Position numbers and translations under genes: made by a program. From Acidimicrobiales bacterium (GTDB lineage: Bacteria; Actinomycetota; Acidimicrobiia; Acidimicrobiales; GCA-2861595): a DNA stretch of 64,000 nucleotides. Positions within the stretch are counted from its first letter, which is position 1. Each line of letters starts with the position of its first letter. The stretch spans positions 667 through 64,666 of the forward strand of contig DATLOM010000005.1 of assembly GCA_035536185.1 (NCBI GenBank). The letters run 5' to 3'. Of the stretch, positions 1 to 64,000 are shown piece after piece. The notes under the pieces are model-generated. The model searched no databases. It was given only the letters and a program-made list of their open reading frames with translations, and had not been told where the DNA came from.

Positions 1-1
1 C

Positions 2-703
2 CGCCACTGGGCACAACAGCTCAACCACCTTGAATCCCGCCTCGTCACCGTGCTCGACGACGAGTATCCAGCCAATCTCCGCATGGTTCACGACCATCCC
101 CCCTTTCTCTTCGTGCGAGGAGCTCTCGATCCCTCCGACGAGCGTGCGATCGCTGTGGTGGGGACTCGGGAACCAAGCGAAAAGGGTGCCCAGGTCGCCG
201 AGCAGATCTCCGGCTCTCTCGCCGAGCGGGGGATAACGGTGGTGTCCGGCATGGCTGCGGGTATCGACACCGCCGCCCATGCAGGTGCGTTGCAGGCCGG
301 CGGCCGCACCCTTGCCGTGTTCGGCACCGGGATCGATCGGATCTACCCGGCGTCCAATCGTTCCCTTGCCGAGGAAATCTCGACATCGGGTGCGACGCTG
401 TCACAGTTCTGGCCGGACATGGCGCCGACCCGGTGGAGCTTTCCGGTGAGAAACATCGTGACCTCCGGCCTCTCGATCGGCACCGTGGTAGTAGAGGCCG
501 GCCCCACCTCGGGTGCGCGGCTACAGGCCGAGCACGCGCTCCGGCATGGCAAGCGGCTGTACCTGCTGCGGCGTCTCGTGGAGGACCAGCGGTGGGCGCA
601 GGACTTGATCGGAAGGCCAGGAGTGCTCGCCATCGAGGACATCGAGGAGGTACTCGTCGCCATCGAGGTCGAGCTCGATCTTCAGACTGACGTCTTGGCC
701 TAG
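2..703 (+). CDS. DprA/Smf-family protein (SLOG/Rossmann fold), 5' end outside window
   Basis: The frame is open from nt 2 (RHWAQQLNHLESRLVTVLDDEYP...), so the N-terminus is missing. DprA core motifs are present: AVVGTREPS, VVSGMAAGIDTAAHAGAL, AVFGTGIDRIYPASN, SFPVRNIVTSGLS, VVVEAGPTSGA. Confidence 0.8.
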   Translation, partial: RHWAQQLNHLESRLVTVLDDEYPANLRMVHDHPPFLFVRGALDPSDERAIAVVGTREPSEKGAQVAEQISGSLAERGITVVSGMAAGIDTAAHAGALQAGGRTLAVFGTGIDRIYPASNRSLAEEISTSGATLSQFWPDMAPTRWSFPVRNIVTSGLSIGTVVVEAGPTSGARLQAEHALRHGKRLYLLRRLVEDQRWAQDLIGRPGVLAIEDIEEVLVAIEVELDLQTDVLA

Positions 704-706
704 CCC

Positions 707-1438
707 GTGGCAACCGCCGCTGAGCTACTGCTCCCGCTCCGACCGGGGCTGGTGCCAGTCCCAGCGGCCGGGCAGCCGGGCGTGTGCGGCATCTGCCACA
801 GCGGCTGCGATCGGTCGTATGGCCAGTGTTACCCCTGTCTCGAAGCGGTTCAGGTGTTCGGCGTCGGGGATGTCCTGCCCATCTCGATGTCCGTCGACGG
901 CGGCCTGCTCCACCGCCATCTCCGTGGCTACAAGGATGACCGAAGTCCACAGGTCCGGACTCGTATGAGCCTGCGCCTGGCTGCGCTCGTGGCCATCTTC
1001 TTTCACAACCACGCTCGGTGTGTCGGTGACTTCGACTCGTTGGTCCTGGTGCCATCATCATCCCGAACAGCCGTCGAAGGGATAATCCAGCTCCTGCCCC
1101 TCCTCCGGGACCAGTACCGTCCCGCACTTCGAGTCACTGGTATGGGGTCGAAGAGCGACCTTCGACCTGACCGCTTTGGCCTGACCCGTCGTGTCGAGGG
1201 TGAGACGGTGCTGTTGCTCGACGATACGTTCACTCGGGGACCTAGCATCTTCAGCGCGTTGGCCGCGCTACGTGAGGCGGGAGCGGTTGTCGTCGGTCCG
1301 ATGGTGATCGGGCGTCACGTCCAGCCGGGCTGGGCTCCCTCATCCGACTTGCTCGACTGGCTTCAGAAGCGGTCGTGGGATGAGGAACGCTGCTGTCGGT
1401 GCGATGGCGAACACGTGAATCCGGGCCAGATGTTATGA
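707..1438 (+). CDS. ComF-type phosphoribosyltransferase
   Basis: Starts 4 nt after the DprA-like stop. It has an N-terminal Cys cluster (CGICHSGC...CYPC) like the ComF zinc finger and the PRPP-binding loop VLLLDDTFTRGPS. Confidence 0.75.
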   Translation: MATAAELLLPLRPGLVPVPAAGQPGVCGICHSGCDRSYGQCYPCLEAVQVFGVGDVLPISMSVDGGLLHRHLRGYKDDRSPQVRTRMSLRLAALVAIFFHNHARCVGDFDSLVLVPSSSRTAVEGIIQLLPLLRDQYRPALRVTGMGSKSDLRPDRFGLTRRVEGETVLLLDDTFTRGPSIFSALAALREAGAVVVGPMVIGRHVQPGWAPSSDLLDWLQKRSWDEERCCRCDGEHVNPGQML

Positions 1439-1682
1439 ACTCATCGATAAGCAGGAGGCGAACCCACAGGTCGGTGAGCTCAGTTCCACTCCGATCGGCT
1501 CAGGAGGGAGAGTAGACGAGGTCCCCGAAGCCCTCGCTGCCCGGCGGAGATCAGGCATGGCCGCCAGAGCGTCCCTCCACACCGCCTTCTCCTCCCCGGC
1601 ACTGGTGGTGGACCCGGAGGGTGACCTCACTGTGGGTTCCGCGGGATCCTTCCGAGGTCCTCCACTGTCAGTTCAGCTTCGA

Positions 1683-3788
1683 TCAGGTCCTGGAGAGCCA
1701 GCGTTCGATGGTCTCGCCCAGCACGTCGATGCGCACCGGCTTGGTCAGGAAGTCGTCCATGCCGACTGTGATGCACTTCTCCCGCTCCCAGCTCATGGCG
1801 CCGGCGGTCATGGCGATCACCGGGATGTCGCCCCCGGTTCCCAGGTCCCTGATGGCGCGAGTCGCCTCGTAGCCGTCCATCTCGGGCATCTGACAGTCCA
1901 TGAGGACGATGTCGTACTGGCCTGTCGCCACCGCGGCCACCGCCTCCCGGCCGTTGGCCGCGATGTCGGCGTGGTACCCCAGCTTCTCGATGAAGCGGCT
2001 GGCCACCTTCTGGTTCACGATGTTGTCCTCGGCCACCAGGATGCGCGCCCGCGGCCTTCCGGCACTCCTCTCATGGACAGTGAGCGGAGTGGCGATCGGG
2101 CCCGCGCGGGAGATGCCGGTGCCCCCCGCCATCACGGCCACGAGGGCTTCGTGAAGGGCGGCCATCTTGAGTGGCTTGGTGACGACGCCCTGCACCCCTG
2201 CCTCCCGCGCCTTGTCGGCGTCGACCGGCCTCACCGAGGAGGTCAGCAGGATGAGGGGCAATCCTCCTGAGCCGGGCCCACCACGGATCGCCATGGCCAG
2301 CCCCGGCCCGTCCATCTCGGGCATGTGGCAGTCGAGCAGGGCAAGGTCGTAGCCGTTGCCTCCCGCCGATGCCACCCGGATCATCTCCAGGGCAGGCGTC
2401 CCCCCATCCGCCAGGTCCGCCTGCAGGCCCCATTGGACAAGCGTCTGTTGGAGCCCCCGACCGCTGCTGGCGTTGTCGTCCACTACGAGGGCGCGAAGGC
2501 CCTTCAAACCCTCGTGTGGCCGCATCATCGGGCTCACCGCTTCGCGGCCACGGCACAGGCGGACCGTGAAGGAGAACGTGCTGCCCTGCCCAGGGGCGCT
2601 CTCGACGGCGATGTGGGCGCCCATCAGCTCCACCAACCGGCTGGAGATCGACAGGCCGAGCCCGGTTCCCCCGAAGCGCCTGGTGGTGGAGGAATCGGCC
2701 TGCGAAAAAGCTTCGAAGAGACAACCCTGCTGGTCCTCGGGGATCCCGATGCCGGTGTCGGCCACTGAGAAGCTCACCACCACGACACCGGTGGCGTCCT
2801 CCTCCCCTGAGACCTCCAGGACCACCTCGCCGGCGTCGGTGAACTTGAGGGCGTTGCCCACCAGGTTGACCAGGACCTGGCGGAGCCGCCCAGGGTCGCC
2901 ATGAACTGCGGACGGAACGTCGGGGCCCATCACGGCCACCAGCTCGAGGCCCTTTTCTTCGGCCCGCTCGGCCAGGAGGCAGGCGACATCCTCGACCACG
3001 GTGCGCAGGTCGAAATCGACCTCCTCGAGCTCCAGCTTCCCGGCCTCCACCTTGGAGAAGTCGAGGATCTCGTTGATCACGTCCAACAGGGCCTCGGCCG
3101 AGCTACGGACGGTCTCGCCATACTCCCGCTGGACCGGGGACAGCTCCGTGCCGAGCAGGAGGTCGCTCATCCCCATCACACCGTTCATCGGGGTCCGGAT
3201 CTCGTGGCTCATGTTGGCGAGGAAGTCGGTCTTGGCCCTGCTGGCGCGCTCCGCCTCCTCCCGCGCCGCGACAAGCGCTTTCTCGGCCTGTGCCTGGGCC
3301 CGCCATGCCTGGCGCAGCTCCAGCTCGTCGGTCGCCACGGCAGCCAGCTCCGCCAGCACCTCCAGGTTCGGCGACGGGCGGGGCACGACATCGGCGATGG
3401 CCAGGGCGCCGAGCACCAGGCCGTCGGAGCTTCGCAACGGGACGCCGGCATAGAACCTGATCCCGGGCGCCCCGGTCACCGAGGGGTTGTCGGAGAACCG
3501 CGGATCGGCGGCGGCGTCGTTCACGACGATCTCGCCGTCGCCATCAACCACGTGGGCGCAGAATGCGGTGTCGCGGGAGGTCTGGCTGGTGGACAGGCCG
3601 ATGCACGACTTGAACCACTGGCGGTCCTCGTCGATCAGCGAGACCAGCGCCATCGGCACGTCGTAGTAGCGGGCGGCCAAGCCGACGAGACGGTCGAAGG
3701 CGGCCTCGGGCTCGCTGTCGAGGATGTCGTAGCGGCGCAGTGCCTCGAGCCTCTGCGTCTCCTTGCTTTCCGCTGCCTCCGCCGTCAT
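1683..3788 (-). CDS. Hybrid sensor histidine kinase (GAF-HisKA-HATPase-REC-REC)
   Basis: The listed ORF extends to 4304, but its first 172 codons are Arg/Gly-rich and overlap the neighbouring gene. The ATG at 3788 gives a GAF domain, the H-box SHEIRTPMNGVMG, GTGLGLSIS, and two receiver domains (ALVVDDN..., ILVAEDN...). Confidence 0.9.
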   Translation of the reverse strand: MTAEAAESKETQRLEALRRYDILDSEPEAAFDRLVGLAARYYDVPMALVSLIDEDRQWFKSCIGLSTSQTSRDTAFCAHVVDGDGEIVVNDAAADPRFSDNPSVTGAPGIRFYAGVPLRSSDGLVLGALAIADVVPRPSPNLEVLAELAAVATDELELRQAWRAQAQAEKALVAAREEAERASRAKTDFLANMSHEIRTPMNGVMGMSDLLLGTELSPVQREYGETVRSSAEALLDVINEILDFSKVEAGKLELEEVDFDLRTVVEDVACLLAERAEEKGLELVAVMGPDVPSAVHGDPGRLRQVLVNLVGNALKFTDAGEVVLEVSGEEDATGVVVVSFSVADTGIGIPEDQQGCLFEAFSQADSSTTRRFGGTGLGLSISSRLVELMGAHIAVESAPGQGSTFSFTVRLCRGREAVSPMMRPHEGLKGLRALVVDDNASSGRGLQQTLVQWGLQADLADGGTPALEMIRVASAGGNGYDLALLDCHMPEMDGPGLAMAIRGGPGSGGLPLILLTSSVRPVDADKAREAGVQGVVTKPLKMAALHEALVAVMAGGTGISRAGPIATPLTVHERSAGRPRARILVAEDNIVNQKVASRFIEKLGYHADIAANGREAVAAVATGQYDIVLMDCQMPEMDGYEATRAIRDLGTGGDIPVIAMTAGAMSWEREKCITVGMDDFLTKPVRIDVLGETIERWLSRT

Positions 3789-3943
3789 GGCGTTTCCTAT
3801 CGCGCCAATGTGAAATCGTTCACGTTCCGTGAACACCGCATCGAGGCTCGTTTGTTCCCTGGACCACCTGGACCAGGCCGGCGGCGGAACCCTCTCTCGC
3901 CCTGGCGGCTCGTTCAGCGCCGCCCGGGCCAACGCCGACCTCG

Positions 3944-4414
3944 TCAGCGTGAAGCAGCCGTCGCGGCCGCGTCGAGACGCTGGAGGGTGGTGCGCATCCC
4001 CGCCTCGAGGTCGGCCTCCCGGTCCTTCACGCCGGTGGTGAGCCGGGTGACTAGGCGCGAGATCCGGCTGAGCGGCTTGGGCAATTCGAACGACTCCGTG
4101 ACCCGGGTCCCACCGTCGCCCAGCGCCTCGAAACGGTAACGCCACACCGCCGATGGGCGCTTCGCCCCTCCGACGGCGAAGGCGAGCTCCCTGTCTCGCT
4201 CCGCCACCGTCACCTCGCAGGTGGTCGACCACTTCGTGCGGCCCCTTCGATTGTGGCCCTTGAAGCGCGCACCGGGTGAGGGCCCGGTGGCGCCGTCGAG
4301 CCACTCGGCCCGCTCGGTCTCAGGGCTCCACTCTCCCATGCGGGTGACATCGCTCACCATGGCCCCCAGCACATCGGGAGACGCTGTCATGTCCAAGCTG
4401 ACCTCACGGCGCAT
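3944..4414 (-). CDS. SRPBCC (START/polyketide cyclase-like) family protein
   Basis: 156 aa with the typical SRPBCC layout (SPDVLGAMVSDVTRMGEWSPE ... WRYRFEALGDGGTRVTESFE). Confidence 0.7.
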   Translation of the reverse strand: MRREVSLDMTASPDVLGAMVSDVTRMGEWSPETERAEWLDGATGPSPGARFKGHNRRGRTKWSTTCEVTVAERDRELAFAVGGAKRPSAVWRYRFEALGDGGTRVTESFELPKPLSRISRLVTRLTTGVKDREADLEAGMRTTLQRLDAAATAASR

Positions 4415-4471
4415 GTTGACATCAAGTGTATTTCGGGTGGCCTCCAGCTACTCCTTCGGAGACGAGCCGCA

Positions 4472-4723
4472 TCAACCGGTGGAGTCCTCGCCGACCTCTC
4501 GAAGAGCGGTCCTCAGCGCGGCGTGCAGGCGCCGCGCCGTTTCGGGGGAGAGGTGGGCCACCAGCCCCGACCCCGGCCTTCCCACCTCCTCCACGGTCAG
4601 CTCGACCCGAAGGTCGCCACATTCGTCGCAGTCGTCCAGGACGGCCACGGCCCAGGCGAGCTGAGCCCGCTCCGGGTCATCGGCGGGGTGATCGTCACGG
4701 CCGTAGTCGGCAAGCTTCTTCAC
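4472..4723 (-). CDS. Small acidic hypothetical protein (83 aa), paralog 1
   Basis: GTG start. It is near-identical at protein level to 8603..8854 despite about 29 nucleotide differences, which argues for real coding sequence. No family recognised. Confidence 0.75.
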   Translation of the reverse strand: MKKLADYGRDDHPADDPERAQLAWAVAVLDDCDECGDLRVELTVEEVGRPGSGLVAHLSPETARRLHAALRTALREVGEDSTG

Positions 4724-4782
4724 GTACGGAGTGAATCATGTAACGGACCTGATGACCTCAGACGGGCGCCGCCGCCGGCGGG

Positions 4783-5319
4783 TCAGGCGAGGCGGGCGAG
4801 AATGCCCCGGGCCTCGGCCGCGTCGGCCGCCCGGCGGGCCACCTCGGCCACGTCGCGAAGGGTGGCCAGCTCATGACGGCGGAGGAGATCCTTCACCTCC
4901 CCGAGGGCGCCCGGCACCATCGACAGCTCCCGCACGCCGAGCCCTACCAGGGCGGCCGCCACCTCGGGGTCGCTGGCGGTCTCCCCGCGCACGCCCACCC
5001 AGGTGCCGTACTGGTCGGCGTTGGCCACCACGTGGGCGATCAGGTCCAGCACCAGCGGCTCGCACACGTCGGTCAGCTCGGCCACCTCGGCCACCAGGCG
5101 GTCGACAGCGAACAGGTACTGGAGCAAGTCGTTGGTCCCGACCGAGAAGAAGTCGACGTGCGGGGCGATCCGGCCGGCGGCCAGCGCCGCCGACGGCACC
5201 TCGATCGTCACCCCCACCTCCACGCCGTCGAGGGAGACACCCTCGTCACCGGCCACCCGTTCCAGTTCGCTGCGGGCGGCGACAACCTCGTCGACCCGGC
5301 TGACGAGGGGGAACAGCAC
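4783..5319 (-). pseudogene. C-terminal fragment of a PEP-utilizing enzyme (PtsI/Enzyme I-like TIM-barrel tail)
   Basis: The 178 aa match only the last third of Enzyme I (MLFPLVSRVDEV..., VDFFSVGTNDLLQY, GETASDPEV). Only 45 nt separate it from the upstream gene, so the N-terminal two-thirds is absent. Confidence 0.65.
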
Positions 5320-5364
5320 TGGCCCAGGGGTCCAGCTCGCCGCTGCGGACGAGGGGGCGGCCGG

Positions 5365-6321
5365 CTACTCCGGCGAGGCGTGAGCCTTTCGCCACCGGCG
5401 GATCCCGGCCGCGGTAGCGAACGAGGACGCGGCCGCCGCCGCCAGGGCGAGCAGGAGGGCTGGTACGGCCGGCACCGCACGGTCCCGACTGGAGCTCGCA
5501 TGATCTCCCGACAGCGCCGTCTCCTCGTCCCCTTCTTCGGTCGACCCGCTGGCGGTTGTCGGCTCGTCCGGGGAGGGCGAGGTCTCGTCCGGGGAGGGTG
5601 GCCGCGCCGGCTCTGCGGCGGGCGAAGTGGGACCGCCCCCTCCGGACGGCGGCGGGGGGCTCTGGGCCGACGTAGAGGACCCGCCGGTGCTGGTGGAGGA
5701 CGGTGGGCGATAGCCCTCGACAGGTACCGGCTGGCGACCGTCGTAGTAGCGGGGGTCCGGCTCGGCGGGCATGGAGGGAGCCTCACTACGGGCCGAGGCC
5801 TCAGCCCGTGAGTTCGGAGGAGGCGGGTCCGATCCCGATCCTCCCGAGCTGGGTGCCGGGCCCGGCCCGGTCTGGTTGGGCGGTGGGTTGCCTGGGGCGG
5901 TCTCTGAGCCGCTCGTCTGGCTGTGCGGTTGAGGATCGTTCGGACTGTCGACCATGAAGGGGGCGCCGGCGCTTGAAGATGACTGCCGGGCGACGATGAG
6001 CTCGGTGTAGTCGTCCCCGTGCTCGGCCGAGGTCGGGATCTGCACCTGGACGCTGAACTTGCCGTAGGAGTCCGCGACAGCTGATCCCATGCGGAGATCC
6101 GTCGACCCCCAATAGATCTCGACCAGCCCCTGCCAGTAACGGCCCATCACCGCCACCCTGATGCCCACCGGCCCCGAGGTCGGGTTGAGGGTGATCTCCG
6201 GCGGATAGCTCCCGAGATCGGGTACCTGGGCATGGCTCGTCGCCACCCCACCGAACATCGGCCCAGCGCCAGCGGCGATGACCGCCGCCAGGAGCGCCAC
6301 CCGGCTCCTCTTCGGACCCAC
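5365..6321 (-). CDS. Secreted/cell-surface protein with Pro/Ser/Gly-rich stalk and C-terminal membrane anchor
   Basis: Signal peptide (RVALLAAVIAAGAGPMFGGVATSHA), an Ig/IPT-like N-domain, a long low-complexity P/S/G region, then a hydrophobic segment and basic tail ([25 protein letters not shown]). No LPXTG motif. Confidence 0.7.
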   Translation of the reverse strand: MGPKRSRVALLAAVIAAGAGPMFGGVATSHAQVPDLGSYPPEITLNPTSGPVGIRVAVMGRYWQGLVEIYWGSTDLRMGSAVADSYGKFSVQVQIPTSAEHGDDYTELIVARQSSSSAGAPFMVDSPNDPQPHSQTSGSETAPGNPPPNQTGPGPAPSSGGSGSDPPPPNSRAEASARSEAPSMPAEPDPRYYDGRQPVPVEGYRPPSSTSTGGSSTSAQSPPPPSGGGGPTSPAAEPARPPSPDETSPSPDEPTTASGSTEEGDEETALSGDHASSSRDRAVPAVPALLLALAAAAASSFATAAGIRRWRKAHASPE

Positions 6322-6448
6322 CCCATTCTCCCTTCCTTGCTTTCAAATCGTCGCGCCAAATGGAGCCGGTCGCAAGCAGATCGGGAGAAATGGCGGTCAA
6401 GCAACTGAGCAGGTCGTTCCACCACGCCGTTGGGAACCACCGGAGCGG

Positions 6449-7624
6449 TTACGGGATGCGGATGGCGACGATGGCGATGTCGTCGCGGGGGTCGCCGGCT
6501 TGGAACTTCATGACCTCGTCGAGCACGCCCTGGGCGAGCGCGGCCGCCGAGTCGCCAGCACCGGCGATCGCTGCGGCCAGGTTCTCCTCGCCGAAGAAGT
6601 TCTTGCCATGGCGGCCTTCGGTGACGCCGTCGGTGTAGAGGAGCATGCTGTCGCCCGACTGCAGGAGCAGGTCGGTGTCGCCGAGGTCGGGGTCCGGGAG
6701 CACACCCAGCAACGATCCGAAGATCCCGATCGGCGCCACCCGCTCCCGCGCCCGCCACAACAGCGGAGGCGGGTGGCCGGCGCAGCCGATCGTGGCTGTC
6801 CAGGCGGTGCCCGAGTGGCGCAGGCGCAGGAGGGTGACGGTGCAGAACCGGTCGGTCTCGTGGTGCAGTAGCACCTCGTTGAGGGTCGTGAGGATGTCGG
6901 TGGGCCGGCGCTGGTTGACGGCGGCGGCGCGGATGGTGTGGCGAGCCAGCGCGGTGACGGCAGCCGCCTCCACCCCTTTGCCGCAGACGTCCCCGATGGC
7001 CACCACCCAGTCTCCCGAACCGATCTCGAAGATGTCGTAGAAGTCGCCGCCCACCTCCTCGCCGCTGCCGGCGGGGCGGTAGACGGCGGCGATGTCCAGT
7101 CCCTCGATGGTCGGCGGCGTGGGCGGGATCAGGGTCCGCTGGAGCGTCCTCGCCAGCAGGGTCGCCCGAGCTTCGGAGGCCTCGGCAAGTTCCTTGGCGC
7201 GAACGAGCTCCCGCTCGTACTCCCGGCGGTCCGTGGCGTCGAACACCGCGGTGCGCACCACCACCGGCGAGCCGCTGTCGTCGCGCTCGAGGATCGAGTT
7301 CACGAGCACCGGCAGGCGCTTTCCGTCGGTGCGCACGAGGTCGAGGGCGATCTCCCGGGCGCTGCCCTGCATCTGCAGCATGGGCGCGTAGTGCGTCTCG
7401 TGGTAGATCCGCCCGCCGGCGGTCAGGAGGTCCGCGAACCTGCGCCGCCCGACGAGATCCTCGCGGGAGTACCCAGTGAGGGTGAGCAACGTCTGGTTGA
7501 CCTTGACGATCGTGCCATCGGGCATCGTGGACAGGTACCCGCAGGGTGCCCGCTCGTAGAGAGCGGCGGGATCGTCGTCGAGGAGCGCCCCGTAGAACGC
7601 GTCGGCCGCCTTCTCGCTGCTCAT
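6449..7624 (-). CDS. PAS-domain PP2C/SpoIIE-family serine phosphatase (RsbP-like)
   Basis: The ATG at 7624 was chosen because the listed ORF start at 7717 would overlap the upstream gene. It has an N-terminal PAS-like region and PP2C motifs GGDFYDIF, IGDVCGKGVEAA, LLYTDGVTEG, RDDIAIVAIR. Confidence 0.85.
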   Translation of the reverse strand: MSSEKAADAFYGALLDDDPAALYERAPCGYLSTMPDGTIVKVNQTLLTLTGYSREDLVGRRRFADLLTAGGRIYHETHYAPMLQMQGSAREIALDLVRTDGKRLPVLVNSILERDDSGSPVVVRTAVFDATDRREYERELVRAKELAEASEARATLLARTLQRTLIPPTPPTIEGLDIAAVYRPAGSGEEVGGDFYDIFEIGSGDWVVAIGDVCGKGVEAAAVTALARHTIRAAAVNQRRPTDILTTLNEVLLHHETDRFCTVTLLRLRHSGTAWTATIGCAGHPPPLLWRARERVAPIGIFGSLLGVLPDPDLGDTDLLLQSGDSMLLYTDGVTEGRHGKNFFGEENLAAAIAGAGDSAAALAQGVLDEVMKFQAGDPRDDIAIVAIRIP

Positions 7625-7640
7625 CTCGACCGATGAGCTG

Positions 7641-8438
7641 TCAGCCACGCACGAAGGCCGCGATCGCCTCGAACGTCTCGTCGGGCGCGCTGAGGTTCGG
7701 GCAGTGCCCGGTGGCATCGAGCATCACGAGCTTCGCGTCGGGAATCGTGTCCCGGACGAACTCGCCGACGGCGACCGGTGCGATGGCGTCGTTGGTGCAC
7801 TGCAGCACGAGCGTGGGCGTAGGAACCTTGGCGAGGTCGGCGCGGTTGTCCGACAGGAATGTGACCCCGGCAAACTGGCGGGCGATGTCGGGATCGCTCC
7901 GGCAGAAGCTGGCGGTGAGCTCTTCACCCAGCTCGGGCCGGTCGGGAGCCCCCATGATCACCGGCGCCATGGCACTGGACCATCCCAGGTAGTTGCTCTC
8001 CAGCGACTCGAGCAGCTCCTCGATGTCGTCCCTGGCGAAGCCGCCGAGGTAGGAGCCTTCGTCGATGTAGCGGGGGGACGGGCCCACGAGGACGAGCTTG
8101 GCGAAGAGGTCCGGCTCCTTGATCGCCGCCAGTACCCCCATCATCGAAGCGACGGAATGGCCGACGAAGATGACGTCACTGAGGTCAAGCTCGTGGCAGA
8201 TGTCGACCACGTCGTCGGCGTAGGCGTGGAGTGAGGTGTAGCGCCCAGGGTCGTACGACGACGTGTCCGAGCCTCCGGCGCCCATGTGGTCGAACAGCAC
8301 CACCTTGAAGTCGGGTTCGAAGCGCGGCGCCACGAAGCGCCACATGTTCTGGTCGCACCCGAAGCCATGGGCGAACAACATGGCCTGGCCGTCCGGCCAC
8401 CCGGAGATCACGAGGTTGTGGCGTTCTGCAACACCCAT
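7641..8438 (-). CDS. RsbQ / D14 / KAI2-family alpha/beta hydrolase
   Basis: 265 aa with nucleophile elbow GHSVASMMG, Asp in CTNDAIAP and His in ATGHCPNLSAP. It ends 16 nt before the PP2C gene. Confidence 0.85.
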   Translation of the reverse strand: MGVAERHNLVISGWPDGQAMLFAHGFGCDQNMWRFVAPRFEPDFKVVLFDHMGAGGSDTSSYDPGRYTSLHAYADDVVDICHELDLSDVIFVGHSVASMMGVLAAIKEPDLFAKLVLVGPSPRYIDEGSYLGGFARDDIEELLESLESNYLGWSSAMAPVIMGAPDRPELGEELTASFCRSDPDIARQFAGVTFLSDNRADLAKVPTPTLVLQCTNDAIAPVAVGEFVRDTIPDAKLVMLDATGHCPNLSAPDETFEAIAAFVRG

Positions 8439-8602
8439 GGCGTGAGGCTATGGTCGCCGACCCACGCTCACCGAGTCGCTTCCTCTGGAAGTAGCTCGAG
8501 GTTTGCGGCCTCCAGCGCGAACAGGCCATCTACGACGGGGTCGTGGGTTCGGCCGGCACCGTCGGCGATTCCGCGGAATCGTGATCTGCTGGCCGCTGGC
8601 GA

Positions 8603-8854
8603 CTAAGGGGCCAGGTCCTCGCCGACCTCTCGAAGGGCTGTCCTGAGGGCGGCGTGCAGGCGACGAGCTGTCTCGGGGGAGAGGTGGGCAACGAGGCCTG
8701 AACCTGGGCTTCCGACCTCCTCCACGGTCAGTTCGACTCGAAGGTCGCCGCACTCGTCGCAGTCGTCGAGGACGGCGACGGCCCAGGCGAGCTGCGCCCT
8801 TTCGGGGTCATCGGCAGGGTGATCGTCTCGGCCGTAATCGGCAAGCTTCTTCAC
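8603..8854 (-). CDS. Small acidic hypothetical protein (83 aa), paralog 2
   Basis: The GTG at 8854 matches the start context of 4472..4723 (cttcttcacgtacggagtgaa is conserved). The listed ORF start at 8923 adds a non-conserved extension. Confidence 0.75.
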   Translation of the reverse strand: MKKLADYGRDDHPADDPERAQLAWAVAVLDDCDECGDLRVELTVEEVGSPGSGLVAHLSPETARRLHAALRTALREVGEDLAP

Positions 8855-9136
8855 GTACGGAGTGAAGCATGAACAGGACTCGGGCGCTTGCCCAGCATCG
8901 GGGATCAACCGGAGTCCCCCCACCCGGTGCCACCGTGCCCCATAACTGATCGAGCACCGCGGTCACGCCGTCGGGGCGGCTCGCACGGTGGGCCGGCGTA
9001 GGAGGCCACCAGGCTGCGGTCGCACGCCTTGGGGGGCGGTTCCTGATCTCCGTGTCGGCTGCCCTGGACGGAGACATCGCTGTGGGTTCCGCGGAATCCC
9101 CAGTGGCGGGAGGTCGCTCCGGGCCCTGGGCTCACG

Positions 9137-9550
9137 TCACACCGAATGCTCCTGTCCGGCTCGTGCGAGCTGACCGGTTTCGGGTCGGCCGGTGGTGAGA
9201 ACACAGTCGTCCAGGGCGCGGCACTCGCAATCCAGACTGTCCTCCAGCAGGCGGCGCGTGAGCTTGGCCTTCTCGATGAGCGCACCGACCTCGGCCAGCT
9301 TGCGCTGGGCCAGAGGTTTCCAGCGCTCGGGTGTGCACCCGTCCTCCACCAGGAGCTCGCGGATCTCGGCGATGGTGAACCCGCAGGACTGTACCGACGC
9401 GATCAGGCGGAGGCGCTCGAGCACCGATTCGGGATAGAGCCGGCGCCCGCCCTGGCGAGCGGGGGACGTGATCAGCCCGACCTCCTCGTAGTACCGCAGG
9501 GCCGACGGCCGAAGGCCGGTTCGCTCTGCCACCTCGGTGATGGAAATCAT
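9137..9550 (-). CDS. MerR-family transcriptional regulator
   Basis: N-terminal HTH ISITEVAERTGLRPSALRYYEEVGLI followed by a coiled-coil and a Cys-containing C-terminus (DCECRALDDC). Confidence 0.9.
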   Translation of the reverse strand: MISITEVAERTGLRPSALRYYEEVGLITSPARQGGRRLYPESVLERLRLIASVQSCGFTIAEIRELLVEDGCTPERWKPLAQRKLAEVGALIEKAKLTRRLLEDSLDCECRALDDCVLTTGRPETGQLARAGQEHSV

Positions 9551-9554
9551 GTTG

Positions 9555-9574
9555 ACCTCAAGTGTACTTGAGGT
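9555..9574. promoter_or_regulatory. 9-2-9 inverted repeat (ACCTCAAGT-GT-ACTTGAGGT), candidate MerR operator overlapping a TTGACC -35-like hexamer
   Basis: Perfect 9-bp arms lie in the 38-bp divergent region between merR (start 9550) and the ArsM-like gene (start 9589). Confidence 0.6.
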
Positions 9575-9588
9575 GCAACAGTAGACCC

Positions 9589-10386
9589 ATGACCGAGAAT
9601 CCCTGCTCCCTCCAGCCCCGACAGTTGACCGCGAGGATCGAGGATTGGCGCCTTCTCGCCCCCGCCATCCTCGGACGCGAACAGACCGCGGCCGGCGCCA
9701 GGCTGCGCTTCCGCGTCGACCCGGGGCTGGCGGACAGAGTCGTCGAGCTCGTCCACCTGGTCGATGCCGAGCGGCAGTGCTGCCCCGCCTTGACGTTCAA
9801 CCTCGAGCTGACACTCGACGTACATGCGCCCGAGGAGCTGCGGGGATGGGTGGCCGATACGTTCGTGCTCAACGTGGAGAGGGCCGGCCATGGGGCCGAG
9901 GAGCCGCAGGCACGGCTGACCGAGAACGATTCGTCCGCGCTGAGAGCAGAGAGAGCCACCGCCGGCGGTGACCCCGAGGGGATCGAAGAGGCGGTACGGC
10001 GCCATTACGCGGCAGTGGCCGAAGGCGGCTCGTGTTGCACCTCTACGCGGGCGTGCGGCTCTGCCGGGGAGCTCGCGGTCATCGGGGCGGGTGGCTATCC
10101 GGATGCCGAGGTAGAAGGCCTTCCGGGTCCGGCGCTCGCCGCCAGCGCCGGCTGCGCCAACCCGGTCGCCGTCGCCGAGCTGGCGCCCGGCGAGACGGTG
10201 CTGGACCTCGGCTCCGGCGGGGGGATCGACGTGTTGCTGTCGGCTCGCCGCGTGGGGCCCACCGGCAAGGCCTACGGGCTCGACATGACCGACGAGATGC
10301 TCGCGCTGGCCGAGAGGAACAAGGCGGCGGCCGGTGCAGACAACGTCGAGCTCCTCAGGGGCCGCATCGAGGCCATCCAACGTTGA
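9589..10386 (+). pseudogene. CC-motif domain fused to a C-terminally truncated ArsM-like SAM methyltransferase
   Basis: The methyltransferase motifs GETVLDLGSGGGID and GLDMTDEML are present. The ORF stops at RGRIEAIQR, before the rest of the Rossmann fold. Confidence 0.5.
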
Positions 10387-10485
10387 GGCCCTCTGCTGGC
10401 CAAAGCGTTGAGGGCCCAGGATCCGTGGCACGCTGGATCGCCTCATGCCGCCCCTCCTCCTCATGCTCGACGGCGGCGTGGTGAC

Positions 10486-10800
10486 GTGAGCGACGGGTTC
10501 CTCGAGCACGTGCTCGACCAGCTCGGCGGCGAGGTCACCGCCCGGGCCATGTTCGGCGGCCACGGGCTCTACCACGGCGGCGCCATGTTCGGGATCGTGT
10601 ACGACGACGCCGTGTACTTCAAGGTGGACGACCGCACGCGCCCGCTCTACGAGTCGGCGGGAAGCTCGTGCTTCGCCCCCCGTCCCCGTCAACGTCTCAC
10701 TTCCTTCTTCGATGTGCCGGCAGACGTGCTCGACGACCGGGACGCGCTGGTGGCATGGGCGGCGGGCGCGCAGGAGGCAGCCAGGGCCGGGCGGCGGTGA
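10486..10800 (+). CDS. TfoX N-terminal domain protein
   Basis: MFGGHGLYHGGAMFGIVYDDAVYFKVDD is typical of TfoX_N. The GTG at 10486 was chosen, and the start is uncertain. Confidence 0.6.
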   Translation: MSDGFLEHVLDQLGGEVTARAMFGGHGLYHGGAMFGIVYDDAVYFKVDDRTRPLYESAGSSCFAPRPRQRLTSFFDVPADVLDDRDALVAWAAGAQEAARAGRR

Positions 10801-10809
10801 GGGGTCTCG

Positions 10810-11676
10810 CTACGCCGCCGCGCCCATGCGCCGAACCAGGCGCAGAAGGCGTCTGCTGGCGTCAGCGGGCTCCAGGTGCACGCGGGAACCGTGGCCGGGC
10901 AGCACCCAGGAGAACGACGTCGTCTCGGCCAGCCTGGCCAGCGACCGGGTCTGCGCCTCCCACGAGTACCAGCACGCCCCCCTGAAAGCCACCAGGTCCT
11001 GGCGCTGGTGGCTCCACGCCAGCGAGTCGCCGGTGAACAGCCACCTGGCGTCCACGGCGAAGGCAACCGATCCCCTGGTGTGGCCCGGGACGGGGATGGC
11101 GACAACGCCGTCGGCGACGACCACCGGATCGTCCCCCACCAGCACGTCGGTGGCGTACGGCGCGGAGTTGCCGTCCGCCTCGTGGATCCACACCCGGGCG
11201 CCGTAGCGCTGTGCCCAACGTGCAGCGTCGGCCACGTCGTCGCGGTGCGTGAGCAGCACGTGGGCCACGCCGCCGAGGTCGTCCAGAGGCCCGGTCAGCT
11301 TCGTGGTGAACCGGGGGGAGTCGACCATCAGGTTCCCGTCGGGCCGCAACACAAGGTAGCTGGTGGCCCCGAACGACGCCTCGCTGGTGTACCCCAGGTC
11401 GTAGACGGGGCCGTCCACCGCCAGCGGGTAGAGCCCCTGCGGTCGGGCCGGCTGCGGCGACCGGCCTATGGAGGCGGTCGGGCACGCCTCCGCCGCCAAC
11501 CAGGCGCGCCGCTCCGGGCCGGCACCGTCGGGCTGCACCTCCACCACCGTCTGCTCCCCGTCGATGACGAAGATCTCCGGGGCCAGGTCGCGGCAGGTAC
11601 CGCAGTCGATGCACCGGGTGTCCACGAACCACGGGCCGTCGGCGTTGCCCGGGTGGCGCTGGTCGATGCGGGCCAC
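10810..11676 (-). CDS. Ferredoxin-like domain fused to an MBL-fold metallo-hydrolase
   Basis: N-terminal CIDCGTC...ACP cluster, then the MBL motif LLTHRDDVAD and later PGHTRGS. Confidence 0.8.
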   Translation of the reverse strand: MARIDQRHPGNADGPWFVDTRCIDCGTCRDLAPEIFVIDGEQTVVEVQPDGAGPERRAWLAAEACPTASIGRSPQPARPQGLYPLAVDGPVYDLGYTSEASFGATSYLVLRPDGNLMVDSPRFTTKLTGPLDDLGGVAHVLLTHRDDVADAARWAQRYGARVWIHEADGNSAPYATDVLVGDDPVVVADGVVAIPVPGHTRGSVAFAVDARWLFTGDSLAWSHQRQDLVAFRGACWYSWEAQTRSLARLAETTSFSWVLPGHGSRVHLEPADASRRLLRLVRRMGAAA

Positions 11677-11809
11677 GGCTCAAAGGTTACGGCGGCTACA
11701 GCTGCTAGTCCGCGCCCCGGTCGTCGTGGCGCTGCCCCACAAGCGCCATCCGCTGCCCAGGAGGCAGAGCGCGCCGCCGGAGTTTGACCTGTACCAGTGC
11801 CGGGGTGAC

Positions 11810-11815
11810 TATAAT
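11810..11815 (+). promoter_or_regulatory. TATAAT -10 box, 7 nt upstream of the antitoxin ATG (leaderless-type promoter)
   Basis: ggtgacTATAATagtagtcATG. There is no room for a Shine-Dalgarno sequence. Confidence 0.5.
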
Positions 11816-11822
11816 AGTAGTC

Positions 11823-12095
11823 ATGTCCCAAACGCTGCCGCTGGCCGAGATCAAGGCCCACCTCTCCGAGATCGTCGATCGGGTCGAGAGGGAGCACGAG
11901 CGCATCGTCCTCACCAGGAACGGCCGTCCGGCAGCAGTGATCATGAGCCCTGCAGATCTGGAGGCTCTCGAGGACACGCTCGACCTGTTGTCCGACCCGC
12001 AGGCGTTGAAGGAGATCGAAGCGGCTCGCGACGACGCGGCAAAGGGCAGGGTGGTGGACGCCGACGAGCTCCGGGCGAAGTACCTGAACAAGTGA
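11823..12095 (+). CDS. Phd/YefM-family antitoxin
   Basis: MSQTLPLAEIKAHLSEIVDRVEREHERIVLTRNGRPAAVIMS is a classic Phd/YefM N-terminus. Confidence 0.9.
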   Translation: MSQTLPLAEIKAHLSEIVDRVEREHERIVLTRNGRPAAVIMSPADLEALEDTLDLLSDPQALKEIEAARDDAAKGRVVDADELRAKYLNK

Positions 12096-12367
12096 CGGAG
12101 CCGGAGCTCCGGCTTGTCGTCACCGCTACCGCGGAGCGAGCGCTGGGCCGCCTGCCGGAAGGAGCTGCCGCGGCGATCGTCGAGTTCATGGTGGGAGCTC
12201 TGGTGGGCGCTCCTAGGCGTGTGGGGCACCCACTCCAGCGGGAGCTCGGTGGTCTATGGGCGGCGCGGCGAGGCCCGTACCGTGTCGTGTACGAGATCGA
12301 CGACAAGGCTGGTGTCGTGACGGTGTTCCGCATCGATCACCGAGCTGACGTCTACCGCTCGCACTGA
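12092..12367 (+). CDS. RelE/ParE-family toxin
   Basis: GTGA start/stop overlap with the antitoxin. The C-terminus YRVVYEIDDKAGVVTVFRIDHRADVY is typical of RelE/ParE. Confidence 0.85.
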   Translation: MTEPELRLVVTATAERALGRLPEGAAAAIVEFMVGALVGAPRRVGHPLQRELGGLWAARRGPYRVVYEIDDKAGVVTVFRIDHRADVYRSH

Positions 12368-12429
12368 CCGGTTTCCGGAGGCTGCCCCAGGTCGCCGCAA
12401 AGAACGAAGGCCGCGACGGCTGGTTGGGT

Positions 12430-13188
12430 ATGAGGACGGGCATGGAGACCGCCCCGCCCGCCGACGCACCGCCGCCCTCGCAGCCACCGCCGCCACCACC
12501 CCCTCCTCTTCCAGGCAACGAGGGCAGCATCGCCGCTGCCGTCCGGGACCTGGTCCGCACCGCGTTGACCGCGGCGGGCAAGGCGGGATCGGTGTCGTTG
12601 ACCGCCGTGGGCGACACCCTGGAGAGCCCGGCGCGGGGCCTGGCCGGCCGCATCACCGCTGGCGCCGTGAGCCAGCCCAGGTCGGTGGCGAGCCAGGCCG
12701 ACCTGGCTGCCGCTCTGGCCGACCAGCCCCGTGCCCCGCAGCTCGGCGGCGCCACCGGCGCGGCGCTGGCCGCCAAGGTGGCCAAACGGGTGGGGCCGCT
12801 TCGCTTCCTCGCCCGGCGGACCCCGCTCTGGCTCGTGGTCACCGCCGCCCCCGCCCTCCACGCCTCGGTGTCCCTCGGGGCGGAGGAGCTGGCCCTGGTC
12901 TCGTCCCACCTGGTCCACCGGGCTCGGGCTGACGGCCTGGAGCCCGACGCCGAGCGGGTACGGCGGGCGGCGGTCCAGCTCCTCTCCGGCGCCACCGTGG
13001 ATCCCGACGTCGAGCCCCGTTACGCGCCGCTGGCCGTGGCCTGGCTCCAGCGGGCGCTGCGGGCGGCCCTGCCGTTCTCTTCCGGCGTGGCGACCCGCAA
13101 CCCGATCCCGCTGGCCCAGGCGGCGTCAGCCCTGGACCCGAAGTCCGTCGCCGGCACCCCGCGCCCACCGGCCATCGGAGAGGTGTAG
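12430..13188 (+). CDS. Hypothetical protein with N-terminal poly-Pro tract
   Basis: The long ORF has plausible Ala/Leu-rich composition and no recognised domain. The start is uncertain (TTG 12424, ATG 12430 or 12442). Confidence 0.45.
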   Translation: MRTGMETAPPADAPPPSQPPPPPPPPLPGNEGSIAAAVRDLVRTALTAAGKAGSVSLTAVGDTLESPARGLAGRITAGAVSQPRSVASQADLAAALADQPRAPQLGGATGAALAAKVAKRVGPLRFLARRTPLWLVVTAAPALHASVSLGAEELALVSSHLVHRARADGLEPDAERVRRAAVQLLSGATVDPDVEPRYAPLAVAWLQRALRAALPFSSGVATRNPIPLAQAASALDPKSVAGTPRPPAIGEV

Positions 13189-13329
13189 CCGGTGGTGGCG
13201 GCCGAGGAGGACCGCTGGTACTGGTGCCTTCACCATCACCTTGTGGCGATGGGCCGCTGGGCACTAGTTGCCCGGCCACGGACTTGATGTGCTGTTGGCG
13301 GACGCCCGGCCAGCGGCCACATCGGCTGG

Positions 13330-13584
13330 TCACTCGGCTCGGAGGACGCCGGCGGCCAGGCCCCCCAGGCCGGGTGGAACGGCGGCGTCGACACCCCGAG
13401 TATCGATGAACGTCCCTTCCAGGGCGACACGGTCGAAGCGGTCCAGGCTGGCGTCGGTGCGCCGGGCGCCGGCCACCAGCGCCAGCACCGTCCCCCCCGT
13501 CAGGGCGACGAGAACGGCCAGTAGCAACGACGAACGCCACCTCGCCACCCAGTCCCGCCGGAGCCACAGCCAGACACCCGGCAT
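13330..13584 (-). pseudogene. N-terminal stub of an FtsX/MacB-like ABC permease
   Basis: MPGVWLWLRRDWVARWRSSLLLAVLVALTGGTVLALVAGARRTDASLDRF resembles the first TM helix and loop of FtsX-like permeases. The ORF ends after about 84 aa. Confidence 0.35.
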
Positions 13585-13799
13585 CAGCTGCTCACGGGCA
13601 CGTCGTCGGGATGCGCACGACCTCATCCCACCCTTTCCGGACCATCGGATCAAGGGTGCTGACGGGTCGAGTGGAGGTGGGGCCACCACCACCCCCACGA
13701 ACCGGCCGCGATCCGAGGCACGACGAGGCATCGGAGGCGTACGCTCCGAGCCCGACGTGGGCACCGCCACGGCGCACCGATACAAAGGGGGTATGAGAA

Positions 13800-14402
13800 A
13801 TGTTCGTTCAGGTCATCACGGCCAAGGTCGTCGACGAGGAAGGGCTGAACCGTCAGGTCGACCGGTGGGAGGCGGAGATCCGGCCCGGCGCCGACGGCTT
13901 CCTGGGTAGCACCAGCGGCGTCACCGAGGACGGCCGCGTGGTCGTGCTCGCCCGCTTCGAGTCCGAGGAGGCGGCCCAGCGCAACAGCGACCGTCCCGAG
14001 CAGGGCTCCTGGTGGGCCGACACCGAGAAGATGCTCCAGGACGTGACCTTCCAGAACAGCGACAAGGTCGTCGTGATGGGCGGCGGCGGGTCCAACGACG
14101 CCGGCTTCGTCCAGATCATGCGGGGCCGCATCCTCGACGCGGCCAAGATGGAGGAGCTGCAGGGCCGCATGGCCGAGTTCGAGGAGGCGATGTCGAACCA
14201 TCGACCCGATGTGATCGGCGACGTCACCGTGACCCACCCCGACGGCACCTACACCGACGCGATCTACTTCAGGTCGGAGGCCGAGGCCCGTGCCAACGAG
14301 AGCAAGGAGATGCCGGCCGAGATGAAGGCCATGTTCGACGAGTGGATGAGAGCGGCCACCGTCGACGAGTACCTCGACCTCAAGCAGCCCCGCCTGTCCT
14401 GA
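13800..14402 (+). CDS. Hypothetical protein (two ABM/dimeric alpha-beta-barrel-like repeats)
   Basis: 200 aa with clean coding composition and an internal duplication pattern (ARFESEEAAQRNS / IYFRSEAEARANES). Confidence 0.6.
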   Translation: MFVQVITAKVVDEEGLNRQVDRWEAEIRPGADGFLGSTSGVTEDGRVVVLARFESEEAAQRNSDRPEQGSWWADTEKMLQDVTFQNSDKVVVMGGGGSNDAGFVQIMRGRILDAAKMEELQGRMAEFEEAMSNHRPDVIGDVTVTHPDGTYTDAIYFRSEAEARANESKEMPAEMKAMFDEWMRAATVDEYLDLKQPRLS

Positions 14403-14454
14403 GAACAGGACCTCGCCCTCGGGTGGGGGTCAGCCGGGGTTAGCTTTCGGTGTC

Positions 14455-15198
14455 GTGGCCGAAACGCACCTGGTGGTCATCGACCACGTCAGCAAGTCCT
14501 TCGGCAAGGTCGTAGCCCTCCGTGACGTCTCGCTCACGGTCGACGCCGGCGAGGTGGTCGTGATCATCGGGCCCTCCGGATCGGGAAAGTCCACCCTCTG
14601 CCGGTGCATCAACCGCCTGGAGCCGGTGGACTCGGGCACCATCGTGTTCGACGGCGTCCCCCTACCCGAGGAGGGCAAGGCCCTGGCCCGCCTGCGGGCC
14701 GACATCGGGATGGTGTTCCAGTCCTTCAACCTGTTCGCGCACAAGACGGTGCTGCAGAACGTGACGCTGGGCCCGATCAAGGTCCGGCGGCTCTCGAAGG
14801 GAGCAGCCCGCGAGCGGGCCATGACCCTGCTCGAGCGGGTGGGCATCGCCGAAAAGGCCGGTAGCTACCCGGCGGAGCTGTCAGGCGGACAGCAGCAGCG
14901 GGCGGCCATCGCCCGTGCGCTGGCCATGGAGCCCAAGCTGATGCTGTTCGACGAGCCCACCTCGGCCCTCGACCCCGAGATGATCAAAGAGGTACTCGAC
15001 GTCATGGTCCAGCTGGCCGCCGAGGGCATGACCATGCTCGTCGTGAGCCACGAGATGGGCTTCGCCCGCTCGGCCGCCCAGCGGGTGGTCTTCCTGGACG
15101 AGGGCCGGGTGGTGGAGGTGGCTCCGCCCGATCGGTTCTTCTCGGCGCCGGAGACGGAACGGGCCCAGCGCTTCCTGTCCAAGATCTTGGCCCACTGA
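14455..15198 (+). CDS. Polar amino-acid ABC transporter ATP-binding protein
   Basis: Walker A GPSGSGKST, signature LSGGQQQR, Walker B LMLFDEPTSALD. First gene of a gluABCD-like order. Confidence 0.95.
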   Translation: MAETHLVVIDHVSKSFGKVVALRDVSLTVDAGEVVVIIGPSGSGKSTLCRCINRLEPVDSGTIVFDGVPLPEEGKALARLRADIGMVFQSFNLFAHKTVLQNVTLGPIKVRRLSKGAARERAMTLLERVGIAEKAGSYPAELSGGQQQRAAIARALAMEPKLMLFDEPTSALDPEMIKEVLDVMVQLAAEGMTMLVVSHEMGFARSAAQRVVFLDEGRVVEVAPPDRFFSAPETERAQRFLSKILAH

Positions 15199-15235
15199 AG
15201 GTATAGACATTGTCGACGAGCAAAAGGAGAATCGC

Positions 15236-16267
15236 ATGAACACCCGCAAGTGGATGCTGCCCTCGTTGCTGATGACCCTGGTGTTGTTGGGGGGTGCCTG
15301 CGGGGACGACGACGATGATCCCGTAGCCGGCCAGGACGGCACGACCACGACCACAGAGGCCCTGCCCGAGTTCCCGGCGGGCTCGACGATGGCCAAGATC
15401 CAGGAGAAGGGCAAGATCGTCGTCGGCACCAAGTTCAACCAGCTGGGCTCGGGGATCAAGAACCCGGCTACTGGGGAGCTCGAAGGCTTCGACATCGAGA
15501 TCGCCAAGCTGGTCGCCGTGGGCATATTCGGCGGCACGGTCGAGGAGGTCGAGGACAAGATCGAGTTCAAGGAGACCATCACCGGTGTGCGTGAGTCGGC
15601 CATCCAGATCGGCGACGTCGACATGATCGCGGCCACCTACACCATCAACGACGCCCGCAAGCAGCAGGTGGACTTCGCCGGCCCGTACGTGATCGACGGC
15701 CAGACGGTGATGGTCGAGAGCGACAACACCACCATCAAGGCGCTCACCGACCTAAACGGCAAGAAGGTCTGTACCGGGCGCGGCTCCACCACGCCGGCCA
15801 ACCTGACGGCCAAGCAGATCAAGCCCTCCGAGCTCGTTCTGCGCGACTCCTACCCGGAGTGCGCCGACGAGCTGCGCCAGGATCGGGTGGAGGCCGTCGT
15901 CAGTGACCGGGGGATCCTGCTCGGTCTGGTCGAGCAGAGCCAGCGGGCGTTCAAGCTGCTCGACATCGACGTCAGCGAGGAGCCGCTCGGGATCGGCCTG
16001 AAGAAGGGCGACGACGCTTTCCGGGACTTCATCAACGACCGCCTGGAGGCGATCTACGAGAGCGGCGAGTGGGCCAAGGCCTACGAGGCGACCTACGGCA
16101 AGCTGGGCCTGGCCACGCCGCAGCCACCGGCGGTGGACCGCTACCCCACCACGGGGACCTCCACCATCAAGGCCACCACGACGGTCCCGGCTTCCACCAC
16201 CACGACCGGCGGCGCCACCACCACCACCACCACCACGACCACATCGATGGCGAACACGACCCGATGA
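15236..16267 (+). CDS. Amino-acid ABC transporter substrate-binding lipoprotein with Thr-rich C-terminal tail
   Basis: Lipobox LLGGAC, a family-3 SBP body and a C-terminal poly-Thr tract. Confidence 0.9.
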   Translation: MNTRKWMLPSLLMTLVLLGGACGDDDDDPVAGQDGTTTTTEALPEFPAGSTMAKIQEKGKIVVGTKFNQLGSGIKNPATGELEGFDIEIAKLVAVGIFGGTVEEVEDKIEFKETITGVRESAIQIGDVDMIAATYTINDARKQQVDFAGPYVIDGQTVMVESDNTTIKALTDLNGKKVCTGRGSTTPANLTAKQIKPSELVLRDSYPECADELRQDRVEAVVSDRGILLGLVEQSQRAFKLLDIDVSEEPLGIGLKKGDDAFRDFINDRLEAIYESGEWAKAYEATYGKLGLATPQPPAVDRYPTTGTSTIKATTTVPASTTTTGGATTTTTTTTTSMANTTR

Positions 16268-16290
16268 CCGGCTGATCCGGGAGGAGGTCG

Positions 16291-16935
16291 ATGGAGGTCG
16301 TCCTCGACAACCGCGACCTCTTCCTGGCAGGCATGCTCACCACGGTGTCGCTGACGCTGGTGTCCTACGCGGCGGCGTTCGTCATCGGCACCGTGGTCGC
16401 CGCCTTCCGGGTGAGCCCGGTGCCGCCGCTGAGGGCGGCGGGCGCCGTGTTCGTGGGAGCGGTCCGCAACACCCCTCTGGCCGTCCTGATGGTGCTGTTC
16501 TTCTCGGGCCTGGGCGACGCCGGCATCCTGTTCACCAGGTACACCTCGGCCGTCATCGTGCTGTCCGCCTACACCGGCTCCTTCGTGGCCGAGACCATCC
16601 GGTCGGGCATCAACACCGTTGCCCGGGGCCAAGGGGAGGCGGCCCGGTCACTGGGGCTGACCTTCCCGCAGGTCCTGAGGATCGTGGTGCTGCCCCAGGC
16701 CTTCCGGACGGTGGTGGGCCCCCTCGGCAGCATCTTCGTCGCCCTCATCCGGAACTCGGCGCTGGCCGCCTTGATCTCGGTGCCCGAACTGGCCGGTAAC
16801 GCCGAACAGCTCCTCACCGACACCGCCCAGCCCATACCGATCTTCCTGGGCACCGCCATCGCCTACATGATGCTGACCCTTCCATCGGCCTGGGTGGTCA
16901 ACCTTCTCGAGCACAGGCTGGCTGTAAAGCGATGA
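16291..16935 (+). CDS. Amino-acid ABC transporter permease
   Basis: HisM/GluC-type permease with the EAA-like loop (GQGEAARSLGLTFPQ). Confidence 0.9.
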   Translation: MEVVLDNRDLFLAGMLTTVSLTLVSYAAAFVIGTVVAAFRVSPVPPLRAAGAVFVGAVRNTPLAVLMVLFFSGLGDAGILFTRYTSAVIVLSAYTGSFVAETIRSGINTVARGQGEAARSLGLTFPQVLRIVVLPQAFRTVVGPLGSIFVALIRNSALAALISVPELAGNAEQLLTDTAQPIPIFLGTAIAYMMLTLPSAWVVNLLEHRLAVKR

Positions 16936-16951
16936 GCCCGAGGAGCTCGGC

Positions 16952-17839
16952 GTGACGGCGCCGGTGCTGGCCGACGCCCTGGGCCCGCGAGCCCGCCGGC
17001 GGGCCCTGGTCGCCTCGGTGGTGGCGAGCCTGGTGATCCTGGCTGGCGTCCTCGTCTTCATCGAACGGTTGCAGGACAGCGGGCAGCTGGAGGCGGGGAA
17101 GTGGCGCCCGCTCGTGCAGTGGCCGGTAGTGAAGTTCTTCCTGGGGGGGCTGGTCAACACGATCAAGGCCGCCTCCACCGCCATGGCCATCGCCGTGGTG
17201 GTGGGTGGCGTCTTTGCCCTGGCCCGCCTGGCCCGCCACCGCCCGCAGCGCTGGCTGGGGACCCTGTACGTCGAGTTCTTCCGGGGGCTGCCGCTCTACG
17301 TGCTGATCCTGTTCTGCAAGTTCGGCCTGCCCCGCCTCGACGTCCGGGTGAGCACGTTCTGGGCGTTGGTGATCGGCTTGTCGCTGTACAACAGCTCCGT
17401 GCTGGCCGAGATCTTCCGGGCCGGCATCCTCTCGCTCGACCGTGGCCAGAGCGAGGCGGCGTCGGCCCTCGGCCTCGGCTACTGGCAGTCGATGCTCTAC
17501 GTGATCGTCCCTCAGGCCGTCCGGCGGATGGTGCCCGCCATCGTGAGCCAGTTGGTCACCCTGCTCAAGGACACCTCGCTCGGCGTGCTCATCTTCTACG
17601 AGGAGCTGCTGCGGCGGGCCCGGATCAGTGCCGAGTTCTACCAGAACACCCTGCAGTCGCTGGTCGTGGTGGCTATCGTCTACATAGCGGTCAACAGCGC
17701 CCTCAGCGCGGTGGCCACCCGCCTGGAGACCCGCCAGCGCCGCCGTTACGGCGCCGGCCGGCTCCGGGTGACCGGCCTGGAGGATCTCGCCCTGACCGAA
17801 GCCAAGGCGGGAGCGGCGGCGGCGCCCGAACGCCGCTGA
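16952..17839 (+). CDS. Amino-acid ABC transporter permease
   Basis: Second permease, with the loop GQSEAASALGLGYWQ. Confidence 0.9.
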   Translation: MTAPVLADALGPRARRRALVASVVASLVILAGVLVFIERLQDSGQLEAGKWRPLVQWPVVKFFLGGLVNTIKAASTAMAIAVVVGGVFALARLARHRPQRWLGTLYVEFFRGLPLYVLILFCKFGLPRLDVRVSTFWALVIGLSLYNSSVLAEIFRAGILSLDRGQSEAASALGLGYWQSMLYVIVPQAVRRMVPAIVSQLVTLLKDTSLGVLIFYEELLRRARISAEFYQNTLQSLVVVAIVYIAVNSALSAVATRLETRQRRRYGAGRLRVTGLEDLALTEAKAGAAAAPERR

Positions 17840-18176
17840 GCGCTGGCGAGGGGGCAAGACCCCTTTGCCTGGCCGCTATTTCGCGAACTTCCCGGTTAGC
17901 ATGGGTGGCCGATCGTCTCAGTGGACCTGTTGAGGACAACCATGCCGGAAGAGCTTTTCCAGCAGCTTCCTCCCACAGGGCTGGATGAAAGCCCCCATAG
18001 TGCCGAAGAGGCGACGGTGAACCCGCACCGCGACCCGAGCGACAAGGCGGCGGATGATCCGGGGCTGGCCACCGCGCCTGCGGCCAGGGCCTCAGGATGA
18101 ACCGCGGCGGCGATGCTGCCGACGGAGACCCTCGACCTGGGAGGCGGTCGCCGGCTGAGGTTCCGGCGCCGGCCGG

Positions 18177-18947
18177 TCAGTCCCTGAAGTAGCTGATGAG
18201 GCGCAGGATCTCGATGTAGAGCCAGACCAGGGTGACGGTGAGGCCGAAGGCCCCCAGCCAGGCCTCCCGCTCGGGGGCGCCGCCGGCAATGGCCTTCTCG
18301 ATGAAGTCGAAGTCGAGGGCCAGCATGAGGCAGGCCACGCCGATGGCCACGAGGCTGAACACGATGGCCAGCGGCCCCCCGTCGCGGAGCCCGAGGCCCC
18401 CGTCGGTGAAGAAGCCGGCGATCAGGTTGACGATCATCAGGCCGAGCAGCCCGATGGCCGCACCCACGACCATCTTGGTCATGCGGGGCGTCACCCGGAT
18501 GCGCCCGGACTTGTAGGCGTAGAGCATGCCAGCGAAGGCCGTGCCGGTGCCGAGCACCGCTTGCACGACGATGCCGGGGTAGGCGTTGTTGAAGGCGTGA
18601 CTGATGGCACCGAGGAAGATGCCTTCGACGGCGGCGTAGGCCAGGATGAGCGGCGGGCTGGTGACCCGCTTGAAGGTGACGACCATGGCCAGTGCGAAGC
18701 CGGCGATGGCGGCGATCATGGCCGGGCCCTGGCCCAGGTCGAGCGCCCAGGCGACAGCGCCGGTGGTGGCGATGATGGCCAGCAGGATGCCGGTGCGCAG
18801 GACGACGCTGTCCACGGTCATCAGCCCGGGTCGGTCGTACATCGCCTCCAGGGTGGAGGTGGAGGTTCCGGTGGGCACCTCGAGACTGGCGGCGCCGGAG
18901 CGGGTGAACGTTCCGGCCCTGGTGAGAACGGGGTTGCTGCTTTGCAT
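18177..18947 (-). CDS. Bax inhibitor-1/YccA-family membrane protein
   Basis: MQSSNPVL start at 18947, about 7 TM segments, and the C-terminal motif LYIEILRLISYF. Confidence 0.85.
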   Translation of the reverse strand: MQSSNPVLTRAGTFTRSGAASLEVPTGTSTSTLEAMYDRPGLMTVDSVVLRTGILLAIIATTGAVAWALDLGQGPAMIAAIAGFALAMVVTFKRVTSPPLILAYAAVEGIFLGAISHAFNNAYPGIVVQAVLGTGTAFAGMLYAYKSGRIRVTPRMTKMVVGAAIGLLGLMIVNLIAGFFTDGGLGLRDGGPLAIVFSLVAIGVACLMLALDFDFIEKAIAGGAPEREAWLGAFGLTVTLVWLYIEILRLISYFRD

Positions 18948-19041
18948 CTTCAGGCTCCTCTTCGGCTCCGCGGGTACGCGAACTTCCCCCACGGTAACGC
19001 CACGGTGGATCAAATTGTTGCCGCGACCAGTGGTCACCTGT

Positions 19042-19545
19042 TCAGGCGTTCTCCTCCTCCTCCGGCTCCCGCTCCTTGCGGCGCACGAAGTAGCTGGCGA
19101 GGGAGAGAATCAGTACCAGGCCGCCCAGAACGGATACCTCCGTCATGGCATCGTTGAAGGCCTCCCCACTCTCGCCGATCGTCTCCTGGCTGGTCAGGGT
19201 GAGCAGGACGATCTCCTTGATGGACGCGATGATGCCGACGATCAGGAAAGGCTCGGCCACCAGCTTCTTCTCCGTCATGGTGGCACGGATACCAGCCAGC
19301 AGCTCCAGGAGGATGAAGGCGAGGAGCAGCCCGTCGAGTGCCTCGGCCACGGCATGCCTAGCGCCCTCGTCGATGTCCAGGGCGAGGTGGTAGCAGACCA
19401 TGACCATTACGACCACGGCGCCGAAGAGCAGGAGGATCCCCGCCGCGGCATAAACGAGGTTCTCGGCGAAGTTGAGCAGGCGATCGGCCGGCTCGGCCAC
19501 CGGCTCCTCTTTCTTGGCGTCCTTCTTGGCTGCAGTGGCGCTCAT
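19042..19545 (-). CDS. PsiE-like small membrane protein
   Basis: 4 TM segments and LLAFILLELLAGIR. The ATG at 19545 forms an ATGA overlap with the upstream gene's stop. Confidence 0.55.
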   Translation of the reverse strand: MSATAAKKDAKKEEPVAEPADRLLNFAENLVYAAAGILLLFGAVVVMVMVCYHLALDIDEGARHAVAEALDGLLLAFILLELLAGIRATMTEKKLVAEPFLIVGIIASIKEIVLLTLTSQETIGESGEAFNDAMTEVSVLGGLVLILSLASYFVRRKEREPEEEENA

Positions 19546-19958
19546 TCGACCCACGGTCCCACGCCGCCGATGCTCTCGACCTCGACCCGCATCACGACGC
19601 CCGGGGGTGGATCGTCGAAGGGGGGGAACTTCACTCCTGGCTCTATGTAGGAGTAAGCGAGGCGCTGGAGCAGGTCGGCCCCGCCGCCCTCGGTGATGCG
19701 AGCCCGCCCGTGGACGACGAGGTACTCCATCAGGCCGATCTCGTTGCGCCGGGTGCCCTCCATCGACATGGCCACCCGGGGGTCACGCTGCACGTTGCGC
19801 AGCTTCTTCCAGTTGCCTAGGTGACCGGAGACGATCTCGTCGTCCTCCAAGCCGACCCACACGATGGTGACGTGGGGGCTGCCGTCGTCATTGAGGGTCA
19901 CGGTATGGGACAGGGGAGAGGACTCGACGAGCTCCACGGCCGCCTGGGGCAGTTTCAT
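19542..19958 (-). CDS. PPOX-class (likely F420-dependent) oxidoreductase
   Basis: TLNDDGSPHVTIVWVGLEDDEIV...RDPRVAMS is typical of the pyridoxamine-5'-phosphate-oxidase split-barrel family. Confidence 0.8.
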   Translation of the reverse strand: MKLPQAAVELVESSPLSHTVTLNDDGSPHVTIVWVGLEDDEIVSGHLGNWKKLRNVQRDPRVAMSMEGTRRNEIGLMEYLVVHGRARITEGGGADLLQRLAYSYIEPGVKFPPFDDPPPGVVMRVEVESIGGVGPWVE

Positions 19959-20002
19959 CGGGGCACGTTATTCGGCTCAGCTCCACCTACCCTCCATGCG
20001 GG

Positions 20003-20629
20003 ATGCGATCAGGAGGCGGCTACGGCTGGCATCACCGGCTCGGCCGGGACCCCGACGCGGTGGCGGGCAAGACGGTCGACCGCACCGTCCTGCGGCGGGT
20101 CTTCACGTTCGCCGGTCCCTACCGCTGGATGCTCGGCGCCTTCCTCGGCACGATCCTCGCCGGGTCCATCGTCGGCATCCTGCCCCCGCTGGTGTTCAGG
20201 AGCCTGATCGACCACCACGCCATTCCCCGTGCCGATGCCGGTGGCGCCAACCGCCTGGCCCTGATCGCGCTGGCGCTGGCCTTCGGGGATGCCGGCCTCA
20301 ACATCCTCCAGCGCTGGTGGGGCGCCCGCATCGCCGAGGGTGTCATCTTCGACCTCCGTTGCGCGCTGCACGACCACGTCCAGCGCATGCCTCTCGCCTT
20401 CTTCACCCGCACCCAGACCGGTTCGCTCATCAGTCGCATGAACAACGACGTGATGGGCGCCCAGCAGGCCTTCACCGGCACCCTCGGCAGCGTGGTGCAG
20501 AACGTGCTGGAGGTGGTGACCCTCTTCGTGATGATCCAGGGCCGCATCGTGGAACGGGGCACTCACGACAAGCTGGTTGATGCCGGCGGCCTGTACAGCG
20601 AGCTCTACGCCACCCAGTACGCCCACTGA
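20003..20629 (+). pseudogene. ABC exporter (MsbA-type) with large in-frame internal deletion
   Basis: About 165 aa of the N-terminal TM domain (FFTRTQTGSLISRMNNDV...) join directly to the extreme C-terminal tail (IQGRIVERGTHDKLVDAGGLYSELYATQ). The rest of the TMD and the whole NBD core are absent. Confidence 0.65.
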
Positions 20630-20650
20630 CCGGAGCATTGGTAGAGACGC

Positions 20651-21049
20651 TCAGTCGGCGTGGACCCGATCGCGGAGCCACGCCGCGAGCCAGGCCTCGT
20701 CCACGTCGTGCGCCGCGACCGCCAACATCGTTGCCTCGGCATCGTCGACATCCGGCGGGTCAGGCTTCCAACTGCAACCGTTCAAGTCGAGAAAGACGAC
20801 GAGCGCCGCCCACGCCGCCCGCTTGTTGCCGTCCGGCAGCGGGTGGTTCCAGGCAAGCCTGCAGGTCAAAACCGCAGCCTTGTCGATGATGTCCGGATAG
20901 AAGTCCTCGGCGCCAAAGCCCGCCGCCGGAGCGTGAAGCGCCGAATCGGCCAGGTCCAGCCGTGCCGCCCTTGTCAGGACGACTGCCTCAATACCAGTCA
21001 CCTGCTCGGCCAGCCAGACGTACTCAGCGAGACTGAGGTACCGCGTCAC
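20651..21049 (-). CDS. Fic/Doc-family toxin
   Basis: The Doc-type motif HPLPDGNKRAAW is present and the 132-aa size fits. Confidence 0.85.
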   Translation of the reverse strand: MTRYLSLAEYVWLAEQVTGIEAVVLTRAARLDLADSALHAPAAGFGAEDFYPDIIDKAAVLTCRLAWNHPLPDGNKRAAWAALVVFLDLNGCSWKPDPPDVDDAEATMLAVAAHDVDEAWLAAWLRDRVHAD

Positions 21050-21255
21050 CGAGCGAGCCGGTCGAGCAACTCCTTGTCACGTTCGAGGAGCTTCCGCGCC
21101 CGCTTGGTGAAGTCCTTGTCGGCTCGGACACGCTCGATCTCGCTCGCAAGCGATTCCACGATGAGCGTGTTGATGCTCGTCCCCCTGATTCTTGCGACAG
21201 CTTCGGCCTCGTCCGCGAGGTCGTCAGGTAGGCGCACAGTCGTTTGCTTGGTCAT
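21046..21255 (-). CDS. Ribbon-helix-helix antitoxin (partner of Doc)
   Basis: MTKQTTVRLPDDLADEAEAVA is an RHH N-terminus. There is a 4-nt overlap with the doc start. Confidence 0.75.
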   Translation of the reverse strand: MTKQTTVRLPDDLADEAEAVARIRGTSINTLIVESLASEIERVRADKDFTKRARKLLERDKELLDRLAR

Positions 21256-21403
21256 GGGATCATGGTATCGTGAAACTGCGATGCACAACCAGGACGCAGC
21301 CTTCAACAAGTAGCCACTCGCCAGATCATCAAGCAGTAGCCGGACCAGCGCGACCGCGCCACCGGGGTGCCAGACAACGTGTTCACCGAAGCCGATCGGC
21401 GGC

Positions 21404-21847
21404 TTAGGCGTCCCCGTTCAGCTCGTCGAGCGTCTCCATCAGGGTCGCCAACCGCTCTTCGCCAACGGTGCGTGCCCACTGCCGCTCGACCGCCGCAATT
21501 ACCTTCCTCGCCGCCCTCACCTCCGCCCTCCCGCGGTCCGTAGGGCGGATCAGCGCAGCACGGCGATCGTGCGGATCGCTTATCCGTTCGACGTAGCCCA
21601 AGCGTTCGAGATCGTCGACCAGCGCACCCATCGACTGTGGAGCGATACCTGCCGACCGTGCTAGCTCGGTCAGTCGGACGCCTTCTTCTTTCAGGTTCTG
21701 GAAGACCTGAGCGTGCGCCGGCCGCATGTCGTCGAACCCCTGCTCGGCGAGGCGGTCGAACACCTCGCCGATGAACGTCTCGTATGCCTGACGGAGCTTG
21801 ATGCCCAGGTGTCGGTGCCCGTAGCCAACCGGCGGATCACTTGACAC
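21404..21847 (-). CDS. MarR-family transcriptional regulator
   Basis: Winged HTH (LTELARSAGIAPQSMGALVDDLERLGYVERISDPHDRRA). The GTG at 21847 was chosen; the upstream part of the listed ORF crosses the divergent promoter. Confidence 0.85.
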   Translation of the reverse strand: MSSDPPVGYGHRHLGIKLRQAYETFIGEVFDRLAEQGFDDMRPAHAQVFQNLKEEGVRLTELARSAGIAPQSMGALVDDLERLGYVERISDPHDRRAALIRPTDRGRAEVRAARKVIAAVERQWARTVGEERLATLMETLDELNGDA

Positions 21848-21873
21848 GTCGATGCCTCTCTGCCATAGTTCTT

Positions 21874-21900
21874 CAGGGTACCTGACTATCAGGTGCCCTG
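21874..21900. promoter_or_regulatory. 12-3-12 inverted repeat (CAGGGTACCTGA cta TCAGGTGCCCTG), candidate MarR operator
   Basis: 11 of 12 arm positions are complementary. It lies in the 88-bp divergent region between the marR gene and 21936..22238. Confidence 0.55.
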
Positions 21901-21935
21901 TCCTAATGTGGACATTACCCCGAAGGAGCAAGCGA

Positions 21936-22238
21936 ATGAGAATGCTCATGAAGTGGAGTCTCGGTACACGAGAAGCCGGCGAGGCGATCCGCAGCGGCCG
22001 CATGGCGGACATCAACAAGATGCTCGACGAGCTGACGAAGCCCGAGGCGCAGTACTTCTGCGTCGAGGGCGGCACCCGGACCGGCTACGTGTTCTTCGAC
22101 ATGGCCGATCTCTCCGACATCCCCCCGATCGCAGAGCCACTGTTCCACGAGCTGAACGCGAAGGTCGAGTTCTTTCCGGCCATGAACGTCGACGACCTCG
22201 GAGCCGGACTTGCCAAGGCGTCGAACGCCTGGATCTGA
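21936..22238 (+). CDS. Hypothetical small protein divergent from MarR
   Basis: A GAAGGAG Shine-Dalgarno sequence lies 7 nt before the ATG. 100 aa, no family recognised. Confidence 0.6.
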   Translation: MRMLMKWSLGTREAGEAIRSGRMADINKMLDELTKPEAQYFCVEGGTRTGYVFFDMADLSDIPPIAEPLFHELNAKVEFFPAMNVDDLGAGLAKASNAWI

Positions 22239-22455
22239 TACGGGACCTCCGAGTCCGCGGACATGCAGTGACCGGCACCTCCGCGGAGTCGGCTGACCAG
22301 GTCGACCGGCCCTGACCGCGGGCAGCGGACACACGTTGTGGTTTGGCCTGTTTGGGGTCTGAGGCGGTCCGCCGGCGGCGGCGGCGGGCCCCTCGACCGC
22401 CGCTGACCAGCCAGATGGTTCGGCGCCCTCGGGAGTCCTCCGTGGCGCCGGCCCA

Positions 22456-22833
22456 TCACACGGTGACGACGTCGAGTCGGGGGTCGAGTCGGCGGAGGTC
22501 GTCCGGATCGGAGGTGACCACGCGAACGGCGCGCTGGCGGGCGAGGACGACAACTGATCCGTCGATCACGTCCGAGGTCCCGGACGCACCGCACAGCTGG
22601 CCGGCTGCCCTCGCTGCGGTGTCGTCGAGGGCGACGACCTGGCACACAGGCGAGCCGAGAAGCCGGACGAGTCGGACTTGGCGCGCACCATCGCGCCACA
22701 CCTGACCAACGACACCGGCCGGGACGACCAGGGCATCCCCGTGGTGCAGCGCCCGGGCCACGATGCCGACGACGCGCCGGTCGTTGCGTTCGAAGCCCAC
22801 GAGGGCCCCGGCGTCGAGTACGGCACCGCTCAA
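22456..22833 (-). CDS. PIN-domain toxin (VapC-like)
   Basis: 125 aa with acidic residues in PIN positions (LDAGALV..., ALDD, TSDPDD). It overlaps the upstream antitoxin by 4 nt. Confidence 0.75.
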   Translation of the reverse strand: MSGAVLDAGALVGFERNDRRVVGIVARALHHGDALVVPAGVVGQVWRDGARQVRLVRLLGSPVCQVVALDDTAARAAGQLCGASGTSDVIDGSVVVLARQRAVRVVTSDPDDLRRLDPRLDVVTV

Positions 22834-23063
22834 CGCCCGAGCACCCGGTCGGCCTCGGCCGACTCCTCGGCGGTAAGCGGTCCTCCCGTGCCTGCGAGCA
22901 TCTCGTCCAGTAGGGAGGCAAGGTCGTCGAGCTTGCTCTTCTGCGCGATGGCGTCTGCCACGTACGCGCTGACGCTCGAAGCACGGCCTTGCGCGACGGC
23001 CTGGTGAGCCCGTTCGACGAGCTCCGGCGGGAGGCTCACGGCGATCTTTGCCTTCGGAGTCAT
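22830..23063 (-). CDS. Ribbon-helix-helix antitoxin (VapB-like)
   Basis: MTPKAKIAVSLPPELVERAHQAV is an RHH N-terminus. An alternative start exists at 23075. Confidence 0.7.
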   Translation of the reverse strand: MTPKAKIAVSLPPELVERAHQAVAQGRASSVSAYVADAIAQKSKLDDLASLLDEMLAGTGGPLTAEESAEADRVLGR

Positions 23064-23169
23064 ACTAACCATCATACCGTGGGCTGGCAACCGACGACAA
23101 CGCAAAGCCTTCAGCCCCAGCCACGAAGGGTGCGACCGTGTCCGACAGCGCCCCCACGTGATCTCGCCT

Positions 23170-23613
23170 TCATGGGGTGTGGAGTGCCATCTCCTCGACA
23201 AGCCAGGCCAAGAAGCTCCCGCAGACGTCCCGGATCTCGTCGAGTTCATGGTCTTGAAAGACCACGGGGCAGTCGCCTTGTTCACTGCGGCTGGTGTCCA
23301 AACAGGCGAGGTTCCCGCCGCCGTCGTTGAGAAGCGGTATCAAGTTGTGAGGCGTCAATGGGTGCATCTCGGTGCGCTCAGACACCGTGATCCGCACGAG
23401 GTCAAGGTGGAAGGGGACATCGTGACCGAGGCCGAACAGCTCGGCTGAGCCGATCTCGATCCAACCAAACTCTCGTAGGTAGAGCCGGTAGTTGGTCGGA
23501 AAGGTGACAGCCAGGTCACGTTCGGCTCTTGCGATTTCATCGGCGGTAGCGCCGGTGCCGTGCTCGACCAGCGGGTGCTCCCGAAGTGACCGACTTACTT
23601 CCTGAAAGGTCAA
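23170..23613 (-). CDS. SMI1/KNR4 (SUKH-1) family immunity-type protein
   Basis: IARAERDLAVTFPTNYRLYLREFG ... IPLLNDGGGNLACLD is the characteristic SUKH-1 pattern. Confidence 0.8.
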   Translation of the reverse strand: MTFQEVSRSLREHPLVEHGTGATADEIARAERDLAVTFPTNYRLYLREFGWIEIGSAELFGLGHDVPFHLDLVRITVSERTEMHPLTPHNLIPLLNDGGGNLACLDTSRSEQGDCPVVFQDHELDEIRDVCGSFLAWLVEEMALHTP

Positions 23614-23670
23614 TGTGCACCGATCGCTATCGCGCCTCGAGAGAGGACGGTCGTCGGAGGGTAGTGAGGC

Positions 23671-23919
23671 TCAGCGGTCCGCTGGAGCGGGTCTCTGGGT
23701 CGGCATCGTCGTGCCGTGGTCGAGTTCGATGGTGACAACTCCGCTCGCCTCGACACCCACGACCGTTCCATCGTAGCGGTTGCCCTCGTAGTCGCCGGTG
23801 AGGACACGTTGGCCGGCGACGGCCAGATCATCAGAGACGAAGAACTTGCGGAGAGTCAGGACACGCCCCTCGTCGTCGATGTCGTGGTAATCGAGCCACA
23901 CGTCCATGTCGTCAGCCAT
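23671..23919 (-). CDS. Hypothetical small acidic protein (82 aa)
   Basis: Clean ORF in the AT-richer islet. No family recognised. Confidence 0.5.
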   Translation of the reverse strand: MADDMDVWLDYHDIDDEGRVLTLRKFFVSDDLAVAGQRVLTGDYEGNRYDGTVVGVEASGVVTIELDHGTTMPTQRPAPADR

Positions 23920-24051
23920 GACAGTTCTCTTTGATCCGAAGGCTACCGCGGGTGGTTTGGGATGGGCGGGTCGAAGGCGTCGCGTGGGACCTAAACAGTG
24001 ATCCGGCGAAGGTAGCTGTGGCTGGTCCCGATCATGATGTTGTAGCCCTTT

Positions 24052-24486
24052 CTATGAGCGCCGTGACACCCGAGAGAACAACCCTTCAACGACTTGTCGA
24101 ATGGGGATCGACATGACGATTACGGACGGGAGAAGGGCGCCGTATAGGTACAAGGTCCAAAGGGTCCTCTGGGTAGCGATCATCCATGCGGAGACACCAA
24201 GAGAGAAAACAAGCCAACCGAGATAGAACGTAAACCTCGCGCTCGACATGGGGGCTTTCGAGCAGGCATCCTCCTCAGCATGCGGCTCACCAGCTTTCGT
24301 GAAGGCTGACACGAGCGTCACGGCAAAAAGAAGGACCATTGCAGTTGCGAGGGCGCTCCTGAGCAAGCCCGGCGACATGGTGCCAGCCACAACCAGGACC
24401 AAGGCATTGAAAATCACGCAGCCGCCCGCGGCGGCGATCAGTTGATTACGGCGGCGGGGGTTGTTGGTGGACATGTACGCGTTCAT
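24052..24486 (-). CDS. Hypothetical 4-TM membrane protein
   Basis: 144 aa with four hydrophobic helices. Local GC content is visibly lower than in the flanks. Confidence 0.55.
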   Translation of the reverse strand: MNAYMSTNNPRRRNQLIAAAGGCVIFNALVLVVAGTMSPGLLRSALATAMVLLFAVTLVSAFTKAGEPHAEEDACSKAPMSSARFTFYLGWLVFSLGVSAWMIATQRTLWTLYLYGALLPSVIVMSIPIRQVVEGLFSRVSRRS

Positions 24487-24998
24487 GCCGGTCTCGCAGA
24501 GCGGCGGCGAGTCGGGATCGGTTCCCCAACCCCGCGAGCAGCCCGTGGTGGACCAGGGCCCATCGCTCGCCCGTCCTCGAGTGAGCCCCGTCGGCCGAGA
24601 TTCAGCGCTCCTTGCCCTTCGCTTGCATGGTCGGCACGAGCCCTCGCCCGGCCTATCCGCTCATGCCGCTCATGCCGGCAACATGTGGGCGCGAGGCGGC
24701 AAGATCGGACGCCTCGTTGCCGTCCCCACCGGTCCACCCGCGTTCCCCCTCTGCAGAAGTGTGACCGTACAGGTCAAGTATCAGCCCGTCAAGGTGCTTC
24801 TCCCTATTTCTCTCCGTGGTCATTGTGGCCGTGAGGAGCTATGAAGCGCCCTCAGCCCTTCATCCGTGGGGCGGGCGGCGGTGGCCAGATCGGCCGACGC
24901 GGTTGAGCACCAGGGCCCGACGGTGGCCACCGCCTCGCCTGCATGGTGGGCAGCACATGTGAGTAGGTGTCCAACGTTCGCGCCTTTGGCGCGATCAG

Positions 24999-25070
24999 CG
25001 CCCTCGGCAGGACTCGAACCTGCGCCACCGGCTCCGGAGGCCGGTGCTCTATCCGCTGAGCTACGAGGGC
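24999..25070 (-). tRNA. tRNA-Arg (anticodon CCG)
   Basis: The reverse complement GCCCTCG-TA-GCTC-AGCGGATA-GAGC-A-CCGGC-CTCCGGA-GCCGG-TGGC-GCAGG-TTCGAGT-CCTGC-CGAGGGC-G folds as a cloverleaf. CCA is not encoded. Confidence 0.9.
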
Positions 25071-25109
25071 CCGTGCGCGGCGATCCTACGGCACGCCTAC
25101 CATGGGGCG

Positions 25110-25484
<375 letters not shown>

Positions 25485-25505
25485 TTCTCCCCCGCCGGCG
25501 CCGGT

Positions 25506-27299
25506 TCACATCCGGTCCGGTGCCTCGATCCCCAGCAGGTCCAGACCGTGGGCCAGCACCCGCGCCGTCACGTCGCACAGCGCCAGCCGGGATCTGCGCT
25601 GCTCGTCGGAATCGGCCCGCAGGATCGGGCAGTGCTCGTAGAACGTGGTGAAGGCGCTGGCCAGGTCGAACAGGTAGGTGCACAGCCGGTGGGGCTGTAG
25701 CAGCTCCGCCGTCTGCTGCACGGCGCCGTCGAAGGCCAGCAACTGCAGGGCCAACGCCCGCTCCGTGGGCTCCTCGATGACCACGGCGCCGGCGTCCGCA
25801 CCCGAGCCCGCACCGGAGCCCACACCCGAGCCAGCCACGGATCCTTCCTCCCCGGCCCGCCGGAAGATGGAGCAGATGCGGGCCCGGGCGTACTGCAGGT
25901 ACGGGGCGGTGTTGCCGTCGAACGACAGCATCCGGTCCCAGTCGAAGGCGTAGTCCCGCAGCCGGTCGTTGGAGAGGTCGGCGTACTTGAGGGCGCCGAT
26001 GCCCACCGCGTGGGCCACGGCTGAACGCTCCGAAATGTCCAGCTCCCTGCCGTTCTCGGTGACCACGGCCTGGGCCCGCTCCACCGCCTCCTCCACCAGG
26101 TCGGCCAGCTTGACGGTCCCGCCCGTGCGGGTTTTGAACGGCCGCCCGTCCGGCCCCAGCACAGTCCCGAAAGCCACGTGCTCGGCCCGCCGGTCGCCGT
26201 CCAGCCAGCCCGCCTGCTCGGCGACGGCGAAGACCATGGCGAAGTGCTGGCTCTGGCGGGCGTCCACCACGTAGGCGATCCGGCGGGCATCCAGATCCCG
26301 CACCCGGAAGCGGAGGGCGGTGAGGTCGGTGGCGTCGTAGCCGTAGCCGCCGTCGCTCTTGCGCACGATCAGGGGCAGCGGCTGGCCCTCGCGGCCCACG
26401 AAACCGGGCGGGAAGGCGCACAGGGCGCCCTGGTCCACGACGAGCAGCCCCAGCTTCTGCAGCTCCTCGACCGTCTCGCCGAGCAGGGAGTTGTAGAAGC
26501 TCTCCCCCCGGAGGTCCTCGGGCACCAGGCACACGCCCAGCCGCTCGTACACCGCCTGAAAATGACGCTGGGACTCGGCCACTAGCGCCCGCCACAGCGC
26601 CAGTGTCGTCTCGTCGCCACCCTGCAGCGTGACGACGCGGGCCCGGGCCCGGTCGGCGAAAGCAGTGTCGGCCTCGAACTTGGTGCGGGCCTCCTGGTAA
26701 AAGGCGTCGAGGTCCCCGATCGAAGGGCTCTGCCCACCCGCTTCGGCACCGAGATCCACCAGGTGCTCGATGAGCATGCCGAAGGGCGTGCCCCAGTCGC
26801 CCAGGTGGTTCTGGCGGATGACCCGATGGCCGACGGCGCCGAGGGTGCGGACCAGGGCGTCGCCGATCACCGTGCTGCGCAGGTGGCCGACGTGCATCTC
26901 CTTGGCCACGTTGGGCCCCGAGTAGTCGACCACCACCGTCTCGGGCGTATCCGCCTGGGCGATGCCCAGCATTTCGTCGGCAGCCACCGCGGTGACGGCG
27001 GCGGCCAGATGGTCGGCCCGCATGGTGAGGTTGATGAACCCCGGGCCCGCCACCTCGACCTTCTCGCACAGCGCGCCGACGTCGAGCACGGCGACGATGG
27101 CCTGGGCCACGTCTCTCGGGCTGCTCTTCAGGAGCCGGGCCAGCCCCATGGCCACGTTGGCCTGGTAGTCCCCGAACTGCGGTTGCTGGGAGCGCCGGAG
27201 CTGGGGATCGGTGCCGGCGTAATCCGGGCCGAAAGCCTCGGTGATGGCGGCTTCGAAGGGCGCCAGCAGGGTGCGCAGGGGGTCGGCCATCTGCATCAT
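25506..27299 (-). CDS. argS: Arginine--tRNA ligase
   Basis: HVGHLRS (HIGH) motif and full-length class-I ArgS architecture. A short Gly/Ser-rich insert (GSVAGSGVGSGAGSGADAG) is present. Confidence 0.95.
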   Translation of the reverse strand: MMQMADPLRTLLAPFEAAITEAFGPDYAGTDPQLRRSQQPQFGDYQANVAMGLARLLKSSPRDVAQAIVAVLDVGALCEKVEVAGPGFINLTMRADHLAAAVTAVAADEMLGIAQADTPETVVVDYSGPNVAKEMHVGHLRSTVIGDALVRTLGAVGHRVIRQNHLGDWGTPFGMLIEHLVDLGAEAGGQSPSIGDLDAFYQEARTKFEADTAFADRARARVVTLQGGDETTLALWRALVAESQRHFQAVYERLGVCLVPEDLRGESFYNSLLGETVEELQKLGLLVVDQGALCAFPPGFVGREGQPLPLIVRKSDGGYGYDATDLTALRFRVRDLDARRIAYVVDARQSQHFAMVFAVAEQAGWLDGDRRAEHVAFGTVLGPDGRPFKTRTGGTVKLADLVEEAVERAQAVVTENGRELDISERSAVAHAVGIGALKYADLSNDRLRDYAFDWDRMLSFDGNTAPYLQYARARICSIFRRAGEEGSVAGSGVGSGAGSGADAGAVVIEEPTERALALQLLAFDGAVQQTAELLQPHRLCTYLFDLASAFTTFYEHCPILRADSDEQRRSRLALCDVTARVLAHGLDLLGIEAPDRM

Positions 27300-27339
27300 C
27301 GTCGGGGGTCGAGGGCGGTAGCGTCAAAAGATCGCCCCT

Positions 27340-28623
27340 TTGCCGCCGCACCTCCTGCCGCTGACGGCCCGCACCGGGCCCGGTGGGCGCCTCTCCATCG
27401 GAGGGCTCGACGTGCTCGATCTGGCCGAGGAGCACGGCACCCCCCTCTTCCTCTACGACGAGGAGCACCTGCGCCGGCGTTGCCGCGAAGCAGTGGGCGC
27501 CTTCGGCGACGGGGTGGCCTATGCGTCGAAGGCCTTCCTGTGCCGGGCCATGGCCGCCCTGGTCGCCGAGGAGGGCATGTGCATCGACGTCTCCACCGCG
27601 GGGGAGCTGCACGTCGCCCTCTCCGCCGGCGTACCCGCCGACCGGCTCGTGCTGCACGGCAACAACAAGTCCGAGGAGGAGCTGGCCCGGGCCATCGAGA
27701 TCGGCGTGGGGCGCATCGTGGTCGACTCCTTCGACGAGATCGACCTCCTCCACAAGCTGGCCGGCGGGCACGGCCAGACCAGCACCTCTCCCCGCCGGCC
27801 GCAGGCGATCGTCAGGGTGACGCCGGGCGTCGAGGCCCACACCCACGAGTACGTGATGACCGGTCAGGAGGACACCAAGTTCGGGTTCAGCATCGCCAGC
27901 GGGGCAGCGGCGAGAGCCGTGGCCGCGCTGGCCGCGTCGACCGAGGTGGAGCTGGTCGGCATCCACGCCCACATCGGCAGCCAGGTGTTCGCCCTCGCCT
28001 CCTTCGTGAAGGCGGTGGAGGTGCTGGCGCCCTTCTTCGTCCCCCTGGGGCTTCCCGAGCTGTGCATCGGTGGCGGCCTCGGCGTGCCCTACGTGGAGGG
28101 AGAGGAGGCACCCACCATCACCGAATGGGCCGCCACCGTCCACTCTGCCTGCGCGGCGGCCGGCATCCCCTCTGACGTCCGCATCACGGCCGAGCCGGGT
28201 CGGGCCATCGCCGCCGCCGCCGGCCTCACGCTTTACCGGGTGGGCACCATCAAGCACCTCCCCGACGTCCGCACCTACGTGGCGGTCGACGGCGGCATGA
28301 GCGACAATCCTCGCCCCGTCCTCTACGGCAGCGGCTACGAGGCCTTCCTGCCCCGGGCCACTGACGCCGAGCGCCCGTTGCGGGCCACCGTGGTGGGCAA
28401 GCACTGCGAATCCGGCGACCTCCTCGTCCGCGACGCCTCCCTGCCCGCCGACCTGGCCGTGGGCGACGTCCTGGCCACTCCGGTGGCCGGGGCCTACGGC
28501 CACTCCATGGCCTCCAACTACAACAAGGTCACCCGCCCGCCGGTGCTGTTCGTGTCCGGCGGCGATGTCCGGGTGGTGGTGCGCCGGGAGACACTCGACG
28601 ACCTGCTCCGCCTCGACCAGTAG
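27340..28623 (+). CDS. lysA: Diaminopimelate decarboxylase
   Basis: PLP-fold type III decarboxylase (YASKAF, HIGSQ, GGGLGVPY, CESGD). The apparent TTG start is uncertain. Confidence 0.9.
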   Translation: MPPHLLPLTARTGPGGRLSIGGLDVLDLAEEHGTPLFLYDEEHLRRRCREAVGAFGDGVAYASKAFLCRAMAALVAEEGMCIDVSTAGELHVALSAGVPADRLVLHGNNKSEEELARAIEIGVGRIVVDSFDEIDLLHKLAGGHGQTSTSPRRPQAIVRVTPGVEAHTHEYVMTGQEDTKFGFSIASGAAARAVAALAASTEVELVGIHAHIGSQVFALASFVKAVEVLAPFFVPLGLPELCIGGGLGVPYVEGEEAPTITEWAATVHSACAAAGIPSDVRITAEPGRAIAAAAGLTLYRVGTIKHLPDVRTYVAVDGGMSDNPRPVLYGSGYEAFLPRATDAERPLRATVVGKHCESGDLLVRDASLPADLAVGDVLATPVAGAYGHSMASNYNKVTRPPVLFVSGGDVRVVVRRETLDDLLRLDQ

Positions 28624-28643
28624 CACCGCGGTTACCTTTGCCC

Positions 28644-29930
28644 ATGGACGCGGTGCGGGTGGGAGTGCTCGGGTGCGGCAACGTCGGGTCCGCCCTCGTG
28701 AGGCTGTTGACCGCTGACGGCGCCGGCATCGCCGAGCGCACCGGCGTGCGCCTGGAGGTGACTCGGGTAGCGGTGCGGGATCCGTCGAGGGACCGCAACG
28801 TCCATCTCCCTCCCGGCTGCCTCACCGACGACGCCGCCGGCCTGGTCACCGATCCGGAGGTCGACGTGGTGGTCGAGCTCATCGGCGGCATCGACCCCGC
28901 CCGGGGGCTCGTGCGCGCCGCGCTGGAGGCGGGCAGGCCGGTGATCACGGCCAACAAGGAGCTGCTGGCCAATGCCGGCGCCGAGCTGTTCGAGGTGGCG
29001 GCCCGCTCCAAGGTCGACCTGCTCTACGAGGCGGCGGTGGCCGGCGGCATACCCCTCATCCGCCCCCTGCGGGAGTCGCTGGCCGGCGAGCGCATCACCC
29101 GCGTCATGGGGATCGTCAACGGCACGACCAACTACATCCTCACCCGGATGACCGAGGAAGGCGCCACCTACGCCGACGCGCTGGCCGAGGCCCAGGCGCT
29201 GGGTTTCGCCGAGAGCGACCCGACCGCCGACGTCGAGGGCTTCGACGCCGCAGCCAAGGCGGCCATCCTCGCCACCATCGCCTTCGGTGGCCTCGTCGTC
29301 GCCGGCGACGTGTCCCGGGAGGGGATCACCGGCATCACCGCCGCCGACATCGCCTTCGCCGGCCGGCTGGGCTACGTGGTCAAGCTCCTGGCCGTGGCCG
29401 AGCGGGCCGACAAGGACGAGGAGGTGGCGGTCCGGGTGCACCCTGCCATGATCCCGTCCACCCACCCGCTGGCCGCCGTGCGGGGATCGTTCAACGCCGT
29501 GTTCATCGAAGGCGACGCCGTGGGCGAGCTCATGCTCTACGGCCGGGGTGCGGGGGGGATGCCCACGGCCAGCGCCGTCCTCGGAGACCTCATCGACGCC
29601 GCCCACAACCTGCGGACCGGAGGCAGTGGCCGCACCACCACCATGGCGCCGGCGCGCATCCGCCCGATGGACGAGCTGTTCTCGCAGTACTACCTGAACA
29701 TGGAGGTCGTCGACCGCCCCGGAGTGCTGGCCGCCGTATCGACGGTGACGGCCGGGCACGGGGTCTCCCTCGCCTCCTTCGAGCAGGAGGGCCTGGGCGA
29801 CGACGCCCGCATGGTCTTCATCACCCACAAGGCCCGGGAGAGGGACATCCAGGACACCCTGGAGGACCTGCGCCAGCTCGACGTCGTGAAGCGGGTGGGC
29901 AGCCTGCTGCGGGTCATCGGCGACGAATGA
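28644..29930 (+). CDS. hom: Homoserine dehydrogenase
   Basis: [15 protein letters not shown]-binding site, NGTTNYIL, and a C-terminal ACT domain. Confidence 0.9.
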
Positions 29931-30967
29931 GGGCCTGGCGGGGGCTCATCGAGGAGTACAGGGAGTTCCTGCCCGTCTCCGACGCCACCCCCGTGGTCAC
30001 CCTGCAGGAGGGGGCCACGCCCCTGCTCCCGGCGCCCCGGCTGTCCGAGCGCGTGGGGGCCCAGGTGTGGCTCAAGTACGAGGGCCTCAACCCAACGGGA
30101 TCGTTCAAGGACCGGGGCATGACGCTGGCCATCTCCAAGGCCCGGGAGGAGGGGGCCGAGGCCGTCGTCTGCGCCTCCACCGGCAACACCTCGGCTTCGG
30201 CCGCCGCCTACGCCGCCCGCGCCGGGCTCACCTGCGGAGTGCTCATACCCGCGGGCCACATCGCCCTGGGAAAGCTGGCCCAGGCCCTGGTCCACGGCGC
30301 CCGTGTGCTGCAGATCAGGGGGAACTTCGACCACGCCCTCACCATCGTCCGTGACCTGGGGGACCGCGCACCTGTCACCGTCGTCAACTCGATCAACCCT
30401 TACCGCATCGAGGGGCAGAAGACGGGCGCCTTCGAGGTGGTCGACGCCCTGGGCGAGGCGCCCGACGTGCACTGCATACCGGTGGGCAACGCCGGCAACA
30501 TCTGCGCCTACTGGAAGGGCTACCTCGAGTACCGGGAGGCCGGCCGGTCCACCAGGCTGCCGGCCATGATGGGTTTCCAGGCCGCCGGCGCCGCCCCCAT
30601 CGTCGCCGGCCACCCGATCGAGAACCCCGAGACGATCGCCACCGCCATCCGAATCGGCAACCCGGCCTCCTGGTACGGCGCCACCGCCGCGGCCAGCGAG
30701 TCCGGCGGCGGCATCAGCGCCGTCACCGACGAGGAGATCCTCGCCGCCTACCGCTTCCTGGCCACCGAGGAGTCGGTGTTCTGCGAGCCGGCGTCGGCGG
30801 CGTCGGTGGCGGGGCTGATGAAGGTCGGTGTGCCGGAGGGCTCAACGGTGGTGTGCGTGCTGACCGGCCACGGCCTGAAGGACCCCGACATCGCCATCAG
30901 CCAGATCGCCGTCCCCACCCCGGTGGACGCCGACTACGACGCCATCCGCAAGGAGCTGGGCCTCTGA
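29927..30967 (+). CDS. thrC: Threonine synthase
   Basis: ATGA overlap with hom. PLP lysine motif [11 protein letters not shown] and [14 protein letters not shown]. Confidence 0.95.
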
Positions 30968-31004
30968 GCCGGCGGCCGCGCCGGCTGCCCGCGATACTGC
31001 TGGG

Positions 31005-31397
31005 ATGGGAGATCGCAACGTGCTCGGAGGCGAGCTGGAGCCCTGCAGCACCGACCCTCTGACGGGCTGGCATCGCGACGGGTGCTGCCGCACCGGGCCG
31101 GAGGACCGTGGCCGCCACACCATCTGCGCGGTCATCACCTCGGAGTTCCTGGAGCACCAGCGTTCGATCGGGAACGACCTCAGCACACCGAGGCCCGAGT
31201 TCCGTTTCCCCGGCCTCGTCCCCGGCGACCGGTGGTGCGTCACCGCGGTCAACTGGCTGAGGGCCCACGAGGACGGCGCCGCCGCCTTCGTGGTGCTGGC
31301 CTCGACCCACGAGCAGACCCTCCAGATCGCCCCCCTCGAGGTGCTCCGGGAGCACGCCGTCGACGTCCCCCCCGGCCCGGGGATCCTGGAGGACTGA
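31005..31397 (+). CDS. DUF2237-family protein
   Basis: NVLGGELEPCSTDPLTGWHRDGCCRTGPEDRGRHTICAV matches the DUF2237 signature as I remember it. Confidence 0.7.
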   Translation: MGDRNVLGGELEPCSTDPLTGWHRDGCCRTGPEDRGRHTICAVITSEFLEHQRSIGNDLSTPRPEFRFPGLVPGDRWCVTAVNWLRAHEDGAAAFVVLASTHEQTLQIAPLEVLREHAVDVPPGPGILED

Positions 31398-31438
31398 CCA
31401 CCGAGGCCTTTCGAGCACGGGCTGGGCCTACAGTGGCG

Positions 31439-32854
31439 ATGTCACGTCCCCTCGCCGATAGGTCCCATGTGCGGATCCTCGTGCTGATCGACGGCGAGCA
31501 CTACCCCGCAGTGGTTCGGGCCGCCATCGACCGCCTCCCCTCTCGTTTCCCCGGCACGACGGTGGTTGCCGCCGCGCTGCTGGGCGGTTCGGAGAAGCTG
31601 GTGGGTGCCGGCGCCACCCGACAGCTGGAGGCGCAGCTGGGGATCCCGGTGGTCACGGGTGCCACCGCCGACGAGGCGCTGATGGCAGGGCTGGAGGTGG
31701 CGCATCCGGACCTGGTGTACGACCTGGCCGACGAGCCGGTTCTCGATGCCCGGACCCGCCTGCGCCTCGTGGCCCGGGTGCTGGCCGCCGGAGTGGCCTA
31801 CGAGGGAGCCGACTTCAGGCTCTCCCCGCCCCCACGGCCCCGGGTCGCCACCAAGCCTTCCCTCGCCGTAATCGGCACTGGGAAGCGGACGGGGAAGACG
31901 GCGGTCTCCGCTGAGCTGGCCCGCCTCCTGCGCCGGCGGGGAGCTCCGCCCGTGATCGTCGCCATGGGGAGGGGCGGTCCCGAGGAGCCGGAGGTCGTCG
32001 ACCCGGCCAGCTTCGACCTCACCGCCGAAGGGCTCGTGGCCCTGGCCGACAGCGGCCGCCACGCGGCCAGCGACCACCTGGAGGACGCCATGATGTCGGG
32101 CGCCGTGTCCATCGGCACCCGCCGATGCGGCGGCGGCCTGGCCGGCACCCCCGCCGACGACACCTTCGCGGCCGGCGTGCAGCTCGCCAACGACCGCCCC
32201 GAGCCGTTCATGGTTCTCGAGGGCAGCGGGCAGGCCATTCCGCCCGTGCACGCCGATGCCACGGTGCTGGTGATCCCCGGATCGGCCGACCCGGAGCTGG
32301 TCGCCGGCTACCTCGGCGCGTACCGCCTGTTGCTCGCCGACATGATTGTGATTAGCATGGCGGTGACGTCGCTGGCCGCTTCGGTACCCCGCGCCAACTT
32401 CGAGCGGGACATCCAGAGGCTGCTGCAAGGAGCAGCGGCCAGGCCCCGCCCGATCGTTAGGGTCACGCTCCGACCAACCCCCCTCTCCCCGATCTCCGGT
32501 CGACGAGTCTTTTATGCGACAACTGCCCCCGCTTCCGCTAGAGCACACCTGGCGGCGCACCTCGAGCACGAACACGGAGCGAAGGTCACGGGCATCTCGC
32601 ACCAACTCGCCAACCGTCCGCTCCTCCTCGCCGATCTCGAAGCGGCCGCCGATGCCGAAGTACTCGTCGTGGAGCTGAAGGCTGCCGCGGTGGATGTGGC
32701 CGCCCGCTTCGCCCTCGAGAGAGGCATCGAGGTCGTGTTCTGCGACAACCGGATCGAGACCCTCGGCGGTGACGGCACCTTCGAGGAGCTCGGGCTGGCT
32801 GCTGCCGACCTCGCCGCCGGACGTTTCTCGGCCACCATGGAACCGGCCCCATGA
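31439..32854 (+). CDS. Cyclic 2,3-diphosphoglycerate synthetase-like protein
   Basis: 471 aa. The P-loop-like VIGTGKRTGKTAVS and overall layout resemble archaeal cDPG synthetases. The ATG at 31439 was chosen because the longer listed ORF overlaps DUF2237 out of frame. Confidence 0.65.
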   Translation: MSRPLADRSHVRILVLIDGEHYPAVVRAAIDRLPSRFPGTTVVAAALLGGSEKLVGAGATRQLEAQLGIPVVTGATADEALMAGLEVAHPDLVYDLADEPVLDARTRLRLVARVLAAGVAYEGADFRLSPPPRPRVATKPSLAVIGTGKRTGKTAVSAELARLLRRRGAPPVIVAMGRGGPEEPEVVDPASFDLTAEGLVALADSGRHAASDHLEDAMMSGAVSIGTRRCGGGLAGTPADDTFAAGVQLANDRPEPFMVLEGSGQAIPPVHADATVLVIPGSADPELVAGYLGAYRLLLADMIVISMAVTSLAASVPRANFERDIQRLLQGAAARPRPIVRVTLRPTPLSPISGRRVFYATTAPASARAHLAAHLEHEHGAKVTGISHQLANRPLLLADLEAAADAEVLVVELKAAAVDVAARFALERGIEVVFCDNRIETLGGDGTFEELGLAAADLAAGRFSATMEPAP

Positions 32855-33861
32855 CCACCAGCAAACCCGGCTCGGAGCGCTCCCACCCACGCCATGTCGT
32901 CATCGACGACAAGGACTACGAGCTTCCCTACTCCAAGGGTCTCATGGCCTCGCGGATCATGGCCACCGGTCTGGCCCCGGCCCGCGCCTTCCACGTGGCC
33001 GAGGTGGTCGAGGTCCGCCTGGCCAGCGACCCCGACGGCCGCGTCACCCTTCGGGAGCTGAACGACCTGGTGCTGGCGGTCCTCACCGAGGAGGTGGGGG
33101 AGCGCTACGCCGCCTCCTTCGCCAAGTGGCAGCTGGTGGCGCAACTCGACATCCCTCTCGTGGTGCTCATCGGCGGCGCCACCGGGGTCGGCAAGTCGAC
33201 CATCGCCACCATGCTGGCCAGCCGCCTGGGCATGACCCGGGTGATCCCCACCGACGCCATCCGTGAGGTCATGCGGTCGATGATCACCCAGGGCCTGATG
33301 CCCACTCTCCACACATCTTCGTTCGACGCCGCCCGCCTCCTGCGGTACCCGGTCCCGCGGGGAGCCGACCCCACGATCATCGGCTTCAGGGAGCAGGCGG
33401 CGGCGGTGGCCGTCGGGATCGAGGCCCTCATCGCCCGGGCCGCCGACGAGGGGACGGACCTCATCCTGGAGGGCGCCCACCTCGTACCCGGCTTCGTGGA
33501 CGAGGCCCGGTTCAAGGGCCGGGCCGTGGTGGTCCCGCTGGTGGTTACGGTGGACGACGAGGAGGAGCACCGGAGCCACTTCCTGGTCCGGGCCCACGAG
33601 GTCCGAAGTCGGCCCTCCGACAGGTACCTCGACGCCTTCGACAACATCCGCAAGCAGCAGAAGTACGTCAAGTCCATGGCGGCCGAGCACGGCATCCCCA
33701 TAGTCCCCTCGTACAACCTCGACGCCGCCCTGTCCCAGGTCGTCGACCTGGTCGTCAACCAGGCCTTCGAGGCCGTTCCCAAGACCAATCCCGAGCCGTC
33801 CGAAGTGGCGGCTCCCGACCAGTCCCCCCTCGTGGGTGGACGCAAGAGAGGTGCACGATGA
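32851..33861 (+). CDS. 2-phosphoglycerate kinase-like protein (ATP-cone + P-loop kinase)
   Basis: ATGA overlap with the preceding gene. N-terminal ATP-cone-like VVIDDKDYELPYSKGLMASRI and Walker A GGATGVGKST. Confidence 0.7.
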   Translation: MTTSKPGSERSHPRHVVIDDKDYELPYSKGLMASRIMATGLAPARAFHVAEVVEVRLASDPDGRVTLRELNDLVLAVLTEEVGERYAASFAKWQLVAQLDIPLVVLIGGATGVGKSTIATMLASRLGMTRVIPTDAIREVMRSMITQGLMPTLHTSSFDAARLLRYPVPRGADPTIIGFREQAAAVAVGIEALIARAADEGTDLILEGAHLVPGFVDEARFKGRAVVVPLVVTVDDEEEHRSHFLVRAHEVRSRPSDRYLDAFDNIRKQQKYVKSMAAEHGIPIVPSYNLDAALSQVVDLVVNQAFEAVPKTNPEPSEVAAPDQSPLVGGRKRGAR

Positions 33862-35738
33862 GCGGAGAGCAGCAGCTCGAGCGCTCGGTACTCGAAGCCA
33901 AGGAACGCGAGGAGCTTCAGGCCATTGCCGAAGCCCTCGGCGTCAAGGCTTCTTCCCGCGCCAGCAAGGCCACCCTGGTGGGCCAGATCCTCAAGGCCAC
34001 CGGCGTCGAGGAGCCGACCAACGGCGCCGCCCCGTCCGCGGGCCGGCGGCGCCAGCCGCGGGCCGCCGCCACGGCCGAGGCAAACAGCGCCCGGGAGGAG
34101 GGCCCCTCGGACGCGCCCCTCGAGACGTGGCCCGGCGGATCCGGCGAGGCACCGGCCACGGAGCCGGAGCCCCAGCTCATGGTCGGCTCCGACGAGGATG
34201 ACGATGACGACGACGAGCCCGGCGACCGGAGCGGGGCCGGACCGGCTTCGCCCGAGGTGGCCGCCCGATCAGGTCCTGAGGCCAACGGCGCCAGCGCCTC
34301 TGCCTCCGCCGAGACGGAGGCGCCCGCCGGCGAAGACGGCGATCGGGCCTCCTCGTCCACGTCGTTCCGCACTAACCCGCAGCGGGAGAACCACCATGGC
34401 AACGACCGGGGCCATCAGCGCCCCTGGGATGCCCCAGGTGGAGGGGGCCAGGCCCAGCAGACCCAGCCGGGCCAGCCGGGCCAGCCCGACTCGGCCAACC
34501 GCCGGCGTCGCCGGCGCGGACGCGACCGCGACCAGCGCCCCGACCAGCGTTCCGACCGGGACCTGCAGGGCGCCAGCCAGGACCAGCAGTTCCAGGGCGA
34601 GCCGGTGCCGGTGTCGGGCCTGTTGGACCTGAACGACCAGGGCTACGGGTTCCTGCGGGCAAAGGGCTACCTGCCCAGCCCCGACGACGCCTACGTGTCC
34701 ATCAGCCAGGTCCGGCGCTTCGCCCTGCGCAAGGGTGACTACGTGGAGGGCGCCTGCCGCCCCGCCGGCAGCACGGAGAAGTACCCCGCCCTGCTGCGCA
34801 TCGACACGGTGAGCGGGCTCACCCCCGACGAGGCCCGCAGCCGTCCCCGTTTCGAGGACCTCACGCCGCTGTTCCCGGACGAGAAGCTGCGCCTGGAGAT
34901 ACCCGGCGACAGCGCCAACATGGTCTCGCGCATCGTCGACCTCATCTCACCCATCGGCAAGGGCCAGCGCGGCCTGATCGTCTCGCCCCCCAAGGCGGGG
35001 AAGACCACGGTGCTCAAGCAGATCGCCCACTCCATCGAGGTCAACAACCCCGACGTGCACCTCATGGTCCTCCTGGTGGACGAGCGCCCGGAGGAGGTCA
35101 CCGACATGCGCCGGTCGGTGAAGGGCGAGGTCATGGCCTCCACCTTCGACCGTCCGGCCGAGGAGCACACCGCCCTCGCCGAGCTGGCCATCGACCGGGC
35201 CCGGCGCCTGGCCGAGCTGGGCAAGGACGTGGTGATCGTGCTCGACGGCATCACCCGCCTGGCCCGGGCCTACAACCTGGCCGCGCCGGCCACTGGCCGC
35301 ATCATGGCCGGCGGCATCGACACCGGCGCCCTCTACCCGCCCAAGAAGTTCTTCGGAGCGGCCCGCAACCTCGAGGAGGGCGGGTCCCTCACCATCCTTG
35401 CTACGGCACTGGTGGAGACCAACAACCGCATGGACGAGGTCATCTTCGAGGAGTTCAAGGGCACCGGCAACATGGAGCTGCGCCTCGACCGCAAGCTGGC
35501 CGAGCGGCGGATCTACCCGGCCATCGACGTCAACGCCAGCTCCACCCGTCACGAGGAGCTGCTCTTCGAGCGCAACCAGCTCCAGCAGGTGTGGAAGCTG
35601 CGCCGGGTGCTGAACGCTTTGGCCAGTGAGGGAAGCGCGGCGAACAGCCTGGAGCTCTTGATGGACAAGATCAAGGCCACCAGGAGCAACGACGAGTTCC
35701 TGTCGGAGATAGCCAAGGGACCGGCGGCGGGCGTCTGA
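33858..35738 (+). CDS. rho: Transcription termination factor Rho with long disordered N-terminal insertion
   Basis: ATGA overlap with the preceding gene. Rho N-domain, Arg/Asp/Gly/Gln-rich insert, Walker A PPKAGKT and a conserved C-terminal RecA-like core. Confidence 0.95.
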
Positions 35739-35769
35739 CCCTTGACCAGCAGGTAACCTCGGAGGCGAT

Positions 35770-35991
35770 ATGAAGACCGACATCCACCCCGACTACGTCG
35801 AGGCCAAGGTGAAGTGCTCCTGCGGGAACACCTTCACGACGCACTCCACCAAGGCCGACCTGCACATCGAGCTCTGCAACGAGTGCCATCCCTTCTACAC
35901 CGGCAAGCAGAAGCTGGTGGACACCGGCGGCCGCGTCGAGCGCTTCGAGAAGCGCTACGGCAAGCGCCCGTCAAAGAAGCCGGCCGAGTAG
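35770..35991 (+). CDS. rpmE: 50S ribosomal protein L31 (Zn-ribbon type)
   Basis: MKTDIHPDY...CSCGN...[13 protein letters not shown]. Confidence 0.95.
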
Positions 35992-36072
35992 CGCCCCCAT
36001 CTCGCTGGAGTAGTACCCGCCATCGATTCCGCCCGCCGGCAAGGCCTCTACGCGGCCAAGCTGCGGGCCCTG

Positions 36073-37044
36073 GTGGCGGAGCATCTCGGCGCCGCCGCTG
36101 ATGGGCCGGACGGCGCTGACGGCACCGACGCCGGCACGTTCCCAGGTGGGGCGGTCCTGCGGCGGGGGAGCACCGGCTGGGTGCTGGCCGAGGAGCGCCC
36201 GGAGAGGGCGCTGGGCGGGGCGCTCGTGTGGGCCGCGCGGTCTCACATCGAGCAGCTCCACGTCCTGGCCGAAGGCGAGGAAGCCGCCGGAGTCCTGGCC
36301 AGGCGCGCCGCCGCCTTTCGCCGCCCGCCCCAGGTGTGGACGATCTCGGGCCGCACCGTGACGCCGGCCGTCCCCGCGCCGCCTCTCTCCGAAGAGCCAC
36401 CCACGGACGCCCACCTCGCCTTCGCCGCCATGTTCGCCGCCGCCGGCGCTGAGGCCGTGGTGGAACACGGCGTGCTCGTGGCCGAGGTCCTGGGCCTGGA
36501 GGTGGGCCGGGTGATCGACGGCCGCCTCGACGTCGGTGTCGGGAAGCACGACCGTGAGGCCCAGCGGCTGGTGCACGTCGACCGGCCGCCCGAGGAGGCG
36601 CTGAGGGCGGCGGTAGCGGCCGTGCGTGAGGTACGCCGGGCCGGTGCTCCGGTCCACGAGATGAACCGGCTGGCCCACGAACGATGGCTGCGTTCGGTCG
36701 TCATGGCCAGCCCGCAGATGGTCGGCGCCGCATCCCTGGCGCCGCTGCCCGAACCGGTGAGCCGCCAGGGCCTGCGGATGGCGGCACCGGCGCCGGCAGC
36801 CGGACTCGACGCCGATGGCCGCCCGCTCGTGGTGGTGTGCTCGACGGGCATCGACGTGGACCTCGTTCCTACTGCGGCCGACGCCCGCCTCGGTCATGAC
36901 CCCACCGCCCGGCTGGTCATCGTCGTGCCCGAGGCCGACGACCACCCCGTCACGCGGGACCTGGCCGCGCAGCTCGCCGATCCCGCCGAGGTGGTCGCCA
37001 TCACCGGCGACTGGAGAGACCTTCCCGTACCAGCCTCCCGTTGA
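36073..37044 (+). CDS. Hypothetical protein between rpmE and prfA
   Basis: 323 aa with coherent Ala/Val/Leu-rich coding composition and a GTG start. No domain recognised. Confidence 0.55.
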   Translation: MAEHLGAAADGPDGADGTDAGTFPGGAVLRRGSTGWVLAEERPERALGGALVWAARSHIEQLHVLAEGEEAAGVLARRAAAFRRPPQVWTISGRTVTPAVPAPPLSEEPPTDAHLAFAAMFAAAGAEAVVEHGVLVAEVLGLEVGRVIDGRLDVGVGKHDREAQRLVHVDRPPEEALRAAVAAVREVRRAGAPVHEMNRLAHERWLRSVVMASPQMVGAASLAPLPEPVSRQGLRMAAPAPAAGLDADGRPLVVVCSTGIDVDLVPTAADARLGHDPTARLVIVVPEADDHPVTRDLAAQLADPAEVVAITGDWRDLPVPASR

Positions 37045-37090
37045 CGGCCGACCCTGCCACACCGGCAGGCGCCGGGCGTAGCCTGGACTC

Positions 37091-38152
37091 ATGCTCGAGC
37101 GACTGGCCGGACTGGAGGATGAGTACGCCCGGCTGAGCGAGCGGATGAACGATCCCGCCGTCCTCACCGACCAGCACGCCCTGCGCGACACCGGCCGGCG
37201 GCTCAAGGAGCTCGAGCCCATCGTCACTGCCTTCCGGGCCTACCGCGAGGCCAGGGAGAACCTGTCCGCCGGCCAGGAGATGCTCGGGGACGCCACGGGC
37301 GGCGACCGTGAGCTCCTCGCCACCGAGGTGGCCGAGCTGACCGACGAGATCGCCCGGATGGAGTCCGAGCTGGAGGTCCTGCTCCTGCCCAAGGGCGAGA
37401 ACGACGACCGCAACGTCATCGTGGAGATCCGGGGAGCCGAGGGCGGCGAGGAGGCGAACCTCTTCGCCAAGGACCTGTTCGACATGTACCTGCGTTACGC
37501 CGACAAGATGGGCTGGAAGCACGAGATGCTCGGCGCCGACCCTTCGGACAAGGGCGGGTTCAACGAGGTCAGCTTCATGGTCAAGGGCGACGGGGTGTGG
37601 AGCCACCTGAAGCACGAAGGCGGCCCCCACCGGGTGCAACGGGTGCCGGTCACCGAGTCGCAGGGCCGCATCCACACCAGCTCGGCCACCGTCACCGTGC
37701 TGCCCGAGGCCGAGGAGGTCGACGTCCACCTCGACCCCAACGACCTGAAGATCGACGTCTACCGCTCCACCGGCCCCGGCGGCCAGTCGGTGAACACCAC
37801 CGACTCCGCGGTGCGGATAACCCACCTCCCGACCGGCATCGTCGTGGCCATGCAGGACGAGAAGAGCCAGATCCAGAACCGGGCCAAGGCCCTGGTGGTG
37901 CTGCGGGCCCGCCTGCTCAAGGCCGAGCAGGACCGCCAGGCCAACGAAGCATCAGCCCAGCGCAAGAGCCAGGTCGGTGGCGGCGGGCGCTCGGAGAAGA
38001 TCCGCACGTACAACTTCAAGGAGAACCGGGTCACCGACCACCGGATCGGCCTCACCCTGCACAAGCTCGACAAGGTGCTGATGGGCGAGCTCGACGACCT
38101 GGTCGACGCCCTGCTCGCCGAGGAGCGCACCCGTCAGCTGCGGGGGGAGTGA
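37091..38152 (+). CDS. prfA: Peptide chain release factor 1
   Basis: PEA-type recognition motif (VLPEAEEVD) and the GGQ motif (STGPGGQSVNTTDSAVRITH). Confidence 0.95.
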   Translation: MLERLAGLEDEYARLSERMNDPAVLTDQHALRDTGRRLKELEPIVTAFRAYREARENLSAGQEMLGDATGGDRELLATEVAELTDEIARMESELEVLLLPKGENDDRNVIVEIRGAEGGEEANLFAKDLFDMYLRYADKMGWKHEMLGADPSDKGGFNEVSFMVKGDGVWSHLKHEGGPHRVQRVPVTESQGRIHTSSATVTVLPEAEEVDVHLDPNDLKIDVYRSTGPGGQSVNTTDSAVRITHLPTGIVVAMQDEKSQIQNRAKALVVLRARLLKAEQDRQANEASAQRKSQVGGGGRSEKIRTYNFKENRVTDHRIGLTLHKLDKVLMGELDDLVDALLAEERTRQLRGE

Positions 38153-38157
38153 GGGCG

Positions 38158-39030
38158 GTGGGCACGGGCGCCGGCACCGGCACCGTGAGCTGGCGGGAGC
38201 TGCTGGCCGAGGCCGCCACCCGTCTGGGGTCCGCCACCGAGGCCCGTCGGATAGTGGAGAGGGCGTCGGGAATGGAGGGCGCCGAGCTCCACCTCGGGCT
38301 GGACCAACCGGTGACGGAGCGGACCGCCGCCCACTTCGAGGCCATGCTGCAACGCCGGGAGGCCGGCGAGCCGCTGCAGTACGTGCTCGGCTCGTGGGGC
38401 TTCCGGTCTCTCGACCTGTTCGTCGACAGGCGGGTGCTGATCCCCAGGCCGGAGACGGAAACGGTCGTCGGGTTCGCCCTGGCGGAGCTGGCTCGGCTCG
38501 CTCCCCGGCCCCACCCGAGGGTGGTCGATCTCGGCACCGGCTCCGGAGCCATCGCCCTTTCCATCGCCACCGAGGTCTCCGGCGCCGAGGTGTGGGCCAC
38601 CGAGCGCTCACCCGACGCGCTGGCCGTGGCCCGGGCCAACCTGGCCGGGACCGGCATGGCCGGCAGGAACGTCCGCCTGGCCGAGGGATCGTGGTTCGCC
38701 GCCCTCCCGCCGATGCTGCGGGGCCAGGTCCACCTGATCGTGTCCAACCCGCCCTACGTGGGCGAGCGCGAGGTGCCCGACCTTCCTCCCGAAGTGGCCC
38801 GCTGGGAGCCCCGCTCCGCCCTGGTCGCCGGGCCCACGGGCCTGGAGCAGGTGGAGGCCATCGTCGAAGAGGCGCCTCGCTGGTTGACCAGGCCCGGCTC
38901 CCTCGTCGTGGAGATCGCCCCCCACCAGGCCCAGGCGGCCATCGCCTGCGCCCTCCGATCGAGCTTCTCCGCCGCCGAGGTCAAACCCGACCTCGCCGGC
39001 CGCCTCCGCGCCCTCGTAGCCCGCCTGTGA
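38158..39030 (+). CDS. prmC: Release-factor glutamine N5-methyltransferase
   Basis: DLGTGSGAIALS SAM motif and the NPPY catalytic motif. The GTG start is approximate. Confidence 0.85.
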   Translation: MGTGAGTGTVSWRELLAEAATRLGSATEARRIVERASGMEGAELHLGLDQPVTERTAAHFEAMLQRREAGEPLQYVLGSWGFRSLDLFVDRRVLIPRPETETVVGFALAELARLAPRPHPRVVDLGTGSGAIALSIATEVSGAEVWATERSPDALAVARANLAGTGMAGRNVRLAEGSWFAALPPMLRGQVHLIVSNPPYVGEREVPDLPPEVARWEPRSALVAGPTGLEQVEAIVEEAPRWLTRPGSLVVEIAPHQAQAAIACALRSSFSAAEVKPDLAGRLRALVARL

Positions 39031-39130
39031 CGGGCGCGGCATGCCGCCGTCGGCTGATACGACCACGAACCGCGGGCTCTCCCTCCGGGGAGTACATAGC
39101 GGGCGGAAACGGCCCGCGACGTACCGCGAC

Positions 39131-39307
39131 GACTCCTGTCGTGCCCGCTCAGGACCACACCAAAGGGTTACGAGTACATGGCGGGCCGAAAACGCCCGCT
39201 ATGTACTCGCAATCGTGACTGTCGTGCCCGCTCAGGGCCGCACCAACCCGTTACGAGTACATGGCGGGCCGAAAACGCCCGCTATGTACTCGCAATCGTG
39301 ACTGTCG
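39131..39307 (+). repeat. Tandem repeat (86 + 83 nt units plus an 8-nt start of a third), each unit carrying a 15-bp-stem hairpin
   Basis: Units 39131-39216 and 39217-39299 are near-identical. The hairpins GAGTACATGGCGGGC-cgaaaac-GCCCGCTATGTACTC lie at 39172-39208 and 39255-39291, and a degenerate copy lies at 39089-39125. Confidence 0.9.
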
Positions 39308-39927
39308 CCCTCGCCGCCGGCGATCCTCCGGCTGCGGAGGTGGTGGCCCAGACGATCGCCGCGCTGAGGGCCGGCCAGGTAGTGGCCATCCCCACCGACA
39401 CCGTCTACGGGCTGGCCGTGGACCCGTTTCGCACCGGCGCCGCCGACCGATTGTTCCAGCTGAAGCGACGCCCCCGGGAGGTCGACCTGCCGGTGCTCGT
39501 GGCCGACAAGGAGCAGGCTCTGTCGCTGGCGATCGCCGTGCCCGAGCCGGCGCTTCAGCTCATGGACCTGTACTGGCCGGGGGCGCTCACCCTCGTCTTG
39601 CCCCGCAACCCGGAAGTGGCCGCCGACCTCGGTACCGACGACGCCACCATCGGCCTGCGCTGCCCGGCTCACCCGGTCCCGCTGGCCCTGTGCGCCGCCG
39701 CCGGCCCGCTCGCCACGACCAGCGCCAACCTCCACGGCCAGCCCACCTTGTCCACCGCAGCCGACGTCGTCGCCACCTTCGGGAGCTCCGTGAACATCGT
39801 CATAGACGGCGGCACCTGCGCCGGCGCCCCCTCCACCGTCGTCGACTGCACCGGCGAGGTCCCCAAGCTCCTCCGCCAGGGCCGCATCCCCTGGTCCGAG
39901 ATAGTCGCCTCCCTCCTCCACCCCTAA
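39298..39927 (+). CDS. tsaC: L-threonylcarbamoyladenylate synthase (YrdC-domain, TsaC/Sua5 family)
   Basis: VVAIPTDTVYGLAVDP, KRRPREVDLPVLV and TSANLHGQP. The GTG at 39298 lies at the end of the repeat unit. Confidence 0.85.
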   Translation: MTVALAAGDPPAAEVVAQTIAALRAGQVVAIPTDTVYGLAVDPFRTGAADRLFQLKRRPREVDLPVLVADKEQALSLAIAVPEPALQLMDLYWPGALTLVLPRNPEVAADLGTDDATIGLRCPAHPVPLALCAAAGPLATTSANLHGQPTLSTAADVVATFGSSVNIVIDGGTCAGAPSTVVDCTGEVPKLLRQGRIPWSEIVASLLHP

Positions 39928-40154
39928 GCCCCTCAACCCGAGCCCGAGGTTGGGGCCCAGGCCGGACGCGCCCAGGCCGAAGTGTCAAAGGGTGGCCGCC
40001 GTGGAGGCGGGGGAGGGTCAAGTTCCGGAGGAGCCACCACGGGGGCCACCCCCACCGCAGGCAGATAGTGCGGAGCTGCGGACGACCACCACGGGGGTGA
40101 CCTCCCAGCCCGAGCCGTTCCACCGCCTTTAGACTCGCCGCCATCGACATCCTC

Positions 40155-40691
40155 GTGATCTGCACCGGGAACATCTGCCGTTCCCCCATGGTGGAGGCCT
40201 TCCTCCGCCACCGGCTCGAGGGCCTCGGGGTGGAGGCGAAGGTGCACAGCGCCGGGCTGCTCGGCCCCGGCAACCCCGCCCCGCACGAGGGCGTGAGCGC
40301 CCTGGATGCCATGGGCCTGGACACCTCGACCCACCGCAGCCGGCGGATCTCGGAGCATCTACTCACGCCGGCCGACCTCATCCTGGGGATGGCCCGCGAG
40401 CACGTCCGGGAGACGGTCAGGATGGCGCCCGAGACCTGGCCCCGGACCTTCACGCTGAAGGAGCTGGTGCGCCGGGGCGAGGAGCGGGGCGCCCGGCCGC
40501 AGGACCAGAGCTTCGAGGACTGGCTGGCGAAGCTCCACGCCGGGCGCAGCCACAACGATATGGTCGGGTACTCGCCCGACGACGACGTCGCCGACCCGAT
40601 CGGGCGCGGCGCCGCTTACTACCGAAGAACAGCCGAAGAGCTCGACGATCTGGTGCGCCGGCTCGTCGAGCTGGGCTGGGGAGGCAGTTGA
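40155..40691 (+). CDS. Low-molecular-weight protein tyrosine phosphatase family protein
   Basis: The P-loop CTGNICRSP sits at residues 3-11 if the GTG at 40155 is the start. See the finding on the start codon. Confidence 0.8.
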
Positions 40692-40694
40692 TCA

Positions 40695-41138
40695 ATGCGT
40701 ATCGCCATCGGTGCCGACCACGCCGGTTACCTGCTCAAGACCCACCTCATCGGCGGCCTGGAGAAGATGGGCCACGAGGTCGACGACCACGGCACCGACA
40801 GCGAGGAATCCGTCGACTATCCCGAGATCTGCGCGGGTGTCGGCCTCGCCGTGGCCGAGGGCAGAGCCGACCGGGGCATCGTTCTCGGCGGCAGCGGCCA
40901 GGGCGAGCAGCTGGCGGCCAACAAGGTGCGGGGAGTGCGGGCCGCCCTCTGCAACGACCTCTACACGGCCCGGCTGTCCCGCGAGCACAACGACGCCAAC
41001 GTCCTGGCCATGGGTGGGCGCATCGTCGGCACCGGCCTGGCCGACGAGATCCTCGCCCTGTGGCTGGCCACCGACTTCGAGGGCGGCCGTCACGCCAAGC
41101 GCGTCGACCAGATCACCGCCATCGAGACCCGCCAGTGA
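40695..41138 (+). CDS. rpiB: Ribose-5-phosphate isomerase B
   Basis: [12 protein letters not shown]...[21 protein letters not shown]... Confidence 0.9.
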
Positions 41139-42394
41139 CGGGTTCGCCGCTGGCCTCGACGGATCCCCAGATCGCCGGCATCCTCGAGCGGGAGCGGGAG
41201 CGCCAGAACACCACCCTGCAGCTCATCGCCTCGGAGAACTTCACGTCGCCGGCGGTGATGGAGGCCACCGGCTCCGTACTCACCAACAAGTACGCCGAGG
41301 GCTATCCCGGCAAGCGCTACTACGGCGGCAACGAGATCGTCGACGAGGCCGAGGACCTGGCTCGCGACCGGTGCAAGTCCCTGTTCGGCGCCGAGCACGC
41401 CAACGTCCAGCCCCACTCCGGCGCCAACGCCAACATGGCCACGTACCTGGCCCTGCTCGAGCCCGGAGACACCGTGCTGGGCATGCGCCTCGACCAGGGC
41501 GGCCACCTCACCCACGGCTCGCCCGTGAACATGAGCGGCCGGCTCTACAACTTCGTCTCCTACGGCGTGCGGGAGGACGACGAGCGACTCGATCTCGACC
41601 AGGTCAGGGACCTGGCCCGTGAGCATCACCCCAAGATGATCGTGGCCGGCGCCACCGCCTACTCCCGCCTCATCGACCCTGAGCCGTTCCGCCAGATCGC
41701 CGAGGAGGCGGGCGCCCTGTTCGTGTTCGACGCCGCCCACGTCGCCGGCCTCATCGCCGGCGGCGTCCATCCCGACCCCGTTCCCGTGGCCGACGTCGTC
41801 ACCTTCACCACGCACAAGACCCTCCGCGGCCCCCGCGGCGGCTGCATCGTCACCACCGCCACCCACGCCGCGGCCATCGACAAGGCCGTCTTCCCCGGGC
41901 TGCAGGGCGGCCCGCTGGAGCACGTGATCGCGGCCAAGGCCGTGGCCTTCCTGGAGGCGTCGGAGCCCGGATTCCGGACCTACGCCGCCCAGGTCGTCGC
42001 CAACGCCCGGGCCATGGCCGAGGCCCTGGCCGCCGAGGGCTTCCGCATCGTGTCCGGCGGCACCGACAACCACCTGATGCTGGTCGACCTGCAGCCCTTC
42101 GACGCCGAGCTCACCGGCAAGGAGGCCCAGATCACCCTCGACCGGGCCGGCATCACGCTCAACAAGAACCAGATCCCCAACGACCCCCGCTCGCCCTTCG
42201 TAACCAGCGGGGTCCGCATCGGCACCCCCGCCGTCACCACCGCCGGCATGCGGGAGCCGGAGATGGGCACCGTGGCCTCCCTGATCGGCCGGGCCCTGCG
42301 CCGGCGCACCGAAGACAGCGAACTGGCCGCGGTTCGCGAAGAGGTCGGCGTCCTCTGCTCGAAGTTCACGCCCTACCCCGCTCCCGGCGGATAG
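41135..42394 (+). CDS. glyA: Serine hydroxymethyltransferase
   Basis: GTGA overlap with rpi[31 protein letters not shown] and [12 protein letters not shown]. Confidence 0.95.
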
Positions 42395-42401
42395 CCGCGA
42401 C

Positions 42402-43613
42402 ATGGGCGGGTACGCGGTCGTCCTGGGGGTGGCAGCTGTCACCACCTACGTCCTCGGCTTCCTCGTCCGGCGCATAGCCGTCCGGGTGGGCGCCGTCGTG
42501 CTCCCCGACGAGCGACGGGTCCACGCCCTCCCCACGCCCACCGCCGGCGGCGCCGCCATGTTCGGCGCCCTCCTCCTGGCCATGTTCGTGGCCTCGCAGC
42601 TCCCGCAGTTCAGGCCGGTCTTCGAGGGTTCCTCCGAACCACTGGGGATCGTGCTGGCCGCCGGCGTGATCTTCATCGTGGGCCTGGTCGACGACATCAG
42701 GGACGTCTCGGCGCCGGCCAAGCTGGCCGGCCAGGTGCTGGCCGGCAGCGTGCTGTCGTTCCTCGGCGTGACCATGCTGTACTTCCGCGTCCCGTTCCTC
42801 GACATCGTGGCCATCTCGCCCGACCTCGCCCCCCTGCTGACCGTGCTTTGGGTGGCGGCCATCGCCAACGCCATCAACCTGGTCGACGGCCTCGACGGCC
42901 TGGCCGCCGGCGTGGTGGCCATCGCCGCCGCCGCCTTCTTCGTCTACGCCGACCGCCTGTTCAAGGCCGGCCTGCTCGGCGGCGACAACCTGGGGCCCCT
43001 GGTGGCCGTCATCGCCTGTGGTGTCTGCCTGGGCTTCCTGCCCCACAACTTCCACCCCGCCCGCATCTTCATGGGGGACGCCGGCGCCATGCTCCTGGGG
43101 CTGTTGATGGCCAGCTCCACCATGGTGGTGGGGGGGCGCACCGCCGATCAGTTCAGCGGCCAGACCTACTTCTTCTTCGCGCCCATGTTCATCCCGCTGT
43201 TCGTGCTCGGGGTGCCGATCCTCGACACCGCCTTCGCCATCGTCCGGCGATCGGTGCGCCGGACCAGTCTGTCCACGCCCGACAAGGAGCACCTCCACCA
43301 CCGCCTCATGCGCCTGGGCCACGGGCACCGCCGGTCGGTGGTGATCCTGTGGGCCTGGACGGCCATCCTGTCGGGTCTGGTCCTCTTCCCCACCTTCACC
43401 AACGAGGGGAACGCGGTCATTCCCTTCGCCGCCGCCGGCCTGATGGTGGCCCTGTACACTCTTTTCCACCCCGGCGTCCGCCAGAAGGCGGAGACCGAGG
43501 CCGAGGCCCGGGCCCTCCAGGACGAGCGGGATGCCGTGGCCGGCCAGAGCGACGTGGCCCTGGCCGAGGTGGTGGCCATGGAGGACCGCCGTCGGGGCAC
43601 CGGCGGCGCCTGA
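42402..43613 (+). CDS. wecA: UDP-GlcNAc:undecaprenyl-phosphate GlcNAc-1-phosphate transferase (MraY/WecA family)
   Basis: Polytopic membrane protein with NAINLVDGLDGLA and FMGDAGAM motifs. It holds the same position before the atp operon as mycobacterial rfe. Confidence 0.85.
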   Translation: MGGYAVVLGVAAVTTYVLGFLVRRIAVRVGAVVLPDERRVHALPTPTAGGAAMFGALLLAMFVASQLPQFRPVFEGSSEPLGIVLAAGVIFIVGLVDDIRDVSAPAKLAGQVLAGSVLSFLGVTMLYFRVPFLDIVAISPDLAPLLTVLWVAAIANAINLVDGLDGLAAGVVAIAAAAFFVYADRLFKAGLLGGDNLGPLVAVIACGVCLGFLPHNFHPARIFMGDAGAMLLGLLMASSTMVVGGRTADQFSGQTYFFFAPMFIPLFVLGVPILDTAFAIVRRSVRRTSLSTPDKEHLHHRLMRLGHGHRRSVVILWAWTAILSGLVLFPTFTNEGNAVIPFAAAGLMVALYTLFHPGVRQKAETEAEARALQDERDAVAGQSDVALAEVVAMEDRRRGTGGA

Positions 43614-43672
43614 ACTTGCGGGTTTCTGCACCACCACCGTAGATTCCGGTCGACGGAACAGGGGCTAACGGC

Positions 43673-43945
43673 TTGGATCTTCGCGACAAGCGCGAGCTGT
43701 ACAACGGATTTGGGGACACACTGGCCCGGGCGGTCGAGTTCGTGGTGACCCCGATGCTGTTCGGCTTCGGTGGGCGCCTGGTCGACGGTTGGCTGGGCAC
43801 CGGCGTGATCTTCACCGTGCTGCTGGCCGCCCTCGCCCTCGCCGGCACCAGCATCCGCATGTACTACGGCTACGAGGTGGCCATGAAGGCCCACGAGGCG
43901 AGCTCGCCCTGGGTCCACCGCGCAGAGCATGGCCAGACCCGTTGA
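43673..43945 (+). CDS. AtpZ/AtpI-family small membrane protein
   Basis: Two TM helices and the pattern GFGDTLARAVEF...GGRLVDGWLGTG. The apparent TTG start is uncertain. Confidence 0.55.
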   Translation: MDLRDKRELYNGFGDTLARAVEFVVTPMLFGFGGRLVDGWLGTGVIFTVLLAALALAGTSIRMYYGYEVAMKAHEASSPWVHRAEHGQTR

Positions 43946-43983
43946 CGAGCACTACGCCTGAAGCGGTTCCCGAGGTGGAGAAG

Positions 43984-44388
43984 ATGGTGGTGGCCGACAT
44001 GGCCCGCCGGGCCCTGCCCATGGCGCCGCTCCTGCTCCTCGTCGGTGGCATCTTCTGGGGTCTCGACGGCCTGTTCTCCTCGGCCTACGGGTTCGCCCTC
44101 GCCCTCGCCAACCTTGCCCTCTCCGCTGCCCTACTCAGCTGGGCGGCCCGTCGCGGCCTGTCGTTCCTGATGGCCACCGCCCTCGGCGGCTACCTGCTCC
44201 GCCTCGGCCTGCTCACGGTGGCCGTCCAGGCCGTCCGCAACAGCTCGTGGGTCGAGATGGTGCCTCTCGGGGTCACCATCCTCGTCACCCACCTCGGCCT
44301 CCTCTGGTGGGAGACGAGGCACCTGTCCATGTCCCTGGCGTTCCCCGCCCTCAAGCCGTCACCGGCGCCGGCCGCGCCGGGGAGCTGA
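43984..44388 (+). CDS. atpI: ATP synthase protein I-like membrane protein
   Basis: 134 aa, 4 TM helices, directly upstream of atpB. Confidence 0.6.
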   Translation: MVVADMARRALPMAPLLLLVGGIFWGLDGLFSSAYGFALALANLALSAALLSWAARRGLSFLMATALGGYLLRLGLLTVAVQAVRNSSWVEMVPLGVTILVTHLGLLWWETRHLSMSLAFPALKPSPAPAAPGS

Positions 44389-44393
44389 ACCAC

Positions 44394-45432
<1,039 letters not shown>

Positions 45433-45442
45433 GGGGCCGGCC

Positions 45443-46126
45443 ATGCGCATTCGAGCGCTCACCGCGGCCGCCCTGCTCGCCGTCCTCAGCGTGTTCGCCG
45501 TCGGCGGGGTCGCCACCGCCCAGGAGGCGCCGGCCGAGGAGGAGCACGGAGAGTCGAAGGCCACCCACGCAGGGGAGGAGTGCATAGAGATCCTGGAGAA
45601 GGGCGGCAAGGCCGAGCAGTGCCACGACGCCCCGAGCCCCATCATCCCCGAGACCAAGGAGATCGTCTGGGGCTCCATCTCCTTCCTCGCCGTGCTCTTC
45701 CTCATGATGAAGTTCGCCTACCCGGCGCTCAAGAAGACCATGGATGCCCGCACCGAGAAGATACGCGGCAACCTCGACGAGGCCGAGCGGGTGAAGGACG
45801 AGGCGGCCAAGGTGCTGGAGGACTACAAGCGCCAGCTGGCCGACGCCCGTAACGAGTCGAATCGCATCATCGAAGAGGCCCGCCAGACGGCCGAGCAGCT
45901 ACGCCGCGACCTCATGCAGCGAGCCGAGGCCGAGGTGGCCGAGCTGCGCCAGAAGACCCGCGACGACATCGCCGCCGCCCAGGAGCGGGCCATGGCCGAC
46001 CTGCAGTCCCGCGTCGGCGACATGGCCATCGAGCTGGCCGAGAAGGTCGTGGAGGCCAACCTCGACCGCGATGCCAACATGCGCCTCATAGACAGCTACA
46101 TCGCCCAGGTGGGCAGCTCCTCCTAA
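45443..46126 (+). CDS. atpF: F0F1 ATP synthase subunit b with N-terminal extension
   Basis: The canonical b starts near residue 66 ([20 protein letters not shown]...), followed by a long coiled coil. It is preceded by a signal-peptide-like segment. Confidence 0.9.
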
Positions 46127-46656
46127 TGAGCACATCCTCCCGGGTCGACGCCTACGCGTCAGCTTTGTTCGAGGTGGCCCGGGCCGAGGGCGCGCTCGAC
46201 ACGGTCGAGGAGGAGCTGTTCCGTGTCGCCCGTACCTTCGAGGGCAGCGACGAGCTGCGCTCCACCCTGACCGATCAGGCCATCCCGGTGGAGATGCGCC
46301 AGGGCATCGTCGAGCAGCTGCTCGGAGACCGGGCCTCGCCCGTCACCACCTCACTCGTCTCCTTCGTGGTCGGCGCCGGCCGGGCGCGCGACCTGCCCGC
46401 CATCATCGATCGCCTGGTCGAAGAAGCGGCCGAGCAGCGGGACGAGGTCGTGGCCGAGGTGCGCTCCGCCGTCCCCCTCGGCGACGAGCAGAAGACCCGC
46501 CTGGCCGCCGCCCTCTCGGAGGCGACCAAGAAGAAGGTGAGCGTCAAGGTCATCGAGGACCCCAGCGTCCTCGGCGGCCTCATCGCCACCATCGGCGACA
46601 CCGTCATCGACGGCTCCATTCGCCACCGTCTCGACCAGATGAAGGAATCGTTTTAG
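46126..46656 (+). CDS. atpH: F0F1 ATP synthase subunit delta
   Basis: OSCP/delta family (YASALFEVA...[13 protein letters not shown]). TAATG overlap with atpF. Confidence 0.9.
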
Positions 46657-46673
46657 ATGAAGGAAAGCTATTA

Positions 46674-48377
<1,704 letters not shown>

Positions 48378-48400
48378 CGCCCGCGGGCGGAGTTGGGGCC

Positions 48401-48532
48401 TCGGGTACGCCAGTGACGGCACCGGGCGGGGATGGGGCCCCCGCCTCGGGGAGGAGGACGGGGACGTCGGGTGCGCCAGTGACGGCACCGGGCGGGGATG
48501 GGGCCCCCGCCTCGGGGAGGAGGACGGGGTTG
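48401..48532 (+). repeat. 66-bp tandem repeat (2 copies, 63/66 identical) in the atpA-atpG spacer
   Basis: Units at 48401-48466 and 48467-48532, with a partial related segment at 48388-48400. The hairpin GGACGGGG-ttgggg-CCCCGTCC follows at 48522-48543. Confidence 0.9.
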
Positions 48533-48559
48533 GGGCCCCGTCCGGGGAAAAGAACATAG

Positions 48560-51000
<2,441 letters not shown>

Positions 51001-51006
51001 CCGGCC

Positions 51007-51450
51007 GTGGCCCTGGAAGTGGAGCTGGTCTCCCCCGAACGCATCCTGTTCTCCGGCGAGGCCGAGATGGTCGTCTGTCGCACCTCCGACGGCGAGATCG
51101 CCTTCCTCACCGGCCACGCCCCGTTCCTCGGTGCCCTGGGCATCGGCATCGTGCGGGTCCACCAAACCGCCGGCGACGTTCTCAAAGCCGCGGTGCACGG
51201 CGGCTTCGTGCAGGTCAAGGACAACAAGGTGATCGTCCTCTCCGACGTGGCCGAGCTGCCCGACCAGATCGACGCCGCCCGGGCCCGCCAGTCCCTGGAG
51301 GACGCGCAGCGAAAGCTGTCCTCCGGCGGGGGTGCCGGCGCCGGCGAGGACGGCGAGGACGCCGAGGAGGAGGCCAACGCCCAGCTCCAGAGGGCCCAGG
51401 TCCGCCTGGAGCTGGCCGGCCAGCCCGAAGGCGCCTCCGCACGCCACTGA
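51007..51450 (+). CDS. atpC: F0F1 ATP synthase subunit epsilon
   Basis: N-terminal beta-sandwich (LEVELVSPERILFSGEA...) and a C-terminal helical region. GTG start. Confidence 0.9.
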   Translation: MALEVELVSPERILFSGEAEMVVCRTSDGEIAFLTGHAPFLGALGIGIVRVHQTAGDVLKAAVHGGFVQVKDNKVIVLSDVAELPDQIDAARARQSLEDAQRKLSSGGGAGAGEDGEDAEEEANAQLQRAQVRLELAGQPEGASARH

Positions 51451-51644
51451 CGCGACTCCCCACGGGGGATCTCTGTGCAGAAAGCGCTGTGATCCGGCTC
51501 GTGCGAAGAGGAATCACGACGCTTGCTGCACATCCGTGACCATTGGTCCCGCGAGGCCGCTGGTGCGACCCACTCAACGACTCAGCTGCGGATGGTCACC
51601 GGCCGACGAGGCGGCTGCTGCCAACCGCCAAAGTAGAGCAACAT

Positions 51645-52847
51645 ATGAACATGACCTTCACCGCAACACCTGCCGCGACCGCTGATCCGACCACTACCCG
51701 CTGGGTGGCCATGGGCCAATCGGCCGATCCCGATGCCACCAGGGCGGGTGCCGATGCGGCCCGCAAGGCCCTCCAGAACGAAGACCCGCGTCTCCTCGTG
51801 GTGTTCTGCTCCGAGTCCTACGATCTCAAGGCGCTCCTGCTGGGGATCAACGGCGAGTCGGGCGGCGTCCCCCTCATCGGCTGCTCGACCGCCGGCGAGA
51901 TCGCCACGTCGGGCCCGTCCGACGCCAGCGTGGTCGTCATCGCGCTGGGCGGCGCCGGCTTCTCGGCCGCCACCGGCTTCGGCCTGAACTCCGACGGGCT
52001 CCGTGAGGCGGCGACCGAGGCGGCCGCCTGCGCGGCGTTGACCGAGGACCGGGCCCATCGGGTTCTCCTCGTCCTGAGCGACGGTCTGGGCGGTGACCAG
52101 ATGGAGGTCGTGCGCGGGGCCTACGGCGTGGTGGGGACCGAGGTGCCGCTGGTCGGCGGCTGCGCCGGCGACGACCTCAAGATGAAGGGCACCTACCAGC
52201 TCGTGGGTGACCAGGTCCTGCAGGGAGCGGTGGTATGTGCTGCCCTCGGTTCGGACGCGCCCATGGGCATCGGTGTCCAGCACGGCTGGCGGAAGGTGGG
52301 CGAGCCGATGGTGGTCACCTCGAGCGGCTCCAACCGGGTGCACACCCTCGACGACCAGCCCGCCCTCGACGTCTACCTCCAGCGCCTCGATGCTCCTGCG
52401 GAGGCCGGCACGGATCACGCCGCTTTCACCCGCTTCGCCCTCACCCACCCCTTGGGCCTCAGCCGGCGCAGTGGGGAAGAGGTCCGCTTCGTCGCCGACG
52501 CCAACTTCGAAGATCGCTCCATCGGCTGCATCGCCGAAGTGCCCCAGGGCGGGCTGGCGTGGATGATGGAGGGAGACGACGACTCCGTGCTGGCGGCCAC
52601 CGATGTGGCCTGCAACGACGCTCTCGCCGCCCTCGGTGGCGACCCGCCCCTCGGGCTCGTGGCCTTCGACTGCATCGCCCGGCGCGGCGTCCTGGGTGAC
52701 GAGGGGATCAACCGCGAGGTCGACCGGATAGCCACCCACGCCGGCGGTGCTCCTGTCGCCGGGTTCTACACCTACGGCGAGATCGCCCGGACCAGGGGCA
52801 TGAGCGGGTTCCACAACCAGACCCTCGTCGTGCTGGCCCTCGGTTGA
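51645..52847 (+). CDS. FIST-domain (FIST_N + FIST_C) sensory protein
   Basis: LVVFCSESYD...PLIGCSTAGEI...GCAGDD...GFYTYGEI is typical of FIST proteins. The ATG at 51645 was chosen. Confidence 0.8.
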   Translation: MNMTFTATPAATADPTTTRWVAMGQSADPDATRAGADAARKALQNEDPRLLVVFCSESYDLKALLLGINGESGGVPLIGCSTAGEIATSGPSDASVVVIALGGAGFSAATGFGLNSDGLREAATEAAACAALTEDRAHRVLLVLSDGLGGDQMEVVRGAYGVVGTEVPLVGGCAGDDLKMKGTYQLVGDQVLQGAVVCAALGSDAPMGIGVQHGWRKVGEPMVVTSSGSNRVHTLDDQPALDVYLQRLDAPAEAGTDHAAFTRFALTHPLGLSRRSGEEVRFVADANFEDRSIGCIAEVPQGGLAWMMEGDDDSVLAATDVACNDALAALGGDPPLGLVAFDCIARRGVLGDEGINREVDRIATHAGGAPVAGFYTYGEIARTRGMSGFHNQTLVVLALG

Positions 52848-52861
52848 TCTGGTTGGTCTGA

Positions 52862-55411
52862 ATGGCTCTGTCGGCCGCCGGCGCGGCAGCTCAGCAGCTG
52901 GCCGAGGTCCTGGCCGTCCTGGCCTCGTCGCAGGGCGAGGACACTGCTGCGCAGCGGGGGATAGAGCGCATCGCCGAGTGCTTCGAGGCCGAGGCCGCCG
53001 CCCTCGTTCGTGGGGGAGGCGTTGCCGCCGTCATCGGCTTTGCCCTCGGCCGGGTGCCCGAGGCGGAGCTGCTGGAAGCGGCCGCGGGCAAGCGCCAGAA
53101 CCTGGAGCTGCCGGGGGCGGGCACCGGTGCGGTGGTCACCGTTCCCGTGGAGAGAGAGACGGGCACGTCCATCGTCCTGGTGCGTTCCGGCGACGAGGGC
53201 TTCGATCCCGAGGAGCTCAGCTTGCTGCGGGGGATGGCGAAGGTGCTGGCGCTGGCCCTGCGGATGCAGCGCACGGTCGACACTCTCCAGCAGAGCGAGG
53301 AGCACTCACGGGCGATCCTGCAGTTCGCCGACGACGCCTTCATCTCCATGGACGCGTCCGGTTGTGTTACGGCGTGGAACGAGAAGGCGATAAAGACCTT
53401 CGGGTGGTCCGAGAGCGAGGCCATCGGTCGTGAGCTGGCCGATCTGATCGTTCCCCCCCGGTACCGCCAGGCCCACCGCGAAGGCCTGGCTCGTTTCCTC
53501 GTCACGGGCGAGGGCGCGGTCCTCAACCAGCGGATCGAGATCGAGGGGTCACGCGCGGACGGCATCGAGATCCCCGTCGAGCTGGCCATCTGGCCGGTCT
53601 CCTCGAAGGGGGTCTGGACCTTCAACGCCTTCGTGCGCGACATCTCCGAGCGGCGGCGGGCCGCGGAGGCCCTGGAACGACTGGCGACCGAGCTGCGCCT
53701 CCTGCTCGAGTCTGCCGCCGAGGGCATCTGGGGCGTCGACATCGACGGGAACTTCACGTTCGTGAACAGCGCGGCGGCGCAGATGCTGGGGTGGGCGCCG
53801 GAGGAGCTCATCGGGAAGAACTCCCATCTCACCGTCCACCACAGCCGCCCCGACGGCACGCCCTACCCGATCGAGGACTGCCCGACCTACCAGTCGTTCA
53901 GGACAGGTGAGGGTCACCGGCTCGACGGTGAGGTCCTGTGGCGGCGGGACGGCACGCCGTTCCCCACCTCCTACGCCTCGTTCCCGCTCCAGCGAGACGG
54001 TGTGCTCGAGGGTGCGGTCATCACCTGCTCCGACATCACCGACAGGCAGAGGGCGGCCGACGCCCTGCGCGAGGCCAACCTCCGCCTCCAGGAGCTGGCC
54101 AGCACCGACGCGCTCACGGGATTGCCCAACCGGGCTCTGTTCTCGGATCGGCTGGATCAGGCCCTCGCCCTGGCTCGGCGGGTGCACAACGAGGTGGCGG
54201 TGCTGTTCATGGACCTCGACCGGTTCAAGCACGTCAACGACAGTCTCGGCCACCACGCCGGCGACGAGCTGCTGCTCGAAGTGTCCCGACGCCTGAGCGC
54301 CGCCGTTCGGGACAGTGACACCGTGGCCCGCTTCGGCGGCGACGAGTTCGCCGTCCTGCTCGGGGGCAGCACGTCCCCCGAGGAGGCGGCCGCCGCGGCC
54401 GAACGCATCCTGGAGTCGTTCCGGGCACCGTTCCTCATCGGCGGCATGGAGTTCTTCGTCAGTGCCAGCGTCGGCGTCGCCCTGTGGCCGGAGGACTGCA
54501 GCTCCAAGGTGGAGCTGCTGCAGCACGCCGACGTCGCCATGTACCGGGCCAAGGCGGCGGGTGGCAACAGCTTCGAGATGTTCCAGCCGGCCATGACGGT
54601 GGCCGCTCGCGACCGCCTCACGATGGAGAATGAGCTGCGCCGGGCCCTCGAGGAGAACCAGCTCTTCCTGCGTTACCACCCGCAGGTCGACCTGGCCAGC
54701 GGGAAGGTGGTGGGGGTGGAAGCTCTGGTGCGGTGGCAGCATCCCACCCGCGGCGAGGTGATGCCGGTCGACTTCATCCCGGTGGCCGAGGACAGCGGCC
54801 TCATCGTGCCCATGGGGGCGTGGGTGCTGGCCGAGGCCTGCCGCCAGGCCGTGCGGTGGCGAACCGAGCTGGCCCACCGGGCACCGCTGCGGATGGGTGT
54901 GAACGTGTCCCCGCGCCAGCTGACCGATCCGGGATTTGCGGAGCAGGTCACCGATCTGCTGCTGGAATCGGGTCTTCCCGTCAGGCAGCTCGAGTTGGAG
55001 GTGACCGAGAGCACCCTGATCACCGACGCCAGCCCTGCTCTGGCGACCCTGAAGGTGCTCCGCCATCGAGGCATCAGCGTGGCCATCGACGACTTCGGCA
55101 GCGGGTACTCCTCTCTCGGGCACCTGCGCCGTTTTCCGGTCGACCGCCTGAAGCTCGACATGTCCTTCATCGCCGGCCTCGGTCGCACCGGCGGCGAGGT
55201 GGGACGCCAGAACCACACCGCCCTGGTGGCCGCCGCCGTGGACCTGGCCCACGCCCTGGGCATCTCGGCCCTGGCCGAGGGGGTGGAGACCGAGGAGCAG
55301 CGTCTCGCCCTGGTGGCCATAGGCGCCGAGGAGGCGCAGGGGTACCTGTGGACCCGCCCGCTGCGCAGCGCCGACCTCCCCGACTGGCTGTCTCGTCACC
55401 CCCTTGCCTGA
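52862..55411 (+). CDS. GAF-like/PAS/PAS-GGDEF-EAL signalling protein (c-di-GMP turnover)
   Basis: Two PAS domains, GGDEF (RFGGDEFAVLL) and EAL (VEALVRW, DDFGSGYSSL, EGVETEEQ). Confidence 0.9.
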   Translation: MALSAAGAAAQQLAEVLAVLASSQGEDTAAQRGIERIAECFEAEAAALVRGGGVAAVIGFALGRVPEAELLEAAAGKRQNLELPGAGTGAVVTVPVERETGTSIVLVRSGDEGFDPEELSLLRGMAKVLALALRMQRTVDTLQQSEEHSRAILQFADDAFISMDASGCVTAWNEKAIKTFGWSESEAIGRELADLIVPPRYRQAHREGLARFLVTGEGAVLNQRIEIEGSRADGIEIPVELAIWPVSSKGVWTFNAFVRDISERRRAAEALERLATELRLLLESAAEGIWGVDIDGNFTFVNSAAAQMLGWAPEELIGKNSHLTVHHSRPDGTPYPIEDCPTYQSFRTGEGHRLDGEVLWRRDGTPFPTSYASFPLQRDGVLEGAVITCSDITDRQRAADALREANLRLQELASTDALTGLPNRALFSDRLDQALALARRVHNEVAVLFMDLDRFKHVNDSLGHHAGDELLLEVSRRLSAAVRDSDTVARFGGDEFAVLLGGSTSPEEAAAAAERILESFRAPFLIGGMEFFVSASVGVALWPEDCSSKVELLQHADVAMYRAKAAGGNSFEMFQPAMTVAARDRLTMENELRRALEENQLFLRYHPQVDLASGKVVGVEALVRWQHPTRGEVMPVDFIPVAEDSGLIVPMGAWVLAEACRQAVRWRTELAHRAPLRMGVNVSPRQLTDPGFAEQVTDLLLESGLPVRQLELEVTESTLITDASPALATLKVLRHRGISVAIDDFGSGYSSLGHLRRFPVDRLKLDMSFIAGLGRTGGEVGRQNHTALVAAAVDLAHALGISALAEGVETEEQRLALVAIGAEEAQGYLWTRPLRSADLPDWLSRHPLA

Positions 55412-55445
55412 CCGCCGGTCCCACCGGCGCCCGTAGTCTCGGTCG

Positions 55446-56189
55446 GTGCTCGGCCTGCCGACCTCCATCCGTGGCTGCCTGTTCGACCTCGATGGAGTCC
55501 TCACCCAGACGGCCACCGTGCACGCGGCAGCGTGGAAGGAGATGTTCGACGCTTTCCTCCGGGACCACGCCGACGCCACCGGGAAGCCGTTCGTCCCCTT
55601 CGACCCCGTCCGGGAGTACGGCGCCTACGTGGACGGCATGCCCCGCGCCGACGGGGTGCGGACCTTTCTCGCCTCCCGGGGGATCAGCCTGCCCGAGGGG
55701 TCGCCGGACGACCCGCCCGAGGCCGAGACCGTCGCCGGCCTGGGCAACCGGAAGAACGAGCTGGTGCTGCGCCTGATAGAGGAACGCGGCGTGACCGTCT
55801 TCGAAGGCTCGGTGCGCTACGTGGAGGCCGTCAGGGCGGCCGGCCTTTCCAGCGCGGTGGTGTCCTCCAGCGCCAACACCCTGGCCATCCTGCAGGCTGC
55901 GGGGCTGACGGGGTTGTTCGACGTTCGCGTCGACGGTGTCGTCGCCGCCGAGCGGGGGCTGCCGGGAAAACCCCGCCCCGACACCTTCCTCGCCGCCGCC
56001 GAGGAGCTGGGCCTGGAACCGGACGCGGCTGCGGTGTTCGAGGACGCCCTCGCCGGCGTGGAGGCCGGCGTGGCTGGCCGCTTCGGGTTCGTGGTTGGGG
56101 TGGACCGCATCGACCAGGCGGCGGCGCTGAAGGCGCGCGGTGCCGACGTCGTGGTGTGCGACCTGGCCGAGCTGCTGGAGGAGGGATGA
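55446..56189 (+). CDS. Beta-phosphoglucomutase-family HAD hydrolase
   Basis: DLDGVLT nucleophile motif and the [11 protein letters not shown] motif. Confidence 0.85.
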
Positions 56190-58549
56190 ACGGGCCCCCG
56201 CGGTTCGAGCCCGAGCCGTGGTGCGTGCGGGAGACCGGCCTGGACTTCGCCAACCTGGCCCAGAGCGAGTCGGTCTTCGCGCTGGCCAACGGCCATCTCG
56301 GGCTGCGTGGCAACCTCGACGAGGGTGAGCCCTACGGCCTGCCCGGCACCTACCTGAACGGGCTGTACGAGCTTCGCCCGTTGCCCTACGCCGAAGCCGG
56401 CTATGGGTACCCCGAGTCCGGCCAGGCCATCGTCAACGTCACCGACGGGAAGCTCCTGCGGCTCCTTCTCGACGACGAGCCCTTCGACGTCCGCTACGGC
56501 AAGCTCCGCTCCCACGAGCGGGTGCTCGACATGCGGGCCGGCACGTTGACACGTGAAGTCGAGTGGGTGTCGCCGGCCGGTCAGGCGGCACGGATCCGCT
56601 CCGTCCGCCTCGTCTCGTTCACCCAACGTGCCGTGGCCGCCATCAGCTACGAGGTCGAGGCCGTCGACGACGCCGCCCGGGTGGTGGTGCAGTCGGAGCT
56701 GGTCGCCAACGAGCCGATGCCCGTCTCGGAGCAGGACCCGCGGGCGGCGGCGGTGCTCGAGTCGCCGCTGGTGTCGGAGGACCATGGCTCCCACGGCCCT
56801 TTCGGCGTGGAGCTCGTCCACCACATGAGGGCCAGCGGCCTCCGCCTCGCCGCGGCCATGGACCATCTGGTGGAGGGCCCTCCCGGAACGGTGGCCAACG
56901 CCGAGTCGGCGCCGGACACCGGCCGGGTCACGGTGACGACGGTGCTCGAGCCGGGCCAGCGCCTCCGCATCGTCAAGCTGCTCGGTTACGGGTGGTCGAG
57001 CCTGCGCTCCAGGAGGGCCCTGCGTGACCAGGTGGTGGCCGCCCTCACGGCGGCCCGCCACTCCGGTTGGGACGGTCTCCTCGAGGAGCAGCGTCAGTAC
57101 CTGCAAGCCTTCTGGGACCGTGCCGGCGTGGACGTCGAGGGTGACCCCGAGATCGAGCAGGCCCTGCGCTTCGCCCTGTTCCAGGTGCTGCAGGCCGGCG
57201 CCCGGGCCGAGGGACGGGCCATCCCGGCCAAGGGCCTCACAGGTACCGGCTACGACGGCCACGCCTTCTGGGACAGCGAGACGTTCGTGCTCCCGGTGCT
57301 CATGCACAGCTTTCCCAAAGCGGCGGCCGACGCCCTGCGCTGGCGCCACTCGACGCTGCCGGTGGCGAGGGATCGGGCCCGCACCCTCGGCTTCCGGGGC
57401 GCGGCGTTCCCCTGGCGGACCATCGCCGGCGAGGAGTGCTCCGGCTACTGGCCGGCGGGCACAGCCGCCTTCCACGTCAGCGCCGACGTGGCCGATGCCG
57501 TGGTGCGCTACGTGGACGCCACCGGCGACGAGCAGTTCGAGAGCGAGTGCGGCGTGGAGATCCTCGTGGAGACGGCCCGCCTGTGGCGCTCCCTCGGGCA
57601 CCATGACGCCCGGGGGAGGTTCCGCATACCGGGGGTGACCGGCCCCGACGAGTACAGCGCCCTCGCCGACGACAACGTCTACACCAACCTCATGGCCCAA
57701 CAGAACCTGGCCGCCGCGGCCGACGCCACCCAGCGCCATCCCGACGCGGCGGCAGCCCTGGGGGTGAAGCCGGACGAGGTGGACGCCTGGACCGCCGCGG
57801 CGACCGCCATGTTCGTTCCCTACGACGAGGCTCTCGGCGTGCACCCCCAGGCCAGCGGCTTCACCGGCCACGACGTGTGGGACTTCGCCTCGACGAGGGA
57901 AGACCAGTACCCGCTGTTCCTCCACTTCCCGTACTTCGACCTGTACCGCAAGCAGGTCGTGAAGCAGGCCGACCTGGTGCTGGCCATGCACCTCCGGGGG
58001 GACGCCTTCACCGACGAGCAGAAGGCCCGCAACTTCGCCTACTACGAGCCGCTGACGGTCCGGGACTCCTCGCTGTCGGCGGCCACCCAGGCGGTGCTGG
58101 CGGCCGAGACGGGCCACGTGGAGCTGGCCTACGAGTACCTGCACGAATCGGTCCTGGTCGACCTGCACGATCTCCACGACAACACGGGCAACGGGCTCCA
58201 CCTGGCCGCCCTGGCCGGGGGATGGTCGGCCCTGGTCGCCGGGTTCGGCGGGTTCCGGGCCCGCAACGGGGCGCTGGCCTTCGCTCCCCGCCTCCCCGCC
58301 GCCATCTCGCGCCTCACCTTCCACCTCCAGTACCGGGCCCGGTGCCTGCGGGTGTCGGTGACGCCGGCTGAGGCGACGTACGTACTGCGTTCAGGGGAAC
58401 CGATCGAGCTGACCCACCATGGCGAGCCCCTGACCGTCGGCACCGATCAGCCCGTCAGCCGCCCAGTCCCTTCGATCCCCGCCGTGCCCCCGCCGGCCCA
58501 TCCCCCGGGCCGCGATCCGGCCCGCCACCACCTCACCGGCGACGAGTAG
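56186..58549 (+). CDS. Glycoside hydrolase family 65 disaccharide phosphorylase (trehalose/maltose/kojibiose type)
   Basis: ATGA overlap with the beta-PGM gene. [13 protein letters not shown] and [16 protein letters not shown] are typical of GH65. Confidence 0.85.
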
Positions 58550-58647
58550 CACCCGCGTCCACACCCCCGCCCCCGGGAATCCACAGCCTTTACCCCCTTG
58601 CGCTCCACAGGGCTCAGGGCAGAAGGTATGGGGGAGGAGGCGATTCG

Positions 58648-58830
58648 ATGGACGTTCACTCGAAGGCAGTAGCCGAGGAGCTGCGGCGGCGGCGCCTGGG
58701 CCGCCCGGAGCTGATCAGCTCGCTGGAGGATTCCACCCGCTCCACCTGGCTTCCCGGAGACATCGAGAAGGTGCCGTCGTCGTTGCTGGTGCTCGCCGCG
58801 GTGTCCCTGGCCCGACCACCGGACGCCTGA
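58648..58830 (+). CDS. Possible small protein (60 aa), degenerate HTH-like
   Basis: Good Shine-Dalgarno sequence (GGAGGAGG, 7 nt upstream of the ATG). Otherwise unsupported. Confidence 0.3.
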   Translation: MDVHSKAVAEELRRRRLGRPELISSLEDSTRSTWLPGDIEKVPSSLLVLAAVSLARPPDA

Positions 58831-58863
58831 GAGCAGGCCGGTCCGGCCGGTCCTGGGGCCGAC

Positions 58864-59042
58864 GGGTCAGTGGGTGTGGCTGCGTCCACCTCGGCACCCA
58901 GCGCCCGCCACACGGGCTGCACGTTGGCATGCCTCTCGTCGGGGACGACGGGGATCGACAGGGTCAGTGGGTGTGGCTGCCCTCCACCTCGCCACCCAGC
59001 GCCCGCCACACGGCCTGCACGTTGACATGCGTCTCGTCGGGC
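58864..59042. repeat. About 80-bp direct duplication (offset 97 bp) of the DUF2795 gene's 3' end
   Basis: gggtcagtgggtgtggctgc...cccagcgcccgccacacgg.ctgcacgtt occurs at 58864-58943 and at 58961-59042. The second copy contains the real stop codon. Confidence 0.85.
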
Positions 59043-59365
59043 GGCAGTGAGCGCAGGGCGTCCAGGACGGACTGCGGAGCGTGCTCGGCCTCGGCGTGGA
59101 ACAGGAGGTCGTCGCTGCGGGCCGGGAAGGCGGCGCCGGCCAGGTGCCTGGCCAGTTCGGCCCGCTGGTCCGCGGCCGGCGCGCTGACGCCGATGCCGAC
59201 CCTCTCCTCGGCCCTGGCTGAACGCCCCGGGCCGACCTCGGGATCCTCCTGCAGGCGGTCCTCCCGTGCCCGCGACTCCTCCGGCGCGCCTCTCAGCATC
59301 GACTCCAGGTCGTGGCTCATGGCGTCGTCGATCCTCGGGCTGTGCTTGTCGGTCTCTCGTTCCAT
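58964..59365 (-). CDS. DUF2795-domain protein
   Basis: The start MERETDKHSPRIDD... and the C-terminal FPARSDDLLFHAEAEHAPQSVLDALRSLP fit DUF2795 proteins. The longer listed ORF was rejected. Confidence 0.75.
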   Translation of the reverse strand: MERETDKHSPRIDDAMSHDLESMLRGAPEESRAREDRLQEDPEVGPGRSARAEERVGIGVSAPAADQRAELARHLAGAAFPARSDDLLFHAEAEHAPQSVLDALRSLPPDETHVNVQAVWRALGGEVEGSHTH

Positions 59366-59419
59366 GGCCGACGTTGTGCCCGCCGGCGCGGGACACGAAC
59401 CGCGCGCGATGGTGCGGGC

Positions 59420-59938
59420 ATGGCCAAGAGCCGCCTCGGAGTCGCCCTCCTCCTTCCCGCTGACATCGCCGCCGAGGTCGACGGCCTCCGGCGCGGCCTC
59501 GGGGACGGCGCCCTCGACCGGATTCCTCCCCACATAACCCTCGTCCCGCCGGTCAACGTGAGGGAGGAGCGGGTGGACGAGGCGTTCGCCGTGCTCCGCC
59601 GGGCGGCCGGGACGACACCTCCCCTTCGCCTCACGCTGGGGCCGCCGGCCACCTTCCTTCCCGACAACCCGGTGGTGTACCTGCCGGTCACGGGCGACAT
59701 CGAGGCGCTCCGGGCCCTCCGCGACGCCGTGTTCGTGGAGCCCCTCGCCCGGTCCCTCACCTGGCCGTGGGTGCCCCACGTCACCCTCGCCGACGAGGCC
59801 GCTCCCGAGCGCATCGCCGCCGCCCTCACCGCCCTGAACGACTACGTGGTCGACGCCACCTTCGACGGCGTGCACCTCCTGCGGGAGAACCCCGGCCGAG
59901 TCTGGGAGCCGATGGCCAACGCCCTCTTCGCCCGCTGA
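59420..59938 (+). CDS. 2H phosphoesterase / 2'-5' RNA ligase (LigT)-family protein
   Basis: Two HxT motifs are present (PPHITLV and VPHVTLA). Confidence 0.8.
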   Translation: MAKSRLGVALLLPADIAAEVDGLRRGLGDGALDRIPPHITLVPPVNVREERVDEAFAVLRRAAGTTPPLRLTLGPPATFLPDNPVVYLPVTGDIEALRALRDAVFVEPLARSLTWPWVPHVTLADEAAPERIAAALTALNDYVVDATFDGVHLLRENPGRVWEPMANALFAR

Positions 59939-60904
59939 TCCATCTTTGTCACCGAAGGGACGCCAGGAGCCGCGCAGGGCACCCGGTTTGGCTATGCGCC
60001 CGTTTCGCGTCGACCTAGAGCTTTATGGAGCTGAGCTCACCGTCCTTGGAGATTCGCCGGTTGCTCTACCGCTGAGAAATCGGGCCGACGCCAGTCAAGA
60101 GAAACGTGCCCCGCTTCCTCTGAAGCGGCCTGATCGGCGGCGTCCGCCGGGAGCAAAACACCACTGCAGCGGGTCGACGACTGCTGCACGTGCGACTCCG
60201 GTGGATGCTCCTCGCGGCCGCCATCCCCGGTCTGCTCCATCCGCGCTGAGCGCCGGTTACCGGCCGCCGGTCCGGTCGGAGTCGGGCTGAGGACAACACC
60301 CGACGTCCCGCGGCCATAGGTGCCTATCCCGGCGTCGGCTCCCGACGAGTGGGAGCCCGCCACGGCGCGGGAGGCGAATGGACAACGTTTAGGCGCTCCG
60401 GGAGGTGGGTGGTGCCGGCCCGGCGCGGTACTTGGGATGGCGCCAGTCGTCGGGCGGAACCATCTCCCGTTTGCCCTTGCCCTCGACGAGGGACCACTTC
60501 TTGTAGGTCTTGAGGTGGTGGTGGTGGCGACAGAGCCCGTCGAGCAGGCTGAGCAGCGTGATCTTGATCTCGGCCCAGTCCTCCCGATGGTCGATCTCCA
60601 AGCGCACGGCCCGGTTGCAGCCCATCACCGTGCAGGTGGGGTTCAGCCACTCGAGCGCGGTGCGCTGCAAGGAGCTGGGACGCCGTCCCACATGGGCGAC
60701 GTTGACCACGTCGGCGCCCTTGGTGACCACCGCGCCGAGGAACACGTCGCCCGACCCGATCATGGCCTGGACCACCGATACCGGCACCGGACCGAGGCCG
60801 GCGATCTCACAGACCTCGTCGTCTATGGGCCAGCCCGTACCAGCGTCTCCCAGTCGATACGCACTATGACCTTTGCCGGCCGCACCGGCGGCGCCATCGG
60901 GTCA

Positions 60905-61040
60905 TCGGTCACCGGCTCCTCTGAACCATCAGTGTCCAGGTCCGAAGAGCCCCCGCTCACCGGCTCCGAATCGCCATTGTCCGAGTGCGGAGAGCCCCCG
61001 CTCACCGGCCCTGAACCGCCAGTGTCCGAGTGCGGTGAAC
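60905..61040. repeat. Intragenic 45-bp tandem repeat (about 3 copies, 15-aa units SGGSPHSDxGxSxPV)
   Basis: The period was measured between gagcccccgctcaccgg at 60947 and at 60992. Confidence 0.8.
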
Positions 61041-61250
61041 CCCCGGGCACCGGGCCCTGTCCCTCAGGGGCCCCCTCCCCACCGGGTCCCTCCCGCCTGA
61101 CGGCGGGCCCCTCCCGGCGAGGCCCCTCCCGTACGGGCCACCCGGTGATCTCGCCGTCGGCGGCTGCACCAGCTTCGGCAGCCGGGCGCGGTGTTGAGGG
61201 AGTGGCCGAGCCGTCCCTCCGGCCAGTGCTCCGGCCGACTGTAGATCCCC

Positions 61251-61550
61251 TAGGTGGCTCAGAGGTCCCGCCCGTGCTCGGCGGGCCGCCCGCGGGTCCC
61301 GTAGGTGGCTCAGAGGTCCCGCCCGTGCTCGTCGGGCCGCCCGCGGGTCCCGTAGGTCGCTCAGAGGTCCCGCCCGTGCTCGTCGGGCCGCCCGCGGGTC
61401 CACTAGCTGGATCGGAAGCCCCGCCCGTGCTCGGGCCGCCCCTGGCTTCCGTAGCTGGCCCAGAAGTCCCGCCCGTACTCGTCGGACCGCCCGTGGATCC
61501 ACTGGCTGGATCGGAAGCCCCGCCACCGCTGGCTCCACCGGGGGTCCCAA
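61251..61550. repeat. Intragenic 51-bp tandem repeat (3 near-perfect plus about 3 degenerate copies, 17-aa units GPAGGPTSTGGTSEPPT)
   Basis: Units at 61251-61301, 61302-61352 and 61353-61403 are almost identical. Later units are diverged. Confidence 0.85.
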
Positions 61551-62775
61551 CGCCAGCGGCGGTGGAGCTGGCGGCGCGCTTCTTGGCGGCCGCTCTTGCG
61601 TCGGCGGCGGCCTTGGCGGCGGCCTTGGCGGCGGCCCTGGTGGCGGCCAGCAGGCCGTCGGCGAGATAAGCCTCCTCGGGCTCCCGCCGGCCCTCGGCCC
61701 GCGCCTTTTCGAAGATCCTCTGCGCATGGCCCTGCACGATCGACCAGATCTCGGAGACCTCTTCGAGAGTGGAGCGGTAGGTGATCTCGCCTGCCCCATC
61801 CACGGTGCGGCGCCGGCGCAGGAACCGGGAGCGGTGGATGGCGCGGTGGGCAGCGGCGGGGTCGGGCTCGGCGGCGGCCTTGGTGCGGGCGCACTCGTCC
61901 TTGAGCTCACCCAGAGATCCCTTCTTGGCCAGCTTCACCAAGCGTTCTTCGGCCTTGGGGTTCTTGGTGGCGGCATCAGCGATGGCGCCGGCCTGGGACG
62001 ACGACACCTCTCCGGCCCGAGCGGCGGCGTCGAGGCCGGGCAGCTTGGCCAGCGCCTCGGCGGTCTCCAGTGTCTCTTTGGCCTTGGCCACGCTGGTGCC
62101 GGATTTCTTGGCCAGCTGATGGGCGGGGCTCATGTGGCCCTCGCGCTCCCACAGCTTGGTGTCGGCCACCTTCTTGGCGGCCAGAGCCTTGATGGTGGCC
62201 AGCATGTTCTCGGTGGCGATGGCGTCGTCCACCACGCCCTGTGCGGTCACCGCGGTGATCTGGTTGGGATCGAAGGACGCGGCATAGCTCGACACCGCCT
62301 CCCGGATGCCCTTCATGGTCGAGCCGTCGAACATTGACACCCCCTCGTTCCTCTCGATTGATTCAAAGAGGAGGGCCGTACCGCCGGCACCTCGAGGCGT
62401 TTCCGTCCGTACTGCTGATCCTGAAATGAGGATACAACTCGACTGTGACAAGTACTTCCTGGGAGCAGCGACACCACCTTCACTGTGCATGCACCAGGGC
62501 TAGAGCGGCCGCGGATGCTCAAGATCACACCGCTGCCTCACCACCAAACCGCATCAACGAAGGGACCGGAAGGCATCCCGGCGGCCGCCCACCATGCTGC
62601 CTCGGTGCCAGCCGAGACAGCAAGAACCACAGATGGTGGTGACGTCTCAAACTGCCCGCTGGCAGCCAATGGGTGCCCAATGACGGCCACACGGAGTGTG
62701 GTCGGCGCGAAGGGACGTCTTCGACGACCTCGCGCCCGGACCCGGCGGTAGGGGACAGCCTCGGGTCGTTCGGAG

Positions 62776-63297
62776 CTAGTGGTGCGCCGTCGGGAAGCGA
62801 TAGCGGGTCTGCGCGAAATGGCCCTTGGCGAACGCCAGCACCTTTGTCGGAGCGACCTCGAACACGACGGCCGAACCGCCGTCCTGGTGATGGAACATCC
62901 CGTCCTTGACCGCGAAGTCCCAGCCGCCCTGGTACTTGCTGCGCCACAGATCGGCCAGTGCGCGCAGCTTCGTCTCGTCGCTGACCCGCGCTGCGTCGCC
63001 TTCCACCACGACGTCGAGCCCCTGGTTCCAACGATTGGAGCCGGTTGTGAGCACGACCCGCGGCTCGCCGGCCAGGTTCACTGCCTTCTGCTCGGCTGGG
63101 CCCGTACAGAAATGGAGGTGGTCGTCGTTCCACACCGCTGGCAGTGGCGTGACGTGCGGACGGCCGTCGCGCCGGACGGTCGAGATCCAGAACAGCTCCG
63201 CGGTCTCGAGCACGTAACGCACGTCCGGCGACGGTGTCGGCGGTGATCTGGGATCACCGAAGCGGATGTCCTGTTCGGGAGTTGGATCCATGCCCAT
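62776..63297 (-). CDS. Pyridoxamine 5'-phosphate oxidase-family (split-barrel) protein
   Basis: LFWISTVRRDGRPHVTPLPAVWNDDHLHF. The ATG at 63297 (or 63291) was chosen. Confidence 0.7.
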   Translation of the reverse strand: MGMDPTPEQDIRFGDPRSPPTPSPDVRYVLETAELFWISTVRRDGRPHVTPLPAVWNDDHLHFCTGPAEQKAVNLAGEPRVVLTTGSNRWNQGLDVVVEGDAARVSDETKLRALADLWRSKYQGGWDFAVKDGMFHHQDGGSAVVFEVAPTKVLAFAKGHFAQTRYRFPTAHH

Positions 63298-63706
63298 TTT
63301 GACGTTACCGCGACTATCGGCCACGGCGGGTCTCACAGGCTCCTCTCGGTCGGGCTGCCGGAGCAGATGGGGTGTTTGCTGGGCAGCACCTGGGTGGGCA
63401 CGTCGGGTCATGCGGGTATTCCGGCAGTCAGGTCGTCCTCTCCGATGCAGCGGGCCACCAGCACGGCGCGAACGCGACCGGCAGCCATAGCCTTTCTGGG
63501 GCGGTCTGAGCGTGCTTCGATCCGGCGTTTCAGGCTAAGGGGTTTGGCCAAGGCGCTCGTTAGTAGATACTCCCGCAGCAACGGATTCGGACAACTGTGG
63601 CGACGAACTGAGTGTTGTTGGGCGGACACCGGAACGGACGTTGCTCCCAGACGAAAGCGTTGGGGCGCGTGACCATCGGTCCGAATGCCACGGGTAGTCT
63701 GCAGCG

Positions 63707-64000
63707 ATGACGCGTCCGGCGTTTGAATGGATCTGCGAGATCGAGCCGCCGACCAAGCCGGACATGATGCACGTGCGTCATCAGATCGGGGTGCTGAGCA
63801 AGCTGGCCTCGGCCTACCTGATCCCCGACAACCACGTCGGGCGGGCGACGGTCTCGAGCATCGCGGTGGCCCACGAGGTCGATCGCATGGGTGGGCGCTC
63901 GATCGCCTGTCTGAACGCCAGGGACCGAAACGCCCTGGGGTTCCGGCGCGATCTCCTCACCGGGGCGGCCTACGGCGTCGATGAGTTCCTGTTCGTCTAC
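63707..64000 (+). CDS. Methylenetetrahydrofolate reductase-like protein (actinobacterial non-canonical type), 3' end outside window
   Basis: My own translation is MTRPAFEWICEIEPPTKPDMMHVRHQIGVLSKLASAYLIPDNHVGRATVSSIAVAHEV...CLNARDRNALGFRRDLLTGAAYGVDEFLFVY. It is absent from the ORF track because it runs off the window. Confidence 0.65.
   Translation, partial: MTRPAFEWICEIEPPTKPDMMHVRHQIGVLSKLASAYLIPDNHVGRATVSSIAVAHEVDRMGGRSIACLNARDRNALGFRRDLLTGAAYGVDEFLFVY

Follow-up and report, generated by a model that had tools for sequence, protein, structure and literature searches.

We identified an intact gene pair of the rsbQ-rsbP type in the window (the whole stretch of DNA that was analysed, 64,000 nucleotides), and it probably forms a bicistronic cassette for an RsbQ-PAS bipartite sensing module whose output is a PPM/PP2C phosphatase. 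The open reading frames, the motifs and the Pfam matches agree with what the earlier note had read there: a gene for a 265-aa alpha/beta hydrolase stands 16 nt ahead of a gene for a 391-aa PAS + PP2C protein on the same strand. The cassette is real, intact and ordinary, and its features are as follows (basis of each in brackets):

7641..8438, minus strand: RsbQ-type alpha/beta hydrolase, 265 aa (open reading frame, PDB match, tree, dN/dS)
6449..7624, minus strand: RsbP-type PAS / helical linker / PP2C (SpoIIE family) phosphatase, 391 aa (Pfam, PDB, AlphaFold2, Foldseek)
7229..7546, minus strand: N-terminal RsbP-class PAS domain, residues 27-132 (class residues; Pfam PAS_9)
7130..7234, minus strand: predicted single long alpha-helix linker, residues 131-165 (DSSP on the AlphaFold2 model)
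6455..7018, minus strand: PP2C catalytic domain, residues 203-390 (Pfam SpoIIE; invariant columns)
8445..8450, minus strand: -10-like hexamer TAGCCT, 6 nt 5' of the hydrolase ATG (read from the sequence)
8439..8482, minus strand: 44-nt upstream block moving with the cassette, presumed promoter region (nucleotide homology to the relative L020)

The true start of the phosphatase gene is ambiguous between two codons. The ATG at 7624 lies 16 nt past the TGA of the hydrolase gene and gives the 391-aa protein ending at 6449, and an in-frame GTG at 7648 gives a protein of 399 aa and an overlap of 8 nt with the hydrolase stop (GTGGCTGA). The gene caller picked the GTG (P0121); the closest relative has an ATG in its place. 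Either start implies a bicistronic unit.

The hydrolase and its clade

The top match of the hydrolase in a phmmer search of the PDB is B. subtilis RsbQ (1WOM; 295.7 bits, E = 2.5e-87), to which it is 48% identical. Olei00960 scores 232.7 bits and the KAI2/D14/HTL chains score 159-210 bits; beyond these, the score drops to 60 bits for the nearest other esterase family. In a maximum likelihood tree (a quick search, with the genome's own other alpha/beta hydrolases as a long-branched outgroup), the hydrolase, RsbQ, Olei00960 and the KAI2 proteins form one clade with 99% SH-aLRT support. The score gap and the tree place the hydrolase firmly inside the RsbQ/KAI2/D14 (DKR) clade, the placement on which the earlier note had made its reading depend.

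The motifs by which the hydrolase had been recognized are all present, within FVGHSVASMMG, LQCTNDAIAP, and GHCPNLSAP. Its catalytic triad, S95/D217/H245, aligns to S96/D219/H247 of RsbQ and is invariant in 80 homologues, and its pocket residues F26/Y124/L142 correspond to RsbQ F27, Y125, and L144, which are common to RsbQ and eu-KAI2 (bioRxiv 10.1101/2023.12.05.570042); across the 80 homologues these pocket columns hold F/Y, Y/F, and L/M. The earlier remark on the natural ligand of RsbQ should now be supplemented by the perception of synthetic butenolides by RsbQ that has since been shown (bioRxiv 10.1101/2023.12.05.570042).

The PAS phosphatase

Pfam matches in the phosphatase are PAS_9 at residues 27-132 (E = 1.5e-15) and SpoIIE at residues 203-390 (E = 2.7e-45), the latter spanning profile positions 2-191 of 192. 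The AlphaFold2 model (mean pLDDT 84.8) has the PAS domain at 29-129, a helix at 131-165, and the PP2C domain at 176-389. Sequence matches in the PDB were Rv1364c, SpoIIE, RssB, and SiaA; the top Foldseek matches of the model were SpoIIE, RssB, and the RsbU domain of Rv1364c, and SiaA was also found. The PP2C metal-binding motifs GGDFYD, GDVCGKG, TDGVTE, and PRDD are all intact, and the columns of D194, D197, D212, G215, D332, D381, and D382 do not vary among 36 homologues. As judged from these residues, the C-terminal SpoIIE-type PP2C domain is catalytically complete, with the metal-binding aspartates present.

In the PDB sequence search with the phosphatase, the PAS/linker region was unmatched and no chain was named RsbP, so our comparison with RsbP uses a presumed B. 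subtilis RsbP sequence, supported by its agreement with the ten residue numbers and the length of 403 aa in PMC3183031. The residues of the RsbP-PAS class are RsbP C10, L13, L48, Q53, F55, C56, Y59, E72, and P86, plus P62, as listed in that paper. Six of them (C10, L13, L48, P62, E72, and P86) are identical in the window PAS (C28, L31, L67, P81, E91, and P105), F55 is conservatively replaced by Y74, and Q53, C56, and Y59 are replaced by R72, H75, and H78; Y74, R72, H75, and H78 are consensus or majority residues among 78 module PAS domains. The F-alpha motif at residues 70-81 (GGRIYHETHYAP) is near-invariant, with a pLDDT below 50 in the AlphaFold2 model; across the family, the sequence RIYHETHYAP of the PAS domain hardly varies, and its two histidines lie on the helix presumed to contact the hydrolase. 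By its class residues, the PAS domain of the phosphatase belongs to the RsbP-PAS class.

DSSP on the AlphaFold2 monomer model gives the linker as one continuous helix (residues 131-165, block pLDDT 74-84), presumed to be a coiled coil that carries the signal. In a BLASTP alignment with the presumed RsbP sequence, the phosphatase is about 25% identical to B. subtilis RsbP overall, and a gap makes its linker region about 40 residues shorter.

Linkage and distribution of the gene pair

A gene with a homologous N-terminal PAS domain lies directly 3' of the hydrolase gene in 79 of the 80 other species-level loci, and the species with this adjacency span seven phyla, so the two genes are co-conserved, the other point on which the reading in the earlier note had depended. 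At least 51 of the downstream PAS genes carry PP2C; the outputs in relatives are PP2C, histidine kinase, or hybrid kinase, and some relatives (Micromonospora, Actinoplanes) have a PAS-GAF-PP2C-HATPase_c_2 fusion. The two genes overlap in the same way in three close relatives, where their surroundings are unrelated. Nucleotide homology with the closest relative, locus L020 (89%), covers exactly the stretch from 8482 to 6451 and goes no further, the surroundings being unrelated even there. Compared with this relative, both the hydrolase and the phosphatase have a dN/dS of 0.25, with dS of 0.26-0.28, showing that the two genes have been inherited together under purifying selection at equal rates.

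The hydrolase is present in 25 of the 301 genomes of the order Acidimicrobiales, and its identity across at least seven phyla is 62-77%. As an input, the cassette is accessory and patchy in its distribution. Transposase genes stand on the flanks of one relative's copy, and the surroundings in the window include a shortened gene for a PEP-utilising enzyme, a duplicated small gene, and a possible remnant of an HNH gene. Neither target-site duplications nor inverted repeats were seen at the borders of the cassette. Two neighbours were considered as further members and set aside: the 83-87-aa open reading frame at 8603-8866, a candidate third component, has no homologue beside the pair in 83 related loci and no Pfam or NCBIfam match, and the gene for a Pro-rich secreted protein at 5365-6321 lies downstream of the phosphatase stop codon, where homology with relatives ends.

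The upstream region

Scans of 6200-9200 for sigma-70 consensus promoters and intrinsic terminators found nothing. The hexamer TAGCCT was noticed by eye 6 nt 5' of the hydrolase ATG and was then checked across loci: 41 of the 79 homologous loci have a TANNNT hexamer 5-8 nt ahead of their start codon, compared with 0.6% of random positions. Because a -10-like element stands at the ATG and there is no Shine-Dalgarno sequence, these sequences suggest that the rsbQ mRNA is leaderless, and the block at 8439..8482 is presumably the promoter region of the cassette.

The earlier note had also pointed to a perfect palindrome of 14 nt upstream of the hydrolase gene. It is there, and is in fact perfect over 16 nt (CGATTCCGCGGAATCG, 8566-8581, 129 nt 5' of the hydrolase ATG). 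Perfect palindromes of 14 nt number 12 in the window and 9.8 in shuffles, i.e., they are at chance level. The palindrome word itself has two copies in the window (0.04 expected) and 25 core copies genome-wide, the clustered ones forming arrays within a pair of paralogous DUF222-HNH endonuclease genes and encoding there the peptide DSAES. Because the palindrome lies beyond the block shared with the closest relative (which ends at 8482), and is part of a genome-wide repeat, it gives no support for a dedicated operator, a reading that we rejected.

Comparison with known systems

The RsbQ-PAS bipartite sensing module was named by Nadezhdin, Brody and Price (PLoS One 2011, PMC3183031), and the cassette shares with the module as described there an RsbQ homologue encoded immediately 5' of a protein that starts with an RsbP-type PAS domain and continues through a helical linker into a PPM/PP2C domain. 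The variety of outputs among the relatives (PP2C, histidine kinase, and hybrid kinase) agrees with that description as well; the PAS-GAF-PP2C-HATPase_c_2 proteins fall outside the three output classes listed in the text of that paper. The copy in the window shows no essential difference from the published module; it comes from an uncultured member of the Acidimicrobiales and probably has a leaderless mRNA. The earlier note was right to see the module in an actinobacterium, but it is not new there: the published set has Streptomyces examples with phosphatase output, two copies in each of S. ambofaciens and S. pristinaespiralis (PMC3183031), and JGI annotation already names close homologues RsbQ and RsbU/P.

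The gene order and domain pairing of B. subtilis rsbQ-rsbP are reproduced, as had been proposed, by an RsbQ-clade hydrolase followed by PAS, helix, and PP2C. The two systems share tight coupling of the genes, the catalytic triad and pocket of the hydrolase (48% identical), and the architecture of the phosphatase (391-399 aa here vs. 403 aa), and the genome here likewise has an RsbV-like STAS protein, an RsbW-like kinase, and a sigma factor of the SigB/F/G family. They differ in the low identity of the phosphatases (about 25%), in the linker (some 40 residues longer in Bacillus), in the residues F55/C56/Y59 of RsbP (Y/H/H here), and in that the target genes here are unlinked and one among several candidates.

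The plant receptors KAI2/D14/HTL belong to the same alpha/beta-hydrolase subfamily (38% identity to KAI2-like proteins) and share the Ser-His-Asp triad and the F/Y/L pocket with the hydrolase in the window; the presumed common logic is ligand hydrolysis coupled to a protein-protein interaction. The plant receptors use an F-box protein (MAX2/D3) and SMXL degradation, whereas here the partner is a PAS phosphatase in the bacterial cytoplasm. Among solved structures, the best sequence relative of the PP2C domain is M. tuberculosis Rv1364c (3KE6, E = 3.1e-12), a PAS-RsbU-RsbW-RsbV fusion and likewise an actinobacterial PAS-linked partner-switching phosphatase. Rv1364c has kinase and STAS domains fused to the phosphatase and is without an RsbQ-type hydrolase partner, and its PAS domain is not known to be of the RsbP class.

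Candidate targets in the genome

The window comes from an uncultured soil actinobacterium of the order Acidimicrobiales, known solely from a metagenome-assembled genome. The absence of STAS, RsbW, and sigma factor genes from the window, reported earlier, extends to its whole contig (C5), where none of the genome-wide matches to PF01740, PF13466, PF13581, and PF04539 falls. A search of the genome for STAS substrates, which had been suggested, gave five genes for single-domain STAS proteins (four with DS[STA]G), none linked to the cassette. Small HATPase_c_2 (RsbW-type) proteins are encoded on contigs C64, C61, C28, and C44. On C44, an RsbW-like gene (25453-25875) is followed by a gene for a SigB/F/G sigma factor (277.8 bits to TIGR02980, cut-off 234); this operon has no STAS gene of its own and therefore has to rely on antagonists from unlinked genes. 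Of the pairs of STAS and kinase genes, the strongest (C64:71188-72036) lies beside trkA, with no sigma gene adjoining. The STAS proteins, the RsbW-type kinases, and the SigB/F/G sigma factor are plausible candidate targets of the cassette. Since no target is nearby and 11 SpoIIE-type PP2C genes compete for five STAS genes in this genome, any connection to the sigma factor of C44 is purely inferred.

Proposed mechanism and alternatives

If the cassette works like RsbQ/RsbP of B. subtilis and as in the RsbU model (precedents are described in PMC3183031 and PMC12143880), the hydrolase would bind, and probably hydrolyse, a small butenolide-like ligand, and would dock on the PAS F-alpha face of the phosphatase dimer, around Y74/H78; docking would stiffen or re-register the helical linker and turn the PP2C domains on. 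The active phosphatase would dephosphorylate one of the five STAS (anti-anti-sigma) proteins at its conserved serine, and the dephosphorylated STAS protein would capture an RsbW-type anti-sigma kinase and free the SigB/F/G-family sigma factor of C44. The cassette may thus be one of 11 SpoIIE-type PP2C inputs plugged into a resident partner-switching network. Several features speak against this mechanism: Y59 of RsbP, required for RsbQ binding in Bacillus, is a histidine here, the linker region is about 40 residues shorter, the phosphatase is only 25% identical to RsbP, the F-alpha motif has a pLDDT below 50, and no target is encoded nearby.

The same sensor module may have an output other than a sigma factor, which we regard as a possible but clearly less probable course: the phosphatase would act on a STAS or other phosphoprotein that controls something else, for example the C64 STAS + RsbW-like pair beside trkA or a BldG-like multi-target antagonist. 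The lack of a sigma gene next to that pair, the excess of PP2C genes (11) over STAS genes (five), and the sigma-free pathways in which the structural neighbours SiaA and RssB of the SpoIIE family work all point this way, while the canonical RsbW-like + SigB/F/G operon on C44, in need of unlinked antagonists, and the founding member of the module, which feeds sigma-B, point back to a sigma factor. That the hydrolase is instead an ordinary catabolic esterase or lactonase (e.g., of the 3-oxoadipate enol-lactonase type), with the PAS phosphatase beside it by chance, is highly improbable. Its Pfam matches are to generic alpha/beta-hydrolase families only (Abhydrolase_6/_1, E = 1.7e-23) and its best NCBIfam matches are PcaD/PcaCD and BioH models, but these score 88-96 bits, far under the curated cut-offs of 255-430 bits, for which we rejected a PcaD/BioH-type enzyme; moreover, RsbQ scores 295.7 bits in the PDB search, a PAS of the same class adjoins in 79 of 80 species of seven phyla, and catabolic genes flank the pair in none of the loci examined.

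A recently acquired cassette in a decaying, rearranged island, not wired into the host network or not expressed, is also improbable, less strongly so. Such a history would fit the end of homology exactly at the cassette borders, the presence of the hydrolase in only 25 of 301 genomes, the transposase genes around a relative's copy, and the disturbed genes nearby (the shortened PEP-utilising enzyme gene, the duplicated small gene, and the possible HNH remnant). It is opposed by two intact genes with all catalytic residues kept and a dN/dS of 0.25, by the conserved -10-like element at the hydrolase start codon, and by a host that has the partner-switching components the phosphatase requires.

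Implications

Because the hydrolase is 62-77% identical over at least seven phyla and RIYHETHYAP is nearly invariant, one may speculate, though we consider it rather unlikely, that soil bacteria with the module all sense one common diffusible molecule, possibly a butenolide, with the cassette as a horizontally moving plug-in receptor. Candidate signals would possibly be actinomycete hormones of the avenolide/SRB type or plant- or smoke-derived karrikin-/strigolactone-like compounds, and the receptor could couple the signal to the recipient's own partner-switch or two-component network. If this were true, the natural ligand could conveniently be sought with this small pair from the Acidimicrobiales as a minimal system.

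As the pairing was described across bacteria in 2011, the cassette adds a further member to a sensor family already known. RsbQ-type receptors are bacterial relatives of the plant strigolactone/karrikin receptors, a picture that this locus leaves unchanged, and the version with phosphatase output is common yet patchy in Acidimicrobiales and other Actinomycetota. The cassette travels as a self-contained two-gene unit that presumably includes a promoter, and its likely targets are encoded in other parts of the genome. No discovery in itself, it is of practical value as a further small and intact candidate with which ligands could be screened biochemically.

The Gene Pair and Its Hydrolase

The earlier note had described an RsbQ-RsbP-like pair and read it as a small-molecule-gated phosphatase switch. 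Two open reading frames on the minus strand contain all of the motifs that it quoted:

7641-8438, minus strand: hydrolase ORF, 265 aa
6449-7624, minus strand: phosphatase ORF, 391 aa (ATG at 7624, end at 6449)

The phosphatase ATG lies 16 nt beyond the hydrolase stop codon. An alternative in-frame GTG at 7648 (the start used in the public gene call, P0121) gives a 399-aa protein and an 8-nt overlap with the hydrolase stop, and the closest relative (L020) has an ATG exactly at this position. Whichever start is used, the arrangement is bicistronic, and the two genes are probably translationally coupled. Pfam assigns Abhydrolase_6/_1 to the hydrolase, and PAS_9 (residues 27-132) followed by a SpoIIE-type PP2C domain (203-390, E 2.7e-45) to the phosphatase. 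The source genome (3.04 Mb in 79 contigs, 95% complete; the window is C5:667-64666) has Acidimicrobiales and Acidimicrobiia metagenome-assembled genomes as its nearest named relatives, and encodes a single RsbQ-type hydrolase and a single RsbP-type PAS domain.

Among all PDB sequences, the top match of the hydrolase was B. subtilis RsbQ (1WOM, E 2.5e-87, 295.7 bits), followed by Oleispira Olei00960 at 232.7 bits and some 55 KAI2/D14/HTL chains from plants at 159-210 bits, whereas the next esterase family reached only 60 bits. The hydrolase shares 48% of its residues with RsbQ and 38% with KAI2-like proteins. RsbQ is not represented among the NCBIfam models, and the best matches there (PcaD and BioH) are far under their cut-offs. 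The catalytic triad (S95/D217/H245) is conserved in the best 80 of at least 598 homologues, and so are F26, Y124, and L142, which correspond to RsbQ F27, Y125, and L144, the pocket residues common to RsbQ and eu-KAI2 (Melville et al., bioRxiv 10.1101/2023.12.05.570042). In a maximum-likelihood tree, the hydrolase, the 80 homologues, RsbQ, Olei00960, and three KAI2-type proteins form one clade, split by a long branch (99% SH-aLRT) from the two other similar hydrolases of this genome; the tree is a quick search, in which the position of the long RsbQ and plant branches within the clade is unreliable. The hydrolase genuinely belongs to the RsbQ/KAI2/D14 clade.

No Shine-Dalgarno sequence precedes the hydrolase ATG; upstream of it lies instead:

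8445-8450, minus strand: -10-like hexamer TAGCCT, ending 6 nt upstream of the start codon

A TANNNT hexamer is found 5-8 nt ahead of the hydrolase start in 41 of 79 homologous loci (L023-L102), nearly all of them actinobacterial, compared with 0.6% of random positions; proteobacterial and myxobacterial homologues have a Shine-Dalgarno-like GGAG/AGGA in its place. The proximity of TAGCCT to the ATG and this enrichment suggest leaderless transcription, both of the hydrolase gene here and typically of rsbQ-type genes in Actinomycetota.

The Phosphatase

The B. subtilis RsbP sequence used for comparison is presumably the reference sequence; it matches all ten numbered residues and the 403-aa length published by Nadezhdin and colleagues. 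The phosphatase aligns with it across residues 26-336 (E 1e-28, 25% identity), with a linker region about 40 residues shorter. The RsbP-PAS class is marked by C10, L13, L48, Q53, F55, C56, Y59, E72, and P86, plus the conserved P62, and genetic evidence shows that F55 and Y59, on F-alpha, are required for RsbQ binding (PMC3183031). Six positions of the phosphatase agree with the Bacillus residues (C28, L31, L67, P81, E91, and P105), and four are substituted: Q53 to R72, F55 to Y74, C56 to H75, and Y59 to H78. All four substitutions are the majority residues among 78 PAS domains encoded beside RsbQ homologues, with H78 invariant in 77 of them and the motif GGR[IL][YF][HY]ETHYAP nearly invariant across phyla. 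The heme-ligand position that PMC3183031 discusses for Dos/FixL is occupied here by H75.

An AlphaFold2 monomer model of the phosphatase (mean pLDDT 84.8) places an N-terminal cap before the PAS fold (29-129), which is followed by a single unbroken helix (131-165) and the PP2C domain (176-389). Only the F-alpha segment (residues 75-89, window 7358-7402), where conservation within the PAS domain is highest (RIYHETHYAPMLQMQG), falls below a pLDDT of 50; speculatively, the segment would fit a surface ordered only on a partner. The PP2C metal-binding motifs are complete, and are invariant across 36 homologues. Foldseek matched the protein to SpoIIE, P. aeruginosa RssB, the RsbU domain of Rv1364c, and SiaA, members of the partner-switching branch of the PPM family. 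The phosphatase is RsbP-like.

Co-Conservation and Variety of Outputs

Scanning one genome per species, we recovered close homologues of the hydrolase from at least 598 genomes. The best 80 of these homologues are 61-77% identical to the hydrolase, and come from Actinomycetota, Acidobacteriota, Pseudomonadota, Myxococcota, Bacteroidota, Bdellovibrionota, and Armatimonadota. In 79 of the 80 loci, the hydrolase gene is followed, at a distance of up to about 100 nt, by a gene whose first domain is the homologous PAS; the two genes are co-conserved. A PP2C domain is present in at least 51 of the 79 PAS genes, by a strict same-frame tblastn criterion that misses a few. Other representative outputs after the PAS domain are:

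HisKA-HATPase_c: Bradyrhizobium, Gaiellaceae, Nocardioides
Hybrid kinase with receiver: Acidobacteriota, Corallococcus, Microvirga
PAS-GAF-PAS-kinase: Bdellovibrionia
PAS-GAF-PP2C-HATPase_c_2: Micromonospora

In Micromonosporaceae (Micromonospora, Actinoplanes, Pseudosporangium, and Symbioplanes), the RsbQ-associated PAS domain heads a protein of about 810 aa that continues with GAF and PP2C domains and ends in an RsbW-type HATPase_c_2 domain (L046:6816-9242, and likewise L068, L074, L083, L086, and L092); here the RsbQ-PAS sensor is followed by a phosphatase and an anti-sigma-type kinase in one chain. The three output classes named in the text of PMC3183031 do not include this architecture.

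The system itself is ordinary and already described: the pair has exactly the arrangement of the RsbQ-PAS module, reported as 45 adjacent RsbQ/RsbP-PAS pairs with the PAS domain always N-terminal (Nadezhdin, Brody and Price, PLoS One 2011, PMC3183031). Past a predicted coiled-coil, the published outputs are a PPM phosphatase, a histidine kinase, or a diguanylate cyclase, the phosphatases being from Gram-positives, among them two Streptomyces species that each have two copies (PMC3183031). JGI annotates close homologues as “sigma-B regulation protein RsbQ” and “RsbU/P”. An AlphaFold2 model of the 2RsbP/2RsbQ complex puts RsbQ at the PAS/linker junction, with linker-controlled dimerisation of the PP2C domains proposed as the activation step (Baral et al., eLife 2025, PMC12143880). 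For synthetic butenolides, RsbQ was shown both to bind and hydrolyse the compounds and to mediate a transcriptional response (Melville et al., bioRxiv 10.1101/2023.12.05.570042). The pair is confirmed, and its reading as a gated switch is supported; the system is intact and probably functional.

Cassette Borders and Surroundings

Nucleotide homology with the closest relative (89%) runs from 8482 to 6451, covering both genes and 44 nt upstream, and ends abruptly on both sides. Each gene has a dN/dS of 0.25 at similar dS (0.26 and 0.28), and the genes were therefore inherited together under purifying selection. In three close relatives, each looked up individually, the overlapping pair recurs with unrelated surroundings every time, and in a relative from Acidimicrobiia (L022) it lies between a DDE transposase gene and a transposase HTH fragment (L022:6903-7826 and 10209-10349). 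Within the order, only 25 of the 301 species-level genomes have the hydrolase (18 of the 221 of high quality), as do 19 of 185 genera. The cassette is a self-contained, patchily distributed unit. Around it in the window are:

4783-5319, minus strand: 178-aa ORF with the C-terminal half of PEP-utilizers_C only (positions 140-291 of the 293 in the profile)
4472-4723 and 8603-8854, both minus strand: paralogous 83-aa acidic ORFs within a 265-nt direct repeat, 88% identical

The 178-aa ORF looks like a truncated PEP-utilising enzyme gene, which suggests a decaying or rearranged region. The 83-aa ORFs, the only two copies genome-wide, bracket a 4.1-kb segment containing the pair; their divergence (dN/dS 0.048, dS 0.68) indicates a real, selected protein. 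It has no Pfam or NCBIfam match, and was not found beside the RsbQP-type pair in 83 related loci. An SRPBCC gene lies about 2 kb downstream of the pair (3944-4414); near the L022 pair there are fragments of IS110 and IS21, along with an SRPBCC (Polyketide_cyc2) gene.

The palindrome remarked on upstream of the hydrolase is real (CGATTCCGCGGAATCG, 8566-8581; the word GATTCCGCGGAATC recurs at 9085-9098) but not operon-specific: it falls outside the block conserved with the closest relative, and its core word has 25 copies in the genome, also on contigs C20, C9, and C28. Perfect 14-nt palindromes occur in the window at chance frequency (12 observed, 9.8 expected). Fifteen of the 25 copies form two arrays, of nine and six, within paralogous DUF222-HNH endonuclease genes:

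C25:303-2069: array at C25:1194-1455
C18:154448-156350: array at C18:155119-155660; the gene appears frameshifted

The array copies encode the repeated peptide DSAES, and the word, being palindromic, would give this peptide whichever strand is read. Beyond the palindrome there are short, weak matches to the tail of the DUF222-HNH protein (E 0.96 and 5.7), and this copy may be left over from a gene of that kind.

Candidate Wiring in the Genome

The genome encodes 11 SpoIIE-type PP2C genes, several small HATPase_c_2 (RsbW-type) proteins, and five single-domain STAS genes, four with the phosphorylatable motif DS[STA]G. Fusions of PP2C with HATPase_c_2 domains occur in two genes (on C56, a 671-aa frame, and C22, an 861-aa frame). 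The candidate partner loci are:

C64:71188-72036: STAS gene and RsbW-like kinase gene beside trkA genes, without a sigma factor
C44:25453-25875: RsbW-like protein, followed immediately by a 250-aa sigma factor (whole locus C44:25453-26624)

The C44 operon is without a STAS gene, and its sigma factor scores 277.8 bits against TIGR02980, the model of the SigB/SigF/SigG family, above the cut-off of 234. Many inputs converge on few antagonists in the mycobacterial SigF and Streptomyces SigB-like networks; on the most economical reading, the cassette would likewise be one of many inputs converging on the few antagonists that control the C44 sigma factor.

Follow-up and report, generated by a model that had tools for sequence, protein, structure and literature searches.

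A putative cyclic 2,3-diphosphoglycerate gene pair upstream of rho in Acidimicrobiales and other Actinomycetota

The pathway to cyclic 2,3-diphosphoglycerate (cDPG) consists of a 2-phosphoglycerate kinase (2PGK, COG2074), characterised in Methanothermus fervidus, and a cDPG synthetase (cDPGS), for which the M. fervidus crystal structure is available. In the archaeal cDPGS, 2,3-diphosphoglycerate (2,3-DPG) is contacted by K145 and R146 and by E45 and K46, which the partner subunit contributes; T150 and D208 contact Mg2+, and K149, T353, E404 and K406 are involved in charge shielding or ATP binding (PMC10690619). The same paper states that cDPG is exclusive to thermophilic methanogens. A review lists the mesophile Methanobrevibacter smithii among cDPG organisms, so that cDPG is not strictly a solute of hyperthermophiles; it also reports that M. 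fervidus cDPGS can form ATP reversibly and proposes that cDPG acts as a carbon/phosphate store (PMC1224877). Our search of the literature found no report of bacterial cDPG.

Two further systems are relevant here. ArcE from Thermococcus kodakarensis (TK2200), described as having "low" similarity to cDPGS, is an arginine synthetase (PMC11032458); it is a distant member of the same superfamily, its reaction takes the same form (substrate + ATP <-> product + ADP + Pi), and it sets a precedent for a change of substrate on the cDPGS fold. HomK (ThrB2; BT2402, TIGR02535) is an ApgM-like homoserine phosphotransferase that experiments support as a substitute for ThrB; it derives from phosphoglycerate mutases, and its phosphoryl donor is not known. 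According to GapMind, 8% of prototrophs have a gap at thrB that is left without explanation.

Here, we analysed a 64-kb stretch of DNA (64,000 nucleotides, hereafter the window) from an uncultured, mesophilic, high-GC soil actinobacterium of the Acidimicrobiales, in which homologs of both cDPG enzymes are encoded directly upstream of rho, and compared it with related loci (L numbers).

The locus and the two enzyme homologs

The genes on the plus strand are arranged as lysA-hom-thrC-DUF2237-cDPGS homolog-2PGK homolog-rho-rpmE-prfA (Table 1). The original prediction had described thrC, the DUF2237 gene, the 471-aa and 336-aa reading frames and rho in this order, joined by two ATGA stop/start overlaps, and all of these were recovered, the overlaps at exactly the predicted positions. 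The lysA and hom genes (27340..29930) form the upstream part of a conserved lysA-hom-thrC block, in which the hom stop is overlapped by the thrC start, and the canonical rho-rpmE-prfA order is continued by rpmE downstream of rho. The start codon of rho is supported by the location of the Rho_N domain. In its N-terminal part, the encoded Rho has a long insertion of low complexity, as is typical of Actinomycetota.

Table 1. Features of the lysA to rpmE region, in window coordinates
Feature	Position	Strand	Basis
lysA	27340-28623	+	ORF; orthologs in related loci, in the same order, with Orn_DAP_Arg_deC Pfam domain
hom	28638-29930	+	ORF; orthologs in related loci, in the same order, with Homoserine_dh Pfam domain
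thrC (threonine synthase)	29927..30967	+	TIGR00260, 323 bits (cut-off 167); PF00291, 237 bits
DUF2237 protein, 130 aa	31005..31397	+	PF09996, 169 bits
cpgS-like gene (cDPGS homolog), 471 aa	31439..32854	+	ATG start; PDB sequence matches
ATGA stop/start overlap, cDPGS/2PGK	32851..32854	+	Read directly from the sequence
2PGK-like P-loop kinase (COG2074 type), 336 aa	32851..33861	+	NCBIfam NF003259, NF008994
ATGA stop/start overlap, 2PGK/rho	33858..33861	+	Read directly from the sequence
rho, 626 aa	33858..35738	+	TIGR00767, 578 bits; Rho_N at residues 12-47
rpmE (ribosomal protein L31)	35770..35985	+	tblastn with L053 rpmE, 90% identity

The 471-aa protein, whose resemblance to cDPGS had been predicted, matched M. 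fervidus cDPGS (8ORK/8ORU) in a PDB sequence search with an E value of 3.7e-94 and ~40% identity over 425 residues, in a full-length alignment of query residues 12-438 with residues 6-430 of 8ORK; a second entry, 9SXB, was matched with an E value of 2e-88. The P-loop VIGTGKRTGKTAVS is present in the PDB alignment, and the two proteins share the same length class, a two-domain layout and a Walker A motif of the form GTGKRxGKT (GTGKRTGKT in the window). Scanned against local copies of Pfam and NCBIfam, which predate the CpgS_N model and for this reason lack it, the cDPGS homolog gave no family match and at most a sub-threshold P-loop; the family assignment was therefore based on the PDB sequence matches. 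Placement within the cDPGS family is likewise borne out by a deposited protein identical to the 471-aa one, which comes from an Acidimicrobiales MAG, is annotated only as "hypothetical protein" and carries a precomputed PF27272 (CpgS_N) domain.

All of the 2,3-DPG, Mg2+ and phosphate contacts reported for the archaeal enzyme are identical in the window protein. Residues E45, K46, K145, R146, K149, T150, D208, E404 and K406 are invariant in 52 of 52 locus-derived sequences, and, with few exceptions, the contact residues also persist across 66 full-length cluster representatives, whose identity falls to ~31%. Among the adenosine/ribose contacts, T353 is kept, and E305 is replaced by Val in the window and in loci L001 and L002 (Glu or Asp in 47 of the 52 sequences); the contact numbered P335 in the paper maps ambiguously in the alignment, and P337, close by, is conserved. 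The divergent family members P0370, P0380 and P0291 differ in the N-terminal DGEH and/or EK motifs, which indicates that such sites are free to change once function drifts. Similarity and context make it unlikely that the 471-aa protein is an ArcE, with which it was compared by description: unlike ArcE, which neighbours arcB/arcC, it is paired with 2PGK and has no arcB or arcC nearby, and it is ~40% identical to true cDPGS with the 2,3-DPG contacts kept.

For the 336-aa kinase, the best, end-to-end matches were NF003259 (287.7 bits over residues 14-309; cut-off 343) and NF008994 (298.2 bits; cut-off 603), both below the equivalog cut-offs, and the mevalonate-3-phosphate 5-kinase model scored far lower (85 bits). 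A PDB sequence search with the kinase gave no match. The P-loop reads GGATGVGKST, and an AF2 model (pLDDT 79) adopts an NMP-kinase-like fold, with UMP/CMP, adenylate, shikimate and gluconate kinases as top Foldseek matches; Foldseek thus recovered the generic NMP-kinase fold only, with no substrate or ATP-cone signal. Of the predicted combination of an ATP-cone with a 2PGK-like P-loop kinase, the kinase part was recovered; the ATP-cone is a weak match, since PF03477 scored 16.5 bits (E 0.012, residues 17-91) against a gathering score of 25.8, and two homologs at ~75% identity carry a precomputed PF03477. As in an archaeal MAG (L019), the kinase gene lies directly 3' of cDPGS; unlike the L019 kinase, which passes NF003259 (346.7 vs 343) and to which it is ~34% identical, the window kinase falls below both curated cut-offs.

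Judged from their sequences, the 471-aa and 336-aa proteins are true homologs of archaeal cDPGS and of the archaeal cDPG-pathway kinase, respectively, and we infer the corresponding catalytic activities for both. The two genes probably constitute a functional bacterial two-step cDPG pathway (2-PG -> 2,3-DPG -> cDPG), in which the P-loop kinase would convert 2-phosphoglycerate and ATP to 2,3-DPG, and the cDPGS homolog, probably a dimer as the archaeal enzyme is, would use a second ATP for an intramolecular pyrophosphate ring closure, yielding cyclic 2,3-DPG, ADP and Pi. We regard it as unlikely that these are instead neofunctionalised paralogs with unchanged fold and ATP chemistry that use a different, related substrate, such as another phosphorylated hydroxy-acid, or run the ATP-forming reverse reaction, and make no cDPG. 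Such a change would fit the ArcE precedent, the kinase scores below the NCBIfam 2PGK cut-offs (COG2074 includes mevalonate-3-phosphate 5-kinase), the Val at position 305 in the window's clade, and a mesophilic soil host for a compound known only from methanogens. It is opposed by the invariance of every residue that touches 2,3-DPG in the crystal structure, by the altered DGEH and/or EK motifs of P0370, P0380 and P0291, which show that such positions are able to vary, and by the same two-gene arrangement in the archaeal MAG. A further observation counts, with the sub-cut-off kinase, Val305 and the other chemistry in the superfamily, against the cDPG reading: two Clostridia loci contain a cDPGS-like gene and an ABC transporter without 2PGK, so that not every family member need act in the cDPG pathway.

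Distribution of the pair and its linkage to rho

The two genes were found adjacent, in the same order and with a tight junction, in 48 of the 51 loci with enough downstream DNA, and the carriers include Acidimicrobiia, Gaiellales, Thermoleophilia and the one archaeal MAG. The putative cDPG gene pair is thus common in Actinomycetota and not a local oddity. The label "archaeal-type" given to it in the original prediction is apt for the characterised examples only, as public data show a large family with mostly bacterial members, and thousands of such proteins are already labelled cDPGS/2PGK by JGI and NCBI. In a neighbour-joining tree, the window groups with Acidimicrobiia and then with other Actinomycetota, roughly following taxonomy, and the GC content of the pair matches that of its flanks; on both grounds, a recent horizontal transfer was rejected. 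The module would be old in Actinomycetota, located downstream of the threonine genes and ahead of rho, and passed on largely by vertical descent.

The 4-nt overlap between 2PGK and rho also occurs in L001, L002, L053, L054 and L055 (70-87% identity), and cDPGS and 2PGK abut closely in almost every related locus. These conserved junctions agree with the earlier suggestion that the pair is wired to rho, here by translational coupling, and they support a cDPGS-2PGK-rho arrangement that would behave as one translationally coupled unit in the window's clade. A promoter/terminator scan of positions 27000-38500 yielded 0 sites of either kind, a result that is uninformative in DNA of 70% GC; the argument for co-transcription of the pair with rho, which we infer, hence comes down to the overlaps. 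An Rfam scan detected only a tRNA, and thus neither a leader nor a riboswitch close to the locus.

It is rather improbable that adjacency to thrC and rho is functionless, the pair being a passenger in a stable gene block and the rho overlap a product of compaction. The block lysA-hom-thrC-(thrB/homK)-rho-rpmE-prfA-prmC-sua5 is indeed conserved despite unrelated functions, Acidimicrobiales without the pair retain the rest of it, and 2PGK and rho are set apart elsewhere, in other lineages, by an intervening fsa/transaldolase gene or a wider spacer. Nevertheless, maintenance of the 4-nt overlap over 70-87% identity argues for at least co-expression, and the passenger explanation concerns the meaning of the linkage only, so that it is compatible with the proposed enzyme function.

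The position after thrC

As the original prediction stated, the interval from thrC to rho contains no thrB, judging from its ORFs and domains. Across the whole window, tblastn with related-locus queries gave best E values of 0.37 for ThrB and 0.11 for HomK, no GHMP motif was found, and a Pfam scan of 20 upstream ORFs revealed no homoserine kinase candidate. The proposal that the pair occupies the thrB slot did not survive comparison with other loci: 12 Actinomycetota loci have thrB with the pair farther downstream, between thrB and rho, in the order thrC-thrB-…-cDPGS-2PGK-(fsa)-rho. In related Acidimicrobiales, the gene right after thrC is normally of the HomK type (TIGR02535/ApgM-like), both with the pair (L004, L056 and L059) and without it (L057, L058 and L060). 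The HomK-type proteins have Glu where true mutases have Lys; the motif HVEA[ST]DEAGH is found in 119 of 120 HomK homologs, and the 2ZKT and 3KD8 mutases have Lys instead of Glu.

The loss of thrB from its usual slot was therefore only partly confirmed: the window lacks thrB, but its absence is characteristic of the class, and the gene missing after thrC through loss in the window's clade is homK. That Acidimicrobiales use HomK settles the apparent problem of the missing thrB; the absence of HomK from this window bears on that question and not on the pair. Loss of homK, a non-orthologous thrB replacement, from this slot would have left the pair adjoining thrC. The DUF2237 gene between thrC and cDPGS is an insertion peculiar to the window, seen in 0 of 60 other loci (no tblastn match in 56 related loci, L001-L056; absent from the gene tables of L057-L060), and the thrC-cDPGS gap is only about 55-150 bp in L001, L002 and L053. 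DUF2237 is not part of the conserved module.

It is highly improbable that homoserine phosphorylation in this clade falls to the kinase, by itself or together with the cDPGS-like protein, either by acting on homoserine directly or by providing 2,3-DPG as donor to a HomK-type transferase. In favour of this idea, the pair follows thrC in a window without thrB and homK, homK directly precedes the pair in L004 and L056, HomK, as noted above, has mutase ancestry and no established donor, and a thrB gap exists in prototrophs. Against it, the pair coexists with ordinary thrB in the 12 loci and lies away from thr genes in many Gaiellaceae loci, and the sole match to a homoserine-kinase model is confined to the P-loop (19.5 bits; cut-off 197). 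The donor route is weakened by L057, L058 and L060, in which homK follows thrC with no cDPGS/2PGK nearby.

A possible role for cDPG in soil Actinomycetota

Within the favoured two-step cDPG pathway, the Acidimicrobiales clade would have fused an old module into a coupled cDPGS-2PGK-rho unit, which, together with the mesophilic, high-GC soil host and Val305, distinguishes the window from M. fervidus. In a mesophile, the product would more likely serve as a phosphate, carbon or energy reserve or as a stress solute than in thermoprotection. We tentatively suggest, as a possibility that is still doubtful, that abundant, mostly uncultured mesophilic soil Actinomycetota make cDPG as a phosphate/energy reserve or stress solute, co-expressed in the window's clade with Rho. 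The lineages meant are Acidimicrobiia, Gaiellales and Thermoleophilia, and Rho is the essential terminator. A more speculative extension is that the clade without homK at its thr locus might use the 2PGK-like kinase or 2,3-DPG for homoserine phosphorylation.

Should the two enzymes function as expected from their conserved active sites, cDPG would be a metabolite widespread among bacteria and not a methanogen curiosity, and its carriers would belong to soil lineages that rank among the most abundant and the least often cultured. The view of its role would then shift from thermoprotection towards phosphorus, carbon or energy storage or general stress protection, and these organisms would offer mesophilic, high-GC enzyme sources for the biotechnological production of cDPG.

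Homology of the two proteins to cDPG-pathway enzymes

The 471-aa and 336-aa proteins encoded upstream of rho are 100% identical to VNA57_00705 and VNA57_00710, two "hypothetical proteins" of an Acidimicrobiales metagenome-assembled genome (MAG). Resemblance of the 471-aa protein to cyclic 2,3-diphosphoglycerate (cDPG) synthetase (cDPGS), as put forward in the original prediction, was borne out by matches to PDB sequences and by retention of the ligand-binding residues. Local Pfam and NCBIfam copies yielded nothing useful for this protein; the newer Pfam family PF27272 (CpgS_N) is assigned to its identical deposited counterpart. A PDB sequence search returned three entries only, each a cDPGS: two Methanothermus fervidus structures, 8ORK and 8ORU (E 3.7e-94; window residues 12-438 aligned to 6-430), and 9SXB (E 2e-88). 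In the M. fervidus enzyme, 2,3-diphosphoglycerate (2,3-DPG) is bound by K145, R146 and E45 of the partner subunit, with K46 also shown from the partner; Mg2+ is bound by T150 and D208, phosphate charges are shielded by K145, R146, K149 and K406, and ATP is contacted by E305, P335, T353 and E404 (PMC10690619). An alignment joining the window protein to the M. fervidus enzyme, 9SXB and homologs from related loci showed no variation at E45, K46, K145, R146, K149, T150, D208, E404 or K406: the window has the identical residue at each, as do all 52 sequences. The window also has T353, as do 50 of these sequences. The signature residues are also retained by nearly all of 66 full-length 50%-identity cluster representatives, down to ~31% identity, the N-terminal DGEH and/or EK motifs being altered in the few most divergent (P0291, P0370, P0380). 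The sole deviation in the window's clade concerns E305 (adenosine/ribose contact), replaced by Val only in the window and the related loci L001 and L002, which may alter nucleotide binding in this clade.

The 336-aa protein had been described as an ATP-cone and P-loop kinase resembling 2-phosphoglycerate kinase (2PGK). Its top NCBIfam matches, both end to end, were indeed the two 2PGK models, at scores under the curated cut-offs (NF003259, 287.7 vs 343 bits; NF008994, 298.2 vs 603 bits); the mevalonate-3-phosphate 5-kinase model gave only 85 bits. No solved 2PGK structure was found by PDB sequence search, and an AlphaFold2 model (pLDDT 79) displayed a P-loop NMP-kinase-like domain. The ATP-cone matched the N-terminal 100 residues weakly (E 0.012, below gathering); two homologs at ~75% identity bear this Pfam match.

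Pairing, distribution and coupling to rho

The gene order and both ATGA overlaps originally described were correct when re-read from the sequence (GC of the window ~70%); prmC, sua5, rpiB, glyA and the atp operon lie further downstream of prfA. Because of the stop/start overlaps, cDPGS, 2PGK and rho would be translationally coupled. Scans of the thrC-prfA interval detected no promoter, terminator or RNA element, a result that is uninformative at this GC content.

Coordinates of features in the window and in related loci
Locus	Feature	Coordinates	Strand
Window	178-aa ORF	4783-5319	-
Window	lower-GC segment	20600-25000	
Window	tRNA-Arg(ccg)	24998-25070	
Window	lysA	27340-28623	+
Window	hom	28638-29930	+
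Window	thrC	29927-30967	+
Window	DUF2237 gene	31005-31397	+
Window	471-aa ORF, cDPGS-like	31439-32854	+
Window	ATGA, cDPGS/2PGK	32851-32854	
Window	336-aa ORF, 2PGK-like	32851-33861	+
Window	ATGA, 2PGK/rho	33858-33861	
Window	rho	33858-35738	+
Window	rpmE	35770-35985	+
Window	conserved unknown gene, 323-aa ORF	36073-37044	+
Window	prfA	37091-38152	+
L004	HomK-type gene	8776-9939	
L056	HomK-type gene	8786-9946	
L057	HomK-type gene	7001-8146	
L059	HomK-type gene	7001-8179	
L055	292-aa ORF	7366-8244	+
L006	fsa-type aldolase gene	12353-13033	
L007	116-aa 2PGK remnant	5731-6081	
L037	cDPGS-like gene	4932-6266	
L047	cDPGS-like gene	9995-11335	
L056	2PGK-S15 fusion	11473-12249	

The 323-aa ORF between rpmE and prfA matches nothing in Pfam or NCBIfam, and is kept at ~79-81% identity in the equivalent position of L001 and L053; in L055 and L058 an unannotated ORF of comparable size occupies that position. 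Elsewhere in the window, the 178-aa ORF aligns with PEP-utilizers_C solely over the C-terminal half of that domain (positions 140-291 of 293), and is either a truncated gene or one with a wrongly chosen start codon. The lower-GC segment (~0.65), which contains few ORFs with the genome's GC3 bias and ends at the tRNA-Arg gene, could be foreign or degraded.

The cDPGS homolog matches more than 7,900 clusters at 90% identity, a lower bound; among 1.84 billion 50%-identity representatives, E<=1e-3 is reached by 964 and E<=1e-30 by 194, with named members including Actinomycetota, Cloacimonadota, Eremiobacterota and one Asgard archaeon. Related loci were taken from a scan of species-representative genomes (52) and from homolog look-ups (eight), and the window's proteins were mapped onto 56 of them. 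Of the 51 sequences with enough downstream DNA, 48 carry 2PGK directly 3' of cDPGS, if the truncated copy of L056 is counted. The other three are L007, with a decayed 2PGK remnant, and two Clostridia loci, in which the cDPGS gene has a GntR regulator gene and ABC transporter genes on its flanks instead. The archaeal MAG locus L019 has the same cDPGS-2PGK order, and its kinase scores above the 2PGK cut-off. Twelve "Actinomycetota" loci read hom-thrC-thrB-…-cDPGS-2PGK-(fsa)-rho-rpmE-prfA (thrB, 235 bits, TIGR00191; fsa-type aldolase, 279 bits, TIGR00875). The pair of Gaiellales and Thermoleophilia is located either in the hom-rho interval or elsewhere. The closest relatives fall at 83-87% identity (L001, L002, L053) or ~70% (L054, L055). 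All five read thrC-(…)-cDPGS-2PGK-rho, lack thrB and share with the window the 4-nt 2PGK/rho overlap. The DUF2237 gene occurs in the window only. Judged from sequence, the pair is an ancient, position-conserved Actinomycetota module with an intact active site, coupled to rho in a single clade. A position beside rho that reflects inherited gene order only is compatible with the enzymatic reading.

A pair acting on a changed substrate is plausible in principle, as the arginine synthetase ArcE is distantly related to cDPGS (PMC11032458) and the kinase scores under the 2PGK cut-offs; the invariance of the 2,3-DPG contacts and the conservation of the cDPGS-2PGK pairing speak against it.

Several loci depart from the common arrangement. 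The L007 remnant (Egibacteraceae MAG) has an intact cDPGS gene on one side and rho on the other; it retains the LPYSKGLMA motif and looks like kinase decay. In L056, directly 3' of cDPGS, an ORF joins the first ~156 residues of 2PGK in frame to ribosomal protein S15, and pnp comes next, reflecting either a rearrangement or an assembly chimera. The cDPGS-like genes of the Clostridia MAGs (L037, L047) keep all signature residues and have no 2PGK neighbour; the L047 gene is bordered by a gene for a GntR-type regulator and by those for the binding protein, permease and ATPase of an ABC transporter, and an SBP_bac_11 domain also occurs on one metagenomic cDPGS homolog, P0076, which suggests a different use, e.g. 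on an imported substrate. A fructose-6-phosphate aldolase/transaldolase gene lies between 2PGK and rho in L005, L006, L008-L010, L012, L013 and L015, overlapping the 2PGK stop and ending 3 bp before rho, and completes a sugar-phosphate trio, cDPGS-2PGK-fsa.

The position after thrC

Replacement of thrB by the pair, as the original prediction framed it, does not hold in these gene orders. Neither ThrB nor HomK was found within the 64-kb window, and this local gap suggests substitution of the pair for homoserine kinase; that reading is contradicted by the coexistence of thrB with the pair in 12 loci and by homK loci without the pair. In the Acidimicrobiia loci L004 and L056, the gene directly upstream of cDPGS encodes an ApgM-type protein. 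Both proteins reach NF003242, and the L004 one reaches TIGR02535 ("proposed homoserine kinase") as well. The thrB defect of an E. coli mutant is complemented by BT2402/TIGR02535 ("HomK"), and a Glu (E299) sets HomK apart from true mutases, which have Lys (GapMind 2026 preprint, 10.1101/2024.10.14.618325). When aligned with the mutase structures 3KD8 and 2ZKT, the Glu of HVEASDEAGH fell opposite the mutase Lys, and we infer that it corresponds to E299. Among the 120 best homologs, which include many Acidimicrobiales proteins, 119 have the motif HVEA[ST]DEAGH.

L057 reads argS-lysA-hom-thrC-homK-rho-rpmE-prfA, and L058 and L060 read hom-thrC-homK, a few unrelated genes and rho, all three without cDPGS/2PGK; L059 reads thrC-homK-ABC(-)-cDPGS-2PGK-rho. 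Therefore, in Acidimicrobiales the position after thrC belongs to homK, and cDPGS-2PGK is an independent module between homK and rho that some genomes have and others lack. HomK explains the "missing thrB" in Acidimicrobiales apart from the window's clade, where homK has been lost from this slot. The L055 slot also lacks thrB and homK, and a 292-aa ORF without Pfam or NCBIfam match directly follows thrC.

The HomK-type genes of L004, L056, L057 and L059, with HVEASDEAGH and Glu at the proposed specificity site, carry the pipeline label "cofactor-independent phosphoglycerate mutase", probably a systematic misannotation in Acidimicrobiales. The L004 protein clears TIGR02535 by 0.5 bit only, and that of L056 falls below TIGR02535 and above the mutase model.

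Proposed pathway and its meaning

On grounds of homology, the best-supported reading is that the pair would run the known cDPG pathway. The 2PGK-like kinase would convert 2-phosphoglycerate and ATP into 2,3-DPG, and the cDPGS homolog would convert 2,3-DPG and ATP into cDPG, ADP and Pi, with ring closure via a 2-pyrophosphate intermediate like that put forward for its archaeal counterpart (PMC10690619). Older literature records cDPG in the mesophile Methanobrevibacter smithii, rapid turnover of the compound and reversible ATP formation by the M. fervidus enzyme, and carbon/phosphate storage has been proposed as the role of cDPG (PMC1224877). Thermoprotection is unlikely in a mesophile; by analogy, cDPG may serve here as a similar reserve or in stress.

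Homologs are numerous and already auto-annotated as a matter of routine, and CpgS_N is a Pfam family. cDPG has been called exclusive to thermophilic methanogens (PMC10690619), and the literature searched yielded no papers on cDPG, or on characterised cDPGS/2PGK, in bacteria. New here are the conservation of an Actinomycetota module with a predicted intact active site, its clade-specific coupling to rho, and the HomK explanation of the "missing thrB". Widespread bacterial cDPG, if true, would be surprising to compatible-solute specialists, and is easily testable.
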